Shown: positions 1 through 64,000 of the stretch, piece after piece
Position numbering within the stretch: position 1 is the first letter of the stretch
Layout: the number at the start of each line of letters is the position of its first letter
Assembly: GCA_035525015.1 (NCBI GenBank)
Contig: DATLFC010000074.1
Location: 3,277 to 67,276, forward strand
Reading direction: 5' to 3'
Length of the DNA: 64,000 nt
Source: Thermoanaerobaculia bacterium
GTDB taxonomy: Bacteria > Acidobacteriota > Thermoanaerobaculia > Gp7-AA8
Notes under the pieces: model-generated
Database searches by the model: none
Told to the model about the DNA's origin: nothing
The model's input: only the letters and a program-made list of their open reading frames with translations
Translations under genes and position numbers: made by a program

Positions 1-15
1 ATCCTCAAAATCTCG

Positions 16-825
16 ATGGAGGGGCGGGCGTCGCCGCTGAATCTCGAGGCGGTCGTCGTCTGGACGCAGCCGGCAGAAGGAAAGTTCCTTTCCGGCGTCC
101 GCACGTACGGAGCGCCCGACGTCGTCCATGCGCTGATCGCGCAACTGCAGACCTCCAATCGATCGAATCGGATCGAGGAGCTGCGCGCCGCGGACCGGTT
201 CTTCGTGGCGCCGGCTCTCGAGGGGCGGTTCGGTGCCGACTCCGCATGGATCGAGAACCTGTCAGCGCGCGGAGCCCGCATCGAGATGCGCAAGGAGCCG
301 GCCGCCGGGACGTCGCTTCCTCTCGCCTTCCGCGTGCCCGACACGACGCACGATGTCGTGGTGAGTGCGACGGTGATGTGGACGGCCGTCAAATCGATCA
401 ACGGCCGCGGCGCCTCCTCCTGGCGCGCCGGTCTTCTGATTGCCACGAAGCCGGAGCTGATGCGCCTCTCGATCGCTCAGCTCTGTGAGGAGGGGCGGGC
501 CACGCTCGATACGACGTCGCTCGGCCTGAAGCTGAAGATCATGCGGGCGCGCGCACGGCAGTTCGCATCGAAGGACAGGCCGGCGGACACGAGCGACCTT
601 CCGCCGGATCTGCTGCTTCTGATCGAGGGTGTCCGCGAGGAGCTGCGGCTCAATCCCGACGAGGCCATGCACTGGTACCGTCGCGCGCGGCTGATCATCA
701 ACGATCCGGCCACGCGCAGCGCCGCGCCCCTCATCGCCGATCACCCCGATGCGCTGGCGGTCTGGGAGTACCTCGACCGCTCAGTCGACGCCACTCTGAT
801 CGGGCGAGCCTTCCACCTCGGCTGA
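16..825 (+). CDS. PilZ-domain protein (c-di-GMP receptor-like), possibly 5'-truncated by the window edge
   Basis: The ORF is open to the window start. RAADR plus NLSARG match the PilZ RxxxR and (D/N)xSxxG motifs, followed by a second beta-rich half. Confidence 0.45.
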   Translation: MEGRASPLNLEAVVVWTQPAEGKFLSGVRTYGAPDVVHALIAQLQTSNRSNRIEELRAADRFFVAPALEGRFGADSAWIENLSARGARIEMRKEPAAGTSLPLAFRVPDTTHDVVVSATVMWTAVKSINGRGASSWRAGLLIATKPELMRLSIAQLCEEGRATLDTTSLGLKLKIMRARARQFASKDRPADTSDLPPDLLLLIEGVREELRLNPDEAMHWYRRARLIINDPATRSAAPLIADHPDALAVWEYLDRSVDATLIGRAFHLG

Positions 826-1755
826 CCCGGTCAGCGCCGACACATTCCTGCGCATTCCCGCGAGTTTCGCGCGCTTCACCGCGCTCCTGCGGAACAGCCG
901 CGAGAACGCGGCCTGCTCGTACTTCAGCAGGTCGGTGACCGGCGTCGCGCGATACTCGTCGCGCGCGCGGAACGCCGGATGCGCCGCGGCCGGCGCATGG
1001 TTCCAGGGACAAACCTCCTGGCAGATGTCGCAGCCGAAGGCGTTTCCCTCCAGGTGCGTACTCACGTTTTCAGGCAGTGCACCGCGATGTTCGATCGTCG
1101 CGTAGCTGATGCACTCTCCCGACGCGACGGTGCGATTCGGAAGGATGGCGCTGGTCGGACATGCGTCGACGCAGCGGGTGCAGGTGCCGCAGCGATCGGC
1201 GACCAGCGCTGCATCGATATCGTTTTCGAGCGAGGTCAGCAGAGTGCCGATGAAGAGATACGATCCGTTCGTCTCGTCGATCAGCATGCCGTTTCGGCCG
1301 ATCCAGCCGAGGCCGGCCTGCGCCGCCGCGGCGCGATCCGAGAGCGGACCGGTGTCGACATAGCGCCACGTCTTCGCCTCCGGTGCCAGGCGCCCGATCT
1401 CCTCCTCGAACCGCCGCAGCATCCGGTCCAGGACCTGGTGATAGTCGTCGCCCAGCGCATAACGGGCGACATGATGACTCAGCGCTCCGGCCGGTGCCTG
1501 CGGCCGCTCGGAGGCATAGGGGACGAGCATGACCACGATCGAGCGCGCCCACGGAAAGCGGCGCCGCGGATCGAGCCTGACCTCGCGGTTCTTCGCGAGA
1601 TAGGCCATCGAGGCGTGATGGCCGCGGTCGATCCACTCCTCGAACATCTCCGCGTGCCGGTCGATCAGGTCGCTGGCCCCGAGGCGGACGACCCCCTCCT
1701 CGCGCGCGGCGCGTTCCAGCAAAGGCCAGACCTCGGAGAGTCTCGTGATCATCAT
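781..1755 (-). CDS. queG: Epoxyqueuosine reductase QueG
   Basis: DUF1730-like region and tandem 4Fe-4S ferredoxin motifs (CGTCTRCVDACP, CDICQEVCP). The start is chosen at MMITRL so that it forms an ATGA overlap with the upstream gene's stop, and the N-terminal part of the long ORF is discarded. Confidence 0.85.
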   Translation of the reverse strand: MMITRLSEVWPLLERAAREEGVVRLGASDLIDRHAEMFEEWIDRGHHASMAYLAKNREVRLDPRRRFPWARSIVVMLVPYASERPQAPAGALSHHVARYALGDDYHQVLDRMLRRFEEEIGRLAPEAKTWRYVDTGPLSDRAAAAQAGLGWIGRNGMLIDETNGSYLFIGTLLTSLENDIDAALVADRCGTCTRCVDACPTSAILPNRTVASGECISYATIEHRGALPENVSTHLEGNAFGCDICQEVCPWNHAPAAAHPAFRARDEYRATPVTDLLKYEQAAFSRLFRRSAVKRAKLAGMRRNVSALTGSAEVEGSPDQSGVD

Positions 1756-2969
1756 TTCGAGCGGCCGCTCTGCCGGAGCGTGAAGGTCGCGATTTCCGGG
1801 CGGCAGAGGATCCGCAGCGGCGGAACGGCGCCGATTCCGCGGCTGACGTACATCAACACGTTGCGCACGCGGTGAAATCCTGAAGCGTACCTGGCCTCGT
1901 ATCGCGACGGCACCACCACCGCACCGAAGAACGGAAACCGGATCTGGCCGCCATGCGTGTGTCCGCACACCAGAAGGTCGAGGCGGCAGTCGCCGAGATC
2001 GCCGATCAGATCGGGATGGTGCGTCACTCCGATCCGCGGTCCGTGAGCCAGGCCGGCGAAGGCGGCGTCGAGATCGGGCTCTCCCCGGTAGACCTCGTCG
2101 ATGCCGACCAGCGGGAGCTCCGCTCCTCCTCGCCGCAGCATCACCGAGCGATTGATGATGAACTCCACACCGCGGTCCGTCATGGCGCTCCTGACGTCAT
2201 CGCCGCCGGCCCAGTAATCGTGATTTCCGAGGACGGCATACATGCCATCGCGTGCGTGGAGCTCACCGATCAGCGCATTCGCCATGAGCGGAATGTCGCG
2301 GTGAAACGATACGAAATCGCCGCCGAGAAGGATGATGTCGGGCTCGGCGCGGTTCGTCTGCGCCACCACTTCCTCGTAGTACCTCCGGCGGACGAAGCGC
2401 GCCACGTGCGTGTCGGTGAGGAACGCGATCCGGTAGCCCTCGAACGCAGCCGGCAGCCCGTCGATGAACACCTCATGCCGCGTGATCTCGATGTCGTACA
2501 CGTCGTTGTGCGCGCCGAGCCTGCGCAGCCAGGCGAACGGGATGTGCGCACGCCGGATCCGGATCACTTCGCCGGGCCGCGTCCGGACACCCGCCGGGGC
2601 CCGCTCGTGTTTCATGCGCAGCCGGATGGTGTCGACGATCCAGTAAACGCCGACACCGGCCGCGAAGAGCAGCCACCACAGTCCGATCTGCCCGAGTGTC
2701 GCATCCCAGTCGACCCGCTCCACCGCCTCCGGCGTGATCCGGTCGAGCGCTTCCGTCCGGAGCATCCAGTCGATCCAGCGATGGAGAGGCCACAGCAGCG
2801 CCGTCATCACCAGCAGGAGTGGCGGTACGACCCACAGGAGCCATGTCCAGGGACTCTTTTCGTGTTTGTGGCTGCCGAAGACGATGCGGTTCAGAACGAA
2901 GAGGAACATGCGCGCGTCGCCGAGCAACGCCAGAAGGAGAAGAACGACGAAGAGGACTCGGAGGATCAT
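1752..2969 (-). CDS. Membrane-anchored calcineurin-like metallophosphoesterase
   Basis: N-terminal transmembrane helices followed by GDxH / GNHD / GHTH metallophosphatase motifs (LGGDFV, LGNHDYW, CGHTHGG). Confidence 0.75.
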   Translation of the reverse strand: MILRVLFVVLLLLALLGDARMFLFVLNRIVFGSHKHEKSPWTWLLWVVPPLLLVMTALLWPLHRWIDWMLRTEALDRITPEAVERVDWDATLGQIGLWWLLFAAGVGVYWIVDTIRLRMKHERAPAGVRTRPGEVIRIRRAHIPFAWLRRLGAHNDVYDIEITRHEVFIDGLPAAFEGYRIAFLTDTHVARFVRRRYYEEVVAQTNRAEPDIILLGGDFVSFHRDIPLMANALIGELHARDGMYAVLGNHDYWAGGDDVRSAMTDRGVEFIINRSVMLRRGGAELPLVGIDEVYRGEPDLDAAFAGLAHGPRIGVTHHPDLIGDLGDCRLDLLVCGHTHGGQIRFPFFGAVVVPSRYEARYASGFHRVRNVLMYVSRGIGAVPPLRILCRPEIATFTLRQSGRSK

Positions 2970-2979
2970 GAAGGCATCT

Positions 2980-3798
2980 TCATGACACCCGCTCGAGAAT
3001 CGGGCCGATCAGATTTTCCGGAACTTTGATCGTGCCGAGCGTCTCGGAAGCCTTTGCCGAACCGTGATCGTCCGACCCTCCGGTGATGAACTTGCCGCGA
3101 AACCGGGCCATGTTCTGGTACATGTCGCGATCGCCGGCCGGTACGTCGGGATGCATCGCTTCCACCGCGTCGACGCCGGAGTCGAGAACCTTCGCCACCA
3201 GGCGGGCGTGATCGGGATAGAGAGAAGGATGCGCCACCGATGTCACGCCGCCCGCGCTCCGGATCATCGACACCGCCTCGGCGATGCGGAAGCGCTCTTT
3301 TTCGACATAGGCCGGCTTTCCGGTTCCGATGAGGGTGTCGAACGCCTCGGCGACCGAGCGGGCGTGTCCACGCTCGACCAGCGCTCGCGCGACGTGCGGA
3401 CGCCCCACCGCTCCTCCTGCCGCCAGTTCATCCACGCGCTCGTGGGCGATGTCGTAGCCGAGTGTCCGGAGCTTCTCGACCATGGCTCTACTCCGCCGCT
3501 CGCGCATGCTGCGGAAGGAGCGGAGACGGGCATCGATGGCTTCATCGTGAGGATCGAAGGCGTAGGCGAGGATGTGGACGTCGACTCCTTCGAACGCGCA
3601 CGACAGCTCGATGGCCGGGATCAGCGTCACCCCGATGCCGTCAGCGTACGGCTTTGCTTCGAAGTACGCGGCCAGGTTGTCGTGATCGCTGATGGCGACG
3701 ATGTCGATTCCATGGCTCCGCGCCACGTCGACGACTTCGCGCGGAGTGCGCGTCCCATCGGAGTGGTGCGTGTGCGTGTGAAGATCTGCGTAGCGCAT
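2980..3798 (-). CDS. PHP-family metal-dependent phosphoesterase
   Basis: The N-terminal HTHTHHSDG motif is typical of the PHP (polymerase/histidinol phosphatase) domain. Confidence 0.7.
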   Translation of the reverse strand: MRYADLHTHTHHSDGTRTPREVVDVARSHGIDIVAISDHDNLAAYFEAKPYADGIGVTLIPAIELSCAFEGVDVHILAYAFDPHDEAIDARLRSFRSMRERRSRAMVEKLRTLGYDIAHERVDELAAGGAVGRPHVARALVERGHARSVAEAFDTLIGTGKPAYVEKERFRIAEAVSMIRSAGGVTSVAHPSLYPDHARLVAKVLDSGVDAVEAMHPDVPAGDRDMYQNMARFRGKFITGGSDDHGSAKASETLGTIKVPENLIGPILERVS

Positions 3799-3883
3799 GA
3801 ATCGGGGCTCGGGGCTCAGGGCTCAGGCAAGAGGGAGGGCGGTGGGGTCTGAGCCCCGAGCGCCGAGCCCCGAGCCCCGACTC
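3799..3883 (-). terminator. GC-rich imperfect palindrome built from CGGGGCTC repeat units, immediately 3' of ileS
   Basis: cggggctcggggctcagggctcagg ... ctgagccccgagcgccgagccccgagccccg forms arms of about 25-30 bp. Its position after the ileS stop suggests a terminator or attenuator hairpin. Confidence 0.45.
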
Positions 3884-6694
3884 CTAAACCGTCGCGGGCG
3901 TGACGAGCTCATCGAGGACACTTTGGCAACGCGCACAAACCGCTCCCTCCACGTGGACCTCCTCGCGGTACTGCCAGCAGCGGCCGCACTTCTTTCCGCG
4001 CGCCGGCTTCATCGAGACGGCGATCCGGCCCAGTCCTTCGATGTCGACGGCGTCGGTCGCGCTGTCGTCCGGCGGCCGGAAGTCGACGTGCGAGACGATG
4101 AGGAGCTTCGCCAGGTCGACGTTGACGCTTCCGAGCAGCGCCTCCGGCGACATCCTCGTGTGCAGGACGATGTCCGCCTCGAGCGACTGCCCGATCTGCT
4201 GCACGGCGCGCGCGCGCTCCAGCACCTTCGTGGCCGTCTCGCGGACACGGAAGATGCGCTGCCAGGCCTCGACGTCGGCGTCGGGGAGCTTCGCTCCTTC
4301 GAGTTTCTCGAAGTCGGCCAGGTGAACCGACTTCTCTTTCTGACCGGGCATGGCCTCGTAGATCTCCTCGGCCGTGAAGCTGATGATCGGAGCCAGCGTC
4401 GTCACCAGTCCCCGCAGAATCCGGTACATCACCGTCTGCCCTGACCGGCGCGCCAGCGAGGCGGGTCCCTCGCAGTACATCGTGTCCTTCGACGCGTCGA
4501 GGTAGACCGAGGAGAGGTCGACCGTGCAGAGGTCGACGATGCGGTGGTAGACGGCGTGAAACTCGTAGTCGCCGTACGCTTTCTGGCAGCGTTCGAACGC
4601 CCGTGCCGCGCGATCGAGGATCCAGCGGTCGATCGGCAGAAGCTGCTCGACCGGGAGCGCCGCGGCCGGGTCGAAGTCGTAGAGATTCGCCAGCAGATAC
4701 CGCGCTGTGTTCCTGATCTTCCGGTAGGCCTCGGCGATGCGGGCGATGATCTCCTTTCCCAGCGCCATGTCGTCGCGGTAGTCGATCATGGCCACCCAGA
4801 GGCGGAGGATGTCGGCGCCATTCTGCTTGACGATGTCCTGCGGCGAGACGACGTTGCCGAGGGACTTCGACATCTTGCGCCCCTTCTCGTCGACCACGAA
4901 GCCGTGGGTGATGACCTGCTCGTACGGCGCGCCCCCCTCGACGCCGACGCCGATGAGAAGCGAGGACTGGAACCAGCCCCGATGCTGATCGTGCCCTTCG
5001 ACGTAGACGGCCACCGGCCAGCCGAGCTCCGGGCGAGCTTTGCAGACGGCAATGTGCGACGAACCGGAGTCGAACCAGACGTCGAGGATGTCGAGGTCCT
5101 TGCGGAACGAGGTGCTGCCGCACCTGCATGCGTGGCCGGCCGGGAGGAACTCCTTCGCGTCGTGCTCGAACCAGGCGTCGGCGCCTTCGGCGCGGAACAG
5201 TTCCGTCACTCTGCCGAACAGCTCGAGGGTCGTCACCGGCTCACTGCACTGCTCGCAGTAGAGAACGGTGATCGGAACACCCCAGAGCCGCTGCCGTGAG
5301 ATGACCCAGTCCGGGCGATTCTCGAGCATGCCGGTCATCCGCTCCTGACCCCAGTGCGGCACCCATTTCACCTTGCGTACTTCAGCCAGCGCCCGTTCAC
5401 GAAGCTTCGTCTCCTCCATGCTGATGAACCACTGTTCGGTGGCGCGGAAGATGATCGGGTTCTTGCAGCGCCAGCAGTGCGGGTACTGGTGCGTGAGCGA
5501 TTCGGAAAAGACGAGCACGCCGCGCTCGCGGAGATGCTCGACGATCAGCGGATTGGCCTTGAACACGTGCATGCCGGCCCAGAGAGGCACGTCGGGTGTG
5601 AACTGACCGCGATGGTTCACCGGCGTATAGATCTCCAGACCATACCCGCGGCCGGTGTTGAAATCGTCGGCACCGTGTCCCGGCGCGGTATGAACCAGGC
5701 CGGTGCCCTGGTCGAGCGTCACGTAGTCGCCGAGGAGGAAGACTCCTTCCCGTGGCAGGAAGGCGTGGCGGTAACGGAGGTGCTCGAACGCGGAGCCGCG
5801 GAACACCTTCACCACCTTGTATTCGCCCCATCCGAACTTCTTCGTCACGCCGGCGACGAGGTCGGCGGCCACGATGTGGTTCGCACCGTCATGCTCGACG
5901 ACGGCGTACTCGAAGTCCGGCTTCACGACGATGGCAAGGTTGGCGGGAAGCGTCCACGGAGTCGTCGTCCAGATGACGGCGTAGACCGGTTTCTCGATCG
6001 GCAGATCGAGGCTCTGTACCGCCTCGTCCGTCAGGCGGAAACGGACGTACACCGATGGCGAGGTGTGCTCCTCGTATTCGACTTCCGCCTCGGCGAGCGC
6101 GCTCTGGTCGTACGTACACCAGTGCACCGGTTTGAGTCCCTTGTAGACGGCGCCCGTCTCGAAGTAGCGGCCCAGTGCGCCGGCGATGTCCGCCTCGTAG
6201 TCGAAGGCCATGGTCATGTACGGGTTGTCCCAGTCCCCCAGGACGCCGAGGCGGATGAAGTCGTCGCGCTGGATGTCGATGTACTTCGCCGCGAACTGAC
6301 GGCAGGCGCGGCGAAACTCGGCCGCGCTCATCTCTTTCTTCTTCCCGCCGAGCTCTTTTTCCACGGCGAATTCGATCGGCAGGCCATGGCAGTCCCAGCC
6401 GGGAACGTAAGGAGAGTCGAAACCCATCATGGTCCGGGACTTGACGATCATGTCCTTGAGGATCTTGTTCAGTGCATGGCCGATGTGAATTTTGCCGTTT
6501 GCGTACGGAGGACCGTCGTGCAGCACGAACTTCGGACGGCCGCCCGACTTCTCGCGAAGGAGCTTGTAGATACCGATCGTCCGCCACTGTTCGAGCCACT
6601 TCGGCTCGTTCTGCAGTAGGTTCGCCTTCATGGCGAACGACGTCTGCGGAAGATTGAGTGTTTTCTTGTAGTCGCTACTGCTCGATACGGCCAT
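3884..6694 (-). CDS. ileS: Isoleucyl-tRNA synthetase
   Basis: 936 aa. Class I aaRS KMSKS motif (KMSKSLGN), an editing-domain region, and a C-terminal zinc finger (CGRCW...CARC). Confidence 0.95.
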
Positions 6695-6736
6695 GGTGAC
6701 CGGCCAAACTAGCAGTGGCAGGTGCCTATTTCAAGG

Positions 6737-8086
6737 CTACATGCCGCCGGCGGTGAGGCCGCGCGGCGGCGTTACGCGCAGCTTCTGGCCGGGTTGGAGT
6801 ATCGCGTCCTTCCGCAGATCGTTCAGCTCGCAGAGGTCGCCGACGCTGAGCTTGTGCTTCCTGGCGATCGCGGACAGCGTGTCTCCCTTGCGCACGGTAT
6901 GGAAGACGTCCTCGTCGTCGGCGTGGCGAAGGAGCGTCCCCAGGCGGCGGGCGTTTACCGGAACGTAGATCGAGCGGCCGGCGCGCAGCGAGTCACCGGG
7001 GCGGAGATCGTTCATCTCGAGAATCGTCCCGGGCTGCGTGCCGAACCTGCGGGCCAGTCTGGTCACCGTATCGCCTTTGCGCACGACGAGCGCGGCGACG
7101 TCGATCTCCGTGTCGTCCTCTCGGAGCGTCGCGGCCACTTCCGCCAGGAGAGGGGCCGCAGCGGCGGGGACGGTCACGTTTCGCCGGCCCGGCGGCACCA
7201 GGCCGCGGTGCAGCGCCGGGTTCAACTCCTGCAGCTCGCTCTCGCTGAGGCCGGCCGACCCGGCCAGGAATCGGAGCGAGAGCGGTCCGTCGACGGTGAT
7301 GGTCCCCAGATCGGCGGGCGCGTGAGGCTCGAGGCGGAAACCATAGGCCTCGGGATCCCCGGCGATGTGCAGCGTGGCGTAGAACGTCGGAACGTATCCC
7401 CGCGTCTCCTTCGGCAGCGCGCTCCTTTCCAGAAGCTCCCAGAAGGTGGTTGCGCCGGTGCTCTCGAGCGCGCGCCGCACCCGGCCGGGGCCGCAGTTGT
7501 ATGCGGCGAGCGCCAGGGACCAGTCGCCGAACTCGCGATACAGATCGGTAAGGAAGGCGGCCGCCGCGGCGGTCGACTTCTCGGGATCGGCGCGCTCGTC
7601 GATCCACCAGTCGACACGGAGGCCGTACTCGCGCGCGGTCGCGGGCATGAACTGCCACAGCCCGTGTGCGCCGGCGCGCGAGGTGAGAGTGGGGATGTAA
7701 GCGCTCTCGATGACCGGCAGGTAGGCGAGCGCCTTCGGCAGTGCGTGCTCATCGAGAATGGCGTCGATCATGCTGCGGTAGCGCGTTGCTCGAAGGAGCG
7801 AAGTCTGAATCTTGTCCCGCAACGACGTGGAGAAGTATTGGACGGCTCCGTGGATCGAACGATGATCCGGCATCGGGATCGAGGCGGCTGCCTCGACGTC
7901 GACCTCCGGTCCTGATCCGGGGTGCTGTTCGCGGGCGACGATGCCGCCCCAGGCCAGCTCGAGGTCGCTCCGGAGCACTTCCGGATCGGCCGGCGTGGCG
8001 CGCGGCGGATCCGATGAAGGTGGGGTGGCCGTCACGCACGAGACGCACAGCAGCGCCACCGGCAACAGCCATCGTCTGTCCATCAT
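6737..8086 (-). CDS. mltD: Lytic murein transglycosylase with two C-terminal LysM domains (MltD-like)
   Basis: Signal peptide MMDRRWLLPVALLCVSCV. SLT-domain motif ESAYIP...GLWQFMPATAREYGL. Two LysM repeats (VRKGDTVTRLARRFG, VRKGDTLSAIARKHK). Start moved to the MMDRR codon. Confidence 0.8.
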   Translation of the reverse strand: MMDRRWLLPVALLCVSCVTATPPSSDPPRATPADPEVLRSDLELAWGGIVAREQHPGSGPEVDVEAAASIPMPDHRSIHGAVQYFSTSLRDKIQTSLLRATRYRSMIDAILDEHALPKALAYLPVIESAYIPTLTSRAGAHGLWQFMPATAREYGLRVDWWIDERADPEKSTAAAAAFLTDLYREFGDWSLALAAYNCGPGRVRRALESTGATTFWELLERSALPKETRGYVPTFYATLHIAGDPEAYGFRLEPHAPADLGTITVDGPLSLRFLAGSAGLSESELQELNPALHRGLVPPGRRNVTVPAAAAPLLAEVAATLREDDTEIDVAALVVRKGDTVTRLARRFGTQPGTILEMNDLRPGDSLRAGRSIYVPVNARRLGTLLRHADDEDVFHTVRKGDTLSAIARKHKLSVGDLCELNDLRKDAILQPGQKLRVTPPRGLTAGGM

Positions 8087-8126
8087 CCCCCTCCCCATCC
8101 CTCGGCTGTCGACTTCTGAAGGACCG

Positions 8127-9335
8127 CTACGACTGGTCGACCCGCAGGTTGACCGATACGGCGTGAACATCGGCCGTATCCCCGAGCTCGACGCGCTCCG
8201 ACTGCTCATGGACGACGTCGTCGCCGTTCTCGAAGGATACCGTAACGCGCATGGCACGGGCGCCCGAGAGCGTCTCCGGCGGAACGGCCAGATTGATGGC
8301 CTTCTGAATCTCCCGGCCGACGCCGCGCGGGATGTCGGGCTTCGGAGCGGCATTCTTCTTCTTCTTGAGCTTGGGAGACGAAGAGGTGGCGCGCTTTCGC
8401 AGCGCCTCCAGCTCGGCCATGACGTCGATCGTCGACCGCACTTTCACCGTTTTCACCGGCGGCTTTTCGGGCACCGGCTCCACCGCTGCATCGCCGCTCC
8501 GCTTTTCCTCCGTCCGTCCGGAGGCGACGCCCGCCCCGACCGGCTCCATCGCTTCTTCACTCTCACTGAGCTCTTCGATGAGCTCCTCCACCGCCCGCGC
8601 GCGATCGCCGCCGCCGAACGATGGTGTGACGACGTTGGCCGATGCTTCCGGTTTTCCGGCAGCCTCGGGCCGTGGTTGTTCCTTCATGCGGAACTGCGCC
8701 ACATCGCCGAGCGTCCGGGCCGTCGGCCGGGCCGGCTCATCGCCCGTCATGCGGCGGCGCAGCGTTCGCAGCGTCAGCTTCGAGATCAGCTTCAGGGTCT
8801 CGAACACGCCCGTCCCGATCGACGCCACCGACTCCACGACTTCGTATTTCCCCTCCGGATCGAGAGCCTGCACCATCGACTCGGCGGTGGCCACGTTCGG
8901 CAGATCGCGTTTATTCAACTGGAGGATCAGCGGGATCTCGTCGAGCACGAGCCCGATCTCGGCCAGGTTCTCGCGCAGATTCCTGAAACTGTCGATGTTC
9001 GCGTCGAACATCGCCTGCTGCGAATCGGCGACGAAGACGATGCCGTCGACGCCTTTCAGCACGAGCTTGCGCGTCGTGTTGTAGAACACCTGTCCCGGAA
9101 TGGTGTAGAGCTGCAGCCGGGTCTTGAAGCCGCCGATCACGCCGACGTCGATCGGAAGAAGGTCGAAAAAAAGCGTCCGGTCCGTCTCGGTCTCCAGGCT
9201 GACCATCTCCCCGCGGCTTCCGGGTGAGGTCTTGGCATAGATGTGGTGGAGATTGGTCGTTTTCCCGCAGAGACCAGGACCGTAATACACGATCTTGGCC
9301 GCCATCTGCATCGTCGCGTAATTGAAGAAGACCAT
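8127..9335 (-). CDS. MglA/SofG-like Ras-family small GTPase with ~200-aa C-terminal extension
   Basis: The N-terminal 195 aa align with motility GTPase MglA (MVFFNY..KIVYYGPGLCGKTTNL..ETDRTLFFD..QLNKRDLP). The tail is a Pro/Glu/Ala-rich linker, a KKKK patch and a ~70-aa terminal domain. Start set at MVFFNY. Confidence 0.8.
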   Translation of the reverse strand: MVFFNYATMQMAAKIVYYGPGLCGKTTNLHHIYAKTSPGSRGEMVSLETETDRTLFFDLLPIDVGVIGGFKTRLQLYTIPGQVFYNTTRKLVLKGVDGIVFVADSQQAMFDANIDSFRNLRENLAEIGLVLDEIPLILQLNKRDLPNVATAESMVQALDPEGKYEVVESVASIGTGVFETLKLISKLTLRTLRRRMTGDEPARPTARTLGDVAQFRMKEQPRPEAAGKPEASANVVTPSFGGGDRARAVEELIEELSESEEAMEPVGAGVASGRTEEKRSGDAAVEPVPEKPPVKTVKVRSTIDVMAELEALRKRATSSSPKLKKKKNAAPKPDIPRGVGREIQKAINLAVPPETLSGARAMRVTVSFENGDDVVHEQSERVELGDTADVHAVSVNLRVDQS

Positions 9336-9386
9336 CCGAACAGGCTCCGGGACCCGGTGCGAAGCAGCGATCGATGGTAGCACCCG

Positions 9387-10139
9387 CTACTTCGGGGTCG
9401 CAAGGCGGGCCGAGGTGATCCAGGCGGCGAGAAGTTTGTACAGTTCTGCAACTTGCGCGTCATCGCCGATCGCGGAGACGTGCCGCGCCATGACCTCCTC
9501 GTCCCCTCGTGCGGCCGGTCCGGTGAAGCGCCGGGCGTCGTCGTGAGCTTTCCAGTTTTGAATGGCCGATTCGGCCAGGGCGACCAGGTCCCGGCGGACA
9601 TCGCCGGCGCCCGCGCGGCGCATCAGATCGGCCGAGACGTCGAGCACCGCGGCGACATAGTTCGCACCGAAGACGGCGGCGGCGTGGTAGAGCGGCTTCT
9701 GCTCGGCCGTCACCTCGGCGAACCGCGCGCCGACCGCCGTGGTGATGAGTCTCGCCGTTTTCGGGTGTTCCCCCTGGAATACCAGCAGCGTATCGGCGAG
9801 ATCGGATGGCTCGCCGACCGGTGGCAGCGCCTTCAGCGGATGGAGCGAGAACCCCCCGGCCGGCGCCGCCAGCGCGCCGCTCGAGTGGAAGATGATCGCT
9901 TCGCCAGAGGGGATCTTCGCGACGATCCCATCGACCGCCCTGTCGCTGACCGCCACGAGCAGCAGTTCCGCCTCCGCGGCGAGCTGGTCGACGTCGCGGC
10001 GGCGAGCGCCCAGCAGCTCCGGCAGGCGGCTTTCCGACTCCGGCCGCAACCAGACGCCGGACAACGGCCATCCGATCCGCAGCCATGCCGTCCCCCAGGC
10101 CCATGCCGCGCGGCCGCCACCAAGAATGCCGAGACGCAT
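9387..10139 (-). CDS. Rossmann-like NAD(P)-binding / DUF2520-family protein
   Basis: N-terminal GxGxxA dinucleotide fold (LGILGGGRAAWAWG) and a C-terminal DUF2520-like region. Confidence 0.55.
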   Translation of the reverse strand: MRLGILGGGRAAWAWGTAWLRIGWPLSGVWLRPESESRLPELLGARRRDVDQLAAEAELLLVAVSDRAVDGIVAKIPSGEAIIFHSSGALAAPAGGFSLHPLKALPPVGEPSDLADTLLVFQGEHPKTARLITTAVGARFAEVTAEQKPLYHAAAVFGANYVAAVLDVSADLMRRAGAGDVRRDLVALAESAIQNWKAHDDARRFTGPAARGDEEVMARHVSAIGDDAQVAELYKLLAAWITSARLATPK

Positions 10140-10157
10140 CGTATCCTTAGAGTAACC

Positions 10158-10186
10158 GGTTCACGGTGAACCGTTCACCGTGAACC
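10158..10186. promoter_or_regulatory. Tandem palindromic operator-like sites GGTTCACGGTGAACC / GTTCACCGTGAAC
   Basis: Two abutting perfect inverted repeats (GTTCAC-N-GTGAAC) in the 54-bp divergent intergenic region. They lie 8 nt upstream of the ATG at 10194. Confidence 0.4.
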
Positions 10187-10193
10187 GTCTGTC

Positions 10194-10541
10194 ATGAAAC
10201 GCTTCGTCCTCGCGTTCGCACTGTTTGCGGCCCCGCTCCGGGCCGCGCCGCCGACCACCTGTGGCCTGCCGGACGACTATTCGCGCGCCCTCTGCGCTTA
10301 CCAGCAGCGTGATTTCGGGACGGCGGAACGGGTATTCGGCTCGATCGTCGATGCGGGGGAGGAAGCGCCGCAGACTTTGAAGGGGATGTACTTCCTGGCG
10401 CGGACGTACATGAAAACCGGGCGGTTTGATGAGGCTGCCGGGCTGCTGGTCAGAATCTACGAGACCGATCGGACGTTTTACGGCAGCTGGAGTTGCGACT
10501 TCCTGCTGGGAGAGTGCCGGAGGGCGCTGGGGAAGGATTAG
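10194..10541 (+). CDS. Small secreted TPR-like protein
   Basis: Signal peptide MKRFVLAFALFAAPLRA. Short helical repeat region. Its stop abuts the downstream EBP start (taGATGccg). Confidence 0.5.
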   Translation: MKRFVLAFALFAAPLRAAPPTTCGLPDDYSRALCAYQQRDFGTAERVFGSIVDAGEEAPQTLKGMYFLARTYMKTGRFDEAAGLLVRIYETDRTFYGSWSCDFLLGECRRALGKD

Positions 10542-12068
10542 ATGCCGGCATCGAACTTCGAACTTCGCCGAAAGCTGCTGCAACTCGAGGCGCTCCACGA
10601 CCTCGGCCGGGCGCTGAACACGCTGCGGCCGGAGGCTGAGCTCCTGGAGGAGCTGATGCACCGGGCCATCGCGGTGCTCGACGCCACGACCGGCTTCATC
10701 TTCTCGCTGGATGAAAAGCTCAACATCCAGCACCTCTTCACGTTTCCTACCGAGCCTCCCCGCGCCGATGCCATCCTGGCCGAGCCTCCGGTGCGGCAGG
10801 TCCTCGCCGCGCGCGAGCCGATCTCGGTCACCGTGACGCGGTTCCTGGGGGAACAGGCGAACGATCTGCTGGTCGCGCCCATGGTGTCGGGCGACGTGAT
10901 CGTCGGCGTGATCGGCGTGGGCGGCAAGGAGGCTCGCGGCGCGAAGAGCGGGAGCTTCGTGGAGGACGATCTCCGCTTTCTGGCCTCGCTGGCGTCGATC
11001 GGAGGCGCCGCCGTCGACAATACGCGGCGCTTCCACAGGCTCGATCTGGTGCGCGAGACGCTCGAAGACGAGAATCGTTCCCTCAAGCAAAGGATGCTGC
11101 GCGAGTACAGCGACCGCTTGATGGTGGGCGAATCGCCGAAGATGCAGCGAGTGATCGATCTGGTGGCACGGGTCGCCAACAGTCAAGCCAACGTTCTCAT
11201 CCGCGGCGAATCGGGAACGGGGAAAGAAATGGTGGCGCGCCTCATTCACGGCAACTCGTCGCGCAAGGATCGGCCCTTCGTGGCCATCAACTGCGCCGCG
11301 CTGCCGGAGACGCTGCTCGAATCGGAGCTGTTCGGCATCGAGCGTGGCGTGGCCACCGGCGTCGAGGCACGCCCCGGCAAGTTCGAGCTGGCGAAGGGCG
11401 GGACGGTCTTCCTCGACGAGGTGGGCGACATTCCTCTCGCTCTCCAGGCCAAACTGCTTCGCGTGCTCCAGGAACGGGAGGTCGAGAAGCTCGGCGGGCG
11501 GCGTCGGATCCCGATCGATGTCCGCATCCTGTCGGCGACGCATCGCGGCCTCGAGGAGATGATCGAGAAGGGAGACTTCCGCCAGGATCTGTATTACAGG
11601 CTGAAAGTGGTCGAGATCACACTGCCGCCCCTCCGCGAGAGGAGGGAGGACATTCCCCGGCTCGTCCGCTTCTTCCTCGAGAAGTACGGGCGCCGCGAAG
11701 GTCTCAAAGACGTGCGCATCACGCAGGAGGCCCTCCAGAAGGTGATGCGATACCCCTTTCCCGGGAACGTGCGCGAGCTGGAGAACCTCATCGAAGGGGC
11801 TCTGGCGCTGACCGTGGATCCGGTCATCGATCCGGGGGATCTGCTCCTGCCGGAGTCGGCGGCCGGCACCGACGGAGGGGAACTGACGGGCGACTTCCCC
11901 CCGCTCGAAGAGCTGCAGAACCGATACATCGCCCGGGTTCTGGCGCACACGAAGGGGAACATGTCGGCCGCGGCGAAGATCCTCGGGATCGACAGGAAGA
12001 CCCTCTACCGGAAACGGGCAGAACTGTCCCATCTAGGCACATCTGGGGAATCTTGGGACGTTCACTAG
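10542..12068 (+). CDS. Sigma-54-dependent transcriptional activator (GAF - AAA+ - Fis HTH)
   Basis: N-terminal GAF-like domain. AAA+ sigma-54 interaction motifs (GESGTGKE, GAFTGA-like ESELFG, DEVGDIPLALQAKLLRVLQE). C-terminal helix-turn-helix. Confidence 0.9.
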   Translation: MPASNFELRRKLLQLEALHDLGRALNTLRPEAELLEELMHRAIAVLDATTGFIFSLDEKLNIQHLFTFPTEPPRADAILAEPPVRQVLAAREPISVTVTRFLGEQANDLLVAPMVSGDVIVGVIGVGGKEARGAKSGSFVEDDLRFLASLASIGGAAVDNTRRFHRLDLVRETLEDENRSLKQRMLREYSDRLMVGESPKMQRVIDLVARVANSQANVLIRGESGTGKEMVARLIHGNSSRKDRPFVAINCAALPETLLESELFGIERGVATGVEARPGKFELAKGGTVFLDEVGDIPLALQAKLLRVLQEREVEKLGGRRRIPIDVRILSATHRGLEEMIEKGDFRQDLYYRLKVVEITLPPLRERREDIPRLVRFFLEKYGRREGLKDVRITQEALQKVMRYPFPGNVRELENLIEGALALTVDPVIDPGDLLLPESAAGTDGGELTGDFPPLEELQNRYIARVLAHTKGNMSAAAKILGIDRKTLYRKRAELSHLGTSGESWDVH

Positions 12069-12227
12069 TAACCGCTGTGTATTCAGCAATTACTGGTCCA
12101 AAACTCCTGTCACAGCAGATGTTGTGGCGAATTGACCCAACGGCTGTCTCAGAGGTTGCGTGAGCCAGTCTCGTGTAAACTACGCATGGTCAGAAGGTTA
12201 GGAGGGACAGGACTGATCCGGCATGGG

Positions 12228-12242
12228 TGGCAGTCGCGTTGC
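12228..12242 (+). promoter_or_regulatory. Sigma-54 (-24/-12) promoter candidate TGGCAG-N5-TTGC
   Basis: tggcagtcgcgttgct has GG and GC with exact 10-nt spacing. It lies 35 nt upstream of the GAGGGGGG Shine-Dalgarno and ATG of the small-peptide ORF, directly downstream of the EBP gene. Confidence 0.6.
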
Positions 12243-12276
12243 TCAACGGTGACCTCGACGAATGAGGGGGGAACCG

Positions 12277-12444
12277 ATGAGCAATTACGCACAAGCCCGC
12301 GCCAAAACCGAGTCGCTGCTCAGCGCCAGCTACGTTCTGCCGTCCGTGCTGGCTGTGAACACCGTGGCGCTCTTCGCGCTCGACCGGGTGGGAGGAATCC
12401 CGCACTGGATCAAGACGGCCGCTGCCCTTTTCCTCGCCTTCTGA
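12277..12444 (+). CDS. Small hydrophobic membrane peptide (55 aa), first gene of sigma-54 operon
   Basis: A strong RBS (gaggggggaaccgATG) and a hydrophobic sequence LPSVLAVNTVALFAL...AAALFLAF. There is no homology call. Confidence 0.4.
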   Translation: MSNYAQARAKTESLLSASYVLPSVLAVNTVALFALDRVGGIPHWIKTAAALFLAF

Positions 12445-12472
12445 GCTCTCCCCGCGCCCGCAGGACACTCGG

Positions 12473-12925
12473 ATGACCATGACCGCCGAGCGGCAGATGG
12501 AGCTCACCCTCCCGATGGTTCCGGACATCGAGATCGCAGCCGCGCGCGCGGCCGGCAATCTGGCCCGGGAAGTGGGGATGAGCGCCGAGAAGATCGACGA
12601 GATGGCTCACGCGATCATCGAGGCCTGCATCAACGCCCGCGAACACTCCTGTTGCGCCGATCAGCGCATCTACTTAAGATTCGTCGGCACCTACCAGGGC
12701 GACGGCAATCCGCGGATCGACGTCTGGATCACGGACCATGGTCGCGGATTCGATCTGGCCGAGGCACGCACGCGCCGGAAGAAGCTCGGCCCCGCCTACA
12801 AACGAGGTCGCGGCATCCAGCTCATGGAAGCGCACATGGACGAGGTGGAGATCATCAGCGGGGAAAGCGGCACCACCATCCACATGGTGAAGCTCGAGAA
12901 TCCCGCAGTCGAGAAAACATCATGA
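12473..12925 (+). CDS. Anti-sigma regulatory factor (Ser/Thr kinase), RsbW/SpoIIAB-like
   Basis: GHKL/HATPase N box (EACINAREH), G1 (DHGRGF) and G2 (GRGIQLM). Confidence 0.8.
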   Translation: MTMTAERQMELTLPMVPDIEIAAARAAGNLAREVGMSAEKIDEMAHAIIEACINAREHSCCADQRIYLRFVGTYQGDGNPRIDVWITDHGRGFDLAEARTRRKKLGPAYKRGRGIQLMEAHMDEVEIISGESGTTIHMVKLENPAVEKTS

Positions 12926-13278
12926 CCGAGGAATTGAGAGTCGCTGTCGAACGACGCCCTGCCGGAGCCATCCTCTACACCAAGGGGTACATCAACAACG
13001 TCGGTGGCGAGGAGATCGCCAACCGCGCCTACGAGCTGATGGATGACGGCGTCCAGACCCTGCTGCTGAACCTGAAGGAAACGAAGATCGTCAACTCGAT
13101 CGGCATCAGCATCCTCATCGAGATCATCGAGAAGATGATGGAGAAGGGAGGCCGTATCTCGTTCTGCTGCCTCACCCCCGTCATCCACAAGACCTTTCAG
13201 ATCATGGGGCTGGCCAATTACGCCGCCATTTACGACACCGAGGACGCGGCGACCAAGGACCTCGGCTTCCAGCGCTGA
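12922..13278 (+). CDS. STAS-domain anti-sigma factor antagonist (RsbV/SpoIIAA-like)
   Basis: 118 aa. Its start overlaps the upstream stop (ATGA). The fold matches SpoIIAA/STAS, with the phosphorylatable Ser region NSIGISIL. Confidence 0.8.
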   Translation: MTEELRVAVERRPAGAILYTKGYINNVGGEEIANRAYELMDDGVQTLLLNLKETKIVNSIGISILIEIIEKMMEKGGRISFCCLTPVIHKTFQIMGLANYAAIYDTEDAATKDLGFQR

Positions 13279-13313
13279 GCAGGATCCGCTCTCGGACTGA
13301 TATTCTCGTCCCC

Positions 13314-14942
13314 ATGCCTCAGGTGCACCGGTTCGCGGATTTTCTGACCGACCTGCAGCAGATCGACCGCACGTCCATCGATGCGCAGGCGTCGAAGATC
13401 GTGGAGGCTTTCGCCCGTCACACGGCCTTCGAGATCAGCGCGTTGTATCTGCGCGATGGCCGCGAACGCTCGATGCGCCTGGCGGTGAAGTCCCAGCAGC
13501 TCGTCGCCCCGGAGATTCTCGATCGCAGCGGCGGGGAGCTCCCGTTCCAGCCACGGCCGCACCTCGTTCTCCCGCTCATCAGTCATCGCGAGGAGCTGGG
13601 ACTGCTCGCGCTCACGCGCCGCGGACCGGAGGAACCGAGCGAGGATGATGTGGCGCTCGTTCGCGCGGCCGGCCACTACCTCAGCACGATCATCGCCAAC
13701 CAGCGCCTGCTGCAGGAAACGAGGGAAGGGGAGTTTCAGCTCAAGTACCGCCTCTGGGAGCTGGAGTCGCTGTACGACATCGGCCTCTCCATCGCCTCGA
13801 CGCTGAACATCGACGAGGTCGCGGACGAGATCCTCTTCCGCATGATCTCTCTGATCAACGCCCGGCGCGCCGCGCTTTTCCTTCGCCAGGGCGAACGGTT
13901 CGTGCTCTTCCGCTCGTTCGGCGCCGTGCGCGGCGACTTCCTCGATCAGGACCTCGCTTCGGCGCTGATGAAGGAAGGGCAACCCATCCGCTTCGAGGAG
14001 CACCTCGAGTGCATCTTCCCCGGCTGCTCCGCGTTCGTCGCCGTTCCCGTTCGCGGCAACAACAGCATGGTGGGGATCCTCGCAGCGGCCGATCGGGAGA
14101 GCCGCGATGGCACCATCGGCCAGTTCGAGCCGAACGAGCTTCGCCTTCTCGGTCTCTTCGCCTCCCAGGCCGCGATCGCACTCGAGAACGCCCGGCTGCA
14201 CCGGGAAGCCCTCGAGAAACAGGCCATGGACCGCGACCTCGAGCTGGCCGCGACGATCCAGCGCGACATCCTTCCCAAGGCCATCCCCGTCGTTCCGGGA
14301 CTCGAGCTCGCGGCGCTGTCACGGCCGGCGCGGCAGGTCGGCGGTGATTACCACGCCTTCGTCGAGCGCGATGGCCTCCTGACCATCGTCGTCGCCGACG
14401 TGGCCGGGAAGTCGATGCCGGCGGCGCTCCTCGTGTCGGCGCTCCATGCGGCGGTCCAGCTCCTGTTCGCCGAAGGTCGCGCTCTCGGCGACATCGCCAC
14501 GGAGCTCAACAAACATCTCCACCGCTGGTCGGCCGAGAACAAATTCATCACCATGATCATGGCCTCGATCGATCAGGAATCGGACACGATCGAATACGTC
14601 AACGCCGGCCACAATCCCGGCTACGTCGTCGTGGACGGCAAGCTGGAGATGCTCAAGTCCCAGGGCCTCCCCTTCGGTATTCTCGGGCAGAGCCGCTACA
14701 TGACCCAGACGCGTCCGCTCCCGCGAGGCTCACGCGTTCTCCTCTACAGCGACGGCATCACCGAAGCGGAGAACGTGGCCGGTGACGAGTTCGAGGACCA
14801 CCGGCTGCAGGCGCTCATCGAACGCCACTCTTCCGCCACCGCCGTCGAGCTGCGCGACCGGATCGCCGAAGCCGTCGAGGAGTTCGTCGGCGAGGCGCCG
14901 CAGAAGGACGATCAGACCCTCGTGATCGCGCGCCGCACCTGA
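13314..14942 (+). CDS. GAF-domain PP2C-type serine phosphatase (RsbU/SpoIIE-like)
   Basis: Tandem GAF-like N-terminal half. PP2C motifs GGDYHAF, VADVAGKSMPAAL and YSDGITEAEN. Confidence 0.85.
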   Translation: MPQVHRFADFLTDLQQIDRTSIDAQASKIVEAFARHTAFEISALYLRDGRERSMRLAVKSQQLVAPEILDRSGGELPFQPRPHLVLPLISHREELGLLALTRRGPEEPSEDDVALVRAAGHYLSTIIANQRLLQETREGEFQLKYRLWELESLYDIGLSIASTLNIDEVADEILFRMISLINARRAALFLRQGERFVLFRSFGAVRGDFLDQDLASALMKEGQPIRFEEHLECIFPGCSAFVAVPVRGNNSMVGILAAADRESRDGTIGQFEPNELRLLGLFASQAAIALENARLHREALEKQAMDRDLELAATIQRDILPKAIPVVPGLELAALSRPARQVGGDYHAFVERDGLLTIVVADVAGKSMPAALLVSALHAAVQLLFAEGRALGDIATELNKHLHRWSAENKFITMIMASIDQESDTIEYVNAGHNPGYVVVDGKLEMLKSQGLPFGILGQSRYMTQTRPLPRGSRVLLYSDGITEAENVAGDEFEDHRLQALIERHSSATAVELRDRIAEAVEEFVGEAPQKDDQTLVIARRT

Positions 14943-15015
14943 CCCGCTCTGTTACAAGCCGGCGCCGCGGCGTAACCGCCATCCCCCCCGTTCGTCTATC
15001 CGGAAGGAGGACACG

Positions 15016-15558
15016 ATGAAACGTACGTCGCTGGCGGTGACACTCTCCCTTCTGGTCCTGGCCACCGGAGCCCTGCTCCATGCGCAGAGCTCGAGTACGC
15101 TGACCGTCAAACCGTCGGAGATGCGCGACGGCGAGACGAAGACCATCACGGACGACGGACGGACCATCACCGTCCGGCGCGACGGCGACACCACGCGCGT
15201 TGCGATCGACGGAGCCGCAGCAACGGAGACCCTCACGATCACACGCGAAGGCGGGCGGATCCTCATCGGCCGGCTCTCGGCCGATGGCAGCCGGAGCCTG
15301 GTGATCGGCCCCGATCGCGACCGCATCGCCGTCGACGGTCTCGACCTCGACAGGTTCGAGGCGCTGCCGCGGTTCCGTTCCATTCCGGAGCGGAGCCCGC
15401 GGACGGTATTCGTCTGTCCGAAAGACCAGACCACGCTCCGTGTCCCGAAGGACAAGGCCGAGGAGAGCTACCGTTGTCCGGTCGACGGAACGCCGATGGA
15501 GAAGCGCAAAGGACACGGCGTCCAGTTCTTCTTCGACGACTCGGCGACCGAGCTCTGA
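15016..15558 (+). CDS. Secreted hypothetical protein with C-terminal Cys pair
   Basis: Signal peptide MKRTSLAVTLSLLVLATGALLHA. C-terminal VCPKD...RCPVDGTP, a possible zinc-ribbon-like motif. Confidence 0.45.
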   Translation: MKRTSLAVTLSLLVLATGALLHAQSSSTLTVKPSEMRDGETKTITDDGRTITVRRDGDTTRVAIDGAAATETLTITREGGRILIGRLSADGSRSLVIGPDRDRIAVDGLDLDRFEALPRFRSIPERSPRTVFVCPKDQTTLRVPKDKAEESYRCPVDGTPMEKRKGHGVQFFFDDSATEL

Positions 15559-16374
15559 TCAGCGCCCGCGGAACCGCGGCGCGCGTTTCTCGAAAAAGGC
15601 GGCCATGCCGGCAGCAGCGTCTTCGGAGAGAAACGCGCGCAGCTGATGCTCCCGTTCGAGCGCCAGCTGCGCACGGAGGTCGTTCCTTTCCGATTCGCGC
15701 AGCGCCTTCTTCAGATCGGCGAGCGGCAGCGGGGCGGCGTCGGCAAACGCCGCGGCAAGACGCTGCGTCTCCTCGGACAGAATCGCCGGCGGCACGACCC
15801 GATCGACCATGCCGATCTCCGCTGCCTCGGACGCGGCGACCATCCGCCCCGTGGCCATCAGCTCGAAGGCGCGACTGCGGCCGGCCAGACGCGGCAGAAG
15901 CCACGTTCCGCCCCAGTCGGGATGCAGTCCGATCCTGATGAACGTCTGACCGAGCTTCGCCTCTTCGGAAGCGATGCGGTAATCGCAGGCCAGCGCGAGG
16001 TTGCAGCCGGCCCCGGCGGCGACGCCGTTGATGCTGGCGATCACCGGTTTCGCCATTTCCACGATCGCCGTGATCACGGCGCTGCCGGCGTCGAGCAGTT
16101 TGCGGAAGGAGCCGGCGTCGCGCTCCTTCTGCAGGGCGGCCATGAAGTCGACGTCGCCGCCGGCGCAGAACGCACGGCCGGCGCCGGTGACCACGACGCT
16201 GCGGCACGAAGGGTCTTCCGCGGCGGCCTGCACCGCGGCCAGCAGATCCTCCCGCATCGTGCCGCCGAAGGCGTTCAGCTTTTCAGGACGGTTGAGCGTG
16301 ATCGTGGCGACGCCGCCGTCGCGAAGGGCGTAGTCGATGAAGGACATGCCTGCGGAGTTTAACTGTAGACTCAT
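15559..16374 (-). CDS. Enoyl-CoA hydratase/isomerase family protein
   Basis: Crotonase fold motifs (VVTGAGRAFCAGGD, INGVAAGAGCNLALACD). Confidence 0.85.
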   Translation of the reverse strand: MSLQLNSAGMSFIDYALRDGGVATITLNRPEKLNAFGGTMREDLLAAVQAAAEDPSCRSVVVTGAGRAFCAGGDVDFMAALQKERDAGSFRKLLDAGSAVITAIVEMAKPVIASINGVAAGAGCNLALACDYRIASEEAKLGQTFIRIGLHPDWGGTWLLPRLAGRSRAFELMATGRMVAASEAAEIGMVDRVVPPAILSEETQRLAAAFADAAPLPLADLKKALRESERNDLRAQLALEREHQLRAFLSEDAAAGMAAFFEKRAPRFRGR

Positions 16375-16379
16375 CGGCC

Positions 16380-17402
16380 ATGGCTGGTGCGGTCGCGCGC
16401 AACCGGCGCGTGATGCGCCGGCCTTACTTCTACGAGGTCTTCGTCCTCGTGAATCTAGCCGGCATCGTCGTGATGACGAGCCACCTGAATCCCGTCGTGC
16501 TCGGCACTCTGCCCGATACGCTCGGCGACCTGGCGCTGCAGATGGGGGCGTACACGTTGGCGGGGGTGGTGGTGCGGAGCATCGTGGCGCGATGGCGCGG
16601 AGGATGGCCTGAGTATCTCCGTATTCTCCGCAGCGGTGGATGGCTTCTGGACACGGCGCGGCTCATCCTGTTCGCGGCCCTGCTCTCGCACACTTATTTC
16701 TGGATCAAGCTCCTCGTCCCGATTCTCAACCCCCGCGACTTCGATCAGATGCTGTGGGATCTCGACCAGAGGATGTTCTTCGGGTTCGCTCCGGCCGTCC
16801 TGTTCGCGGACCTTTTCTCGCACCCTCTGGCGATGCGGGCCATCGACTGGTCGTACGCGAAGATCTTCATCGCCAGCATCGCGCTGGCGTTCGCGTTCTT
16901 TCTCTCCGCTCCCGCGCGGCGGCTGCGGGTCGCGTTCATGACCGGTACGGCGATCCTCTGGCTGGCCGGCGTGTGGCTCTATCTCCTCGTGCCGTCGCTC
17001 GGCCCGGCGTTCCGCTTTCCCGAGCTCTGGATCCCGCTGGCCGACTCGCTGCCGACCACGCATCAGCTGCAGGCGGCGCTCATGGACAACTACCGGAGAG
17101 TGCTGCAGTGGCGGGACGGCCCGTCGCCGGACGTGCAGCTGATGTTCGGGGTGGCCGCCTTTCCGAGCCTGCACGTCGGATTTCAGACGTTCGCCTTCCT
17201 CTGGATGCGGCGGCTCTGGATCTACGGAGAGATCGTCTTCGGCATCTTCCTTCTGACGATCGTCATCGGATCCGTCGTCACCGGGTGGCACTACCTCATC
17301 GACGGTGTCGCCGGTGCGCTGCTGGCGCTGGTTGCCTACGTGATCAGCGCGCGGCTCTGGCGGATCGGCGCGTGGCTGCGCCTCCGTACCGCGACGCGCT
17401 GA
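16380..17402 (+). CDS. PAP2-superfamily polytopic membrane protein
   Basis: Multiple transmembrane helices. C-terminal PSLH ... GWHYLID resemble PAP2 motifs 2 and 3. Confidence 0.6.
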   Translation: MAGAVARNRRVMRRPYFYEVFVLVNLAGIVVMTSHLNPVVLGTLPDTLGDLALQMGAYTLAGVVVRSIVARWRGGWPEYLRILRSGGWLLDTARLILFAALLSHTYFWIKLLVPILNPRDFDQMLWDLDQRMFFGFAPAVLFADLFSHPLAMRAIDWSYAKIFIASIALAFAFFLSAPARRLRVAFMTGTAILWLAGVWLYLLVPSLGPAFRFPELWIPLADSLPTTHQLQAALMDNYRRVLQWRDGPSPDVQLMFGVAAFPSLHVGFQTFAFLWMRRLWIYGEIVFGIFLLTIVIGSVVTGWHYLIDGVAGALLALVAYVISARLWRIGAWLRLRTATR

Positions 17403-17434
17403 CAGAATTTGCACTCCGGTGTGCCTGTTTTCAG

Positions 17435-18562
17435 ATGGCGATGCCCGCAACCGGAGAAACACCGCTCGGCGAGATGCTGGCCGCCCGCACTGCGGAAGGC
17501 GCACCCGAGCTCTACGATCGCCTCGAGAAACGGGCGGTGCGGTGCTACTCGTGCGGGCACCGCTGCAAGATCCTCGATGGACTGAAGGGGATCTGCAAGG
17601 TCCGGTACAACGAAGGCGGCGTGCTCCGCGTCCCTCGCGGGTACGTCGCGGCGCTGCAGGTCGATCCAATCGAGAAAAAGCCCTTCTTCCACGCCATGCC
17701 GGGCGCGCTGGCGCTCTCCTTCGGCATGCTCGGCTGCGACTACCACTGCGGCTATTGCCAGAACTGGGTCACGTCACAGGCGCTGCGCGATCCGGCCGCC
17801 GGAGCCACGCCGGCCGATGTCGAGCCGGCGGATCTGATCCGCCTGGCGCGGCGTCACGGCGCGAAAGTGATCACGTCGACCTACAACGAGCCACTCATCA
17901 CATCGGAGTGGGCGGTCGAGGTGTTCCGGGAGGCGAAGAAGGAAGGGCTGATCTGCTCGTACGTCTCGAACGGCAACGGGACGGAAAGGGTTCTCGACTA
18001 CATCGCGCCGTATGTCGATCTTTACAAAGTCGACCTCAAGGGGTTCAGCGACCGCCACTACCGCGACCTCGGCGGGACGCTGCAGCCGGTGCTCGACACG
18101 ATCCGCGGCCTGAAGCAGCGGAAGATCTGGGTCGAGATCGTCACGCTCATCGTTCCGGGATTCAACGACTCCGACGAGGAGCTGGCCGGCATCGCCGGGT
18201 TCGTCGCCTCCGTCGATCCCGACATCCCCTGGCACGTGACGGCGTATCACCAGGACTACAAGATGACGGAGGCCGCCAACACCGATGCCGGAGCGCTGCT
18301 CCGCGCGTATCACATCGGCCGGCGCGCAGGCCTCCGCTACGTCTACCCCGGAAACATCCCGGGAGCCTTCGACGATCTGGAGAGCACGCACTGCCCGTCG
18401 TGCAACGCGGTCGTCGTCGGACGCCGCGGGTTTCGCGTCACGTCGTACCGGCTCGTCAATGGCCACTGCGCCGATTGCTCGACGCCGCTGCCCGGGGTGT
18501 GGAGCGATGATCCGACCGCCATCGGCCGGAGCGGCGTGCCGCGTCCGGTGTGGCTGTCGTAG
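17435..18562 (+). CDS. AmmeMemoRadiSam-type radical SAM enzyme
   Basis: N-terminal CxxC..C zinc-ribbon-like region (RCYSCGHRCKI...GICKVR). Radical SAM CDYHCGYC (CX3CX2C). Start reset to MAMPATG at 17435, and the upstream ORF extension that overlaps the PAP2 gene is discarded. Confidence 0.7.
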   Translation: MAMPATGETPLGEMLAARTAEGAPELYDRLEKRAVRCYSCGHRCKILDGLKGICKVRYNEGGVLRVPRGYVAALQVDPIEKKPFFHAMPGALALSFGMLGCDYHCGYCQNWVTSQALRDPAAGATPADVEPADLIRLARRHGAKVITSTYNEPLITSEWAVEVFREAKKEGLICSYVSNGNGTERVLDYIAPYVDLYKVDLKGFSDRHYRDLGGTLQPVLDTIRGLKQRKIWVEIVTLIVPGFNDSDEELAGIAGFVASVDPDIPWHVTAYHQDYKMTEAANTDAGALLRAYHIGRRAGLRYVYPGNIPGAFDDLESTHCPSCNAVVVGRRGFRVTSYRLVNGHCADCSTPLPGVWSDDPTAIGRSGVPRPVWLS

Positions 18563-18583
18563 CCGTGCTATGGTGCGCCGCTC

Positions 18584-18919
18584 GTGAACGACTACATCGA
18601 TGTGGCTGCACTCGGTGAGATCCCGCAGGGGCGGCCGGTGACGCGCATGGCCGGCGATCGCAGGATCGCGCTGTGCCGCACGGCCAGCGGCGTCCACGCG
18701 CTCGACAACACTTGTCCTCACCGCGGCGGGCCGCTGGGCGAGGGCGATCTCATCGGCGAGGAGCTGGTGTGCCCCTGGCATCTCTGGTCCTTCGACGTGA
18801 AGAGCGGGAACTGTCCCGGCTCGACCTCCGTCGGCGTGGCGGCACACGACGTGAAGGTCGAGGAAGGTCGCGTGCTGGTGCGGCTGGCGCCGCCGCGGCC
18901 GCTGCCGGAGCCAATGTGA
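18584..18919 (+). CDS. Rieske [2Fe-2S] domain protein (NirD-like small subunit)
   Basis: CPHRGG...CPWHLWSF (CxH...CxxH). Confidence 0.8.
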   Translation: MNDYIDVAALGEIPQGRPVTRMAGDRRIALCRTASGVHALDNTCPHRGGPLGEGDLIGEELVCPWHLWSFDVKSGNCPGSTSVGVAAHDVKVEEGRVLVRLAPPRPLPEPM

Positions 18920-19563
18920 ATCCGAAAGCGCTGCGCCAGATCGATCTGTACGGCAAAGCCGGAAGGCTCGAAGCGCTCTATCGCGATCTCCAGGATCCGT
19001 CCGCGGTTGCGATCCTCTGCCACCCGCTCCCCACGCACGGCGGGACGCTGCACAACAAGGTGGTCTTCCGCGCGGCGCGCGGCCTGGAGAACGCCAACGT
19101 CGCAACGCTCCGCTTCAACTTCCGCGGCGTGGGAGCGAGCACCGGCACGTTCGACGGCGGGGAAGGAGAGCAGGACGATTTCCTCGCCGCGCTGGCCTGG
19201 CTGCGCAGGAGCCATCCGGACAAGAAAGTGTTTGCCGGCGGCTTCTCATTCGGAGCGTGGGTGGCGAGCCGGGCCGGTTGCGAGACGCCCGAGGTCAGCG
19301 CGCTCTTTCTGATCGGGACGCCGGTGAACAAGTACGACTTCGGCTATGTCCGCCACTGCGAAAAACCGATGCTGTTTCTGCACGGCACGCAGGACGAGCA
19401 TGGGGACGTCGCGAAACTCGAGAAGCTGGTGCAGCAGGTGCGCAACTCCGAGAGCGTCATCGTGACGGGCGCCGACCACTTCTTCACCAAACAGCTCGAA
19501 GCGGTCGAGGAAACGATGCGCAGCTGGGCTACCGGCGTCCTCGAGTCATGGGGCCTCGTGTAG
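18916..19563 (+). CDS. Alpha/beta-fold hydrolase
   Basis: GTG start overlaps the Rieske gene's stop (ATGTGA). Nucleophile elbow GFSFG and a C-terminal HGTQDEHGD...ADHFF. Confidence 0.7.
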   Translation: MNPKALRQIDLYGKAGRLEALYRDLQDPSAVAILCHPLPTHGGTLHNKVVFRAARGLENANVATLRFNFRGVGASTGTFDGGEGEQDDFLAALAWLRRSHPDKKVFAGGFSFGAWVASRAGCETPEVSALFLIGTPVNKYDFGYVRHCEKPMLFLHGTQDEHGDVAKLEKLVQQVRNSESVIVTGADHFFTKQLEAVEETMRSWATGVLESWGLV

Positions 19564-20319
19564 CTCGATTGCGCTCCGCAGGAAGGCCAGTCCCTGGATG
19601 GTCCTCGTTCCGTGCCAGGTGAAGAGATGGCCGGGGAACGGGCCGATGACGCGCGCAGCCGTCGCTTCGCGCACCTCGCCGGCGTCGGCCTGCCGGAACT
19701 CGTAGGGCTCGTCGGGCAGGAAGATGATCTCCGGCTCCAGAGATGCCATGCAATCGAGCTCCATCTGCGGATAACGATCGCGGAGGCCGAGGACGTTTTC
19801 GCCTCCCGCGCTTTCGACCAGGGAAGAGACGTACGTGTCGCCGCCGCACCACATCCACGGTTTCTTCCAGATGGCACAGGCGAACGTGAATCGCCGCCGC
19901 GGCATCAGACTGCGCTCGCGATCGAGCTCCCCGATCACCTCCCGCGCGCGGTCCGGGCGCCCGTGGATGCCGCCGAGCGTGGCGATCAGCTCCGCCACTC
20001 CCTGCACGCTTTTCGGCTCGGTGACGAAAACGGGGGCGAACTGCTCGATCTGCTCTGCGTGCCTGCGGAGGTTCTCTTCAAGATTCATGTGAACGAGATC
20101 GGGCTGGAGGGCGCGGACCGCGTCGACATCGGGATTCTTCGTCCCGCCGACGCGCGTACACGAGATGGATGACGGATGAATGCACCACTCCGTCGCGCCG
20201 ACGACAGCGGCCCCGGCGCCGAGATCGAACAGCGTCTCGGTCAGCGACGGTACCAGAGAGACGACGCGCCGCGGAACGGCGTCGAAACGAAACTCGCGGC
20301 CGCGTGCATCGGTGATCAC
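19546..20319 (-). CDS. Class III (BtuF/TroA-like) periplasmic-binding-protein fold protein, apparently without signal peptide
   Basis: Vitamin B12 / siderophore-type SBP similarity (VVSLVPSLTETLFDLGAG..VVG). No N-terminal signal sequence and no upstream room for one. Confidence 0.55.
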   Translation of the reverse strand: MITDARGREFRFDAVPRRVVSLVPSLTETLFDLGAGAAVVGATEWCIHPSSISCTRVGGTKNPDVDAVRALQPDLVHMNLEENLRRHAEQIEQFAPVFVTEPKSVQGVAELIATLGGIHGRPDRAREVIGELDRERSLMPRRRFTFACAIWKKPWMWCGGDTYVSSLVESAGGENVLGLRDRYPQMELDCMASLEPEIIFLPDEPYEFRQADAGEVREATAARVIGPFPGHLFTWHGTRTIQGLAFLRSAIELHEAP

Positions 20320-20337
20320 GTCGGGCGATTCTACCGG

Positions 20338-21177
20338 TCAGCTGATCTGTTTCCGGTACTTCGGATCGAGCGCATCGATCAGGCCGTCGCCGAGGAAGTT
20401 CAGGCCCATGACGGCCAGCATGATGGCGATGCCGGGGAAGACGGCCAGGTGATTGGCCAGACCGAGGTAGCGGCGGCCGGCCGTGAGCATCGCCCCCCAC
20501 GACGGGGTGGGAGGCTGTACGCCGAGACCGAGGAAGGAGAGGGCTGCCTCGGAGAGGATGGCGCCGGCGAGACCGAGGGTGGCCATCACGATCACCGGAT
20601 TGATCACATTCGGCAGGACGTGGCGGATGATGACGCGCGGCGAGCGTGCGCCGAGCGCCTTTGCCGCCGTGACGAACTCCATCTCCCGGACCTTGAGCAC
20701 CTGGCCTCGGACGAGGCGGGCGTATCCCACCCAACCGATTGTCGCCAGCGCCAGGATGACGTTGTTGAGACTTGGCCCCAGCACCGCCACGAGCGCGATG
20801 GCCAGAAGGATCCCCGGAAACGCCAGCAGGATGTCGCAGATTCGCATCACCAGGACGTCGATCGCGCCGCCGAAATAGCCGGAGATCGCGCCGAGCGTGA
20901 CGCCGATCAGCGAGGCGATGATCACGACGCTGAATCCGACGCGCAGCGATACGCGCGAGCCCCAGACGATGCGCGAGAACACGTCGCGGCCGAGATCATC
21001 GAGTCCGAGCAGGTGTTCATCCGACGGGGCCTCCAGACGCCGGGCCGTGTCCTGTGCGAACGGGTCGGCAGGGGCGATCAGCGGCGCGGCGAGCGCCACG
21101 ACCACCAGCGTCACCGTCAGGACCAGCCCGGAGGTGAACGCGAAGTTTCGCATCAGTTGTTTCAGCGTCTTCTTCAT
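20338..21177 (-). CDS. ABC transporter permease, DppC/OppC family
   Basis: Six transmembrane helices and the EAA-like loop region (ILSEAALSFLGLG). Confidence 0.85.
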   Translation of the reverse strand: MKKTLKQLMRNFAFTSGLVLTVTLVVVALAAPLIAPADPFAQDTARRLEAPSDEHLLGLDDLGRDVFSRIVWGSRVSLRVGFSVVIIASLIGVTLGAISGYFGGAIDVLVMRICDILLAFPGILLAIALVAVLGPSLNNVILALATIGWVGYARLVRGQVLKVREMEFVTAAKALGARSPRVIIRHVLPNVINPVIVMATLGLAGAILSEAALSFLGLGVQPPTPSWGAMLTAGRRYLGLANHLAVFPGIAIMLAVMGLNFLGDGLIDALDPKYRKQIS

Positions 21178-22097
21178 TCCAGCTTGATCCTCGGGTCCGC
21201 GACTCCGTAGAGGAGATCGCTGATGAAGTTCACCAGGATGTAGGTCAGGGCGATGACGAGAATCGAGGCCTGCACCTGCGGGTAATCGCGCGAGCTGATC
21301 GACTGGATCAGCAGACGTCCCAGCCCCGGCCAGGAAAAGATCTGCTCGGTGATGATCGCGCCGGTCAGGAGCGAGCCGAACTGCAGCGCCAGCACCGTGA
21401 TCACCGGAATGAGCGCATTCTTCAAGGCGTGGGTGAAGATCGCCTTCATCTTCCCGACGCCTTTGGCCATGGCGGTCGTCACGTAGAGCTGCCCCAGTTC
21501 CTCCGCCAGGCTCACACGGATCATGCGCGTCAGGATCGCGGCGAGCGACAGTCCCATCGTCAAGGACGGGAGAACAAGCGATCGCAGACCTTCTTCACGA
21601 CCCGATACCGGGAACCACGGCAGATTGATGGCGAAGGCGATGATCAGCAGCGGTCCGAACCAGAAGCTCGGCATGGATACGCCGATCAGAGCGAAGAACC
21701 GGGCTACGTTGTCGATCCACGAGTTGCGGTAGATCGCCGAGACGATGCCAAGGGGGAAGGCCACCAGCAGCGCGACGAACATCGATCCGAACGCCAGCTG
21801 CATCGTGGCCGGATACCGGAGCCGGATCTCCTCTGCCACGCTCTCTCCGGTGCGGAACGAAGTGCCGAGGTCGCCACGGGCCAGGTTCCTCAGGTAAGTG
21901 ACGTACTGCTGCCACAGCGGCTGATCGAGTCCGAGGGCCTTGCGCACGTTCTCGATGTCCTGCGGGCGCGCCCCCTCGCCGGCGATCTGCACGGCCGGAT
22001 CGCCGGGGATGAGATGGATGAGCGCGAAGATGAGCGTGAGGATCCCGAGCGTAATCGGGATCATCTGCAGCAGGCGCCGGATGATGTACTGCGTCAT
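21174..22097 (-). CDS. ABC transporter permease, DppB/OppB family
   Basis: The N-terminal MTQYIIRRLLQMIPITLGIL...GDPA is the DppB signature. ATGA overlap with the downstream permease. Confidence 0.85.
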   Translation of the reverse strand: MTQYIIRRLLQMIPITLGILTLIFALIHLIPGDPAVQIAGEGARPQDIENVRKALGLDQPLWQQYVTYLRNLARGDLGTSFRTGESVAEEIRLRYPATMQLAFGSMFVALLVAFPLGIVSAIYRNSWIDNVARFFALIGVSMPSFWFGPLLIIAFAINLPWFPVSGREEGLRSLVLPSLTMGLSLAAILTRMIRVSLAEELGQLYVTTAMAKGVGKMKAIFTHALKNALIPVITVLALQFGSLLTGAIITEQIFSWPGLGRLLIQSISSRDYPQVQASILVIALTYILVNFISDLLYGVADPRIKLE

Positions 22098-22135
22098 GGG
22101 GCGGAACCGAGCCGGTGCAAACTCCGTGTCACTCT

Positions 22136-23482
22136 TCAGCCGGCCGTGAAGTTCCAGCCGCGGATTCGCACCGTGGGAGCCATCGTTCCGCCGAAAGCGT
22201 TGTACCAGGTGCCGATGGCGCGCCGCTCACGAGTCAGACCATCGACCTGTGCGAACGCCTCGACGATCGACTGCGTCCAGCGGAGATTCGGGAGGCGGGC
22301 AGTCACTCTCCCGTCGCGGATGAGGAATGTCCCGTCGCGCGTCGTTCCCGTCATCAGCGCGCTTTTCGGCTCGAGGAGCCCGTTCACGTAATTGAAGCGA
22401 GTGACCCAGATGCCGCGCTCGGTCGAGCGGATGAGCTCCTCACGCGTGGCACCCCCCGGGTCGACGGTCAGATGAAACGCTGCGCCATGCTCGGGTGACC
22501 CGAGATGCCAGGCGTTGCCGGTGGCGGGGATTCCGAGTCGGTCCGACCACGCTTTGTCGACCACCGGCGTCCGGATGACGCCGCGCTCGATCAGCGGAAT
22601 GCGCCGCTTCGGAATCCCCTCGAGGTCGAACGGGAAAGGCATGAACGCCGGATCGGCGGCGTCATCGGCGATGGTCAGCGACTCCGACAGCTTGCGGATG
22701 CCGAGATTTCCGACGAAGAACGAGGAGCCGTCTTCGTAAGACTGGCCACAGAACGTGATCATGTTCATCCAGTCGAGCACTTCCGCGATCGCGGCCGGCT
22801 CGAGAATCACGTCATACCGCCCCGGCTGGAATGCCTCCTGCGAGCCTGAGAGCATCGTCGCCTTCCCGGAGGCCTCTTCCCCCAGCTCCTCGATCCGGAT
22901 GGCCGCGGCGCTGCGGGCGCAGCGGCTGGCGTATCCCGATGTGTTGCCGTGCAGGGCGATGACCGTCGCGTCGGCCAGCGTCGCGCGGCAGAAACGACGG
23001 ACACCGCTCGTGTTGCCACAGGCGACGGCGACGGCGGCGGTGCTGTACGAGCCGGCGAACCGGATCGAAGACCCGGCGCCGCGATCGAACATCGCCCGCA
23101 GCTCGCGCGCTTTGCCGGCCGGCGGCAGCGCAGCCGTGGTCTCGTCGAACGTCGGCAGATCGGGTGCGGCCTCCGTGCCGCCGTAAAGCCCCTGGAAGCG
23201 TGGAAGGGGCCGAGCGTGCCTGGCCGCCTCTCTCGCCAGTGCCGCCGTGCGGCCGATCTCGTCATCATCGAAGGACGTCGTCGACGCCACTCCCATCGCT
23301 CCGTTCACTACGACCCGCAGCGACAGCTCCGCGGCGATCTCGGACATGTTCTGATGAACGTTCGAGTCGGCGAAGCGGCTGATGTTCCGGTCGGTGGCGA
23401 TGACGGCGGCATCGGCCTCGTCGGCCTCCGCCGCGCCGAGGGCGCGCTGCAGGATCTCGAGCGCCCTCGACTCGCTCAGCAT
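22136..23482 (-). CDS. pmbA: TldE/PmbA-family protein (non-catalytic partner of TldD)
   Basis: TldD/PmbA fold without HExxxH. Start MLSESRALEILQ overlaps the tldD stop (TGATG). Confidence 0.8.
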   Translation of the reverse strand: MLSESRALEILQRALGAAEADEADAAVIATDRNISRFADSNVHQNMSEIAAELSLRVVVNGAMGVASTTSFDDDEIGRTAALAREAARHARPLPRFQGLYGGTEAAPDLPTFDETTAALPPAGKARELRAMFDRGAGSSIRFAGSYSTAAVAVACGNTSGVRRFCRATLADATVIALHGNTSGYASRCARSAAAIRIEELGEEASGKATMLSGSQEAFQPGRYDVILEPAAIAEVLDWMNMITFCGQSYEDGSSFFVGNLGIRKLSESLTIADDAADPAFMPFPFDLEGIPKRRIPLIERGVIRTPVVDKAWSDRLGIPATGNAWHLGSPEHGAAFHLTVDPGGATREELIRSTERGIWVTRFNYVNGLLEPKSALMTGTTRDGTFLIRDGRVTARLPNLRWTQSIVEAFAQVDGLTRERRAIGTWYNAFGGTMAPTVRIRGWNFTAG

Positions 23483-24945
23483 CACGCCATTTCTACTCCG
23501 CGAAACCGCGCCGCCGGTGCGCCGTGCGCCACGCGCATCGTCTGCATGGGGTCGCCCTTGCCACAGTTCGGAAGTCCCCATACCTGCCAGCTGGCGGCAT
23601 CGGCGACGGCGTCGCAGGCCCGCCAGAAGTCGGGGGTCGTGCCGGTGTAAACCGGATTCTTCAGGAGTCTGCCGATGCGGCCGTTCTCGATCTCCCAGGC
23701 GATCTCACAGCCGAACTGAAAGTTGAGCCGGACATCGTCGATCGACCACGACCTGTTCGTGTCGATGAGGATGCCGCGAGGCGTGTCGGCGATGATGTCG
23801 GCCAGCGGCGTCGCTCCAGGCTCGAGATTGATGTTCGTCATCCGGATGATCGGGATTCTGGCCGCGCTCTCGGCGCGCACCGTCCCGTTGGAGCGCCGTC
23901 CGATGACCGGCGCGGTGTCGCGGCCGGTGAGATAGGCGACGAAGATCCCGTTCTCCACCAGATGAAAGCGCTGCGCCGGGACTCCGTCGTCATCGAAGGC
24001 AAACGAGCCGATCGCTCCCGGCACGGTGGCGTCGGCGACGATGTTCACCAGGTCCGAGCCGTAGCGGAAGGTTCCGAGCATGGGCGGCTGCAGAAACGAC
24101 CCGCCGGCAAGCGAGATCTCCAGCCCCATGGCCCGGTCGAGCTCGGTTGGATGCCCGCACGATTCATGGACCTGCAGCGCCAGCTGTGACGATCCGATGA
24201 TCAGGTCGCACCGTCCCGCCGGCGCTTTCGGCGCCTCGAGCAGCGCCAGCACCTCATCGCGGATCTGCAGCCCTTTGGCGGGGAGGTCGAGGCCTTCGAT
24301 GAACTCCCACCCCGCCGCCTGGTAGTCGCCGCCGAATGGATTCGGATAGGTGCGGCGCTGGAAATCGCCGTTCGCGATCGCCACGGCGTCGATGCCCCCG
24401 CCCATCTGCGTCGTGGTCTGCTCGAGAAAGCTGCCCGCGGTCGATGCGAAAGCTTTTTCCTGCCGGTAGCAGGAGATCTCGCCCGAGACCTGGTGAATGC
24501 GGCGGTCGCCTCGCATCGGCTCGGTCGCCTCGAGCAGGCGGTCGATCTTTCTGTCGAGCGGGATCGACCAGGGGTCGATGGCAAAGGAAGACGACCATGA
24601 ACCGACGTGCGGCTCGATCTCGCTCAGCGTCACCTTCGCCGTCGAGGCGATGTTGCTGGCGGCCGCAACGTCGAGGGCGCGCCGGGCTGTCGCCCGCAGC
24701 GACTCCTCCGATGTGTCGGCGCTGGCGGCGAATCCCCAGCCATCGCCCACGAGCACGCGCACTCCGACCGCCCGGTCGACCGTCGAGGCCAGGTGATCGA
24801 TCTCGCCGTTGCGGACCTTGATGTGCTGCTGCAGCGTTCGCGTATACCGTACGTCCGCGTAGCGGAGCGAGCGCGCAGGCAGCGATGAGAGAACCTCGGC
24901 GAGCTGGTCTCGCCCCGGAGTCATGCGGTGCGGAATTATAGACAA
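23482..24945 (-). CDS. tldD: TldD metalloprotease
   Basis: TldD/PmbA family with the zinc-binding HESCGH motif. Confidence 0.85.
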   Translation of the reverse strand: MSIIPHRMTPGRDQLAEVLSSLPARSLRYADVRYTRTLQQHIKVRNGEIDHLASTVDRAVGVRVLVGDGWGFAASADTSEESLRATARRALDVAAASNIASTAKVTLSEIEPHVGSWSSSFAIDPWSIPLDRKIDRLLEATEPMRGDRRIHQVSGEISCYRQEKAFASTAGSFLEQTTTQMGGGIDAVAIANGDFQRRTYPNPFGGDYQAAGWEFIEGLDLPAKGLQIRDEVLALLEAPKAPAGRCDLIIGSSQLALQVHESCGHPTELDRAMGLEISLAGGSFLQPPMLGTFRYGSDLVNIVADATVPGAIGSFAFDDDGVPAQRFHLVENGIFVAYLTGRDTAPVIGRRSNGTVRAESAARIPIIRMTNINLEPGATPLADIIADTPRGILIDTNRSWSIDDVRLNFQFGCEIAWEIENGRIGRLLKNPVYTGTTPDFWRACDAVADAASWQVWGLPNCGKGDPMQTMRVAHGAPAARFRGVEMA

Positions 24946-24981
24946 CGCACAGACGGAACGCAGTTTGTAATGTCCGGCGGC

Positions 24982-25779
24982 ATGAAACGCTCCGTTGCCC
25001 AGCTCCTTTTCATCCTGGCCGCCGCCGTTCCCGCGTCCGCCTCATGGACCGACGTCGCCGCAGGCGTGGCCTATCGCCGCTTTGTTTCGGAAGGGCGCGA
25101 CATTCACGCGGCCCGGATCGATCTGCGGCGCGTGGACATCCTCACCACGCCGGAAGCCGATCGCGGTCTCGTCGTCAGCGAATTCGCGGAGCGCCGCGGA
25201 ACCGTCGTGGCGGTCAATGCCGATTTCTTCGATCGCGATCGGAACCCGGTCGGGTTGTCGGTCGGACCATGCGGACCGTGGGAGGGCACGGCCGACAACG
25301 AGCGGCAGGCGGTCGTTGCCTTCGGCGACGATCGCGTCGAGATCTATCCGGAAAAGGAGCTCACGCCGCCGGAACCGTGGATGCGCGGAGCCGTTTCGGG
25401 ATATCCCGTCCTCGTGCGAGGCTGCCGGGCCCGGACCTCGTCCGAGCTGCCGGGGGGTGACCTCTTCACCCGTTCTCCCCATCCGCGCACGGCGGTCGGC
25501 TTCTCGCGAGATGGAAACACGATGTACCTGGTGGTCGCGGACGGGCGGCGGACGGAGGTTCCCGGCCTCACTCTCCCGGAGCTGGCCTCATGGATGCGGC
25601 GGACGCTGAAGGTGTGCTCGGCCCTGAATCTCGACGGGGGAGGATCGAGCGCGATGTGGGTCGGCGGACGGATCGTCAATCGGCCCAGCGACGGATTGGA
25701 ACGGCCCGTGGCCAACCATCTCGGCGTCGTGACCGCCGGAAGCACTGCCGTCGATTGCGATCAGCCCGGCCCGAAGTAA
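24982..25779 (+). CDS. Secreted phosphodiester glycosidase family protein (DUF2233)
   Basis: Signal peptide MKRSVAQLLFILAAAVPASA. C-terminal LNLDGGGSSAMW is typical of DUF2233 / NAGPA-like proteins. Confidence 0.6.
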   Translation: MKRSVAQLLFILAAAVPASASWTDVAAGVAYRRFVSEGRDIHAARIDLRRVDILTTPEADRGLVVSEFAERRGTVVAVNADFFDRDRNPVGLSVGPCGPWEGTADNERQAVVAFGDDRVEIYPEKELTPPEPWMRGAVSGYPVLVRGCRARTSSELPGGDLFTRSPHPRTAVGFSRDGNTMYLVVADGRRTEVPGLTLPELASWMRRTLKVCSALNLDGGGSSAMWVGGRIVNRPSDGLERPVANHLGVVTAGSTAVDCDQPGPK

Positions 25780-26132
25780 TGGCAGCGGGACGTGCAGGTC
25801 TCCTCAATCGTGACCCTGTGCAGTCCGGGAAGCGACGGCGCGAGACGGTCCCAGATCCAGATGGCCAGGATCTCCGAGGTCGGATTCTGGAGGCCGTCGA
25901 TCTCGTTGAGGAAGTAGTGGTCGAGTCTGGCCAGGAGCGGGTCGACAACCCGTTTCAGGTCGGCGAAATCCATCACCCACCCGCTGCGCTCTCCCACCTG
26001 GCCGCGCACAGCGACCTCGCCGCGGAACGAGTGACCATGGATGCGGCGGCACTTGTGTCCTTCTGCTACATTCGGCAGGTAGTGAGCGGCTTCGAACCGG
26101 AAGTCCTTTACGAGCTCGACCGGGCCTGGCAT
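25761..26132 (-). CDS. queD: 6-carboxy-5,6,7,8-tetrahydropterin synthase QueD
   Basis: 123 aa with PTPS motifs (FEAAHYLPN, CRRIHGHSF). Start trimmed to MPGPVEL. Confidence 0.85.
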   Translation of the reverse strand: MPGPVELVKDFRFEAAHYLPNVAEGHKCRRIHGHSFRGEVAVRGQVGERSGWVMDFADLKRVVDPLLARLDHYFLNEIDGLQNPTSEILAIWIWDRLAPSLPGLHRVTIEETCTSRCHYFGPG

Positions 26133-26195
26133 GCCCGGCGATTCTATCCGCCGCCGTTTGCACTGGTAGACCTTTTGCTCTGATGAGGCTCTGTT

Positions 26196-26615
26196 ATGAG
26201 CAACTACACAGCCACCGACCCGGGCCGGTCCCTTGGAACCATCATCAAGGAGCTGACCGCAGACTTCTCGACGCTGTTCCGAAGCGAGGTCGCGCTTCTG
26301 AAGCTCGAGATCAAAGACATGTTCGCCAAACTCGGGACCGGGGGAGCCATGATGGCAGGGGCGGTGTTCCTCTCCATCTTCGGCGTGGCGTTCCTGTTCG
26401 TGACCGTCACCCTCGCGCTCGTCGCCCTCGGTGTGCCGGCATGGGTCTCGTCGCTGATCGTGACGATCGTCCTCTTCGCCGGCGCGGGTGCCCTGGCCAT
26501 GCTGGGCAAGAAGAAGATCGCGGCCGTGCAGTTCGTTCCCAGCGGCTCGGTCGAGCACATCCGGGACGACATCGAGTCCATCAAGTCCGATATCGAGCGT
26601 GTGAGGAGCCGCTGA
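26196..26615 (+). CDS. Holin-X / phage-holin-3_6 family membrane protein
   Basis: Two transmembrane helices and an N-terminal amphipathic segment. The profile is typical of holin superfamily III-like proteins (PF07332). Confidence 0.5.
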   Translation: MSNYTATDPGRSLGTIIKELTADFSTLFRSEVALLKLEIKDMFAKLGTGGAMMAGAVFLSIFGVAFLFVTVTLALVALGVPAWVSSLIVTIVLFAGAGALAMLGKKKIAAVQFVPSGSVEHIRDDIESIKSDIERVRSR

Positions 26616-26616
26616 C

Positions 26617-26913
26617 ATGGCCGACACCGAGCATCAGAAAGTTCACATCGAGCGCGCCATCGAGCGCGCGCGTGAGGGCGTGAGTGAGCGCATCGACGAG
26701 CTCGATCACAAACTCCGCTCCTCCTTCAACCTCGGCGCCACCGTCAGTGAGCACGCGCCGCAGATGATGGCCGGCGGCGCCGCCCTCGGCTTCCTGGTCG
26801 GTTTCGGCTTCCCGAAGCTCTTCAGGAAGCTGCTGAAGGTCGGCGTCCCGGTGGCGCTCGTATCGCTGGCCGTGATGAAGGCGCGGAACGGCTCCGGCGA
26901 CGATCTTTCATAA
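26617..26913 (+). CDS. DUF3618-like small membrane protein
   Basis: Frequently paired with the preceding holin-like gene. Single C-terminal transmembrane helix. Only 1 nt separates it from the upstream stop. Confidence 0.4.
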   Translation: MADTEHQKVHIERAIERAREGVSERIDELDHKLRSSFNLGATVSEHAPQMMAGGAALGFLVGFGFPKLFRKLLKVGVPVALVSLAVMKARNGSGDDLS

Positions 26914-26918
26914 CGACC

Positions 26919-27995
26919 TCACTTTTCACTGCGCACGTAACGTCCCCCCGGCAGAGCCCGCACCCATCCGCCGATCTCCAGCTGCAGGAGTGATTCGGCG
27001 ACGCCGCCCGCGCTGCGCCTGAGCTGCGCGGCGATCGCATCGATGTGGATCGCCTCGCTGCGCGTCAGCACCGACAGCACCTCGCGCAGCGGCTCTGGCG
27101 GCTCCTCCGGCTCCCGCCGCCCGGCCCGGAATTCACCCGGCAGCTCTTCCAGCACGTCGTCGATGTCGTGCACCAGCTTGGCGCCGTACTGGATCAGCCG
27201 ATGGGTACCCTCCGATCCCGGCGTGAAAATCGAGCCGGGGACGGCGAATACCTCCCGGCCCTGTTCGGCGGCCATCCGGGCGGTGATGAGCGAGCCGCTC
27301 CGCCCCGTCGCCTCCACGATGATCGTTCCGAGGCAGAGCCCGGAGATGACACGGTTCCGGATGGGAAAGTTCTCCGGCAGGGGAGGGGTCCCGGGAGCGA
27401 ACTCGGAGAGCACCAGCTGCTCGACCTCGAGGCGGCGCAGCAGCCTTGCGTTGGCACGCGGGTAGGCGCGGTCGATGCCGGTGCCGAGGACGGCGATGGT
27501 ATGGCCGCCGGCATCGAGAGCGGCGTGATGCGCCGCAGCATCGACACCGAGTGCGAGGCCGGAAACGACGGTCAAGCCGGCGTCGGCGAGCTGCCGGGCC
27601 AGCGAACGGGCGGCGTTGATGCCGTACGGCGATGCCCTTCGGGATCCGACGACGGCAATGCATGGGCTGCCCAGCAGTGCCGCGTCGCCGCGGAAATGGA
27701 GAGCCAGAGGCGGATCGATGATCTCGCGCAGCAGAGCCGGATAGGTCGCATCCTCGAGCGTGATCGTCGACCCCCGCAGCGCGAGGATCTGGTCGGGCGA
27801 GGCGATGGTTAACGGATTCTTTACCACCGTCGCCTGATCCGGCGTTACGCTCAGCAGCGCCGCGAGAAATTGCGGCGAGGACGCGGCAACGTCCTGGAGA
27901 GAGGCGAAATGTTCGCGCAGGAGTCTGCTTCGGCTCGGTGTCAGAAAAGGGACGAGCGAATAAGCGATCAAACGATCGCGATTCTCATGTTGCAT
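26919..27995 (-). CDS. dprA: DNA-processing protein DprA (Smf)
   Basis: DprA Rossmann-fold motifs (VVGSRRASPYG, VSGLALGVDAAAH, GSLITA). Confidence 0.9.
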   Translation of the reverse strand: MQHENRDRLIAYSLVPFLTPSRSRLLREHFASLQDVAASSPQFLAALLSVTPDQATVVKNPLTIASPDQILALRGSTITLEDATYPALLREIIDPPLALHFRGDAALLGSPCIAVVGSRRASPYGINAARSLARQLADAGLTVVSGLALGVDAAAHHAALDAGGHTIAVLGTGIDRAYPRANARLLRRLEVEQLVLSEFAPGTPPLPENFPIRNRVISGLCLGTIIVEATGRSGSLITARMAAEQGREVFAVPGSIFTPGSEGTHRLIQYGAKLVHDIDDVLEELPGEFRAGRREPEEPPEPLREVLSVLTRSEAIHIDAIAAQLRRSAGGVAESLLQLEIGGWVRALPGGRYVRSEK

Positions 27996-28066
27996 GGGGT
28001 TACGGAAGACGAAACGCGGCGCAACGGCGGAGGCCGGTCAGGTGGGCGCGGTCGAGTATAATCGCC

Positions 28067-28072
28067 CGGCTT
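28067..28072 (+). promoter_or_regulatory. Candidate sigma-70 -10 hexamer TATAAT upstream of the lipoprotein operon
   Basis: A perfect TATAAT lies 68 nt upstream of the ATG at 28140. The -35 element is weak. Confidence 0.3.
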
Positions 28073-28139
28073 TGCCTCGCCAAGCCGCTCGTGCCGAGGA
28101 GCGGTGGTTTCCAACTCCCGAGCCCCAGGAGACCAATCG

Positions 28140-28670
28140 ATGACTGCACGCTCTCTGGCACTGACCCTCCTGCTGGCCGTCGGAAGCGGAGGGTGCGCGA
28201 GCAGCAGCGACCCGGCCACCCTGCAGGAGAGATTCGGCGTCCGGATGGCGAAGATGAATCTCTGGCGCGAAGCGATGTTCCGTTTCCAGCGCGCCGTGGA
28301 GATGAATCCGGAAAACGCCATGGCCCACAACAATCTGGCCGTGGCGCTGGAGGCGAACGGCGATTTCGATGGGGCGGGGGAGGCATACCGCGAGGCGATG
28401 CGGCTCGACCGCTCCAACGAGTACATCCAGAAGAACTACAGCCGTTTCGTCGAGTTCACGACGCGCGAACGGCGCCGGCAGCAGGAACGCCGTCCGGCGA
28501 CCCGCACCGCGGCGTCGACGCCCGCAACGTCCAGTGTGGCGGAGCAGCCGGCGGAGCCGGCAGACGCCGAGCCGGTCGAAGTCGCGCCGGGCGATGCCGG
28601 GCCCGAACCGGCGCCGTCCGAACAACCGCCCCCTCCGGCGCCACCGAATCCCCCGGGAGGTTCCTCATGA
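28140..28670 (+). CDS. TPR-repeat lipoprotein with Pro/Ala/Glu-rich C-terminal tail
   Basis: Lipobox LLLAVGSGGC. TPR-like helices (AMAHNNLAVALEANGDFDGAGEAYREAM). A low-complexity PEPAP tail. Confidence 0.6.
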   Translation: MTARSLALTLLLAVGSGGCASSSDPATLQERFGVRMAKMNLWREAMFRFQRAVEMNPENAMAHNNLAVALEANGDFDGAGEAYREAMRLDRSNEYIQKNYSRFVEFTTRERRRQQERRPATRTAASTPATSSVAEQPAEPADAEPVEVAPGDAGPEPAPSEQPPPPAPPNPPGGSS

Positions 28671-29359
28671 AGCGTTTCGCCGTCGTCGCCGCTCTCGCTC
28701 TCGCCTCATGGCCGGCCGCTGCCGGCGTGCTGGAGGTGAAGCTGAAGCTCCCGGTCAAACCGAAGCTGCAGATCGAGGGCGACGAGCGGATCGCGATCGC
28801 GCCGTTCATCATCGCGAGCGACGGGGAGCGGCGGAACGACCGCGCCGCGCGGGTCGATCTCCAGGCCGAGTTCCACCGCTATCTCCGGAAGCAGCTCAGC
28901 AAGAGTACGAAGCTGCGCGTCGTGGATGTCCCGGCCACACGCCTTCCGGGTGTCGATCTTCAGTCGCTCGAGGCCGCTATCGACTACTGGAGGAGCCTCG
29001 GCCTCGAAACCGGCGCCGACTACATCGTGACGGGGTCCGTGGACTTCGACATCAACGACAAGTCGGGATACCGGACCGAAGAATTCGTCTCGCCGGCTGA
29101 CGGACGGACGTTCTACCGGCAGGTGCTCGTCGAGTCGACCGGCTTCATCTTCGACATCGATCTCGTCGTGTTCGACGCCGACACGGGCGAGAAGGTCGTG
29201 GAGGAGAGCTTCCGCGACTTCAAGGAGTTCGACCAGCGGCATTACGACGAGATCCTCGGGCTCTTCGAAAATCTCCGCGCCCTGGAGAGTCAGCTGGTCG
29301 GGATCTTCGTGCCGCAGGAGACGTCGGCCAGCCGTTACGTATTCAGCAAGAGTCGGTGA
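28667..29359 (+). CDS. Periplasmic LpoB/CsgG-like protein
   Basis: Signal peptide. IAIAPFI...GADYIVTGSV resembles the LpoB/CsgG-type fold signature. ATGA overlap with the upstream lipoprotein gene. Confidence 0.45.
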   Translation: MKRFAVVAALALASWPAAAGVLEVKLKLPVKPKLQIEGDERIAIAPFIIASDGERRNDRAARVDLQAEFHRYLRKQLSKSTKLRVVDVPATRLPGVDLQSLEAAIDYWRSLGLETGADYIVTGSVDFDINDKSGYRTEEFVSPADGRTFYRQVLVESTGFIFDIDLVVFDADTGEKVVEESFRDFKEFDQRHYDEILGLFENLRALESQLVGIFVPQETSASRYVFSKSR

Positions 29360-29378
29360 AGCTGCCGGTGGAGGCTCC

Positions 29379-32321
29379 GTGAAGCGTTCGATCGCGCTGT
29401 GCATTCTTTTTTTCTTCGCCGCGCCGGCGGCATTCCCGTTCGGTCAGAACAAGATCGTCTACGACAAGTTCAACTGGAGCGTCTACCAGTCGACGCACTT
29501 CGACATCTACTTCTATGACGAAGAGCGGGAGGCGTTGCAGCGCGTGGTCGACAGCGCGGAGAGCGCCTACATGGAGCTCTCGCAGAAATTCAACTACCAG
29601 ATATCGAAGAAGATCCCGCTGATCTTCTATCACACGCATTCGGCGTTCGAGCAGACGAACGTCATGCTGAACTTCATCCCCGAGGGTGTGGGGGCGTTCG
29701 CCGAGCCGGCGCGCAACCGGATGGTGCTGCCGATCGACATGAGCGACGACAAGCTGCACCAGCTCATCCTCCATGAGCTGACCCACATCTTCGAATTCGA
29801 GATCTTCTTCCAGGGCAAGCTCGGGAAGACGGTGGCCGCGAGCCCTCCCACGTGGCTCATGGAGGGGCTGGCCTCGTTCATGGCCCAGGACGAAGACTCC
29901 CGCGACCGGATGGTGCTGCGTGACGCCGTGGTCAACGACCGCGTGCCGGCGATCACGCGCAATCCACAGGGCTATTTCGCCTACCGCTTCGGCCATGCCG
30001 TCTTCCGCTACATGCAGGAGAAGTACGGTTGGGAGGGGCTCCGCGATTTCATCTACGAATACCGCAACACGCTCGGCAATACAGTCGACCGGGCCCTGCG
30101 GCGCGCGTTCGAGGTGGAGCCCGACGAATTCGACACGCAGTTCCGGACGTGGCTGCGCAAGCAATACCTCCCGGCGCTCGTCGCCAAGGGGGAGCCGCAG
30201 GAGTACGGCGAGCCGTTCAAGATCGGCGGGGACATCAATAGCAATGACATCGCGCCGGTGCCCTCGCCGTCGGGCGACCTTCTGGCGGCCTTCGTCACCT
30301 ACAAGCAGGACGTCGACGTGGCGCTGTTCAATATCCCCGAGCGGCGCCTGCTGAAGAACCTGACGTCGGGATACACCAGCCGCTACGAATATGCGATTGC
30401 GCAGTCCTTCACCACGGCCCCCGTCATGGGGCGGGACATCGCCTGGTCGCCGGACGGCGACGCGGTCGCGCTGTTCGTCCGCCGCGAGCGCGGACGCGAC
30501 CTGCTCATGATCAATCCGATCACCGGTCAGATCGCCCGCACCGTCTCGATGGACATCGAGCAGCAGCTGGCCCCGTCGTTCTCACCTGACGGAAAGAAGA
30601 TCGCATTCTCCGGCTGGGTGGGCACGCAGCCCGACATCTTCATCTACGACCTCGACACGGGCGCCGTCGTGAACATCACCGACGACCGGTTCTTCGACGG
30701 CGCACCGGTGTTCTCGCCCGACGGCAAGTGGTTGATCTATTCATCCGTGGGCGACACGTACGCGAAGCTCTTCCGGCTGAATCTGGAGAATCCGGCCGAG
30801 CGTTATCAGCTCACCACCGGCCAGTGGAACGACATCGACGCCTGGTTCTCGCCCGACGGCAAGCGCGTCTTCTTCGCTTCCGACAAACAGACCGGCCGCG
30901 CCGCGATCGCGGCCGTGCAGATGTTCGAGGCGGCCGACGCCGCCGCGCGGACGGAGGGAGACCCGCCGGCTGCCGATCCGATGAACTTCGCCGCCTACAA
31001 CATCTACTCGCTCGATCTGGAGAGCGGCGACCTGCTCCAGTACACCGACGTCATCGGAGGATGCTTCACCCCGGTCGTCTTCACCGGCGAGAACAACCGC
31101 GAGCGGCTGGTCTTCTCCTCCTACTACAAGGGGCAATGGCGGCTGTTCTCGACGCCGACCGACAAACCGCTTCGGGCGGCGGAAAAGACCGTCCTCGCCT
31201 CCGCGCCGGTCGATGCCGAGGCTCGGAGCACGTTTCGCCCGGCTTCCGAGTACTTCATCGACGAGGAGAAGATCGCCGCCGCCGGCGGATTCCGGCTTTT
31301 CCTCGACGACATCGACGTGAATGCCGGCGTCACCTCCGATCAGATCCCGGTGTCGCGCTCGACGATCTATATGAGCGACATGCTCGGGAACCGGCGCTTC
31401 ATCGCCTCGCTCGACTCGGTGTCGTCCTTCTCGAACTTCGACTTTCTCTATCTCGATCTCCGCCGGCGGATGAACTGGGGCCTGCGCATCTTCGACAATC
31501 GCTCATTCTTCACCGCCCCCGACTTCGAGCGGGGGCAGATCGAGCGTATCCGGCAGACATACCGGGAGACCGGCGCGCTCGGCCTGGTCAGCTACCCCTT
31601 CACCCGCTACCACAGGGTCGACGCCGGGGCCGGCTACATCAGCCGATCGCTGGCCTTCCCCTTCCAGGTAGAGGGAGGGATTGCGTTCTTCGAGCGCCGT
31701 GATGAATTCCCCCTCGTCAGCTCCACATTCAGCGGCGACACGACGACCTACAAGTTCTTCGGGCCGATCTCCGGCCGCCGGTACAACCTCAGCGCCTCCT
31801 ACGCTCCCGACATCGAGGCGGGAGGAACGCTCAGCAACGACTACACGCTGGATTGGCGCGAGTACTACCAGCTCAGCTCCCGCACGCTCCTGGCGGCGCG
31901 GCTGTTCGTCGGGTACTCGAGCGGCAACTTTCCGAACTTCTACTACTTCGGCGGCCTGAACACGCTGCGCGGGTATCCCTTCCGCTCCATCGTCGGCAAC
32001 GAGGCCACATTCGCCAATTTCGAGTTCCGCTTCCCCCTGATCGACATCCTCGCCACGCCGTTCATCGTTCTGCAGCAGGTTCGCGGCGTCCTCTTTTTCG
32101 ATCTCGGCGCGGCGCGTTTCGCCGGCCTCGATCTCGAGACCGGCCAGCCCTTCCAGTTCATGGAGGGCGGACGGCTCAAGCATGGACGAGCCGCTGTCGG
32201 CTACGGCTTCTCGTTCAACTTCTGGGGCATGGAACTGCACTGGGACTTCGCCAAGCGCTCCGACGGAAAGGATACGGAAGGAAAGTACCGTTCGAGCTTC
32301 TGGATCGGTCAGACGTTCTAG
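29379..32321 (+). CDS. Outer-membrane Omp85-family beta-barrel fused to N-terminal HExxH metalloprotease-like domain and TolB-like PD40 beta-propeller
   Basis: Signal peptide. HELTH zinc motif near aa 130. At least four PD40 repeats (SPDG: IAWSPDGDAV, FSPDGKKIAF, FSPDGKWLIY, FSPDGKRVFF). C-terminal barrel with the Omp85 lid-loop motif NTLRGY and a terminal aromatic (IGQTF-COOH). Confidence 0.75.
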   Translation: MKRSIALCILFFFAAPAAFPFGQNKIVYDKFNWSVYQSTHFDIYFYDEEREALQRVVDSAESAYMELSQKFNYQISKKIPLIFYHTHSAFEQTNVMLNFIPEGVGAFAEPARNRMVLPIDMSDDKLHQLILHELTHIFEFEIFFQGKLGKTVAASPPTWLMEGLASFMAQDEDSRDRMVLRDAVVNDRVPAITRNPQGYFAYRFGHAVFRYMQEKYGWEGLRDFIYEYRNTLGNTVDRALRRAFEVEPDEFDTQFRTWLRKQYLPALVAKGEPQEYGEPFKIGGDINSNDIAPVPSPSGDLLAAFVTYKQDVDVALFNIPERRLLKNLTSGYTSRYEYAIAQSFTTAPVMGRDIAWSPDGDAVALFVRRERGRDLLMINPITGQIARTVSMDIEQQLAPSFSPDGKKIAFSGWVGTQPDIFIYDLDTGAVVNITDDRFFDGAPVFSPDGKWLIYSSVGDTYAKLFRLNLENPAERYQLTTGQWNDIDAWFSPDGKRVFFASDKQTGRAAIAAVQMFEAADAAARTEGDPPAADPMNFAAYNIYSLDLESGDLLQYTDVIGGCFTPVVFTGENNRERLVFSSYYKGQWRLFSTPTDKPLRAAEKTVLASAPVDAEARSTFRPASEYFIDEEKIAAAGGFRLFLDDIDVNAGVTSDQIPVSRSTIYMSDMLGNRRFIASLDSVSSFSNFDFLYLDLRRRMNWGLRIFDNRSFFTAPDFERGQIERIRQTYRETGALGLVSYPFTRYHRVDAGAGYISRSLAFPFQVEGGIAFFERRDEFPLVSSTFSGDTTTYKFFGPISGRRYNLSASYAPDIEAGGTLSNDYTLDWREYYQLSSRTLLAARLFVGYSSGNFPNFYYFGGLNTLRGYPFRSIVGNEATFANFEFRFPLIDILATPFIVLQQVRGVLFFDLGAARFAGLDLETGQPFQFMEGGRLKHGRAAVGYGFSFNFWGMELHWDFAKRSDGKDTEGKYRSSFWIGQTF

Positions 32322-32332
32322 TGTAGTGGCTC

Positions 32333-33382
32333 TCAGGCCGCGCGTGGGTTCTTACGGCGATCGGCGATCGTCTCGCGCAGGAATCGGAGCAGCGCCTTCT
32401 CCTCCATGGAGAGGCCCAGCTTGACCACCGGGCTCCCTTTGCGTGTCTTGCGGAGCGACTCGAACGTCTTCCCTTCCATGTATTCGTCGAGCAGCCGCGG
32501 ACAGATGTAGGAAGACTTGCAGACCGCCGGTGTGTTCCCCAGCTGTTCCGCCGTGGCCGTGATGGCCTTGCGCACGTTGCGCTTTCGTGCGGTCTTCGTC
32601 TCGCCCTGCCCCAGCCGGGCCAGGCTGATCGAGCAGAGCAGCGTCCCCGCCCAGGTGCGGAAGTCCTTGGCCGTGAAATTCTCACCGACGACCGACTGGA
32701 TGTAGTCGTTCACGTGGCGGTCCTTGACGTCGACGAGGCGGTCTCCCGACTCGAACTTGAAGAGCTCGCCGCCGCCCGCATGCTTCAGCCGCGCCACGAG
32801 CCTGGCCACTTCCGCGTCGCGCACGGCCCGGCGGTGCTTTTTCTTCCACTTCCCGACATAGTCGAACAGGAGCTTGTCGCCGCTCACTTCGACATGCCTG
32901 CCGTGCACCGTGGTGAGGCCGTACGTCGACTCCGACTTCGCGCTCTTGTCGTTGCCGACGCGAAAAAACCCCTGATCGATCAGGCGCACGATCGCCGCGA
33001 GGATGGTTTCGCGGCCGAGTGTCTCGTGTTTCAGGTCTTTCCGAACACGCTGCCGGAGGCGCGGAAGCGATTCTCCGAACTCGACGACGCGCCGGAACTT
33101 CTCCTCCTCGCGCTGGCTGCGGAAGCGCCAATGATAGAGATACTGGGTGCGTCCTTTCTTGTCGACGCCCACCGCCTGCAGCGGCGAGGAGTCGCTGCGC
33201 GCAATCCGGACGTTCTTCCAGGCGGGAGGGATCCGGAGCTTCCGGATCTGGGCCAGAGTTTTCTCGCCCGATACGGCCATCCGGTCGGCGCTCCGGTAAG
33301 AAAACCCCCGTTCCTTCGATCCCTCGCGGCGGATGCCGTGAAGATCGAGGTGCCACCGCCGCTTCACCGCTCGAGCGGGCAT
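32333..33382 (-). CDS. DNA topoisomerase IB (poxvirus-type, bacterial TopIB)
   Basis: TopIB core with the catalytic S-K-x-x-Y motif (CKSSYICP) and conserved Arg/Lys/His residues. Confidence 0.85.
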   Translation of the reverse strand: MPARAVKRRWHLDLHGIRREGSKERGFSYRSADRMAVSGEKTLAQIRKLRIPPAWKNVRIARSDSSPLQAVGVDKKGRTQYLYHWRFRSQREEEKFRRVVEFGESLPRLRQRVRKDLKHETLGRETILAAIVRLIDQGFFRVGNDKSAKSESTYGLTTVHGRHVEVSGDKLLFDYVGKWKKKHRRAVRDAEVARLVARLKHAGGGELFKFESGDRLVDVKDRHVNDYIQSVVGENFTAKDFRTWAGTLLCSISLARLGQGETKTARKRNVRKAITATAEQLGNTPAVCKSSYICPRLLDEYMEGKTFESLRKTRKGSPVVKLGLSMEEKALLRFLRETIADRRKNPRAA

Positions 33383-33414
33383 GATGTTGCCGATTTTGCG
33401 AGAATGGTGCCCTT

Positions 33415-35214
33415 TTGGAAAGCAACACAGACGCGCCAGGTCCCGTAACCCGTTCGCAGCAGTTGCTCGTGCTGGCGACGGCGGCGGGCGTCGCCCTTTC
33501 CCGCCTTCCGGCGATGTCGCAGACCCTTTGGGACTGGGACGAGGTGCAGTTCGCCATGGCGGTGGAAGAGTACGACGTTCCGTCGTATCGACCCCATCCT
33601 CCCGGCTTTCCGCTGTTCATTGCTCTGGCGAACATCGCGCGGGCGTTCGCTCCGTCCGACTTTCGAGCTTTGCAGGCAGTCACGGTGTTGGCGGCGGTCT
33701 CACTCTTCCCCCTTCTCTTTTTTCTTTTTCGCGAGCTGCGGTTTCCGTTTGCCACCGCCTGGGGCGGCGCGCTGCTGACGATGTTCGTCCCGAACGTCTG
33801 GTTCTACGGCGGCACCGGATTCAGCGACGTTCCCGCCCTGGCTCTCACGGTTGCGGCGTGCGCGTATCTGTTGCGCGGAGCGCGCGACCGCACTTCCTTT
33901 CTCCTCGGCGCCTTTCTGCTCGGTCTGTCCGCGGCGATGCGCCCGCAGGCGCTCCTCGTCGGAGCCGCTCCGGCGCTGGTGGCTGCCTGGAAGCGGCGGC
34001 ACCGCTGGCGCGACATCGTGCTCGCGATCGCCCTCGGTGCGACCACGATCGCCGCCGCCTACGCCGGGGCGGTGCTCGCTTCGAGCTCCTACGAGGACTA
34101 TGTCCAGACCGCCGCGAAGCTCCGTGAATACCTCCGGAGCGTCGATTCGTTTCTCAGTCCCGAGCGTCCTCCTCTCGGCGTCCTGTTCGAGTTCTTCTTC
34201 TTCCGCACTCTGCCGGGGGAGCCCTACGGGCGTCTGCTCGTCTACGCGGCCGCGGCGGGGCTCCTCGTCACGCTTCTGCGGCGCGAGGGGCGCGTGGTGC
34301 TGTTGCTGCTGATGTTCGTTCCGCTTCAGATATTCGCCTGGCTGATGCTCGATTATCACAGCGTGACGCGCTATGGCGTGATGTTCGCGCCGATGTACGC
34401 CGTGCTGGCGGCGGCAGCCGTCATCGGAGTACTGGCCTGGATTCCGGGTCTGGGGCGTGCCGCGGGGGCGGTCGTCATCGTGCTCTTCGCCGCTTCGTGG
34501 GCGCGCTGGACGTTTCCGGCGCTGACGGAGGTGCGGCGGCATGCGTCGCCTCCCGTGCGCGCTGTGATGTGGCTGAACGAAAACGTCCCATCGTCTTCGA
34601 TGGTGTACGTCCACGCCAGCTTCACATCGTTCGCGCGGTATTTCATGGGTGGCCGCCCGCACGAGAAGGTCGAGTCTCCGGCCGACCTCGGATCGGTGCC
34701 GGCCGCGGACGATGCGCTGCTCGTGAGCGAGACTTCTTTGCCGCTCCTGAGCGCGCAGCGTTTCGTCCGCGGGCGCGGCGTCCTGTTCGAGATCGCCCGG
34801 CGGCGCTATTTCGAAGTGACGGTGATCCGCGCCGGCGCGTGGGGGGAGTTCGGCGACGGCTGGCACGCAATGGAGTGGCATGGCGAGGCTGTCTGGCTCT
34901 GGATGGGGGGGCGCTCGGAGATGTCGCTCCCTCCCGCCGCCGGATCGATGAAGCTGTCGCTGCGCCTCGAGCCGGCGCTCGAGCACGGTCCGCCCATCAT
35001 CGAGGCACAGCTGAACGGCCAACTCGTGGAGCGCTTCGCGCTGACGGAAACGATGGAGAAGAGCTGGGTCGTGCCGGCGCGCTCGGACGGCTGGAACGAG
35101 CTCGTGCTGACGAGCGATCGGTTCGTGAACCCGCTGCAGGAAGGCATCTCCGCCGACGGCCGCGACCTGTCGCTGCGGTTGCTCGGCTACGACTGGGTGC
35201 CGGCGAAGCGATGA
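33415..35214 (+). CDS. GT-C fold polytopic membrane glycosyltransferase (PMT/ArnT/DUF2723-like), paralog 1
   Basis: Loop-1 acidic motif WDWDEVQF and HPPGFPLF resemble the PMT/ArnT DE and KPPL motifs. 10-12 transmembrane helices plus a soluble C-terminal domain. Confidence 0.6.
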   Translation: MESNTDAPGPVTRSQQLLVLATAAGVALSRLPAMSQTLWDWDEVQFAMAVEEYDVPSYRPHPPGFPLFIALANIARAFAPSDFRALQAVTVLAAVSLFPLLFFLFRELRFPFATAWGGALLTMFVPNVWFYGGTGFSDVPALALTVAACAYLLRGARDRTSFLLGAFLLGLSAAMRPQALLVGAAPALVAAWKRRHRWRDIVLAIALGATTIAAAYAGAVLASSSYEDYVQTAAKLREYLRSVDSFLSPERPPLGVLFEFFFFRTLPGEPYGRLLVYAAAAGLLVTLLRREGRVVLLLLMFVPLQIFAWLMLDYHSVTRYGVMFAPMYAVLAAAAVIGVLAWIPGLGRAAGAVVIVLFAASWARWTFPALTEVRRHASPPVRAVMWLNENVPSSSMVYVHASFTSFARYFMGGRPHEKVESPADLGSVPAADDALLVSETSLPLLSAQRFVRGRGVLFEIARRRYFEVTVIRAGAWGEFGDGWHAMEWHGEAVWLWMGGRSEMSLPPAAGSMKLSLRLEPALEHGPPIIEAQLNGQLVERFALTETMEKSWVVPARSDGWNELVLTSDRFVNPLQEGISADGRDLSLRLLGYDWVPAKR

Positions 35215-36647
35215 TCGATCTGACGACTGCGCCGCCGAGCCTGAGCCGGCGGGAGATGCTTCTGGCCGGAATGGCGACCGTGGTCGTCGCGGTCACACGT
35301 GTGCTGGCCCTGGCCCGAACCCCGTGGGACTGGGACGAGATGCTGTTTCTTCTCGGGCTGCGCGACTACGACGTTGCGCTCCACCATCCCCATCCACCCG
35401 GGTTCCCGCTCTTCTTGCTCGCCGCGCGTCTCTTCATGGAGCTCGGCCTGGAGCCGTTCCGGGCGCTGCAGGCGGTGAACCTCGTCGCAGCCGTGGCCAT
35501 CGTTCCGGCCGTGCTGTTCTTCTGCCGGGAGCTCCGGCTCCCGTTTCCGGTCTCCCTGGCGGCCGCGCTGCTGTTCTCGTTCTTTCCGAACGTCTGGTTC
35601 TTCGGCGGCACCGGATTCAGCGATGTCGCGGCGATCGTGCTGACGTTGTTCGCTTGTGCGCTGCTATTGCGCGGAGGACGATCCCCCGCGGCGTTCCTCT
35701 CCGGCGCGGTGGTGATCGCCGTCGCCGCCGGCTTCCGGCCGCAGAACCTGCTGGTGGGTGCGTTACCGGCGCTCGCCGGCGCCTGGTCGCAACTGCGGCA
35801 GCGTCGCTTCGGCACCGTGGCCGGAGCGGCAGGCATCGTTCTCGTGATCACGGCTGGCAGCTACGCCGGAGCCGTGATGGCGACCGGGGAATGGTCGCGA
35901 TACCGTGACTCGCTGCTCGCGCATCAGCGGTATCTCGTGGAGGTCGACTCGTTCCTGAGCGAGATCCGCCCGTCGCTGCTCCAGGTCTCGGACGACTTCT
36001 TCGTCCGCCCGTTTCGTTTTCCCGCGGCGAACGCGGCGCTGAGCCTGCTGGCCACCCTTTCCGCGGTGACGGCGCTGGTCCGCCGGCGGATGGCGATCGT
36101 TCTGGCCATCGCGACATTCGGGCCGTTCTGGCTGCTGGCGTGGTTCACGCTCGATTTCCACAGCGCCAGCCGCTTCTCGATCGGGTACATGCCGCTGCTG
36201 GCCATCCTCGCAGCGGACGGCATCGCCACGGTGGCCGCATGGAGTAGGAGAAGCCCGCGGGTGCAGGGCGTTGCGACGATCGCCCTGGCGGGACTGCTCG
36301 CGGCCGGCATGGCCGTCTGGACGTGGAACGGGATCCGCCGCGTCCGCGAGGAGCCGTCGCCGCCGCTGCAGGCGATCGCGTTCGTCAGGCAGACGTTCGC
36401 CGCCGAGACGATCGTCTACGTTCCCAAACGGCTCCGCCCTCATGCCGAGTACTACCTCGACGATTTCCGGCTCGTGCACATCGAGGACGAGCCGACTGCA
36501 GCCGCGTTGCGCAGCAGCGGCGCGGTCTATCTCCTCGAAGGTGACGGCGGCGTCGCCGGCGGCAGGACGTTCGCGTGGCCGGAGGAGCCGCTCTGGAACA
36601 TCGCACGCCGCCGCTACTTCAAGGTCTCCGTGATTCCGATCGGGTGA
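35211..36647 (+). CDS. GT-C fold polytopic membrane glycosyltransferase, paralog 2 (tandem duplicate)
   Basis: Same motifs (WDWDEMLF, HPPGFPLF). Start overlaps the upstream stop (ATGA). C-terminal domain ends with the same RRRYFKVSVI sequence as paralog 1. Confidence 0.6.
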   Translation: MIDLTTAPPSLSRREMLLAGMATVVVAVTRVLALARTPWDWDEMLFLLGLRDYDVALHHPHPPGFPLFLLAARLFMELGLEPFRALQAVNLVAAVAIVPAVLFFCRELRLPFPVSLAAALLFSFFPNVWFFGGTGFSDVAAIVLTLFACALLLRGGRSPAAFLSGAVVIAVAAGFRPQNLLVGALPALAGAWSQLRQRRFGTVAGAAGIVLVITAGSYAGAVMATGEWSRYRDSLLAHQRYLVEVDSFLSEIRPSLLQVSDDFFVRPFRFPAANAALSLLATLSAVTALVRRRMAIVLAIATFGPFWLLAWFTLDFHSASRFSIGYMPLLAILAADGIATVAAWSRRSPRVQGVATIALAGLLAAGMAVWTWNGIRRVREEPSPPLQAIAFVRQTFAAETIVYVPKRLRPHAEYYLDDFRLVHIEDEPTAAALRSSGAVYLLEGDGGVAGGRTFAWPEEPLWNIARRRYFKVSVIPIG

Positions 36648-38582
36648 TCACGGCTTGAACTGGATCATCTGCGCGATCCAGGTCTTGACCCGTTTGCCGT
36701 CTTTCATCGGCGGCGTGTAACGGGCGGCGCGGAAGGCGCGGATGGCCGAGTCGTTGAAGCCGAAGCGCGGTTCTCCCCGGAGGATCTTCACCTCGACCAC
36801 CTCGCCGGTTTCCGAGACCAGGATGCTGGCCATGACCGTCGCTTCCATCTTCTGTCTCGCCGCAATCGGCGGATAGGACGGGCGAGGTTCCCTGATCGCC
36901 GTCGGCACCTCGTCGAGCTCACCCATGTCGACGACGTCACCCTCCCGGATCACCGGCGCGGGCGGAGGCTGCGGCGGAGGCTGCGGCGGAGGCTGGCTCT
37001 GAGGCTGCGTTTGGGTCAAAACGGGAGGAGGAGCGGCCGTGGCGGGATTCGCCAGCGGCTCCAGAGCAGCGATCTGCGTTTCCGACGTCCAGGGCCGCTG
37101 CGCCACGGTGGTCGTGATCTCTTCCTCGCGCTGCGGCATGGCGGCCGCCGGTTCCTGTTCCGCCTGGACCACGGCGGGCTGCGAAGCCACCGTCGAGGTC
37201 AGCGGTGCGTTGCGCGCCTGCTCGCGCCGGAGCTGTTGCGTGTATTCGGCCTGAAGTTTCAGCAGCTCTTCCTGAAGGCGGCGCTTCACCGCTGCGTCGA
37301 ACAGTCTCTTGCGCTCCGCTTCATCGATCTTCGGTTGCGCGGCAGGGGCGGAAGGAGCTTCCGGCTCCTCGACCGTCGGGGAAGCGACGATCGGCTCCGG
37401 GGCGACGACCGGTTGCGGCTGGGGCGCCGGCGGCGTCATCGCGCCGGCGACGTGAACCACGGGAACAGCCGGTGCCGGCCGTTTCGCGCCCAGCGTGAGC
37501 CAGGCCCCGACGCCTGCGGCAGCGAGGACCGTCGCTGCCGCGATACCCACCGCCAGTCTGCTCCTCCCTGCCGCCGGCTTCTCGGCAGCCACCGGCTGCG
37601 CTTCCGCCTGCAGATAGGGAGCGAGGCTGATCTTCGATTCCCTCTCCCGCTCGCCCGCTTCCACCTCCATCTCTTTTTTCAGGAGCGTGCTGAGATAGAA
37701 GGCGAGATTGAAACTCGTGGCGGCATAGCGGCCGCTCGAAGAGAGAGCGGCGAGCGCGGTGTGCACGTCGGATGGACTTGCGTATCGCGCCGCGGGATCG
37801 ATGTTGAGCGACTTCTCCAGAATGGAGCGGATGTCATCGGGAAGCGGATCGCCGGCCATGCTCCTGGCCGCGCGCACGGCGTGCGTAAACGCGCTCGCGC
37901 GCGTGGCGTCGGGCGGCTCATGACCCGTGACCAGAAGGTAAAGGAGTGCGCCGAGCGAGTAGACCTCGCTCGACCTGGAAGCCTGGCCTGAATGCTGCGT
38001 CTCGGGAGCGAAGTAGCGGCCGATCTCGACGGCAACCTTCTCGTCGCGCAGCGACGCGGCCAGTCCGCGCCCCAGCTGCTGCCCTGCCACGCGAATCTCC
38101 CCATCCTCTGTGATCCAGACGAACTGCGGAACGAGTCCTCCGTGCAGCAGACGCTCGGCGCCGAGTCGCAGCTCCGCCGTCGCCGCCAGCGAGAGCGCGA
38201 CACGTTCCACGACGGCGAGGGTCTGATCGAGAGGGATGGGATGCGGCGCGGACCCGGTACCGCGCGCACGGTCGACGATGTAGCGCAGGGAACGACCCGA
38301 TTCATATTCGTGCGCGATCGTGACCACGCCGTTGATGACCGTGATCTGCTGCTCTTTGACGAACGTCGGACCGGTGAGCGACTCCGCGATCTGCTCCGCC
38401 GACTGCGCGGCCGCAAGGAGTGCCTCGCTTCCGCCGCTGAACCGGCGCAGGGCCACCACGCGCCCCGGCGCGCCGTCCTCGATCCTCACCGCCCGGAAGA
38501 GATCGCCGAGTGCATCCGACTCCAGCTTTTTCAGCAGAACGTAAGGACCGAACGTCTCGTAAGGCCTTGCCTTTGCGGCCAT
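36648..38582 (-). CDS. Membrane-spanning pseudokinase (Ser/Thr kinase-like) fused to TonB C-terminal domain
   Basis: Kinase fold has the APE region retained, HRD replaced by HGG, no DFG and a degenerate Gly loop. One transmembrane helix, then a Pro-rich spacer (PPPQPPPQPPPAP). TonB_C motifs at the C-terminus (ARYTPPMKDGKRVKTWIAQMIQFK). Confidence 0.7.
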   Translation of the reverse strand: MAAKARPYETFGPYVLLKKLESDALGDLFRAVRIEDGAPGRVVALRRFSGGSEALLAAAQSAEQIAESLTGPTFVKEQQITVINGVVTIAHEYESGRSLRYIVDRARGTGSAPHPIPLDQTLAVVERVALSLAATAELRLGAERLLHGGLVPQFVWITEDGEIRVAGQQLGRGLAASLRDEKVAVEIGRYFAPETQHSGQASRSSEVYSLGALLYLLVTGHEPPDATRASAFTHAVRAARSMAGDPLPDDIRSILEKSLNIDPAARYASPSDVHTALAALSSSGRYAATSFNLAFYLSTLLKKEMEVEAGERERESKISLAPYLQAEAQPVAAEKPAAGRSRLAVGIAAATVLAAAGVGAWLTLGAKRPAPAVPVVHVAGAMTPPAPQPQPVVAPEPIVASPTVEEPEAPSAPAAQPKIDEAERKRLFDAAVKRRLQEELLKLQAEYTQQLRREQARNAPLTSTVASQPAVVQAEQEPAAAMPQREEEITTTVAQRPWTSETQIAALEPLANPATAAPPPVLTQTQPQSQPPPQPPPQPPPAPVIREGDVVDMGELDEVPTAIREPRPSYPPIAARQKMEATVMASILVSETGEVVEVKILRGEPRFGFNDSAIRAFRAARYTPPMKDGKRVKTWIAQMIQFKP

Positions 38583-38676
38583 CACTACCTCGCGATGCAG
38601 AGTTATTGTTATGGACAAAGGTAAGGATAGCACCAGACCGGCCAGGAGTCAGGCGGGCTGGGGCATGGAAGTCTGC

Positions 38677-39800
38677 CTATCGGCCGGCGTTCGCCGCCGC
38701 CTTCCTCTGGTCCCGATAAAACTGCCGCTGGTAGACCTCGACGTTGCGGTTGTGCTCGTCGAGATTCGTCGAGAAGGCGTGCGTCCCGTCCTGACGGGCG
38801 ACGAAATAGAGGAGGTTCGTCGTCGCCGGCGCGGAGGCGGCGCGAAGCGAGGCCAGACCCGGGTTGGCGATCGGACCGGGGGGGAGGCCGCGGTATCGGT
38901 AGGTGTTGTAGGGCGAGTCGATCTGCAGGTCTGGTTTCCGGATGTTGCCGTCCCACCGCCCGTCGAGTTTGAGGGCGTAAATCACGGTGGGATCGGCGCC
39001 GAGGAGCATGTTTTTCCGGATGCGGTTCACGTAGACCGACGCCACGATCGGGCGTTCGTCGGCGATGCGCGCCTCGGTTTCGACGATCGAGGCGAGGATC
39101 ACGGTGTCGTGGAGGGAGAGCCCGGTCGCGATCAGCGCCATCTCCTTGACGAAGTTCCTGCGGAAGTTGTCGACCATGGAGCGGACGATCGTCGGCACCG
39201 GCGTTCCCGGCGCGAACTTGTACGTGTCGGGGAAGAGATACCCTTCGAGTGACTCCGCCTCGGGCGCGATGTCGCGCACCGGCTCGGAATCGCTCGTGGC
39301 CGCCTCCCACTGCTCGTCGGTGCCGAACCCTGCCTCGGCAAAGAGGCGGCCGACGGCAAAGCGATCGAGTCCCTCGCGCACGGTCACCGACTCGAGGATC
39401 ACATCACCACGAATGAGCTTGTCGAGAACGTCGACGGCCGACATCGGCCGATCGAACTCGTAGAGGCCGGCCTTCACCGAATCGCGGTTGCGGAGGAGCT
39501 TCATGTAGATCAGCGGCACGTACTCGTCGCGCAGGACGCCCTCTCCCTGCAGGTGGCGGAGGATCGTTGCCGTGCGCATACCCCTGCGCACTTCGAACCG
39601 CTTCGCCGGCTCCTCGTAGCCGCGATAGGGAGACTGGAGTGCGCTCCAGAAGAACCAGACCGCGCCGGCGAGAAGGAGGATCCCGAAGACGCCGATCGTG
39701 ACGAGCGACTGGACGTACTTGCGGCAACCGCGCCGCGACCGAGGGCGGCCGGCTATGACGTCCTCCCGGCGCGGGCGTCGAGATAAGACTGGAGGATGAC
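38677..39800 (-). CDS. mltG: Endolytic murein transglycosylase MltG (YceG-like)
   Basis: N-terminal transmembrane helix and a YceG domain (YRGLPPGPIANPG). Start is approximate (non-ATG, near 39790-39800) because the ORF runs open into ruvX. Confidence 0.75.
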
Positions 39801-40160
39801 CGTGGCGGCGTACATGTCGATGTCGTCTGTCCTTTTCCGCCGTCTGCGGCCTCCGGCGCGCAGCCGCTCCGCAGCCTCGACGGTACTGAGGGTTTCGTCC
39901 CAGAGAATGACCGGTTTGCAGGTTTTTTGCCGCAAGCGCTCGGCGAGGTCGTGGAACTTCTGCTCGCCGGCCGCGCTGCGGGGGCGGCGCGGCAGACCGA
40001 GGATCAGCGTCTCCGCTCCGATCTGGCCGGCGATCTCGGCGATCCGGGCCACCACGTCCCCCTCGTTCCGAAGCACGGAATGAGGAGAGGCCAGGAGACC
40101 GGAGTCGCTGACCGCGATGCCGATCCGCTTCCCGCCGTAGTCGATGGCCATCAGGGACAT
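39753..40160 (-). CDS. ruvX: Holliday-junction resolvase-like RuvX (YqgF)
   Basis: MAIDYGGKRIGIAVSD is the RNase H-like YqgF signature. This is the conserved ruvX-mltG gene pair. Confidence 0.9.
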   Translation of the reverse strand: MSLMAIDYGGKRIGIAVSDSGLLASPHSVLRNEGDVVARIAEIAGQIGAETLILGLPRRPRSAAGEQKFHDLAERLRQKTCKPVILWDETLSTVEAAERLRAGGRRRRKRTDDIDMYAATVILQSYLDARAGRTS

Positions 40161-40230
40161 CCACCGATTCTAGGACAGTCCCTCGCGGATCGATGCCGAC
40201 CGGCTACAATGGCGCGGCCCGGAGGCTCCG

Positions 40231-41376
40231 ATGAAAAACTTCAATCTCGACGCCATCCTCGAGGCGATGCTGAAGATGTCTGACCGGGTGTCGGACCTGA
40301 ATTTCTCCGTCGGGCGGCAGCCTCAGGTCGAGGTCGACGGGCAGCTCGCGGCGGTCAACTTCCCGGGCCTTCCCCGTCTGACGCCGTACCAGACCGAGAT
40401 GATCGCCATGCACATGCTGCGCGGCGACCGCGAGGCCACCCGGACCCTGGTGCAGAACGGGTCGATCGACGTCTCCTACTCCATCCCCGGCAAGACGCGG
40501 TTCCGAGTGAACATCTTCTCGCAGCGCGGTACGTACGCCATCGTGCTCCGCGTCATCCCCGACGGCATCCCCAGCCTGGAGTCGCTGAAGTTTCCCAAAG
40601 AGCTTTACAACATTCCGAAACTGAAGAACGGAATCGTCCTCGTCACCGGACCAACGGGGTCGGGGAAGTCGACCACGCTTGCCGCCTTGATCAATCAGAT
40701 CAACCTGGATCACGCCTATCACATCCTCACCATCGAGGATCCGGTGGAGTACATGCACCGGCACATCAAGTCGACAGTGAATCAGCGCGAAGTGGGGTCC
40801 GACACGAAGACGTTCGCGCTGGCGCTCCGCGCCGCGCTCCGGCAGGCGCCGAAGGTGATCCTCATCGGCGAGATGCGCGATGTCGAGACCATCGAGATCG
40901 CCATGGAGGCGGCCGAGACGGGGCACCTGGTGCTCTCCACGCTGCACACCATCGATGCGGCGAAGACGGTCGACCGCATCATCGGCGTCTTCCCGAAGGA
41001 TCAGGAGCCGCAGATCCGGACGCGCTTTTCGCAGTCGTTCCGATACGTCATCTCGCAGCGTCTTCTTCCGAAGGTCGGAGGCGGGCGTGTGGCGGCGCTG
41101 GAGATCCTCAAATCGACGATGCGCACGCGCGACTACGTGATGAAGGGAGAGACGGAAGGCCGGTCTCTGACCGATGCCATGCACGACGGGCAGGTCGACG
41201 GCATGCAGACCTTCGACGACGAGATCGAAAAGCTCTGGAACAACGGCATGATCTCGAAGGAGACCGCCCTGGCCTATGCCACCAACCCCACCAATCTCGC
41301 GCTTCGCATGACCGACGAGCCCACCTCGGCGGGGAAGAAGTCGGACGAGAACTCGATGCTGTCGATGCTGGAGTGA
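40231..41376 (+). CDS. pilT: Type IV pilus retraction ATPase PilT
   Basis: Walker A GPTGSGKSTT, the Asp box, Walker B, and the His box GHLVLSTLHT. 381 aa with an AIRNLIRE-like C-terminus. Confidence 0.9.
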   Translation: MKNFNLDAILEAMLKMSDRVSDLNFSVGRQPQVEVDGQLAAVNFPGLPRLTPYQTEMIAMHMLRGDREATRTLVQNGSIDVSYSIPGKTRFRVNIFSQRGTYAIVLRVIPDGIPSLESLKFPKELYNIPKLKNGIVLVTGPTGSGKSTTLAALINQINLDHAYHILTIEDPVEYMHRHIKSTVNQREVGSDTKTFALALRAALRQAPKVILIGEMRDVETIEIAMEAAETGHLVLSTLHTIDAAKTVDRIIGVFPKDQEPQIRTRFSQSFRYVISQRLLPKVGGGRVAALEILKSTMRTRDYVMKGETEGRSLTDAMHDGQVDGMQTFDDEIEKLWNNGMISKETALAYATNPTNLALRMTDEPTSAGKKSDENSMLSMLE

Positions 41377-41380
41377 GCGG

Positions 41381-42016
41381 ATGATCAAGATCACCTGCAC
41401 GAGCTGCCAGAAGCCGCTCTCGCTCGACGAGACGAAGCTTCCGATGAAGGAAGTGAGCTTTCCCTGCCCGGTGTGCAAGACGAAGCTGACGGTGGACCGG
41501 CGCAATCTGACCGCCGAGGGCCCGGCGTCTCCCGCGGCATCGCGGGGCGTGCCGGCTGCGCCGGTTCAGGACAACGGCGACGACGACAACGAGAACGAGT
41601 TCGGCGCGAAGGCTTTCCTGGTCGGCACCGACAGCCCGGCGCTGCGCCAGGCGGCGAAGCTCATCGGATACCTGCCGGTCTTCTACGCCACGGCCGAGCA
41701 GGCCCGCGACCGTTTCATGCAGGACGCGCCGCAGGTTGTGTTTCTCAGCCCGCCCCAGATGACGCCGCCGCCGCTCGAGGCCATGCAGCCGATCATCGGG
41801 CTGCTGCCGGCGGACCGGAGGAAGTCGTTCTTCATCCTCATCTCCGACAATCTGCGCACGCTGGACGGCAATGCCGCGTTTCTCTACGGCGTGAATCTGA
41901 TCGTGGCTACGAAAGACCTCGGCAATTTCTCGCAGATCTTCCGTGACGCCTACGGCTACCACGAGCGGCTCTACGCGAGCATGAATTCGGTGCTGCGGGC
42001 GATGGAAGGCGGCTGA
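41381..42016 (+). CDS. MJ0042-type zinc-ribbon protein with degenerate receiver-like domain
   Basis: N-terminal CxxC...CPxC (CTSCQK...CPVCKT). The C-terminal half has a REC-like alpha/beta pattern but lacks a phospho-acceptor Asp (LSPPQM). 4 nt downstream of the pilT stop. Confidence 0.5.
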   Translation: MIKITCTSCQKPLSLDETKLPMKEVSFPCPVCKTKLTVDRRNLTAEGPASPAASRGVPAAPVQDNGDDDNENEFGAKAFLVGTDSPALRQAAKLIGYLPVFYATAEQARDRFMQDAPQVVFLSPPQMTPPPLEAMQPIIGLLPADRRKSFFILISDNLRTLDGNAAFLYGVNLIVATKDLGNFSQIFRDAYGYHERLYASMNSVLRAMEGG

Positions 42017-42025
42017 CCGCCCTAC

Positions 42026-42556
42026 TCAGTGCGCCTGGACACCTTCGGGATACTGCACGAACACGCCGCGGGTGAAGAGGATGTCATCGTTGAAGTTCGT
42101 CACCCCTCCGCCGGGGCTGGAGGCGTCGGCATCCCATCCCTCCGCGCCGTCAGGGGAGCCGTTCTTGCCGGCGGACCAGATCAGGTATTCGTCGGCCTTC
42201 GCCGGATCGCCCATCGGCTGATCGGCCCGGAAGCGAAACGGGTTGCCCCACCCGTCGAGACCGGGGACCACCTTGGAGTAGGTCGGAACGAGAGCGGTTC
42301 TAAGGTCGTCGTGGGAGACTGGTTCACTGCAGACGGTGATGATCGACAGCGCGCCGGCGGCGTTGTATCGGTGGAGGTCCGTCGAGCGCGCTTCCCACGC
42401 CGTGGCGATGGAACGGATGTCCGACATCGTTCGTTTCTGCCGCGCGCGGTGGAGCGCGTTGAGCAGGTTGGGAACGGCGATGGCGGCCAGGATCCCGATG
42501 ATCGCCACGACGATCAACAACTCGATGAGCGTAAACCCGCGGTCGTGCTTCCTCAT
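42026..42556 (-). CDS. Type IV pilin / pseudopilin (prepilin N-methylation domain), paralog 2
   Basis: Leader MRKHDRG followed by FTLIELLIVVAIIGILAAIA, the class III signal. C-terminus shared with paralog 1 (YPEGVQ). Confidence 0.8.
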   Translation of the reverse strand: MRKHDRGFTLIELLIVVAIIGILAAIAVPNLLNALHRARQKRTMSDIRSIATAWEARSTDLHRYNAAGALSIITVCSEPVSHDDLRTALVPTYSKVVPGLDGWGNPFRFRADQPMGDPAKADEYLIWSAGKNGSPDGAEGWDADASSPGGGVTNFNDDILFTRGVFVQYPEGVQAH

Positions 42557-42602
42557 AGTCTGGCTCCGTCTCTCTGCTTTCCGGAGCTCCGACCCCCCAT
42601 GT

Positions 42603-42630
42603 GGGGACGGGCGCCCGATGGCGCCCGTCC
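42603..42630 (-). terminator. Perfect 12-bp GC hairpin between the two pilin genes
   Basis: gggacgggcgcc-cgat-ggcgcccgtccc lies 28 nt downstream of the pilin-1 stop. It resembles an attenuating terminator after a major pilin gene. Confidence 0.55.
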
Positions 42631-42657
42631 CGCTGAACAACTAAAGGGTTCCGGAGG

Positions 42658-43152
42658 TTAGTTCTGCTGAACGCCCTCGGGGTACTGAATGAACGAACCG
42701 TTGGAGAAGATGATGTCGCTGTTGAAGTTCGTCGTTGCGCCGCCCAGGTACGTCCCGTCGGCTTTGGCGTCCTTGCCGGTCGAGTGGATCATGTAGTTCT
42801 GAGCCTGACCAGCAGCGCTGCCCCACGCCAGATCGGTGAGGAACGCGTAGGTGTTGCCCCAGCCGTCCTTCATCGGAAGGTTCTTGATGTACGTCGGCTG
42901 CAGCGCAGCCGGCAGCTGGGTGTGGACCTGCGCCGTCAACAGGGTGAGACCGGCCGCGTTGTAGCGGTTGAGGTCCGTCGCGCGCGCTTCCCACGCCGTC
43001 GCGATCGAACGCATGTCGGCCATCGTCCTCTTCTGCTTCGACCGCTGCATCGCGGTCAGAAGGTTCGGAATGGCGATTGCCGCGAGAATGCCGATGATCG
43101 CAACGACGATCAGCAGCTCAATGAGGGTGAAACCTTTCTGCTTCCTTGTCAT
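42658..43152 (-). CDS. Type IV major pilin candidate (prepilin), paralog 1
   Basis: ATG at 43152 preceded by AAGGAGGAAG-N5. Leader MTRKQKG then FTLIELLIVVAIIGILAAIA. The listed ORF extension begins at a TTG, not an ATG. Confidence 0.8.
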   Translation of the reverse strand: MTRKQKGFTLIELLIVVAIIGILAAIAIPNLLTAMQRSKQKRTMADMRSIATAWEARATDLNRYNAAGLTLLTAQVHTQLPAALQPTYIKNLPMKDGWGNTYAFLTDLAWGSAAGQAQNYMIHSTGKDAKADGTYLGGATTNFNSDIIFSNGSFIQYPEGVQQN

Positions 43153-43199
43153 GAACTTCCTCCTTTTCAAACCTCCCTAAGCGCAACCGGTGTACCAGT

Positions 43200-43214
43200 C
43201 GTCGTCGTTCGCGG
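43200..43214 (-). promoter_or_regulatory. Sigma-54-type -24/-12 element TGGTAC-N5-TTGC upstream of pilin 1
   Basis: The minus-strand sequence cTGGTACaccggTTGCg has GG-N10-GC spacing. It lies 48 nt upstream of the pilin ATG. Confidence 0.45.
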
Positions 43215-43306
43215 AAGCCCTTGTGTTGCAGATGTTTGTCGATTTTTGTCGATCGAGAATGGGCGCTGTTTTGACAGTAATTCTACCGCGCCGCTGACAG
43301 TTTTTG

Positions 43307-44728
43307 TCAGGCCGGGAAGGCCCACGTCCGGATGAGCCGGCGGGTGAATTCGAGCCCCCGGACGAAGTACGCCACCCGGAGGCGCTCGTCGGCGGCATGG
43401 ATGGACTCGCTCTGGAAAAAATCGACCGCGAAGGGATTGATTCCGTAGGCGTCGATTCCGCGCCGGCGCAGGAATCGTGAGTCGCTGGAGGAGCGACTCA
43501 GAAATTCCGTTCCGGCGGGCGCCTGAAACTCGGCCGATGCCTCGCGGGCCAGCAGCTCGTAGAACGGTGTGTTCGCCGAGGAGACCGGAACCGGCTCGGC
43601 GGCGTTGCGCACCCTCTCGATCCGCGCGCCGAACGGGGCGATGACTTCGGTAAGCCATTCGATCCGTCCGGCCGGCTCCTCGTCCGGCAGGCTGAGAAAC
43701 GTCACGGCCATCCTGAAGTCGCCTTCCGGCCGCGGCTCGATCTGCCAGACGAACACGTTGTTCTGCGTCAGCTCGCGGTAGCCGATCGGGAGCCGCCAGA
43801 ACTTTCCACGTGCGATCGTGCCGTCGATGTCGGCGAGCCATTCCCGAAACTGGATCCGCTGCGGCGCAATGTCGCGAAAAAAACGACGGACTTCCGGCAG
43901 CACGCGATGTGGCTCGGGGTCGGGGGTGAACCACGGTTCCAGGGCGATCCGTGCCTGCTGGAGTTGCCCGCGCGCCGGCGCGACGACCTCGACCGTGGTG
44001 TGGATCTTCGACCCGACTTCGATTCCGTAATACGTCACCCGCTCGGCCGACATCTCGGTGATGCCGCCTTCGTTCAGCGCGTAGCGGACGCCCTCCACGA
44101 CGTGCGGCCGGTGCTCGAGCAGCCACTTCATGCCCCAGGTCCCGCCGGCCTCTTCATCGGCCACGGCCAGGAAGACGAGATCGTGTTCCGGCTGACGCCC
44201 GCTCGCGGCGACGTCGAGGAATGCGCGGAGGAACACGATGCCGACGCTCTTCATGTCGAGTGCACCGCGGCCGTAGAGGTGATCGAGCCGGATGACTCCT
44301 TCGAACGGCGGATGCGACCACTCCGCCTCTCTGGCCGGTGCCACATCGATGTGATGCAGCAGGAGGAGACCCGATCCGTCGCGCTTCCCCTCGATACGCG
44401 CGTAGACGTTTCCGCGCCCGGGAGCGGACTCGATGACCTCGGCCTCCAGTCCCGCGGCGCGGATCAGTCCCGCCAGCCACTGCGCGGCCGGCATTTCGTT
44501 GCCGGGTGGATTCGAAGTGTCGAAGCGGATGTACTGCCGGACCAGTTCCACTTCCGGCGTGACGACGGTCGGCGTGGGGATGTAGGTGGCCTCGCGCTCG
44601 TGCTCCTCATCGAGGCGCTGCGAGTAGAGCCAGAGCCCGGCCGTCAGTGCCGCAGCGACGAGCACGACGATCGCGGCGACGATTCGTTCGTTGCGGTGCC
44701 GCCGTTTCCGTTCTTCAGGTGAGCGCAA
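43307..44728 (-). CDS. Membrane-anchored M20-family metallopeptidase (ArgE/DapE/CPG2-like)
   Basis: N-terminal transmembrane helix. M20 metal-binding motifs (LLLLHHIDVAPA, ALDMKS, AVADEEAGG, LNEGG). Confidence 0.8.
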   Translation of the reverse strand: MRSPEERKRRHRNERIVAAIVVLVAAALTAGLWLYSQRLDEEHEREATYIPTPTVVTPEVELVRQYIRFDTSNPPGNEMPAAQWLAGLIRAAGLEAEVIESAPGRGNVYARIEGKRDGSGLLLLHHIDVAPAREAEWSHPPFEGVIRLDHLYGRGALDMKSVGIVFLRAFLDVAASGRQPEHDLVFLAVADEEAGGTWGMKWLLEHRPHVVEGVRYALNEGGITEMSAERVTYYGIEVGSKIHTTVEVVAPARGQLQQARIALEPWFTPDPEPHRVLPEVRRFFRDIAPQRIQFREWLADIDGTIARGKFWRLPIGYRELTQNNVFVWQIEPRPEGDFRMAVTFLSLPDEEPAGRIEWLTEVIAPFGARIERVRNAAEPVPVSSANTPFYELLAREASAEFQAPAGTEFLSRSSSDSRFLRRRGIDAYGINPFAVDFFQSESIHAADERLRVAYFVRGLEFTRRLIRTWAFPA

Positions 44729-47057
44729 CGTTCCTCCGGAGGAGAGCGGTCAGCGCGAGGAGAGCCACCGCTGCCGCGCTGATCGCCGCGCCGAGCTCGA
44801 TCACTCGATTCCGGTAACGCATCGCCACCCGGTGTGTTCCACGCTCGACGACGATTCCCTGAAACCCGATGTTCGTGACGACCGGTGGGACCGGTCTGCC
44901 GTCGATCGAGACGCGCCAGTGGCGGTGCGGGGTGACGCTCATGACCAGAAACGACTTCCCGGCGGCCTCGACGTCGATCGACGCGCGGTTGGCGGTCTCG
45001 CGTACGGCGAGCACCTTCCCGTCAGCGGGTCTGAAGGGGCGGCCCTCGATGAAGGCAACGCGCGGGCCGTGGCGGCCGGCGACGAGATGGTGGACGAATT
45101 CCGCCCGGCCGCTGATGGGCACCAGCTGATCGGCGAAGTAATAGCGCGGGTGGTGTTCCCTCTCGACGAAGCGCACGGGGCGCGAGCTCTCGTAATCTGA
45201 CGCGCCGGCCGGCGTCTGGTTCTCCACGACTCCGACGTACCAGGCGTTGGCCATGGCCAGAAACGGCGTCAGCCAGTCCTGCCGGCCAGCGTTGCGCACG
45301 TCCCACATCGCTCTCGTGAATTCGGTCGACGGAGCGAGTGCCGTCTCGTCGTAGTCGCGTTCGAGCACCGTCTGCAGATCGTACGCGGCCGGCATCATCG
45401 GGAAAAGACCGTTCTTGACGATCCAGTACCTGGCGTCGCGCTGCGGGTATTCGAAACCGATCGTGTCCCCGCTTTGCCAGTCGGCGAGATGGAAGATTCG
45501 ATAGGCGTTCCGGTCGGGATGAAACCCATCCACCACGGGCGGCGTGGATGTGAAGAACCCCCCCGGCATCCGTGGATTCAGTTCCCGGACTACGAATCCG
45601 AGGTCGGCGATCACAAACAGAAGCGCTGCGCCGGCCCAGATCGTACGGCGGGACCGCACCGCGGTGGCGACGATCACGAAAAGAACGAGGCCGCGCCCCG
45701 CCGCGACGCTCCAGCCGGTCCAGGCGATGCCGGCCAACTGCACGGTGGCGGGATCCGCGCGGTCGAGACCGAAAAAGCCGGTCCACATCGTCAGAGAAGC
45801 CGGCCACAATCCCAGAAGCGACATGGCGGCGGCGGTGAGGGCCGTGGCAAGGGCGAATCCGGCCGCCGCGGATCGAATCGCCTTGTCTTCGTCGAGCAGC
45901 CGTTCGCAGACGCTGGCCGCGAAGACCGTGAGGACGAAGATCGCCATCAGAAGAAACTTTTCGGGATAGCGGATCTTCGTCGCCACGCCTGCGTCGTAGA
46001 GCAGGCGGAGGAGCGGTGTGTGGCTGCCGAGAGCCAGGAGCAGCGAAATCACCGTGACCGCGGCGACGAACGAGGTTCCGCGGGTGCGCCGGACGAATCC
46101 GGCGGCCGCCAGCGCGACGACGGCCAGGCCGGGGTAGATGCTGAAGAGGAACGGAGCACCCATGGGGGCGTACAGCCGGCCGCCCCAGTAGCGGATGTCG
46201 CCATCGCGCTGCACATGGCCGAGGAAGTTGGGGAAGACGAACTCGATCAGCTTCCCCCAGGGAGTGCTCCACGCCTCGACCAGCTGGAAGGGAAACGAAT
46301 GTGCGCGCGCGGAATCGCCGGCGTGATCGATCGCCGGAAGCAGCTGCACGGCACCGACCGCGAACGCCGCTCCGGCGATGAGCGCGATCCAGCCGATGTT
46401 GGCCGCCACCGCGAGGCCGCGCGCTTCCGATCGGAGGCCGCGGTAGATCGCATACATACCGAGGAGAAAGCCGGTCTGCAGGAGCGTGGTCGGCTCCGCC
46501 ACGAGGCACTGCAGTCCGAAAAAGAGTGCGGCGAGCGCGAAGTCGCGCGGCCGTCTGTCGATCAGGAACCGGCGGACGAAGAGACACGTCGCCGGCAGCC
46601 AGGCGGCGCAGAAGAGGATCGGCAGCAGGTTGATCCAGGAGAGAACGAGGCCGCCCATCCCCCAGGAGAGGGCGCCGAAGCAGGCCGCCGGTGCCCGGAT
46701 GCGCATCGAGCGCAGCAGCGCGTACATCGCCAGCAGCGCGACGTAGATGTGCACGAGGATGTGCAGCCGGTACCCGAGATCGAAGTCCGGGAGCATGAGC
46801 AGCCAGGTGAGTGGATAGAAGATCTCGTGTTCCGGATTGGCGGCCAGCGGCTGTCCGGCGTGGAAGTAGCGGTTCCAGAGGGGGAACTCGCCGCCTTCGA
46901 CGATCCGGCCGTAAATCTGCTTCGTGGGGTAGTAGTAGCGGGTCAGATCGCGCGCGGCGAAATTCGTGAGGCCCAGCAGCACGTCGCCGAAGAAGAGCGT
47001 CGGCAGCAGGAGAAGGAGGGCGACGGCGAGGAGATCGTGCCGCTGCGGGGCCCTCAT
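44715..47057 (-). CDS. YfhO-family GT-C membrane glycosyltransferase, tandem paralog 1 of 3
   Basis: 780 aa. N-terminus RDLTRYYYPTKQ...GEFPLWNRYFHAGQPLAANPEHEIFYP. 12-14 transmembrane helices and a C-terminal periplasmic domain. ATGA overlap with the upstream paralog. Confidence 0.75.
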   Translation of the reverse strand: MRAPQRHDLLAVALLLLLPTLFFGDVLLGLTNFAARDLTRYYYPTKQIYGRIVEGGEFPLWNRYFHAGQPLAANPEHEIFYPLTWLLMLPDFDLGYRLHILVHIYVALLAMYALLRSMRIRAPAACFGALSWGMGGLVLSWINLLPILFCAAWLPATCLFVRRFLIDRRPRDFALAALFFGLQCLVAEPTTLLQTGFLLGMYAIYRGLRSEARGLAVAANIGWIALIAGAAFAVGAVQLLPAIDHAGDSARAHSFPFQLVEAWSTPWGKLIEFVFPNFLGHVQRDGDIRYWGGRLYAPMGAPFLFSIYPGLAVVALAAAGFVRRTRGTSFVAAVTVISLLLALGSHTPLLRLLYDAGVATKIRYPEKFLLMAIFVLTVFAASVCERLLDEDKAIRSAAAGFALATALTAAAMSLLGLWPASLTMWTGFFGLDRADPATVQLAGIAWTGWSVAAGRGLVLFVIVATAVRSRRTIWAGAALLFVIADLGFVVRELNPRMPGGFFTSTPPVVDGFHPDRNAYRIFHLADWQSGDTIGFEYPQRDARYWIVKNGLFPMMPAAYDLQTVLERDYDETALAPSTEFTRAMWDVRNAGRQDWLTPFLAMANAWYVGVVENQTPAGASDYESSRPVRFVEREHHPRYYFADQLVPISGRAEFVHHLVAGRHGPRVAFIEGRPFRPADGKVLAVRETANRASIDVEAAGKSFLVMSVTPHRHWRVSIDGRPVPPVVTNIGFQGIVVERGTHRVAMRYRNRVIELGAAISAAAVALLALTALLRRNVALT

Positions 47058-49393
47058 TCGGCCTCAGCTCGCCTGGGCCGCCGGGACGGAACGGCCGCGG
47101 CGACCAGAAGCATCACCGCCGCCGCGGCACTCACCGGCCACACCGCCGCGATCACACCGTTTCGATACTGCATCGCCACGCGATGACGCCCGGCCGGCAC
47201 CACCACTCCCTGGTATCCGATGTTCGTCACGACCGGCCGGACCTTTCTGCCGTCGATTGTGACATGCCAGTACTTGTGGGGGGTGACGCTCATGACCAGA
47301 AACGCCCGGCCGCCCGCGAGGACATCGATGACGGCGGTATTCGGCGACTCCGAGACCGCGAGCACCTCGCCCGCAGCAGGGGCGAAGCCGCTGCCTGTCA
47401 CGAATGCGACCCGGCCGGCATGGGAGCCGGCGGTCACTTTGCGCACGAAGTCGTCGAGATCGGCGACGGGCACGATCTGGTCGGCGAAGTAGTAGCGCGG
47501 ATGGCGCCCGACCTCGACGAACTCCACCGGCTCCGCGCGCGTGTAGTCGCCGCCGACGCGATCCCGCTCCTCTTCGAACGGCCGGAACACGGCCCGATAC
47601 CGGACGTTCGACATCGCCACGAATGGACGCCACCAGTCCGGACGCCCTTCCGCTCGGACCTGCAGCATCGCGGCCGTCAGGTCGCGCGTCGGCAGAAGCG
47701 CGGTCTCGTCGTAGTCGCGCTCGAGCGCGGTCCGGATCCCCCATGCCGCCGGCATCGGAGGGAAAAGACCGTTGCGCACGACGAAGTAGGGAGCAACGCC
47801 TCCTGAGAAATACCGCCGCCCTTCGGGACCGCCGGCGCCCCAGTCGGCTTCGTGGAAGAGGCGGTAGTCATCACGATCCGGCAGCAGCGGATGCAGCGAC
47901 GGCGGTGCCTCGGTGAAAAACGCGGACGGCAGGCGCGGGTTGATCTGCTGCGCGATCCTGCCGACATCCCAGCAGACGAAGAGGAGTCCCGCCGCGAGCC
48001 AGAGATGCTTCCGCGCCATGCGCATGGTGACGAGGAGGATGAAGAGGAGAAAGCCATGGAGTGCGGCCATCATCCAGTCGCTCCAGGCCATCGCCCCGAG
48101 CGCCATGGTGAATTCGTTCGACGGGAGCCCGAACGTGCCGAGCCATACGTCGGGGCGCATCCGCACCAGAAGCGAGACCGCGGCGGCGAGGAGGGCGGTG
48201 GCCAGGGCGAAGGCAGCGGCGGCCGCGCGGATCCGTTCGTCGCCCTCCAGCGCGCCGGCGAGCATCCGCGCGGCGAGCACGCTGATCGCGAAGATCGCGA
48301 GGAGGATGAACTTCTCCGGATAGCGGACCGACGTGGCGATGCCCGCGTCGTACAGGAATCGCAGCAGCGGCGTGTGACCGCCGGCCGCCATCAGAACCGA
48401 AAGGGCGACGAGTCCGAGCACGAAACGCCCCCCGCGCGGGCGTGCGAAGAAGGCGGCGGCAGCCAGCGCCGCGGCGGCCAGCCCCGGGTAGATGCTGTAG
48501 ACGAATGGAGAGGTTCTCGGCTCGTACAGCCGTGCACCCCAGTAGGCCATCTCCACTCCGGCGCGGCCGAGCACGTTCGGGTAGACGAGCTCGAGGAGTT
48601 TCGCCCACGGCATGCTCCACGTCTGGACGAGCGCGAACTCGAACGGCCGTGCCCGGGCCGAGTCGCCGAGATGATCGGCGGCGGCCAGCAGTTGCACGGC
48701 GCCGACGGCGGCGCCGCAGAGACCGACCAGCGCGACGAGGCCGATGTTGCGAAGCGTCCGTCCGTCGCGCCATCCTCTGTACAAGCCGTACAGACCGATC
48801 AGGAGCGCGGTCTGGAGAAGCGTCGTCGGTTCGGCGACCAGACACTGGATCCCCAGGAAGAGCGCCGCCAGAGCGAAGTCGCGCCGGTTCGGCTGCAGGA
48901 GCAGACGCCTCGCGAACAGAGCCGTCAGCGGCAGCCACGCCGCGCAGAAGAGGATCGGCAGCAGGTTGACGTAAGAGAGGAAGAGGCCGCCCATTCCCCA
49001 GGAGCTGGCCCCGAACACGGCCGGCGCCGCGCGCAGCCGCATCGACCGCAGCAGGGCATACATCCCCAGCAGGGCGATGTAGATGTGGAGGAGGATGTGC
49101 AGCCGGTACCCGAGATCGTAGTCGGGGAGCATCAGCAGCCAGGTCGGCGGATAGAAGATCTCGTGCTCGGGATTGGCGGCCAGCGGCTGCCCGGCGTGGA
49201 AGTAGGGGTTCCAGAGCGGGAACTCCCCCTGCCGGACGATGTGCCGGTAGACCTGCTTGGTCGGGTAGTAGTAGCGGGTCAGATCGCGCGCCGCGAAGTT
49301 GCGGAATCCGAGCAGCACGTCGCCGAACAGCAGCGTCGGCAGAAAGAGAAGAAGAGCGACGGCGAGGAGGTCGTGCCGCCGCACCGCGTTCAT
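47054..49393 (-). CDS. YfhO-family GT-C membrane glycosyltransferase, tandem paralog 2 of 3
   Basis: Start reset to MNAVRRHDLL at 49393 (ATGA overlap with paralog 3). The Arg-rich 183-aa ORF extension is rejected. Same motif set as paralog 1. Confidence 0.75.
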   Translation of the reverse strand: MNAVRRHDLLAVALLLFLPTLLFGDVLLGFRNFAARDLTRYYYPTKQVYRHIVRQGEFPLWNPYFHAGQPLAANPEHEIFYPPTWLLMLPDYDLGYRLHILLHIYIALLGMYALLRSMRLRAAPAVFGASSWGMGGLFLSYVNLLPILFCAAWLPLTALFARRLLLQPNRRDFALAALFLGIQCLVAEPTTLLQTALLIGLYGLYRGWRDGRTLRNIGLVALVGLCGAAVGAVQLLAAADHLGDSARARPFEFALVQTWSMPWAKLLELVYPNVLGRAGVEMAYWGARLYEPRTSPFVYSIYPGLAAAALAAAAFFARPRGGRFVLGLVALSVLMAAGGHTPLLRFLYDAGIATSVRYPEKFILLAIFAISVLAARMLAGALEGDERIRAAAAAFALATALLAAAVSLLVRMRPDVWLGTFGLPSNEFTMALGAMAWSDWMMAALHGFLLFILLVTMRMARKHLWLAAGLLFVCWDVGRIAQQINPRLPSAFFTEAPPSLHPLLPDRDDYRLFHEADWGAGGPEGRRYFSGGVAPYFVVRNGLFPPMPAAWGIRTALERDYDETALLPTRDLTAAMLQVRAEGRPDWWRPFVAMSNVRYRAVFRPFEEERDRVGGDYTRAEPVEFVEVGRHPRYYFADQIVPVADLDDFVRKVTAGSHAGRVAFVTGSGFAPAAGEVLAVSESPNTAVIDVLAGGRAFLVMSVTPHKYWHVTIDGRKVRPVVTNIGYQGVVVPAGRHRVAMQYRNGVIAAVWPVSAAAAVMLLVAAAVPSRRPRRAEAE

Positions 49394-51756
49394 GCCGGTT
49401 CGGCCGCCGGGAGGGGGCGTCGTCGTGCAAAGACGGCCACGAGAATGAGGAGCGTGGCGGCGGTCGCGCTGACCGGCATCCCGACGGCGATCCTGTCGTT
49501 GCGGTACTGCATCGCCACACGATGCCGCCCCGGCGGTACCACCACGCCCTGATATCCGATGTTCGTCACGACCGGCTGGACCTTTCTGCCGTCGATTGTG
49601 ACACGCCAGTACTTGTGAGGCGTCACGCTCATGACCAGAAAGGCGCGCCCGTCGGTCTCGACGTCGATCACCGCGCTGTTCGACCGCTCGCGCAGACCGA
49701 CGACCTTCCCGTTCGCCGGCACGAACGGCTGCAGCTGCACGAACGCGACGCGCTCGCTGTAGTCTTCGCCGGCCAGCTTCTTCACGAAATCCTTCCGGTC
49801 GCGGATCTGCACGAGCTGATCGGCGAAGTAGTAGCGCGGGTAGTGCTTCCCTTCGATGAAGCGGACCGGAATCGACTTCGTGAAGTCGCCCTTCGTCCTC
49901 TTCTTCTCTTCCTCGAAGTCGCGATGGACGCCGCGGTACCACGCGTTCGACATCGCCATGAACGGCTGGTACCAGTCCGCTTTCCCGGCGCGCTTCACGT
50001 CCCAGACCGACTCGGTCAGGTCGATGGTCGGCAGCAGCGCCGTCTTGTCGTAGTCGCGCTCGATGACCGTCCGCACTCCGTGTCCGACCGGCGTCATCGG
50101 GAAAAGGCCGTTGCGCACGACCCAGTAGACCGCGGCGCCGGTTGAAAAGTATTTCCGCGCCATTTCATCGCCGCCGTACCAGTCCGCCTCATGAAAGACC
50201 CGATAGGCCGGCTGATCGGGATGGAGCGTCTGCACCGCCTCCGGCGTCCGGGTGAAGAAGCGGCGGGGCATGCGGGGGTTGAGCTCGTGCATCACCGGTC
50301 CAAGGTCGGCGCACAGGAAGATCAGTCCGGCCGTCAGCCAGACCGTCCGGAACCGCGTGCCGATGGTGAGCAGGAGTCCGACCAGAACACCGCCGCGGAC
50401 CGCGGCCACGATCCAGTCGACGCGCGAGAGCGCGATCATCCGGTTGGCGCCCGCTCCCTCGGCCAGCCCCCAGATCTTGCGAAACCCTTCGGCGTAGAGC
50501 GGTGTGAACGCGAGCGCCGCCAGGGCGGCCGCCACGACGGTCGTAGCCAGCGCGAATCCGGTGGCGGCCTCGCGCGCCCGTTCGTCGCCGGCGAGAAGCG
50601 TATCGAGAGTGTGCGCGGCGAAGACGATGATCGTGAAGACCGCGATGAGGATGAACTTCTCCGGATAGCGGACCGACGTGGCCACGCCGGCGTCATAGAG
50701 AAGACGGAGAAGCGGCGTGTGTCCGCCGAGGGCGATGACCGTGGAGAACAGGACGAGAGCGAGGACGAACCACCGTTCCCGCCCCCGGGTGAACACGCCG
50801 GCGACCGCGAGCGTGATCACCGCCAGGCCGCCGTAGATGCTGAAGAGGAACGGGGACCCCATGCCGGGATAGACGCCGCCGGCCCAGTACCACATGACGC
50901 GATCGACGGCGATGTGCCCGAGGAGGTTGGGGTAGACGAGCTCGGCGAACTTCGCCCACGGCATGCTCCACGCCTTGACGAGGGAGAAGTCGAAGGCGCG
51001 CGCGCGCGCGGAGTCGCCGACGTGATCGATGGCCGCCAGCATCTGCACGGCGCCGACGGCGAACGCGCAGGCGGAGATCGCCGCGATCCAGCCGGTGTTG
51101 GCGAGCATTCTGCCGATTCCGCCGTCCTTCCACCCGCGGTACAGGCCATACGTGCCGATGAGAAACCCGGTCTGCATGACCGTGGTCGGCTCGGCGACGA
51201 GGAACTGCATCCCCAGCGAGAGGGCGCCGAGCGCGAAGTCGCGCGGGAGCTTCCACAGCAGAAAACGACGGACGAACAGACAGGTCAGCGGCAGCCACGC
51301 CGCACAGAAGAGAATCGGCAGGAGGTTGATGTAGGAGAGGTATACGCCGCCGAGGCCGAAGCTCACCGCCCCGAAGAACGCGGCCGGCGGTGACAGGTCC
51401 ATCGAGCGCAGCAGCGCGTACATGCCGAGCAGGCCGATGTAGATGTGCACGAGGATGTGCAGGCGGAATCCGTAGTCGTAGCTCGGAAGCAGGATGAGCC
51501 AGGTGAACGGATAGAAGATCTCGTGCTCCGGGTTGGCCGCGAGCGGCTGGCCGGCGTGGAAGTAGCGGTTCCAGAGCGGCAGCTCGCCGCCGAGTACGAT
51601 CTCCCGGTAGATCTGCTTGGTCGGGTAGTAGTAGCGCGTCAGGTCGCGCATGTAGAAGTTGCCGAGCCCGGCAAGGACGTCGGCGAAGAAGAGAGTCGGA
51701 AGAAGGAGAAGAAGCGCGATCGCGAGCCGATCGGAACGGCGGGACGATCCGTTCAT
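49390..51756 (-). CDS. YfhO-family GT-C membrane glycosyltransferase, tandem paralog 3 of 3
   Basis: 788 aa with the same conserved N-terminal block. Start overlaps the GT2 stop (ATGA). Confidence 0.75.
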   Translation of the reverse strand: MNGSSRRSDRLAIALLLLLPTLFFADVLAGLGNFYMRDLTRYYYPTKQIYREIVLGGELPLWNRYFHAGQPLAANPEHEIFYPFTWLILLPSYDYGFRLHILVHIYIGLLGMYALLRSMDLSPPAAFFGAVSFGLGGVYLSYINLLPILFCAAWLPLTCLFVRRFLLWKLPRDFALGALSLGMQFLVAEPTTVMQTGFLIGTYGLYRGWKDGGIGRMLANTGWIAAISACAFAVGAVQMLAAIDHVGDSARARAFDFSLVKAWSMPWAKFAELVYPNLLGHIAVDRVMWYWAGGVYPGMGSPFLFSIYGGLAVITLAVAGVFTRGRERWFVLALVLFSTVIALGGHTPLLRLLYDAGVATSVRYPEKFILIAVFTIIVFAAHTLDTLLAGDERAREAATGFALATTVVAAALAALAFTPLYAEGFRKIWGLAEGAGANRMIALSRVDWIVAAVRGGVLVGLLLTIGTRFRTVWLTAGLIFLCADLGPVMHELNPRMPRRFFTRTPEAVQTLHPDQPAYRVFHEADWYGGDEMARKYFSTGAAVYWVVRNGLFPMTPVGHGVRTVIERDYDKTALLPTIDLTESVWDVKRAGKADWYQPFMAMSNAWYRGVHRDFEEEKKRTKGDFTKSIPVRFIEGKHYPRYYFADQLVQIRDRKDFVKKLAGEDYSERVAFVQLQPFVPANGKVVGLRERSNSAVIDVETDGRAFLVMSVTPHKYWRVTIDGRKVQPVVTNIGYQGVVVPPGRHRVAMQYRNDRIAVGMPVSATAATLLILVAVFARRRPLPAAEPA

Positions 51757-52562
51757 CGCGTCGTCGGCGCGACGTCCGGCGCGGCCGTCGAGACGGAGCG
51801 GGGGCGGAAGATCGGATGCGACCAGACGCCTTTCTTGTGCAGCTTGTACAGGACCATCGTCTTCAGGATGGCCAGACCATACCGGACCGAGCGCCAGAAT
51901 CCGATCTGCGACGCCTCGTCGAAGTAGCGGGTCTGGATCGGCACTTCGCGGATGAGCATCCTGGCGGCCACGCCCTGCGCGATGATCTCCGTGTCGAAGA
52001 CGAAATCATCCGAGTTCGCCTCGAAGTGAACGCTTTCCAGGTAACGGCGCGAATAGGCGCGGAACCCGGAGTGGTACTCGGACAGGAAGACGTAGAACGT
52101 CGCGTTCTCCACCATCGTCAGAAAGAGGTTGGCGAAGTACTTCCACTTCGGCATCCCCCCTTCGATCGGACGCCCGCCGAGCATGCGGGAGCCGAAGACG
52201 GCATCGCACTCGCCGCGCAGCAGCGGCTGGACGAGCTGGGGGATGATCTTCGGGTCGTACTGGTGATCGGGATGCACCATCACGACGATGTCGCCGGTCA
52301 TCTCGTCGAGGGCGGTCCGGTAGCAGGTCTTCTGGTTGCCGCCGTAACCCCGGTTCTGCGGGTGCACGATCGTGCGGATGCCGAGCTGCCGTGAGAGCTC
52401 GACGGTGCCGTCGCGCGAACGGTCATCGACCAGGAGAATCTCGTCGACCCAGTCCTTCGGGATGTCGTCGAACGTGGCCTGCAGAGTCTTCTCGGCGTTG
52501 TACGCCGGCAGCACGGCCACGACTTTCTTCTCCCGCAGGGGCACGGCGCGCGAGGATAACAC
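51753..52562 (-). CDS. GT2 polyprenol-phosphate sugar synthase (DPM1/CsbB-like)
   Basis: GT-A motifs (VAVLPAYNAE, LLVDDRSRDGT, the DAD-like DIVVMVHPD). GTG start 2 nt after the upstream stop. Confidence 0.85.
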   Translation of the reverse strand: MLSSRAVPLREKKVVAVLPAYNAEKTLQATFDDIPKDWVDEILLVDDRSRDGTVELSRQLGIRTIVHPQNRGYGGNQKTCYRTALDEMTGDIVVMVHPDHQYDPKIIPQLVQPLLRGECDAVFGSRMLGGRPIEGGMPKWKYFANLFLTMVENATFYVFLSEYHSGFRAYSRRYLESVHFEANSDDFVFDTEIIAQGVAARMLIREVPIQTRYFDEASQIGFWRSVRYGLAILKTMVLYKLHKKGVWSHPIFRPRSVSTAAPDVAPTTR

Positions 52563-52564
52563 GG

Positions 52565-54169
52565 TCAGAATGGCCAGCCCGGAGGCGGCATCCGCTTCTG
52601 CGCGGCGGCGATTTCCTCGAGGGGCCGCCGTGCCGGATGTCCCGGCGGAAAGGCGCGGGCGATCGCGCCGTCACGCTCGAAATGAACCTCTTCCGTCAAC
52701 ACCCTCAGATACGGTTCACTCGGCCGCCTCTGCTCCGCCACAAATCCGATCCCGAACCAGAGAAGAGCTCCGGCGGCGAGCAATGCGATCCGCCGCCGCG
52801 GTAACGCCAGGGCAACCGCCGCCGCCACGATCGCGAACGGGACGGCAATGGCGAGCGGGCGCCAGACGAAGTGAAGCAGGTTCGGCGCGACGCAGCCGTG
52901 CAGCAGCAGCGGAAGCGAGAAGGACACCCATGGGACGGCGTAGATCGTCGGGATGAACGGAAAGACGAGCGACATCACCGCCACCGCCGATGACGATGCA
53001 CCGAGGAGCAGCGCCTCGATGACCGTCTCCTTCGCGAAGGCGATCAGAAGTGCCAGGAACGGCAGGATCGGAATCAGGTACCGGGCTCCGACGGTCCGGC
53101 CGCCGAACCAGTAGGGATAGCCGGAGATCGTCAGGATGATGATCAACGGCACGGCCAGCAGCGCCACGAAAGCGGCCAGCGGCATGGCCCGCCGCGCGGC
53201 GGCAAGCCCCGCCATGGCCAGCAGGAGGACCGGTGAGATGACCAGCAGGCCTTTCCCGCCGTCGAGCAGGAGTTGCACGACATTCGTCATCGACGGCAGC
53301 CCGACCCCGAAGAGACCGGAGCGGGCTGCTTCGCGGATGTGCGTATCGGCCTCGTGCGCCGACGAGAGCGAAAAGAAACTGCCGAAGGCCAGACGGTTGT
53401 AGAGGCCGAGCACGACGGCGAACGGGATTCCTCCGGCGATCACCCGCAGCGTGCCGGCGATGCGGAGCCGCGGCAGGGCGCAGGCCATCAGGACCGCCGC
53501 GGGAATGGCATTCGGATATTCGGTCAGCACCGCCGCGCCGATCACGGCGCCGGCAGCGACGTCGATCCGCGGCGCGCGGCGCGCGATGAAGAGGAGTGCC
53601 CACGCGCCGAACAGCGTCAGCGCCGACAACGCGTGCGCGAAGAACAGGAGCCCGTACGCGAGCAAAGGCGTGGCAAACAGCATGACGGTGACTCCCGTTC
53701 GGAGCCGCTCGTCACGGCAATCGAGACGTCGCGCCACGGCCGCAACCGAGACGGCGAGAATGAGCAGCGGGATCGTCGCGCCGGCGATGCGGATGACCGT
53801 CAACGTGGCGCGCATCGTTTCGGCGGAGGGGGGGCCGAAGATGGCCCGGCCGGCGGCGTAAAACGGAAGGACCAGCAGCGCGGCACCGGGGGCCTTGTTC
53901 GAGTAGTACCGTCCGTCGCGGACCGCGAGATCGGTGATCGGGATCTTCGTGGCCTCGAGAACGGGGGTGACTTCTACCGTGCCGAAGTCGACGATGGCGA
54001 CGTCGACGGCCCAGCGACTGTACTCGTTCGGGGAGACGGCGTGCGGGAAGACGGGGATCACCAGGATCGCCAGCGCCGCGTAGAGTGCGATGGGGACTCT
54101 GGCCGGGCGGGGGATACGCTCGAAGAGCGCGACGACAGGCCGCATCCGCGGCGATTGTCTCATACGCAT
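52565..54169 (-). CDS. ArnT/PMT-like GT-C polytopic membrane protein, tandem paralog B
   Basis: 534 aa from MRMRQ. SPNEYSRWA and YSNKAPG motifs resemble GT39/GT83 loop-1 DExRYA and KPPL. The ~386-aa Arg-rich upstream part of the ORF is an out-of-frame artefact that overlaps paralog A. Confidence 0.6.
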   Translation of the reverse strand: MRMRQSPRMRPVVALFERIPRPARVPIALYAALAILVIPVFPHAVSPNEYSRWAVDVAIVDFGTVEVTPVLEATKIPITDLAVRDGRYYSNKAPGAALLVLPFYAAGRAIFGPPSAETMRATLTVIRIAGATIPLLILAVSVAAVARRLDCRDERLRTGVTVMLFATPLLAYGLLFFAHALSALTLFGAWALLFIARRAPRIDVAAGAVIGAAVLTEYPNAIPAAVLMACALPRLRIAGTLRVIAGGIPFAVVLGLYNRLAFGSFFSLSSAHEADTHIREAARSGLFGVGLPSMTNVVQLLLDGGKGLLVISPVLLLAMAGLAAARRAMPLAAFVALLAVPLIIILTISGYPYWFGGRTVGARYLIPILPFLALLIAFAKETVIEALLLGASSSAVAVMSLVFPFIPTIYAVPWVSFSLPLLLHGCVAPNLLHFVWRPLAIAVPFAIVAAAVALALPRRRIALLAAGALLWFGIGFVAEQRRPSEPYLRVLTEEVHFERDGAIARAFPPGHPARRPLEEIAAAQKRMPPPGWPF

Positions 54170-55722
54170 CAGAACGGCCACGACGAGGGAGGCGAAGCGC
54201 GCAGCGCACGGGCGAAGCTCTCCAGCCGTTCCCGCGCCGGTCCCGGCGGCAGCGTTCTGCGGATCGTCCCTTCGCGCTCGAAGTACACCTCCTGCGCGAT
54301 GAGGCGGACCGTTGGATTGGCGGGCGGTGCGAATCGGTGCGCGACGAACCCTGCGCCAAACCAGACGGCGAAGCCTGCGATGGCCGCGAGGGCCATCCGC
54401 CGCGACGGCACCGCGGCAACAACCGCGGCGGCTGCGAGGAGAAACGGGACGCCGACGGCGAGAGGCTGCCAGACGAGATGCAGGAGGTTCGGCGCCACCA
54501 GCCCTTCGCGCAGCAGCGGCCATGAGAACGAGATCCACGGCGCGTTCTGCCCCGGCGGCACGAAGGGAAATACCAGCGACACGATCGCCACCACGCCGGC
54601 GGACGCGCCGAGAAGGAACGCCTCCAGCGCGGTCCGTCTGGCGAAGGCGACGGCGAGCGCCAGAAACGGAAGAACGGGGACGACGTACCGGACCCCGACC
54701 GTCCAGCCGCCATGCCAGTTGGGATAGCCGGCCATGGTCAGAAAAAGCACCGCCGGCGCGGCGATCAGCGCGAGGAGCGCGGCGCGCGGCATCATCCTGC
54801 GCGCCGCGCCGATTCCGAATGCCGCGATCACGAGCACCGGCGAGAGAATCAGCAGACCTTTCGATGGATCGAGCAGCATCGCCAGGAGATTGGCGGGGGA
54901 TGGAAGGCCGATGCCGAAGAGTCCTGATCCGGCCAGCTCGCGGAATGCGGGATCGCGTTCGTGCGCCGAGGAGAGCGTGAAGACGCTGCCGAACGCAGCG
55001 TGGTTGTACCAGCCGAGGAGAATCGCGAAGGGCACGCCGCCCGCGAGAATGCGCAACAGGCCGCCGGCCCTGAGTCGCGGCAGTGCGCATGCGACGATGA
55101 CCGCCGCGGGAATCGCGCCCGGGTACTCGCAGAGGACGCCGAGGCCGATCAGCGCCCCGGCGGCGAGCTCGTGTCGCCGCGCGCGCGTCGAGGCGAACAG
55201 CAGAGCCCACGAGCCGAAGAGAGCGAGCGCGGAGAACGCATGCGAGAAAAAGAGAAGCCCATATGCGAAGAGCGGTGTCGCGAACAGCAGCAGCGTGATC
55301 GCGAGCCGGATCCTGCCGGCGTCGCAACCGGATCGCGCGGCGACGGCTGCCACCCAGATCGCGAGCAGAATCGCCGGAATGGTGGACGTGGCGATCCGCA
55401 TCACCGTCATCGTCGGCCGGATCGAGTCGGCCGTGGCCGGCCCGGTGAAGGGCCGGACCGCGGCATACGCCGGCGCGGCGAGCATCGAGAGTCCCGGCGC
55501 TTTGTTCGAGTAGATCCGCCCCTCCACCATGGCCGTGTCTTCGATCCGCGTCAGGTCGGTGCGCGCCAGAACGGCGGTCACTTCGATGGTCCTGTCGTCG
55601 ATCAGTGCCACCGCCAGCGCCCAGCGGCTCAGCTCATTCGGGGAGGTGAAGTGCGGAAAGACCGGCAGGACGAGAATGGCCACGATCAGGTACAGCGCCG
55701 CCGGCACCACGGCAGCTCTCAT
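54169..55722 (-). CDS. ArnT/PMT-like GT-C polytopic membrane protein, tandem paralog A
   Basis: 517 aa. SPNELSRWA, IYSNKAPG, and a C-terminus (ASPPSSWPF) shared with paralog B. TGATG overlap with paralog B and ATGA overlap with the upstream gene. Confidence 0.6.
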   Translation of the reverse strand: MRAAVVPAALYLIVAILVLPVFPHFTSPNELSRWALAVALIDDRTIEVTAVLARTDLTRIEDTAMVEGRIYSNKAPGLSMLAAPAYAAVRPFTGPATADSIRPTMTVMRIATSTIPAILLAIWVAAVAARSGCDAGRIRLAITLLLFATPLFAYGLLFFSHAFSALALFGSWALLFASTRARRHELAAGALIGLGVLCEYPGAIPAAVIVACALPRLRAGGLLRILAGGVPFAILLGWYNHAAFGSVFTLSSAHERDPAFRELAGSGLFGIGLPSPANLLAMLLDPSKGLLILSPVLVIAAFGIGAARRMMPRAALLALIAAPAVLFLTMAGYPNWHGGWTVGVRYVVPVLPFLALAVAFARRTALEAFLLGASAGVVAIVSLVFPFVPPGQNAPWISFSWPLLREGLVAPNLLHLVWQPLAVGVPFLLAAAAVVAAVPSRRMALAAIAGFAVWFGAGFVAHRFAPPANPTVRLIAQEVYFEREGTIRRTLPPGPARERLESFARALRASPPSSWPF

Positions 55723-57419
55723 GGCAGTCCTTTTTCGCGGAGCGCGGCGGCGCGCGCGCGCTCCAGCACGGCCAGTTCCCGGGCCGTCGCTTCCGCTTCC
55801 TCGATCCGCCCGCTCCGGCGGAGATAGTCGAGCTCATCGCGCAGCAGGCCGAAGCGGACATCGGCGCCGCCGGGGATCGTGGCGAAGATCCGGTTGCGCT
55901 CGATCAGATCGCGGTACCGGTCGATCCGCGACGCGTCGCGGGTTCCACACCAGAAAAGAAAAAGAGCGGCGCCGAGAAACCACGACGAAGCCAGCGCCGC
56001 GGCGCCGCGGATGGGCAGTCGCCGCAGCCCCGCCACCGCCACCGCCAGCACGGTGACGAACAGAACGATGAGGAGCGCGACCTTCGCCTGGAATGGTGCC
56101 GGTGTCGAGCCGAGCGGCACCAGCGCGGCGCCGGCCGAAGTCACCGCGCTCCATTGCGCCGCCATCAGGTCCGCCGGCAGGACGTACCGCGACAGGTCGA
56201 GCATCGAGCCGCGCGCAGCGAGAAACAGCGCCATCGTCCACGCCGACGGGACCGCGACGACGACCGCCCGCCACGGCGGGCTCAGAGCGCGCAGCAGCGC
56301 CGCCGCTCCGATCAGAAAGACGACGATGCAGCTGTCGAAGCGCCGCTGCCCGAACGAGAGCGCGCCCCAGAAAGAGCGCTCCAGCGTGGCGTTGATGATC
56401 CACTGCGAAGCGAACAGCACCAGCCCCGCCACGGCCAGCCTCCGGTCATGGCGCAGGAGGAGCAGAAGGCCGGCCACGCCGGCCGCGGCGAACGGCGTCC
56501 AGGTGAAGAGTCCGTGGTACCACGACAGCAGCGGCTCCCACGCCCACACTCTCTGAAACGCGGCGAACGGAGTGGCGGAGCCGCCTCCCGTCAGAAAACC
56601 GAGCGGGGAGCCGTAAAGGAACCAGCTCACCACGATCTGCGGCAGCGCGCCGGCGGCCATCCCGCCCGCGTACCACGGCAGATGACGGCGCGACACCGAC
56701 GCCACGATCAGCGGCACCGCCGCGAGCGGGGCGTTCTGGGGACGGACGGCGAATGCGAATCCGACCGCCAGGCCGGCCAGCAGCACCATGGCCGGCTCGC
56801 CACGCCGCCGCAGTGCGATCGCCGCCGCGAAGACGAGCGCCGAGCTGCACGCCGAGATCGCATGCGCCATCGTCGCGTGCGCGAGCGAATACCACATCAG
56901 TGTGGTGCCGAACCAGGTGCCGATCGCGGCGAGCGCGGCGGGACCGGCGCCGCTCACCGGCCGCGCGATGGCGTATCCGAGAAGAAGCGTGCCCAGTCCG
57001 GCGAACGCGGTCGTGACGATGACGCCGATGTTGTAGGGAAGAGAGAAGCCGTTTCGTGGAAACTCCAGGAGCGGCTGGAGCGCATCGGCGACGATGAATG
57101 CCGGGAACCACGCCAGCGCGGCGCCGACGGTCCAGTGGTTCCCGAGGTGGGCCGTGCTCGTGACGTCCTTGTGCTGGATGATGCCGCCGGCGATCATCCC
57201 CAGCTCCTGCCACTCGTCGAAAAAGAGGAGATCGCGGTCGAGCCAGGCCGAGGGGAGATAGACCAGGTACCCGGCCCCGTCCGGCAGCAGCAGACCTGGC
57301 TGGAGCCAGAGAATGGTGGTGGCGAGCCAGACTCCGGCGATCGCTAGGAACGGGACGAGGTGTCGGCGGCCAGCGCCTGTCGCAGGGCTTCGCTCACCGG
57401 GACTCCCGCTCGCTCGCAT
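55719..57419 (-). CDS. GT-C-like polytopic membrane protein with loop DE motif (FFDEWQELG)
   Basis: About 12 transmembrane helices. Acidic first-loop motif. C-terminal soluble helical tail. Start is uncertain (57353-57419) because of overlap with the upstream gene. Confidence 0.5.
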   Translation of the reverse strand: MRASGSPGERSPATGAGRRHLVPFLAIAGVWLATTILWLQPGLLLPDGAGYLVYLPSAWLDRDLLFFDEWQELGMIAGGIIQHKDVTSTAHLGNHWTVGAALAWFPAFIVADALQPLLEFPRNGFSLPYNIGVIVTTAFAGLGTLLLGYAIARPVSGAGPAALAAIGTWFGTTLMWYSLAHATMAHAISACSSALVFAAAIALRRRGEPAMVLLAGLAVGFAFAVRPQNAPLAAVPLIVASVSRRHLPWYAGGMAAGALPQIVVSWFLYGSPLGFLTGGGSATPFAAFQRVWAWEPLLSWYHGLFTWTPFAAAGVAGLLLLLRHDRRLAVAGLVLFASQWIINATLERSFWGALSFGQRRFDSCIVVFLIGAAALLRALSPPWRAVVVAVPSAWTMALFLAARGSMLDLSRYVLPADLMAAQWSAVTSAGAALVPLGSTPAPFQAKVALLIVLFVTVLAVAVAGLRRLPIRGAAALASSWFLGAALFLFWCGTRDASRIDRYRDLIERNRIFATIPGGADVRFGLLRDELDYLRRSGRIEEAEATARELAVLERARAAALREKGLP

Positions 57420-58047
57420 GCACCGGCGATGGTCTCATACGCCTCCCGGCGGCGCCCTTTCCGCAGCAGGTCGAGCACTCCTGCGGCGATGATCCCGTCG
57501 AAGAACCGCTTGCGGTCGATGTCGGTGGGGAGCGTTTTCTTCGCGCCGGCGCGCAGGGTGCCGAGGAGCTCGTTGATCTCGTCGTACTCGGGACCGACGA
57601 ACTTCTGGAGGTCTTCCTTGAGCGTGCGGGCCAGAGCGGGAGACTTGCCGCCGGTGGAGACGGCGATCTGGATCGTGCCGCGCTCCACGATGGCCGGGAC
57701 GATGAACTCGCAGAGATGCGTCACGTCGACGACGTTGACGGGGATCTTCCTGCGGCGGCAGTCGCGGGCCACGCGGCCGTTCACGCAGGCGTCGTCGGTG
57801 GAGGCGATGACGATCGAGGCTCCCTCCAGATCGCCCTCTTCGTACGCCTTGCGGCGGATCTGCAGGGCTCCGTCGCGAGCCCAGGCCTCGATCTCCGCGG
57901 TGAGCTCGGGCGAGACGATGGTCACCCGCGCGCCGTACTTCATCATCGTTTCCGCCTTGCGGGCGCAGACGTTCCCGCCGCCGATGATCACGACGTGGCG
58001 ATCCTCGATGTCGAGGTAGATGGGGTAGTAGGGATATTTCTTTTTCA
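57344..58047 (-). CDS. Precorrin-2 dehydrogenase / sirohydrochlorin ferrochelatase (siroheme synthase N-domain, SirC/Met8-like)
   Basis: NAD-binding VVIIGGGNVCARK and the CysG N-domain pattern. GTG start at 58047 is chosen because the first 39 codons of the listed ORF are a translation of the palindrome. Confidence 0.6.
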
Positions 58048-58050
58048 CGA

Positions 58051-58164
58051 CTGGGGTCAGGCCTTCCCTTTTACCTTTCTCTACCGGCTGTAGAGTATCG
58101 TGACACAGTCGGCGGCGTTGCTCTACAGCGGGTAGAGAAAGGTAAAAGGGAAGGCCTGACCCCA
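58051..58164. repeat. Large near-perfect inverted repeat (~44-bp arms, ~25-nt spacer)
   Basis: tggggtcaggccttcccttttacctttctctaccggctgtagag ... ctctacagcgggtagagaaaggtaaaagggaaggcctgacccca, with one mismatch. It fills the glyA-to-sirC intergenic space. Confidence 0.8.
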
Positions 58165-58168
58165 ATCG

Positions 58169-59452
58169 TTAGTAGATCGGGAATCGGTCGCAGAGCTCCT
58201 TCACTTCCTTCTTCACCTGCGCCGTGACGGCGGCGTCGCCTTTGGCGTCGAGGACGCGCGCGATCAGCTGGGCCATCGTCTTCATCTCCGGCTCGCGCAG
58301 CCCGCGCGTGGTCACGGCCGGCGTGCCGATCCGCAGCCCCGAAGCGACCATCGGCTTCTGCGTATCGAAGGGAATGGTGTTCTTGTTGACGGTGATGTTT
58401 GCCGCCTCGAGCATGTTCTGCCCGTCTTTCCCGGTGATCCCCTTCGAGTAGACGTCGGTCATGAAGAGATGGTTGTCGGTTCCGCCGGAAACGATGCGGA
58501 AGCCGGTCTCGGCGACCGCCTGTGCCAGCGCTTTCGCGTTGCGGACGATCTGCGTCTGATACTCCTTGAATTCAGGCGAAAGCGCTTCCTTGAAGGCGAC
58601 CGCTTTCGCGGCGACGATGTGGACGAGCGGGCCCCCCTGCACGCCCGGGAAGAGGGCGCGGTCGAGGTCCTTCGCGTACTTCTCCCTGCAGAGGATCAGC
58701 CCGGCGCGCGGACCGCGCAGCGTCTTGTGCGTCGTGGTGGTCACGAAGTCGGCGTGCGGCACCGGCGAGGGGTGATTGCCGGTGACGACGAGCCCGGCGA
58801 TGTGGGCGATGTCGGCCATCATCAGAGAACCGGAGCGGTCGCAGATCTCGCGGATCCGCTGGAAGTCGATGACGCGCGAGTAGGCCGACGCGCCGCAGAT
58901 GATCATCCGCGGCTTGTGCTCCATGGCGAGGCGCTCCATCTCGTCGTAATCGATCCGTTCATCCTCTTTGCGCACGTGGTAGGCGATCACCTGAAAATCG
59001 CGCCCGCTGTACGAGAGAGGATGGCCGTGCGTGAGATGACCGCCGTGTGAGAGATCCATCCCCATGATCGTGTCGCCCGGCTTCAGCATCGCGAAGTAGA
59101 CGGCCATGTTGGCCTGCGAGCCGGAATGCGGCTGCACGTTGGCGTGCTCGGCGCCGAAGAGCTGTCTGGCCCGGTCGATGGCGATGGTCTCGACGATGTC
59201 GGTGGGGCCGCATCCGCCGTAGTACCGTTTGCCGGGATACCCTTCCGCGTACTTGTTCGTGAAGACGGATCCCATCGCCGTGAGGACGGCCTTCGACACG
59301 TGATTCTCCGAGGCGATCAGCTCGAGGGTGTCGTTCTGCCGCACGGTCTCCATCCCGATGGCATCGCGGATCTCGGGATCGACCGACGCCAGGGTCCGGT
59401 CGAGGAAGTCGTGGCCCATCGCGGCGCGCTGCTCGTCTTTGATCATCGACAT
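58169..59452 (-). CDS. glyA: Serine hydroxymethyltransferase
   Basis: PLP motif [12 protein letters not shown] and overall SHMT collinearity. Confidence 0.95.
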
Positions 59453-59493
59453 CGGCAGGTTCTCCGGAGCGCGATGTTACTCGATAATCAGCG

Positions 59494-61371
59494 GTGAAGA
59501 TGATCAGGAAAATGGCAGGCGCCGCGGCGTTGGTTTCGGCGGCGCTCCTCGTTTCGTGGCACGGCTTCTTCTTCTTCCGCGACAACTTCACCACGCACTA
59601 TCCGATGAAGGTGATCTCCTCGGACGCGTTCCGTGGCGGGGAGATCCCGTGGTGGAACGTGCACGATTTCGGAGGTCAGCCGCTGGCCGGCAACCCGAAC
59701 GCCCTCACGTTCTATCCCGACAACCTCCTCTATCTTTTCCTGCCGGCGCACGTCGCGTTCAATCTGCACTTCCTTCTGCATCTGGCCGCCGGATTCGCCG
59801 CCATGCGCGCGCTCTGCGCGGCGCGGACCGGGGATGCGCGGACCGCGACAGTGGCCGCGACGATCTGGACGCTCAGCGGCGCGGTCGTCTCGACGACGGC
59901 GTTCTACAACCTCGTCACCGCCGTGGCGCTGCTGCCGCTCGCCCTTCTGGCCGTGGAGCGGCGTTCCTGGCGTCTGCTCGGCTGCGCCTTCGGCCTCCTC
60001 CTTCTCGGCAGCGAGCCGACTACGACCCTCGGCACGGCTCTGGCCGTCGCGGTGGCCGCGGCCGGCCGGATCCGCTGGCAGTCCATCGCCGCCGCCGTGC
60101 TGCTGGCCCTCGCCATCGCGTCGCCGCAGATCGTCGCCTACTCCGAGATCGCCGGAGAGTTGGAGCGGTCGGTGCCGATGTCGGCCGGCGCAATGCTCGC
60201 CACTTCGCTCACGCCGTCCCGCGTGGCGGAGATCTTCCTCTGGCCTCTGCAGGGGTTTCTGAACGACGCCGGCGGTCTCCGCCAGCGGCTCTTCTCGACG
60301 ATCTTCGTCGGGATCATCGCCATCCCGGCGCTCTGGACGCGGTCGCGCTACGTGATCATCGCCGCGGTCTGCCTGTTCTTCGCGCTCGGCGGGAACAATC
60401 CGCTGGTGGCGGCGGCGGTGAACACCCTGCCGGACCCGCTGCGGATCATCCGCTATCCGGAGAAGCTCGTCCTGCCGCTGACCGCCGCCCTGGTGGTATT
60501 GATCGCGCACTTCCTGGCGCGGACGCGATACCGGCGCACATGGAGCGTCATCGCCATCGCGCCGCTCGTCTGGACGACGGCGCGCGCGCTGCCGATCGAC
60601 TGGTTCGATCCCTATCGCGTGCCGGAGAAGCCGCCGCTGCGCGTTCACTGGAATCCGACGATTCCGCCGGGACGCGTGCCGGCGCGGACCGAGTACCGGA
60701 GGCGTGCCGCCGCGCACGACTGGATGTTCGGCGCCGTGGCGAACCTCCGGTATGGGATCGGCCGTTCCCCCGACAACATGCACTCGCTTCTCAGCCGCGC
60801 CGTTGCGGAGCGTTTCGCCGCCGTGCCGCCTCCGCTGAAGGAGCGCTATCTCCGGATCGCCGGCTGCAACGTCCCCGATGCACTGCCGATGGCGGCTGTC
60901 GTCCCCTCGACGCTGCCGGCCGGGGGCATCGTCGACGCGATCCGTGCCGTGGAGGCGCCCGGGTTCGATGAGCACCGCGCCGCGGTGGCACCGATGGCAC
61001 CCTTCCGCTCGGCGGCAGGAAGGGTGACGGGCTACGCCGAGGATGGGCAGACGATCCGCGTCGGCGTCGAGGCGGCGGGGCCGCTTCTCGTGCTGGTCAA
61101 TCAGACGTTCTTCGAGGGGTGGACGGCGAGGTCGGCCGGCGTGGAGCTGGAGACGCTGCCGCTCAACGTCGACCGGCTCGGCGTCGTGGTGCCGGCCGGG
61201 ACGCACGAGATCGTTCTCACGTTCGGACGGAGGCGCGCGGCGGTCGTGGTCTGCTGGGTCCTCTCGATGGTGCTGCTGCTCGGGTCAGCGTTTCCGCGCC
61301 TCGTCGAGAAACTCGATCGCCGCACCGGCGAGATAGAGCGACCCCCCCACGAAGACGGCGCGCACGTCTGA
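59494..61371 (+). CDS. YfhO-like GT-C membrane protein (4th, divergent paralog)
   Basis: N-terminal block YPMKVISSDAFRGGEIPWWNVHDFGGQPLAGNPNALTFYP parallels the YfhO paralogs. A C-terminal periplasmic beta domain is present. Confidence 0.6.
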   Translation: MKMIRKMAGAAALVSAALLVSWHGFFFFRDNFTTHYPMKVISSDAFRGGEIPWWNVHDFGGQPLAGNPNALTFYPDNLLYLFLPAHVAFNLHFLLHLAAGFAAMRALCAARTGDARTATVAATIWTLSGAVVSTTAFYNLVTAVALLPLALLAVERRSWRLLGCAFGLLLLGSEPTTTLGTALAVAVAAAGRIRWQSIAAAVLLALAIASPQIVAYSEIAGELERSVPMSAGAMLATSLTPSRVAEIFLWPLQGFLNDAGGLRQRLFSTIFVGIIAIPALWTRSRYVIIAAVCLFFALGGNNPLVAAAVNTLPDPLRIIRYPEKLVLPLTAALVVLIAHFLARTRYRRTWSVIAIAPLVWTTARALPIDWFDPYRVPEKPPLRVHWNPTIPPGRVPARTEYRRRAAAHDWMFGAVANLRYGIGRSPDNMHSLLSRAVAERFAAVPPPLKERYLRIAGCNVPDALPMAAVVPSTLPAGGIVDAIRAVEAPGFDEHRAAVAPMAPFRSAAGRVTGYAEDGQTIRVGVEAAGPLLVLVNQTFFEGWTARSAGVELETLPLNVDRLGVVVPAGTHEIVLTFGRRRAAVVVCWVLSMVLLLGSAFPRLVEKLDRRTGEIERPPHEDGAHV

Positions 61372-62586
61372 GCGGAGTGCGGCATCGAGAGCGGCTCGAG
61401 GGTCGGCGATCGGTCTCACCGGAATCCGCATCGCCTTCGCGATCGCGGCAAGCTCTCCCGCCGTCGCCGACCGCGGCGGATAGGGTTCGGTGGTGATGAT
61501 CTCGTCGAACAGAGGGAAGAGGATCGCAGCCACCTCGTCGATGTTCTTGTCGGACATGATGCCGAAGACGAGTAGACGGGGAGAGGGGACGTGCGCCTTG
61601 ATGAACGGCGCGACGGCGCGCGCGCCATGCGCGTTGTGGCAGCCGTCGACCCACACCTCCCTCCCCCGCACGTCGGCGCGCTCGAGCCGGCCGCGCCAGC
61701 GGGTCGCGGCGATCCCGCGCTCGATCACCTCCGGCGTGATGCGGGGATAGCGTCCGGCGAGCGCTTCCGCGGCGCGGATGGCGAGCGCGGTGTTGTCGCG
61801 CTGAAAATCGCCGGCCAGCGGCGGCCGCTCGCTTCCGTCGGGGCGCACCTCGAAAAACGGGCAGCCGAATTTCTCCGCGCGCCGTCGCAGGACGGAGACG
61901 ACGGCGGGATCGTGGTTGCTGGTCAGGACGATCGCACCGCGGTGGATGACGCCCGCTTTTTCGGCGGCGATCTTCCGGATCGTGTCGCCGAGGTATTCGG
62001 TGTGGTCGAGGCCGACGGGAGTGATGAGGGCGGCGACGGGGCGGACGACATTCGTGGCATCGAGGCGGCCACCCATGCCGGCCTCCAGCACCACGACCTC
62101 ACAGCGCATCCGCTCAAAGAGGATGAAGGCGAGGAGCGTCAGCGCTTCGAAGTACGTCGGGAGAATTCCGGCTTCGCCGGAGGCGTGCTGCAGCGAGGCG
62201 ATGGCTCCGAGCAGAGACTCCTCGCTGACAGGCTGGCGTCCGATCATCCATCGTTCCCTGATGTCGAGGAGATGCGGCGAGGTGTAGATGCCGGTCCGGT
62301 ATCCGGCGGCGTCGAGGATCGAGGCCAGCATCGTGGTGGTCGATCCTTTGCCGTTCGTGCCGGCGACGATGATCGAGTCGTAAGCGCGATGTGGATTGCC
62401 GAGGCCGCGGAGAATGGCCCGCATCCGCGACAGGCCGGGGCGGATGCCGCTCCCCTGAAGCGACTCGAGCCACTCCAGCGCGGTGTCATTCCGCGCGGAG
62501 CGAGGAATCCGGGTGGGTGGCGGGGCTCGACGTCTTCCCCGTCGGCGGCGCCCGCCCAGATCCCTCGCTGACGCTCGGGATGGCAT
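61285..62586 (-). CDS. folC: Bifunctional folylpolyglutamate synthase / dihydrofolate synthase
   Basis: Mur-ligase P-loop VAGTNGKGST and the FolC C-domain. Confidence 0.85.
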   Translation of the reverse strand: MPSRASARDLGGRRRRGRRRAPPPTRIPRSARNDTALEWLESLQGSGIRPGLSRMRAILRGLGNPHRAYDSIIVAGTNGKGSTTTMLASILDAAGYRTGIYTSPHLLDIRERWMIGRQPVSEESLLGAIASLQHASGEAGILPTYFEALTLLAFILFERMRCEVVVLEAGMGGRLDATNVVRPVAALITPVGLDHTEYLGDTIRKIAAEKAGVIHRGAIVLTSNHDPAVVSVLRRRAEKFGCPFFEVRPDGSERPPLAGDFQRDNTALAIRAAEALAGRYPRITPEVIERGIAATRWRGRLERADVRGREVWVDGCHNAHGARAVAPFIKAHVPSPRLLVFGIMSDKNIDEVAAILFPLFDEIITTEPYPPRSATAGELAAIAKAMRIPVRPIADPRAALDAALRSDVRAVFVGGSLYLAGAAIEFLDEARKR

Positions 62587-63432
62587 TCACTGACCTCGAA
62601 AGAAGCGGAGAAAGCGGGCGATGGTCGGCTTCAGTTCCGCGCGCGGCGTGATGATGTCGACCATTCCGTGCTCGACGAGAAACTCGGCCCGCTGGAATCC
62701 TTCCGGGAGAGTCTGGCGGATCGTCTGCTCGATCACGCGCGGGCCCGCGAAACCGATCAGCGCCTTCGGCTCGGCGAGGTTCAAATCGCCGAGCATCGCG
62801 TACGAGGCGGTGACGCCGCCGGTGGTCGGATCGGTCAGCACGGAAATGAAGGGGAGACCGGCCTCGGAGAGCCGCGCCAGCGCGGCGGAGATCTTGGCCA
62901 TCTGCATGAGGGAGAGGATCCCTTCCTGCATGCGCGCTCCGCCGGAGCAGGAAACGATGATCAGCGGCTGCTTTCTCTCGAGGCAGCGTTCGATGGCCTG
63001 CGTGATCTTCTCGCCGACGACGGATCCCATCGATCCTCCCATGAAGCTGTACTCCATGGAGCAGATGACGGTGCTGATCCCTTCGATCTTTCCCTCCGCG
63101 CAGAGGACGGCGTCGCCCGCCCCGACGCGCTGCTGGTAGACGCGCAGGCGGTCGCGGTAGCGCTTCGTGTCGCGGAACTCGAGCGGGTCTCCCGAACGGA
63201 CGTCGGTGGCGAATTCCTTGTACTTGTCGTCGTCGAACAGCGTGGCAAATCGTTCCCGGGCATTGAGCCGGAAGTGATGGCCGCATTTGGTGCAGACGTT
63301 GAGGTTGGCCTCGACTTCCTTTCGGTAGATGACCTCCTTGCACTCCTCGCACTTGACCCAGAGCCCTTCCGGGATGGCGGTCTGTTTCTCCACCGCCTCC
63401 TTCGGCTTCTTCTCCTTGCGGAACCAGGCCAT
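62587..63432 (-). CDS. accD: Acetyl-CoA carboxylase carboxyltransferase beta subunit
   Basis: N-terminal Zn ribbon (CEECK...CTKCGHH), the carboxyltransferase domain, and the conserved accD-folC order. Confidence 0.9.
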   Translation of the reverse strand: MAWFRKEKKPKEAVEKQTAIPEGLWVKCEECKEVIYRKEVEANLNVCTKCGHHFRLNARERFATLFDDDKYKEFATDVRSGDPLEFRDTKRYRDRLRVYQQRVGAGDAVLCAEGKIEGISTVICSMEYSFMGGSMGSVVGEKITQAIERCLERKQPLIIVSCSGGARMQEGILSLMQMAKISAALARLSEAGLPFISVLTDPTTGGVTASYAMLGDLNLAEPKALIGFAGPRVIEQTIRQTLPEGFQRAEFLVEHGMVDIITPRAELKPTIARFLRFFRGQ

Positions 63433-63444
63433 TGCCGCGCGACT

Positions 63445-64000
63445 CTACTCACTCGCTGCTGCGCTGGCAACCACGAGGCACATCAGCGTGGTGGCCATCA
63501 CACGTTCCGCCGAAGTCTGGATCCACCAGAGCGGTTCCGCCTCGGTCAGGTAGAAGACGATCGAGTAGCCGATCGACGCCAGACCGCAGAGAAAGGGGAG
63601 CGCCGCGCGGCGAAAATTCTTCCCGGCGGCGAGCGGCGCCAGCGCCGCGATCCACGGCAGATACCAAATGCGATAGCTGACCTGCCACGCGGTCATGTAG
63701 AGCACGTAGCCGATGCGCTGCGGATGAAAACTTCTGCGCGCTCTGGTATAGCCGTCGAGAAGAGCGTGATGCTCGGCGAAGACGATCCATGAACCGAGCA
63801 GCGCGGCGGCCGGGACGGCCACGACGAGCGCGGTGCGGAACCGCTTCACGAGCAGCAGCGACAGCACGACGGAGATGACGAACGCCGTTCCCTCGACCTT
63901 CGTGAAGATCGCCCCGGCCAGGGCGATCGACGCGATGGTCACCGCGCCGCGGCCGCGGCCGAAGGTCAGCGCCGACAGAGCCACGATCTCGAAGAGCAGG
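63445..64000 (-). CDS. Polytopic membrane protein (3'-portion only; gene runs off window end)
   Basis: Hydrophobic helices only, with no family call. Confidence 0.35.
   Translation of the reverse strand, partial: LLFEIVALSALTFGRGRGAVTIASIALAGAIFTKVEGTAFVISVVLSLLLVKRFRTALVVAVPAAALLGSWIVFAEHHALLDGYTRARRSFHPQRIGYVLYMTAWQVSYRIWYLPWIAALAPLAAGKNFRRAALPFLCGLASIGYSIVFYLTEAEPLWWIQTSAERVMATTLMCLVVASAAASE

Follow-up and report, generated by a model that had tools for sequence, protein, structure and literature searches.

Do two pilin-like genes, a PilT-like ATPase gene and a zinc-ribbon gene that lie tail to tail serve type IV filaments, and how would each of them contribute? We analysed a window of 64,000 nucleotides (the whole stretch of DNA studied, 64 kb) from a Thermoanaerobaculia (Acidobacteriota) MAG. 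The features described in an earlier note on this DNA were all found in the sequence where it had placed them. A Pfam survey of ~50 open reading frames of the window revealed no PilR-type activator, pilB, pilC, pilD or pilMNOPQ genes, in line with that note as far as pilB, pilC and pilMNOPQ are concerned. The best explanation of the whole, which we consider reasonably probable, is that the locus joins two type IV filament functions tail to tail. The layout of its promoter and terminator is of a known kind. What stands out most in the locus is the pair formed by the ATPase and the zinc-ribbon/pseudo-receiver protein (Zn-receiver protein), which is seemingly undescribed.

Calling the locus a compact module, as the earlier note did, was too strong, since some relatives keep pilT and the Zn-receiver gene with no pilin nearby. 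The pilins travel with an M20/YfhO block in the relatives' loci, and in a few relatives the pilT/Zn-receiver genes no longer lie next to the pilins. Within the class, synteny extends to unrelated housekeeping neighbours as well, and synteny alone is thus no proof of shared function.

Tandem prepilin genes

Two paralogous genes on the minus strand encode prepilins:

42658..43152, minus strand: prepilin 1, 164 aa, leader MTRKQKG|F, putative major subunit (N_methyl, T2SSG)
42026..42556, minus strand: prepilin 2, 176 aa, leader MRKHDRG|F (N_methyl, T2SSG)

The Pfam N_methyl profile scored 42.6 bits for pilin 1 and 41 bits for pilin 2, T2SSG scored 37.2 and 25.0 bits (cut-off 21), and both proteins have a class III signal peptide. 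These profiles and the homologue alignment agree with the tandem prepilins and both leaders proposed earlier; the alignment also fixes the ATG starts of the two genes, which the mechanical list of open reading frames over-extends to an upstream TTG. The two proteins are 57% identical. Their common YPEGVQ C-terminus, also pointed out before, is conserved over 34 family members, with Y157, E159, G160 and Q162 invariant, P158 nearly so and V161 mostly kept. Pilin 1 contains no Cys and has more than 7,800 homologues, the best 120 of which show 68-98% identity. Pilin arrays in relatives consist of 1-3 tandem copies. The RBS of pilin 2 is a weak GGAG, and its stop codon lies 9 nt from that of the convergent Zn-receiver gene.

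Promoter and putative enhancer of pilin 1

Upstream of pilin 1, the following elements were located:

43156..43165, minus strand: RBS AAGGAGGAAG of pilin 1 (read from the sequence)
43182..43197, minus strand: sigma-54 -24/-12 element TGGTACACCGGTTGCG (TGGTAC-ACCGG-TTGC; motif match and conservation)
43272..43277, minus strand: enhancer half-site CTGTCA (74 upstream regions, lined up at the -24 element and compared by eye)
43295..43309, minus strand: palindrome TGACA-N5-TGTCA, putative sigma-54 activator site (conservation)

The -24/-12 match alone is not significant: at up to one mismatch, the 64 kb contain 4 matches where 1.76 are expected, and a count of 4 is reached in 11 of 100 shuffles. 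Among 60 related species-level loci, 55 have such a match, placed 20-45 nt ahead of the ATG of the pilin gene closest to the promoter, and the background chance of this is at most 0.0014 per gene (rate 0.055 per kb). This conservation across Thermoanaerobaculia supports the sigma-54-type promoter that had been assigned to the first pilin. No -24/-12 match was found upstream of pilin 2, and a promoter is likewise missing in 21 of the 38 pilins in related loci that are not first in their array. In the strong RBS of pilin 1 the core GGAGG and the ATG are 6 nt apart, and relatives have AAGGAGG-type sites at the same place; the perfect Shine-Dalgarno sequence claimed for this gene was recovered at 43165-43156.

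The palindrome shares bases with the TGA that ends the upstream M20 peptidase gene, and its 5' end is 112 nt away from the start of the -24 element, on the upstream side. At up to two mismatches it is present in 55 of the 60 loci, in 46 of which the spacing is 108-112 nt. The half-site CTGTCA is the counterpart of an AAAnCGTCA/GTGTCA element in relatives. The enhancer palindrome had been overlooked in the earlier note, which suggested the GAF-domain sigma-54 activator at 10.5 kb as a possible activator. We found no link to that gene; the conserved palindrome occurs only once in the window. In our reading, a sigma-54 activator would bind the palindrome and the downstream half-site, ~110 bp upstream of the promoter, and turn on sigma-54 RNA polymerase at TGGTAC-N5-TTGC, with a transcription start that we infer to lie near 43171. 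The 19-nt leader and the near-perfect RBS would then give high translation of prepilin 1 as the major subunit.

Stem-loop between the pilin genes

A hairpin separates the two pilin genes, as the earlier note had described:

42604..42631, minus strand: stem-loop with a perfect 12-bp stem (GGGACGGGCGCC / GGCGCCCGTCCC) and the 4-nt loop AUCG

This GC-rich hairpin lies 26 nt past the stop codon of pilin 1 and 47 nt before the ATG of pilin 2. Chance would give 0.08 copies of its core, GGGCGCC..GGCGCCC, in the window, which has one; in 797 kb of related loci the core was found almost only downstream of pilin genes. The hairpin, too, is conserved across Thermoanaerobaculia: it is kept after sigma-54-driven pilin genes in 52 of the 60 loci, and stem positions 8-11, which were unconstrained by the search pattern, stay paired by compensatory changes. 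Loops in relatives are often UUCG or GNRA.

The tail of the window hairpin, CACATGGG, has no U tract: the 8 nt that follow the stem contain a single T, and the hairpin at 42604-42631 was not among the calls of the terminator scan. The label of terminator is thus uncertain in this genome, and the window copy may terminate poorly. In most relatives the pilin-sense side does carry a T tail; the 8-nt tail holds a mean of 4.1 Ts where a promoterless pilin comes next versus 5.1 otherwise (one-sided Mann-Whitney p = 0.002, not corrected for phylogeny). Read-through control of pilin 2, as proposed in the earlier note, is consistent with two of these results, the lack of a promoter at pilin 2 and the weaker T tails where a promoterless pilin comes next. 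The pilin 1 transcript would mostly end, or be stabilised, at the stem-loop, and the promoterless prepilin 2 would be made only from read-through transcripts. A prepilin peptidase would cut both prepilins at G|F for assembly by machinery encoded elsewhere.

A divergent PilT-family ATPase and its Zn-receiver neighbour

Two genes on the plus strand converge with the pilins:

40231..41376, plus strand: PilT/PilU-family hexameric ATPase, 381 aa (TIGR01420, Pfam T2SSE)
41381..42016, plus strand: Zn-receiver protein, 211 aa, with a zinc ribbon (residues 1-40), a disordered linker (43-75) and a pseudo-receiver (77-210)

The ATPase reached 406 bits with TIGR01420 (cut-off 319) and also matched Pfam T2SSE. 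Its best solved relatives are the PilT proteins of Thermus, Aquifex and Pseudomonas (275-319 bits), with PilU behind at 235 bits. Comparison of motifs and tails showed that AIRNLIRE is replaced by TMRTRDYV and that the C-terminal tail is charged. The name pilT given to this gene earlier is hence right as to family, but the protein is a divergent paralog without AIRNLIRE, and in other phyla its orthologue is placed behind a canonical pilT.

The second gene, a 211-aa frame as reported before, starts 4 nt past the pilT stop codon, with a GGAG inside the pilT end. Its product carries a CxxC-X19-CxxC motif, the four Cys of which are invariant, as are R146/R147. The best solved match of the zinc ribbon is GltJ/AgmX (PDB 7zok, E = 2e-6), and the ribbon is of the ZitP/GltJ type. 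The AlphaFold2 model (pLDDT 88.6) has a (beta-alpha)5 fold, for which Foldseek returned receiver domains including FrzS, TadZ/CpaE and CikA. The position of the phospho-acceptor Asp57 is occupied by Ser123 in the window protein and by Asn in distant members. These results bear out the combination of a zinc ribbon with a receiver fold lacking the phospho-Asp. Such a pseudo-receiver is not phosphorylatable and would thus act via protein contacts.

The Zn-receiver gene lies directly downstream of the PilT paralog in all 79 testable close loci, and the same order was observed in 9 of 9 distant loci or lineages, including Nitrospirota, at 27-37% identity; the pair is present in at least two phyla. 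The gene probably encodes a regulator of the adjacent PilT-type ATPase. The two genes would form a plus-strand operon in which the Zn-receiver protein, translationally coupled to the divergent ATPase, most likely sets where or when the filament retracts, by binding the ATPase or anchoring it to a polarity or platform partner.

Alternative explanations

Both pilin head domains are GspG-like, so the genes may serve either a type IV pilus or type II secretion. The earlier note had named GspG pseudopilins in place of a pilin fold as evidence against its reading, and half of this was found: the only profile and solved-structure matches of the head domain are GspG (PDB 5wda, 3g20), which makes the type IV pilus an inferred identity. 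The structure model of the pilin was weak (pLDDT 69), and a fold search with it was uninformative. Both proteins could then be GspG major pseudopilins of a T2SS encoded elsewhere, with the PilT-family neighbour a coincidence of synteny. Their T2SSG scores above the cut-off, the lack of a Cys pair as in GspG, the JGI annotators' name for the homologues ("type II secretion system protein G") and the separation of the pilins from pilT and the Zn-receiver gene in some relatives would fit this. The best NCBIfam match is likewise TIGR01710 (GspG), with nearly the whole model covered, but the scores of 74.3 and 71 bits for pilins 1 and 2 stay below the equivalog cut-off of 88.85, and the conserved C-terminal segment ending in YPEGVQ reaches beyond the model. 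Moreover, the genes lie outside any gsp operon, in arrays of 1-3 copies that each have their own sigma-54 promoter, enhancer site, strong RBS and terminator. Such a stand-alone arrangement is usual for a major pilin gene. A PilT-family ATPase in the genome also implies a retractile pilus in need of a major pilin. We therefore favour a type IV pilus and regard the pseudopilin reading as unlikely. Even less probable, in our view, is that pilin 2 is a gene duplicate, silent or in decay, that serves no function. Its missing promoter, weak RBS and likely antisense exposure would suit such a gene, and promoterless copies are less conserved than first pilins (59% vs 63% identity to the window pilins), but its reading frame is intact with a GC3 of 0.84, a typical coding value here, its signal peptide and YPEGVQ tail are preserved, and intact promoterless second pilins recur in 21 arrays of other species.

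The stem-loop might have a function other than that of an attenuating terminator, and this is a possibility of some weight, though not our preferred one. It may be a stabiliser or processing barrier of the mRNA 3' end; protective hairpins typically show UUCG/GNRA loops and a very stable stem, and the window copy is without a U tract. Alternatively, it may stop transcription from both sides, for the pilins and the convergent pilT/Zn-receiver operon alike, in which case pilin 2 would mainly be under antisense transcription. In single-pilin relatives the hairpin does look bidirectional, because an A tract and a T tract flank it between the convergent Zn-receiver gene and the pilin, and the 9 nt between the stop codons of the Zn-receiver gene and pilin 2 in the window contain no terminator. 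The T tails of most relatives, on the pilin-sense side, argue against these versions. Either mechanism would yield more pilin 1 than pilin 2 and would thus refine the attenuation reading more than replace it. As for the Zn-receiver protein, nucleic-acid binding is common among zinc ribbons, and annotators have named the family RNA-binding or Trm112-type, so a role in nucleic-acid binding or general signalling, with no more than co-transcription to link it to the ATPase, is conceivable. We consider this improbable: the automatic names are based on the zinc ribbon alone, the adjacency to one type of PilT paralog is strict in close and distant loci while the other neighbours are wholly different, and the closest solved ribbon, that of GltJ, is a protein-binding switch element of the Myxococcus motility machinery, reported to resemble in structure the zinc finger of ZitP, likewise a binder of a protein (PMC11135422).

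Comparison with known systems

Promoters of pilA that depend on sigma-54 and PilR occur in Pseudomonas and Myxococcus as well as in Geobacter. In Geobacter sulfurreducens, where pilA is under sigma-54/PilR control, a -24/-12 promoter immediately in front of the major pilin gene and an activator site ~100 bp upstream are arranged as in the window (PMC2725144). A highly expressed single-gene unit is a further likeness to such pilA genes. Unlike them, the window has no adjacent PilS/PilR pair, its only sigma-54 activator is GAF-type and 31 kb away, and its putative activator site, the palindrome TGACA-N5-TGTCA, is fused to the end of the M20 peptidase gene at the stop codon.

The KDG...DxDI stretch of the window pilins lies at what we take to be the calcium-binding place of GspG. 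As in GspG (TIGR01710, PF08334; PDB 5wda, 3g20), the N-terminal helix and head are homologous over almost the whole model and there is no disulfide. The differences are the scores below the equivalog cut-off, the extra conserved C-terminal segment, and stand-alone genes in tandem copies with a sigma-54 promoter and no gsp neighbours.

The ATPase resembles the tandem PilT/PilU retraction ATPases of type IVa pili as a member of TIGR01420, and its orthologue is the second, longer ATPase after a canonical-length PilT gene, as in pilT-pilU, in a Nitrospirota locus (L004) and in loci L091, L095 and L096. The first ATPase gene carries NLIRE in L004 and L091, the two loci whose sequences were read. 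By sequence, the window ATPase is nearer to solved PilT structures than to PilU, and further differences from the tandem ATPases are the lack of AIRNLIRE, the charged C-terminal tail and the Zn-receiver gene that always follows it.

The Zn-receiver protein shares with GltJ/AgmX (PDB 7zok) and ZitP an N-terminal CxxC-X19-CxxC ribbon that a flexible linker joins to another domain for protein binding. The GltJ ribbon binds GltJ's own linker and MglB (PMC11135422), whereas that of ZitP, a Caulobacter pilus regulator (PMC5182063), binds PopZ, and pilus biogenesis needs ZitP (PMC5182063, PMC5182065). The window protein, however, has a pseudo-receiver in place of GYF or DUF3426 as its second domain, lacks a transmembrane segment and is genetically linked to a PilT paralog. 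Receiver folds that lack the phospho-acceptor Asp also occur in other proteins of pilus systems, namely Myxococcus FrzS (PDB 2gkg/2i6f) and TadZ/CpaE (PDB 4lda, 4dn6), both among the top Foldseek matches, albeit at only 16-20% identity. The window protein has neither the coiled coil of FrzS nor the ParA/MinD ATPase of TadZ, and its pseudo-receiver bears a signature of its own, with RR before beta-4 and T-x-D-x-x-x-A-F in alpha-4.

The locus and its surroundings

The observation of a pilus locus in an earlier note was confirmed, and all four of its genes were present in the ORF list. The pilins were placed by homologue alignment as well.

40231-41376, plus strand: ATPase of the PilT/PilU family, 381 aa
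41381-42016, plus strand: Zn-receiver protein, 211 aa, starting 4 nt after the ATPase stop
42026-42556, minus strand: pilin 2, the downstream paralog, 176 aa
42658-43152, minus strand: pilin 1, the promoter-proximal pilin, 164 aa

The window has a G+C content of 66%, and the GC3 of the four ORFs is 0.84-0.89, as in real genes here. Mechanical ORF calls of the pilins ran on to upstream TTG codons; the ATG starts were set by homologue alignment and give the prepilin leaders MTRKQKG/F (pilin 1) and MRKHDRG/F (pilin 2), with the slash between Gly -1 and Phe +1. We collected 80 species-level Thermoanaerobaculia loci via the zinc-ribbon protein and placed the genes in them by tblastn. Thermoanaerobaculia are abundant, almost uncultured Acidobacteriota of soils and sediments, and a literature search found nothing specific on their pili or surface filaments.

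No pilB, pilC, pilD or pilMNOPQ was detected in the window by Pfam scans covering about 50 ORFs, in agreement with the earlier statement that pilB, pilC and pilMNOPQ are absent. The gsp genes were found neither in the window nor in the 80 related loci. The scans located the following further features.

1-825, plus strand: PilZ-domain protein
10542-12068: sigma-54 activator of the GAF type, the only one in the window
26919-27995, minus strand: DprA
44715-52562, minus strand: three tandem YfhO-like (GT-C type) membrane proteins and a GT2 glycosyltransferase

DprA (DNA processing, natural transformation) and the PilZ-domain gene share the window with the pilin locus, and neither is linked to it; functions of both kinds are often associated with type IV pili. 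The YfhO-like and GT2 genes, together with an M20 peptidase gene, share the strand of the pilins and lie immediately upstream of them, and a role of the YfhO/GT2 genes in pilin glycosylation is only a guess. M20 and the neighbouring YfhO-like gene remain with the pilins in relatives where pilT and the Zn-receiver gene are elsewhere. In a 661-aa protein (36648-38633, minus strand), a long Pro-rich linker joins a Ser/Thr-kinase-like N-terminus to a C-terminal TonB domain. In L001 and L002, the two related loci whose flanks were read, this upstream neighbour is conserved (YceG, RuvX, pilT).

The ATPase and its probable zinc-ribbon partner

The gene named pilT in the earlier note does encode a member of the PilT/PilU family (TIGR01420, 406.2 bits against a cut-off of 319.1), with the Walker A P-loop GPTGSGKST and a Pfam T2SSE match (E=5e-47). 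Its best solved relatives are the PilT proteins of Thermus, Aquifex, Pseudomonas and Geobacter (264-319 bits), with PilU at 235 bits. However, the canonical PilT motif AIRNLIRE is missing, with TMRTRDYV at that place, and the protein has a charged C-terminal tail. In four distant loci the orthologue is the second, longer ATPase of a three-gene set consisting of PilT (358-363 aa), the long paralog (387-391 aa) and the Zn-receiver protein.

L004 (Nitrospirota MAG), 3682-5982: three-gene set
L091, 5616-7901: three-gene set
L095, 4716-6966: three-gene set
L096, 2719-4997: three-gene set

The first ATPase carries the NLIRE motif, as A(A/V)(A/R)NLIRE, in L004 and L091, the two sequences read. Considering this gene order and motif, the window ATPase is best described as a PilT paralog in a PilU-like position and not as a canonical PilT. 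The set in L091 adjoins DivIVA and YggT.

The Zn-receiver protein matches a hypothetical protein from a Thermoanaerobaculia bacterium MAG at 100% identity. It belongs to a family with 1,568 word-search matches, forming 386 clusters at 50% identity, whose entries are all unnamed or bear spurious automatic names. Among 43 diverse members, the cysteines C6, C9, C29 and C32 of a CxxC-X19-CxxC zinc ribbon are invariant, as are R146 and R147, and D162, A166 and F167 are nearly so. All 43 match PF13717 (Zn_ribbon_4, MJ0042-type) at E up to 0.01 (best 7e-12), the window protein scoring 25.9 bits against a cut-off of 30.3; TIGR02098 gave no match to the latter at E up to 0.1. In the AlphaFold2 model (pLDDT 88.6), a four-stranded zinc ribbon (residues 1-40) is connected through a disordered Pro/Ala/acidic linker (43-75) to a (beta-alpha)5 domain (77-210), whose strands and helices follow the order of a CheY-like receiver. 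A Foldseek search of the PDB returned receiver domains, including the pseudo-receivers FrzS, TadZ/CpaE and CikA (E of about 1e-4 to 1e-3, target-normalised TM-scores of 0.55-0.70), and at the sequence level the family profile matched solved receiver domains (E of 1e-5 to 1e-3). The Pfam receiver model PF00072 did not match the window protein at E up to 0.1 and matched 2 of the 43 members. At the end of beta-3 the phospho-acceptor Asp is replaced by Ser in the window protein (Ser123) and by Asn in distant members, indicating a pseudo-receiver. The four invariant cysteines, the predicted fold and Ser123 thus bear out the earlier reading as a zinc ribbon with a receiver-like fold lacking the phospho-Asp. 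We rejected a c-di-GMP or PilZ-like role of the invariant RR, as no RxxxR or D/NxSxxG pattern is present.

The best solved match of the zinc ribbon was GltJ/AgmX (PDB 7zok, E=2e-6). The zinc ribbon of GltJ binds its own linker and MglB and acts as a switch, and the authors liken it to ZitP (PMC11135422), a PopZ-binding protein that Caulobacter requires for pilus biogenesis (PMC5182063, PMC5182065).

The Zn-receiver gene immediately follows the ATPase gene in 79 of the 79 close loci with upstream DNA. The same order was found in 9 of 9 independent distant lineages (27-37% identity), among them a Nitrospirota MAG and another that is labelled Pseudomonadota; the remaining neighbours in these lineages are entirely different. 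This gene order is strong evidence for a functional pair, whose two proteins may be in contact. The pilins adjoin the pair only within Thermoanaerobaculia and are not nearby in three relatives with enough flanking DNA; the M20/YfhO block is also absent in L016 and L078, which have the longest flanks of the three. The description of all four genes as one module therefore needs correction.

A literature search found no paper on a zinc-ribbon/receiver protein beside PilT, and the cross-phylum gene pair suggests that PilT-type ATPases have a new accessory factor. Beyond a handful of model organisms, the targeting and switching of retraction motors is an open question, for which a protein joining a ZitP/GltJ-type zinc ribbon to a pseudo-receiver offers a concrete candidate that can be tested. 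Tentatively, and with somewhat more doubt than confidence, we propose that the Zn-receiver protein may be the dedicated partner of a distinct clade of PilT paralogs, and that the two would jointly form an unrecognised, GltJ-like retraction or polarity switch across phyla. This clade would comprise the long form without AIRNLIRE and with the charged C-terminal tail, in at least Acidobacteriota and Nitrospirota and in the MAG labelled Pseudomonadota.

Type of the pilins

The prepilin N-terminal methylation motif is present in both pilins (Pfam N_methyl, 42.6 and 41.4 bits, cut-off 21.2; TIGR02532, 38.5 and 38.8 bits, cut-off 16.3), as are the features of a class III signal peptide, namely a short basic leader, Gly -1, Phe +1, Glu +5 and a hydrophobic helix. 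They share 57% identity, and their family has more than 7,800 homologue matches, the best 120 at 68-98% identity. In the C-terminal YPEGVQ, Y157, E159, G160 and Q162 are invariant in the alignment and P158 is nearly so; this segment reaches past the end of the GspG model.

The scores for Pfam T2SSG (PF08334), 37.2 and 25.0 bits, are above the gathering cut-off of 21, whereas those for the GspG equivalog TIGR01710, 74.3 and 71.2 bits, are below its cut-off of 88.85. A family profile built from 34 members matched many solved pilins through the N-terminal helix alone, and its head-domain matches to solved structures were GspG only (PDB 5wda, 3g20). In addition, the C-terminal disulfide-bonded D-region of PilA-like major pilins is absent, pilin 1 having no Cys and pilin 2 one. 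The AlphaFold2 pilin model was weak (pLDDT 69) and Foldseek returned no PDB match with E <0.06, so the fold cannot separate a PilA-like from a GspG-like pilin. The earlier assignment as pilins holds in that both are type IV filament subunits, but the type needs correction, since the head is GspG-like. They would build either a retractile pilus or the pseudopilus of a secretion system, a choice we infer rather than observe. Pilins with GspG-like heads receive automatic type II secretion names even though the gene context resembles that of a major pilin, which is a warning for annotation.

The putative pilin promoter and enhancer

The upstream region of pilin 1 contains the following elements.

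43197-43182, minus strand: -24/-12 element TGGTACACCGGTTGCG
43272-43277: enhancer half-site
43295-43309: putative enhancer palindrome, a sigma-54 activator site, unique in the 64 kb
43307-43309: TGA stop of M20, inside the left half of the palindrome

The element TGGTACACCGGTTGCG has GG and GC 10 nt apart within TGGYAY-N5-TTGCW and departs from this pattern by one mismatch, at the last, weakly conserved position. Four such matches were observed in the window against 1.76 expected, which alone is not significant. However, in 55 of the 60 loci that offer an entire pilin gene and 200 nt or more of upstream sequence, the element precedes the ATG of the promoter-proximal pilin by 20-45 nt; the motif rate over the 1.6 Mb scanned was 0.055 per kb, and the majority of matches were these pilin sites themselves. 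The inferred transcription start at about 43171 would give a 19-nt leader containing the ribosome-binding site AAAGGAGG.

When the upstream regions were set side by side and aligned on the -24 element, a palindrome overlooked in the earlier note became apparent, TGACA-N5-TGTCA, followed about 14 nt on by an AAAnCGTCA/GTGTCA half-site. The palindrome is kept in 55 of the 60 loci, and in 46 of these 55 it starts 108-112 nt upstream of the -24 element. The M20 stop sits within it in the window and in most relatives, indicating that M20 and the pilin genes have long been joined. An IHF-like YAA-N4-TTGAWW lies between palindrome and promoter in about 25 of the 60 loci, and none was seen in this stretch of the window. 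A direct repeat, ATCGACAAA(A)ATCGACAAA (43237-43256, minus strand), lies between half-site and promoter in this genome only. The sigma-70 scan of 39900-43600 found no promoter; by eye, TACAAT is present before pilT (40205-40210), without a good -35 element. The earlier proposal of a sigma-54-type promoter on the first pilin is thus supported, as judged from sequence, by the fixed position in 55 of 60 loci and the conserved putative activator site.

Three further sigma-54-like matches in the window are intergenic and correctly oriented.

12228-12243, plus strand: sigma-54-like -24/-12 match
22116-22131, minus strand: sigma-54-like -24/-12 match
26164-26179, plus strand: sigma-54-like -24/-12 match

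One of them lies just behind the GAF-activator gene, ahead of a small ORF (12278-12444), and a pair of an RsbW-like kinase and a GAF-SpoIIE phosphatase is also downstream of it. The other two precede an ABC permease operon and a holin-X-like gene, respectively. The GAF-type activator had been suggested to control the pilins. The pilin palindrome occurs nowhere else in the window, and the site right behind the activator gene suggests a local target rather than the pilin promoter.

The stem-loop between the pilins and possible read-through

42631-42604, minus strand (pilin strand): stem-loop GGGACGGGCGCC-AUCG-GGCGCCCGUCCC, starting 26 nt after the pilin 1 stop

The stem has 12 bp, and the surrounding 126-nt intergenic region folds at -53 kcal/mol (z = -3.1). 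In 52 of the 60 loci a comparable hairpin is found no more than 90 nt from the stop codon. Its core, GGGCGCC..GGCGCCC, has about 80 copies in 797 kb of loci, nearly all downstream of pilin genes, and one copy in the window. Stem positions 8-11, left free in the search pattern, form pairs in 73-87 of the 90 distinct copies, with AT, GC and CG alternating, indicating that selection acts on the RNA stem; the loops are frequently UUCG or GNRA. A reading as a generic repeat or DNA-uptake element was ruled out by this restriction to the downstream side of pilin genes. No Rfam family matched in the window at gathering scores, or in 41900-43400 at E up to 1, so neither the 5' leader nor the hairpin belongs to a known RNA family.

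An inter-pilin terminator had been proposed for this hairpin. Most relatives have tails of 4-8 Ts, indicating that their hairpins are ordinary intrinsic terminators. In the window, however, the tail is CACATGGG, with one T in eight and no U tract, and the terminator scan did not call the hairpin. The conserved, covarying GC-rich stem-loop therefore stands, while its action as a terminator in the window is uncertain, and it could equally stabilise the mRNA. Where relatives have a single pilin, the hairpin resembles a bidirectional stop that the convergent operon would share.

The pilin arrays are of two types. In one, enhancer site, promoter and terminator are repeated for each pilin; in the other, which includes the window, the hairpin and a short gap are followed by a promoterless second pilin abutting the convergent Zn-receiver gene. 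Promoterless pilins make up 21 of the 38 that are not first in their array, and 6 of the 21 have a hairpin of their own. Tail Ts are fewer where a promoterless pilin follows (mean 4.1 vs 5.1; one-sided Mann-Whitney p=0.002, uncorrected for shared ancestry), which fits selection for leakiness and supports the suggested read-through control of the second pilin.

Between the convergent stops of the Zn-receiver gene and pilin 2 (42014-42028) lie 9 nt that contain no terminator. Transcription of pilT and the Zn-receiver gene probably continues antisense through pilin 2, and such read-through would be antisense as far as the hairpin at 42604-42631. In L002, the pilin pair and the Zn-receiver gene are separated by two additional genes (8771-11595; 490 and 461 aa, no Pfam hit); being on the pilin strand, these may be pilus-associated cargo.

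Comparison with known systems

The earlier interpretation was largely right in the regulation and the domains of the 211-aa protein, and was revised in the pilin type, the ATPase type, the module and the suggested activator. The control region, comprising enhancer palindrome, putative sigma-54 promoter, ribosome-binding site and stem-loop, is fully specified and strongly conserved, and is directly testable in reporters; it can also be used for finding the cognate activator and for predicting pilin expression in metagenomes. Its layout is of a known kind in a new lineage. The pilA promoter of Geobacter is driven by a sigma-54 activator and has the same standard anatomy (PMC2725144), which the region upstream of pilin 1 resembles in its putative activator site and -24/-12 element. 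The ATPase/Zn-receiver pair, on the other hand, is an undescribed variant of the receiver-type pilus regulators and is what merits further study. If the switch reading is true, the zinc ribbon and linker of the Zn-receiver protein would resemble the zinc-ribbon/linker/GYF switch of GltJ.

Follow-up and report, generated by a model that had tools for sequence, protein, structure and literature searches.

A stretch of 64,000 nucleotides, here called the window, from the MAG of an uncultured soil-type bacterium of the Thermoanaerobaculia (Acidobacteriota) carries seven consecutive minus-strand genes between positions 44715 and 57419, one of which encodes a GT2 glycosyltransferase and six of which encode large membrane proteins. 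What such a cluster builds, and on which acceptor, is the question that this locus raises. Pairs of GT-A and GT-C genes that work with a C55-P-sugar are an established type of system (PMC8035078), and we consider it likely, judging from the encoded proteins, that these genes form an operon for multi-component transmembrane glycosylation using a polyprenol-phosphate-linked sugar and an envelope acceptor. It would be a system of a familiar type with an unusual degree of duplication, and it does not change the understanding of such systems.

Gene order and coupling of the locus

An earlier note on this DNA described the seven genes as a chain joined by ATGA or TGATG overlaps or, in one case, a 2-nt gap, and direct reading confirms that arrangement (Table 1). 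ATGA junctions link G1 to G2, with an overlap of 4 nt, as well as GT2 to Y5, Y5 to Y6 and Y6 to Y7; G2 and G3 share 1 nt in a TGATG, and GT2, which begins with a GTG codon, follows G3 after the 2-nt gap. Two NCBI gene models are shorter: the annotated G3 starts at the third ATG, 54145, leaving a gap of 23 nt after G2 instead of the overlap, and the annotated Y6 has 776 aa, a form that GTG 49384 would fit. The coupled chain extends past the seven genes at both ends. The sole start codon of G1 upstream of its first transmembrane helix, ATG 57419, lies 76 nt within the 3′ end of the CysG-N-like gene, and at the opposite end the M20 gene, formerly placed 14 nt away from the cluster, in fact overlaps the stop of Y7 by 14 nt when read from its best start, TTG 44728, which has a GGAGG Shine-Dalgarno sequence 5 nt upstream. 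Because of this overlap, and because alignments with M20 orthologues begin at residues 1-5, M20 is to be counted as an eighth coupled gene. The overlaps by themselves are not unusual, since 4-nt start/stop overlaps are common in a genome of 66% GC, and the notable part of the locus is its gene content. In the whole window we count nine polytopic GT-C-like genes, namely the six of the cluster and three more, rather than the ten reported previously.

The CysG-like gene is a conserved upstream neighbour, preceding the cluster in all 20 of the related clusters that are complete from the cysG-like gene to M20.

Table 1. Features of the glycosyltransferase cluster and of its surroundings in the window.
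Feature	Description	Coordinates	Strand	Remark
CysG-N-like	CysG-N-terminal-like (precorrin-2 dehydrogenase / sirohydrochlorin ferrochelatase type)	57344..58165	-	PF13241 2.9e-33, TIGR01470 9e-56
G1	566-aa GT-C-fold membrane glycosyltransferase	55719..57419	-	ArnT/PMT-like fold
G2	517-aa GT-C-fold transferase, B family	54169..55722	-	G3 paralogue
G3	534-aa GT-C-fold transferase, B family	52565..54169	-	526 aa if start is 54145
GT2	269-aa predicted polyprenol-phosphate sugar synthase (donor maker)	51753..52562	-	PF00535 2e-22
Y5	788-aa YfhO-like membrane protein	49390..51756	-	core orthologue of the three
Y6	779-aa YfhO-like accessory paralogue	47054..49393	-	similarity to Y5, Y7
Y7	780-aa YfhO-like accessory paralogue	44715..47057	-	PF09586 40.4 bits
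M20	membrane-anchored metallohydrolase	43307..44728	-	PF01546 1e-23
Prepilin gene		42658..43170		after M20
Prepilin gene		42026..42640		after M20
X625	distant fourth YfhO-like paralogue	59494..61371	+	29% identity to Y5; polytopic, GT-C-like
Further GT-C-like gene		33415..35214	+	polytopic, GT-C-like
Further GT-C-like gene		about 35208..36647	+	polytopic, GT-C-like

The predicted donor synthase and the membrane transferases

The likeness of GT2 to DPM1, already suggested in the earlier note, is upheld. The best solved relative of GT2 is the dolichol-P-mannose synthase of P. furiosus (PfDPMS, 5mlz; E 6e-11), and in the alignment with this enzyme the metal-binding D-x-Q is shared, the segment HPDHQYD falls on the DPMS motif DADLQH, and SGF falls on SGF. 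The strongest NCBIfam matches are AglJ (2.6e-24, 86 bits against a cut-off of 325), PpgS (6e-15, 55 bits against a cut-off of 370) and Dol-P-hexose transferase, and PgfS and ArnC match as well; all are polyprenol-P enzymes and all score under their equivalog cut-offs. Weak matches extend to GpgS and further GT2 models. GT2 has the GT-A/GT2 domain, the metal site and the SGF motif of polyprenol-phosphate sugar synthases, with a variant site: canonical enzymes have Asp-x-Asp, whereas His-Pro-Asp is invariant in 52 of 52 orthologues, the first Asp being replaced by His in every one. A hydropathy scan of the protein found no transmembrane segment, and the C-terminal anchor of the GtrB/CsbB/ArnC type is absent. 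In this it resembles human DPM1 and mycobacterial PpgS, which depend on membrane partner proteins. From these family resemblances, GT2 probably makes a polyprenol-P-linked sugar donor.

The description of G1, G2 and G3 as ArnT/PMT-like holds at the level of the fold and fails at the level of the sequence families. All three have the GT-C fold, which is demonstrated for G1 and G3, with ArnT and PMT as the top structural matches and with ALG12, ALG9, PimE and AftB among the matches of G1 and the B family, but none of them matches PMT or PMT_2 (PF02366 / PF13231), even at E≤10. A precomputed PF13231 match is carried by about one-sixth of the listed G1 homologues and by one listed B homologue, so the relationship to PMT_2 is distant. 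G1, an optional member of the cluster, has a short C-terminal helical domain after the GT-C core. G2 and G3 are 58% identical (blastp, E 1e-171), and the profile of their family, the B family, is homologous to that of G1 (hhalign probability 95.7%). The B family comprises 12,378 cluster representatives at E≤1e-3 (50% identity clusters), and has neither a Pfam model nor a characterised member. The sole curated model touched by G2 (2e-5), G3 and all ten sampled distant B members (E 1e-5 to 1e-15) is NF047440, whose name joins two adjacent loci of Leptospira, LA_3751 and LA_3752, as putative glycosyltransferases, an uncharacterised family on which a literature search found no paper; the B family is not a member of it, since the scores of 22-55 bits are far under the cut-off of 200.

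Three YfhO paralogs had also been proposed. Y5 and Y7 score above the PF09586 cut-off of 28.5 bits (31.9 and 40.4 bits) and Y6 (21.4 bits) falls below it; the best matching stretch is confined to profile positions 761-835 of 835, that is the C-terminal ~75, and at E≤10 another, weak one appears. Y7 is named 'YfhO family protein' by NCBI. Y5 has about 13 transmembrane helices, a periplasmic domain of ~265 aa and a C-terminal transmembrane helix; it belongs to the main orthologue clade and is 77-78% identical to two other sequences, P0137 and P0147. Y6 has 59-60% identity to both Y5 and Y7 and falls, together with the extra copies of another related locus (L045), into a clade on a long branch. 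In NCBIfam, Y5 and Y7 match nothing but PgfM1 and PgfM2, at the C-terminal ends of these two and with 15-19 bits against cut-offs of 1400-1500. With the Y profile, a search of the PDB gave no match, hhalign comparisons with the G1 and B profiles were not significant (probability <3%), and weak hints pointed to PTPS_related, DUF2079 and DUF6044, which we take to be GT-C-related membrane-protein families. YfhO itself is a GT-C member of C55-P-sugar systems (PMC8035078), and from the Pfam YfhO match together with this literature Y5-Y7 probably belong to the GT-C class.

Each of the three families carries, in the first extracytoplasmic loop, the conserved acidic (DxD-like) residue of GT-C enzymes, which follows the first transmembrane helix at a distance of 8-13 residues (D47 in G1, E49 in B, D37 in Y). 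Just past that helix, D47 and D63 are invariant in 76 sequences of the G1 family, as are E49 and D80 in 74 sequences of the B family; in the Y family, R36, D37 and a RYPEK motif are invariant in 65 sequences, distant paralogues included. The invariant acidic residues of the first loop would be catalytic. In each set of paralogues this N-terminal loop is strongly conserved and the rest has diverged, the Y paralogues being 75-84% identical in the first transmembrane helix and first loop versus 55-60% elsewhere, a pattern that fits one donor and different acceptor sites or linkages. X625 resembles Y5 over its N-terminal 340 residues (E 1.5e-26) and has the motifs RD...YP...GQP...NP and RYPEK in common with it; it is divergently transcribed upstream of glyA and keeps this position in most related loci as part of a conserved backbone, and it may belong to the pathway of the cluster.

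The core module in related genomes

Synteny was compared over about 100 related loci. A conserved core, typically of single copies, consists of one GT-C of the G2/G3 type (B), GT2, one YfhO-like protein and M20, and recurs in Thermoanaerobaculia and, rearranged, in Holophagales. By this sequence comparison, the array of seven genes arose from the conserved core through tandem expansion particular to this lineage, and the module of GT2, GT-C, YfhO-like protein and M20 is probably ancestral. By a hand count of the listing, 45 of 80 loci have the GT2 orthologue beside a gene of the B family, in Holophagales within a different genomic context, and one locus (L083) has the order GT2 - Y - M20 without any B gene. 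Some of the synteny may come merely from the conserved Thermoanaerobaculia backbone, which holds accD, folC, glyA, pilT and ruvX. The Holophagales cluster lies beside Wzt, ArnT-, ArnC-, ArnA-like, STT3 and PMT_2 genes, an envelope-glycan neighbourhood.

Of 25 loci, 23 have M20 after a YfhO-like gene; the same order is seen in L083 and in 13 of the 15 Holophagales-type loci (those with sufficient contig). Its product is of the aminoacylase-1 / DapE / ArgE type, with aminoacylase-1 as the best solved relative (3e-18), and has one N-terminal transmembrane helix that would leave the catalytic domain in the periplasm. M20, a coupled amidohydrolase of predicted periplasmic location, probably acts on the same substrate or product as the transferases of the cluster.

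Mechanism, known systems and alternative readings

Because GT2 is DPMS-like, G1-G3 are GT-C proteins and Y5-Y7 are YfhO-like, it is natural to read the cluster as one synthase of a lipid-linked sugar that supplies several GT-C transferases. At the cytoplasmic face of the inner membrane, GT2 would take a single sugar from a nucleotide sugar and attach it to polyprenol phosphate, a flippase encoded outside the window would flip the lipid-linked sugar, and the six GT-C-type transferases, the compact ArnT/PMT-fold G1, G2 and G3 and the YfhO-like Y5, Y6 and Y7, each of the latter with its periplasmic domain of ~265 aa, would use this donor at the periplasmic face. The GT-A and GT-C parts of such a system are present and adjoining. 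The called ORFs that were scanned in the window include no flippase of the GtrA, ArnE/F or Wzx type; known systems often have the flippase gene at another site, as with GtcA (PMC8035078).

Several characterised systems offer points of comparison. Teichoic acids, the acceptors of the CsbB / GtcA / YfhO systems, are not expected in a diderm acidobacterium. In those systems, which add GlcNAc to LTA/WTA in Bacillus, Staphylococcus and Listeria, a GT2 likewise makes a C55-P-sugar that an adjacent YfhO-family GT-C transfers outside (PMC8035078, PMC5836110), but CsbB has two C-terminal transmembrane helices and GT2 here none, three YfhO-like and three ArnT-fold proteins replace a single GT-C, the YfhO likeness lies in the C-terminal ~75 residues, no GtrA-type flippase is near, and an M20 hydrolase is coupled. 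The ArnC / ArnT pathway (with ArnD and ArnE/F; lipid A aminoarabinose) differs in that G1-G3 lack PMT/PMT_2, the operon has no sugar-nucleotide modification genes, GT2 is nearer to DPMS and AglJ than to ArnC (2.5e-7), and several transferases share one donor maker. In Rhizobium, the GT2 RgtE makes one polyprenol-P-sugar for several paralogous ArnT-like GT-Cs (RgtA/B/C/D/F) that add the same sugar at different positions of a single envelope glycolipid, and rgtABC are arranged in tandem; no other system is as close in function to one donor serving several paralogous GT-Cs, although here three different GT-C families are present. Roles of RgtD/E/F in galacturonosyl transfer to the LPS core and lipid A are cited in PMC7663294. 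The Pgf operon of Streptococcus mutans (PgfS, a GT2; PgfM1/PgfM2, YfhO-like; PgfE, an epimerase), which is reported to O-glycosylate adhesins (bioRxiv 10.1101/2022.10.10.511621), also combines one GT2 with more than one YfhO-like transferase, but no epimerase gene is found here, the Pgf acceptors are Gram-positive surface adhesins and the matches are very weak.

As acceptors, the pilins seem less likely than a glycolipid or glycan of the envelope (LPS lipid A or core, O-antigen, exopolysaccharide). The earlier note had raised pilins as a possible target; O-glycosylation of the two type IV pilin / GspG-like pseudopilins, whose genes lie 1.5 kb downstream, would recall TfpW, the pilin arabinosyltransferase of Pseudomonas aeruginosa group IV strains, a GT-C encoded next to pilA that glycosylates the pilin (bioRxiv 10.1101/2020.04.19.049825) from a polyprenol-P-sugar donor; the prepilin genes adjoin M20 in 19 of the 19 Thermoanaerobaculia loci that reach that far, and some distant B relatives carry C-terminal TPR repeats, as in the periplasmic TPR domain of TfpW. 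This adjacency is nevertheless part of the housekeeping backbone (accD, folC, glyA ... pilT, ruvX), and GT-C/pilin linkage is found only inside it: 15 Holophagales-type loci keep GT2, the YfhO-like protein and M20 but show no prepilin motif anywhere, reaching as far as 8.5 kb past M20 if the contig is long enough, and there M20 is followed by a gene for penicillin amidase. Moreover, tfpW lies directly downstream of pilA, whereas here the order is opposite and the gene bordering the pilins is M20 rather than a GT-C gene, and pilA1 stands behind a 136-nt spacer with a sigma-54-type -24/-12 element, also present in 9 of 22 related loci, so that M20 and a predicted sigma-54-like promoter of their own separate the window pilins from the GT-Cs. 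The proposal is not borne out, and we regard it as very unlikely. The same low probability attaches to the GT-Cs being mere neighbours on a conserved stretch of chromosome that draw donors from elsewhere (e.g. undecaprenyl-PP-linked oligosaccharides), with GT2 serving one or none of them. GT2 is on the opposite strand in 13 of 20 related complete clusters, so that the association does not depend on co-translation. About 29 of 80 genes of the B family are orphans that lack a GT2 within 10 kb, and a second GT2, fused to a methyltransferase, lies directly upstream of the Holophagales YfhO-like genes; yet no gene of the cluster is better conserved than GT2 (80-90% identity throughout the class), which stays beside B and/or Y in two classes despite rearrangement, and in the window the seven genes and M20 are joined by overlaps.

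A periplasmic assembly line is unlikely, too, if less remote: instead of decorating several acceptors that are already in place, the six GT-Cs would act serially, using one lipid-linked monosaccharide to build or lengthen a single homoglycan or branched glycan on a lipid or polymer primer, on the model of mycobacterial PimE, MptA, MptB and MptC with polyprenol-P-mannose or of Emb and Aft with decaprenyl-P-arabinose. A single GT2 serving three distinct GT-C families in one co-directional coupled operon would suit this scheme, as would the compactness of G1 and the B family, whose matches ALG12, ALG9, PimE and AftB elongate lipid-linked glycans, and the YfhO-like periplasmic domain, of a kind suited to holding a polymer (PMC8035078). 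Most related genomes, however, have one B and one Y, and L083 has Y alone, which makes the extra copies dispensable additions rather than obligatory steps, and the operon contains no primer-synthesis or export genes. It is also rather improbable that the triad of a GT2 with HPD and without a transmembrane segment, a YfhO-like GT-C and M20, present in both Thermoanaerobaculia and Holophagales, represents an undescribed pathway of envelope modification in which a periplasmic deacylase processes the transferred sugar or its acceptor. If it did, one case could be the deacetylation of a transferred HexNAc to a cationic HexN, by a logic like that of ArnD in the Arn pathway or of the PpgS/Rv3779 GalN pathway, and the modification would be spread over several acceptor sites by the paralogues of G1, B and Y that stand in tandem.

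Under the preferred reading, a transmembrane glycosylation operon with one donor synthase, the locus bears on the Acidobacteriota, which are abundant in soils and sediments and whose envelope biochemistry is almost unknown. The module occurs in two of their classes, and tandem duplication can enlarge it, in this case to six GT-C transferases behind one putative donor synthase, and it brings into view, with the B family of G2 and G3, a large GT-C family without a Pfam model or a studied member. GT2 would offer a single genetic handle for acidobacterial envelope attachments, as its loss should abolish all dependent modifications.

The coupled gene array and its expansion

Seven consecutive minus-strand genes, read in the earlier note as one translationally coupled series, were recovered with good gene calls and with the junctions in the order described, namely ATGA, TGATG, a 2-nt gap and ATGA at the rest. 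They encode three ArnT/PMT-like membrane transferases (G1, G2 and G3), a predicted polyprenol-phosphate sugar synthase (GT2) and three YfhO-like membrane proteins (Y5, Y6 and Y7), and the region corresponds to NCBI locus tags VM779_04085 to VM779_04105 at 100% protein identity. Two starts are ambiguous: the NCBI model of G3 begins at ATG 54145, and that of Y6 has 776 aa rather than 779 aa, for which GTG 49384 would fit. Coupling of the seven genes stands, while the chain extends further than had been described, through overlaps at both ends. For the gene of an M20 aminoacylase-1/DapE-type hydrolase, the most plausible start is TTG 44728, which has a GGAGG 5 nt before it and gives a 14-nt overlap with the Y7 stop; orthologues of the hydrolase align from residues 1-5, which together with this start places M20 in the coupled chain. 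At the other end, no G1 start codon other than 57419 precedes the first transmembrane helix, and from this position G1 overlaps the last 76 nt of a CysG-N-like gene. This overlap is out of frame, and in related loci the two genes are ~40 nt apart. The GC content of the window is ~66%; overlaps of 4 nt are ordinary in high-GC genomes, and the overlaps by themselves do not make the array notable. Between 41.9 and 59.7 kb, a sigma-70 promoter scan gave no matches, and the sites returned by a terminator scan were all intragenic and near chance expectation.

Features of the window, with strand and description
Feature	Position	Strand	Description
Sigma-54 activator gene	10542-12068		
PAP2_3-family membrane phosphatase	16380-17402	plus	Six predicted transmembrane segments; not adjacent to operon; possible polyprenol-PP or lipid A phosphatase
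TldD/PmbA peptidase genes	22136-24945		
Type IB topoisomerase, bacterial	32333-33382	minus	Topoisom_I and Top1B_N_bact domains
Tandem polytopic pair, first gene	33415-35214	plus	~200-aa C-terminal soluble domain
Tandem polytopic pair, second gene	~35208-36647	plus	
Kinase-like/TonB_C protein	36648-38633	minus	661 aa; N-terminal Ser/Thr-kinase-like domain, Pro/Gln-rich linker, C-terminal TonB_C
Spacer before pilA1	43171-43306		136 nt
Sigma-54-type -24/-12 element	43183-43197	minus	
M20	43307-44728	minus	Aminoacylase-1/DapE-like; N-terminal membrane anchor
Y7	44715-47057	minus	780 aa
Y6	47054-49393	minus	779 aa
Y5	49390-51756	minus	788 aa
GT2	51753-52562	minus	269 aa
G3	52565-54169	minus	534 aa
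G2	54169-55722	minus	517 aa
G1	55719-57419	minus	566 aa
CysG-N-like/G1 overlap	57344-57419		76 nt
X625	59494-61371	plus	Fourth YfhO-like gene; 625 aa

The synteny comparison proposed in the earlier note was run on 80 loci fetched from species-representative genomes, using the G2/G3 family (the B family) as probe and mapping all window proteins onto them, and it revealed a conserved association of GT2 with B, Y (YfhO-like) and M20 genes. The long conserved Thermoanaerobaculia backbone consists of accD, folC, X625 (minus strand), glyA, cysG-like, G1 (where present), B, GT2, Y, M20, pilin, pilin, Zn-ribbon (minus), pilT (minus) and ruvX. Among 20 complete clusters, all from other species, the B gene is single in 19 and doubled in one; Y genes number one in 16, two in three and three in one; and G1 is present in two. 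The window is therefore the most expanded version seen, and its array is a tandem expansion of a core made of one B gene, GT2 and one Y gene. GT2, the most conserved cluster gene (80-90% identity among related loci), lies on the opposite strand in 13/20 clusters. The inverted gene (~85% identity) sits between B and Y (L008, L010-L018, L023, L024, L027, L042 and others), a small local inversion that is evidently tolerated.

By neighbour joining, Y5 groups within the main clade of orthologues, and Y6 and Y7 lie on long accessory branches with the extra copies of another MAG. A recent duplication or an assembly artefact was considered for the paralogues and rejected, since identity among them reaches no more than 58-60% and other MAGs contain counterparts of Y6 and Y7; likeness is highest in the first transmembrane helix and first loop (75-84%) and lower elsewhere. 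Approximately 29 of the 80 B genes stand alone, with no GT2 within 10 kb, and one acidobacterial contig (L083) carries GT2, Y and M20 with no B gene. The Holophagales GT2 orthologue (67-94% identical) adjoins a B gene and a distant Y-like gene in an entirely different context, the supercluster (L081/L082/L084, L086-L097) comprising Wzt, ArnT-like, ArnC-like, a split ArnA-like pair, deacetylase, Y-like, GT2, B, STT3, PMT_2, a GT2-methyltransferase fusion, two further Y-like genes and then M20.

Protein families of the array

The synthase GT2 matches PF00535 (2e-22), and its strongest NCBIfam matches are AglJ, PpgS and Dol-P-hexose transferase, with PgfS and ArnC matching too; these are polyprenol-phosphate glycosyltransferases, all under their equivalog cut-offs. 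Weak matches extend to GpgS and further GT2 models. The closest solved structure is the Pyrococcus dolichol-P-mannose synthase (DPMS; 6e-11). The SGF motif is kept, and 'HPDHQYD' (residues ~95-101) aligns with the 'DADLQH' that stands at this site in DPMS, GtrB and ArnC. Every orthologue compared, 45 from Thermoanaerobaculia and 7 from Holophagales, has this His-for-Asp change, and no transmembrane helix was found in GT2. The neighbouring GT2-methyltransferase of Holophagales retains the canonical DADLEYDP.

Searches of G1, G2 and G3 against Pfam gave no match even at E<=10, their sole NCBIfam contact (NF047440) fell far under its cut-off and provides no usable family, and phmmer of G1 and G3 against PDB sequences found no relative. 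The AlphaFold models, for which 74-76 sequences were aligned, have very high confidence (pLDDT 93.6 for G1 and 95.0 for G3), and in these predicted structures both proteins display a GT-C fold. The G1 family is homologous to the B family (profile comparison, 95.7%), and both have invariant acidic residues directly past the first transmembrane helix; in the B family, K92, R108, R120, R127 and R363 are invariant too. With the B profile, 12,378 cluster representatives were collected at E<=1e-3. Ten distant members were sampled; in none did the membrane domain match Pfam, and three of them (P0414, P0424 and P0462) carry C-terminal TPR repeats, an architecture recalling protein-directed GT-C enzymes such as TfpW. 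No curated model covers the B family of GT-C proteins.

Y5, Y6 and Y7 are mutually 59-60% identical. Against Pfam YfhO (PF09586), Y5 and Y7 score above the cut-off, in a match confined to the final ~75 positions of the 835-position profile, and Y6 scores below it. Throughout the family, down to paralogues at 26-29% identity, the first transmembrane helix is followed by an invariant Arg-Asp pair, and a RYPEK motif is retained; neither phmmer of Y7 nor the Y-family profile matched the PDB. Since hhalign found no relationship of the Y family to the B and G1 families, we infer a GT-C fold for Y5-Y7 from the YfhO label and the literature (PMC8035078). The distant paralogue X625 (29% identical to Y5), which had no match in Pfam or NCBIfam, runs divergently from glyA and keeps this position in most related loci.

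Elsewhere in the window, the two proteins of a tandem polytopic pair share a 'WDWDE...HPHPPGFPLF' first-loop motif and give weak TMEM260-like, ALG10-like and NF047440 hints; from their sequences, they are probably further GT-C enzymes and represent the tandem GT-C pair of the earlier note. The TldD/PmbA genes had also been considered for that role and were rejected.

The M20 hydrolase and the pilin genes

The M20 gene lies downstream of YfhO-like gene(s) in 23/25 Thermoanaerobaculia loci and in L083, and also behind YfhO-like genes in the Holophagales-type loci whose contigs reach so far. This coupled, membrane-anchored aminoacylase-type hydrolase is a conserved partner of the array.

The two genes downstream of M20 are genuine prepilin/GspG-like genes, and their proximity had suggested that the array might modify pilins. 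Pilins follow M20 in 19/19 Thermoanaerobaculia loci, a linkage inseparable from conservation of the whole backbone. A prepilin cleavage motif search that recovered both window pilins found none in 15 Holophagales-type loci, several of which extend up to 8.5 kb past M20, and a penicillin amidase gene stands directly behind M20 in L086 and L097, the two loci examined past it. The A/T-rich spacer before pilA1, the first pilin gene, contains repeated GACAAA words and a sigma-54-type element (TGGTACACCGGTTGC, TGGTAC-N5-TTGC) ~30 nt upstream of the likely pilA1 start, which is ATG 43152 (leader MTRKQKG/FTLIE) and not TTG 43170; the same element occurs in 9/22 related loci. With this spacer and element, the pilins look like a separate sigma-54-dependent transcription unit. 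A sigma-54 activator gene is also present in the window. Given an adjacency that is lost without the backbone and a sigma-54-type element of their own, the link to pilins was too optimistic; pilin glycosylation, possible but unsupported, appears very improbable.

Proposed donor and acceptor, and related systems

GT2 would load one sugar onto polyprenol phosphate, a flippase unlinked to the array would carry the lipid-linked sugar across the membrane, and the GT-C enzymes, presumably all six, would pass the sugar on at the periplasmic side. No GtrA-, SMR- or Wzx-like flippase was found among the scanned window ORFs. The closest analogues are CsbB/YfhO, ArnC/ArnT, RgtE with several paralogous GT-C GalA transferases in Rhizobium, and the Pgf operon of S. 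mutans, in which a single GT2 is accompanied by two YfhO-like enzymes. Compared with these, the window array sets six transferases from three GT-C families beside one synthase, includes a GT-C family without a curated model, has a coupled M20 hydrolase and no local flippase, and its synthase combines the absence of a transmembrane helix with an invariant His-Pro-Asp site. Literature searches for YfhO in Acidobacteria, for LA_3751, and for the locus and its protein families in this phylum found nothing.

The main rival explanation has the enzymes act in sequence as a glycan assembly line, on the mycobacterial model. As to the acceptor, we weakly favour an envelope glycolipid or glycan as the most likely class, because the G1 and B proteins are compact like ArnT/ALG, the Y proteins have a periplasmic domain, and LPS/Arn genes surround the cluster in Holophagales.
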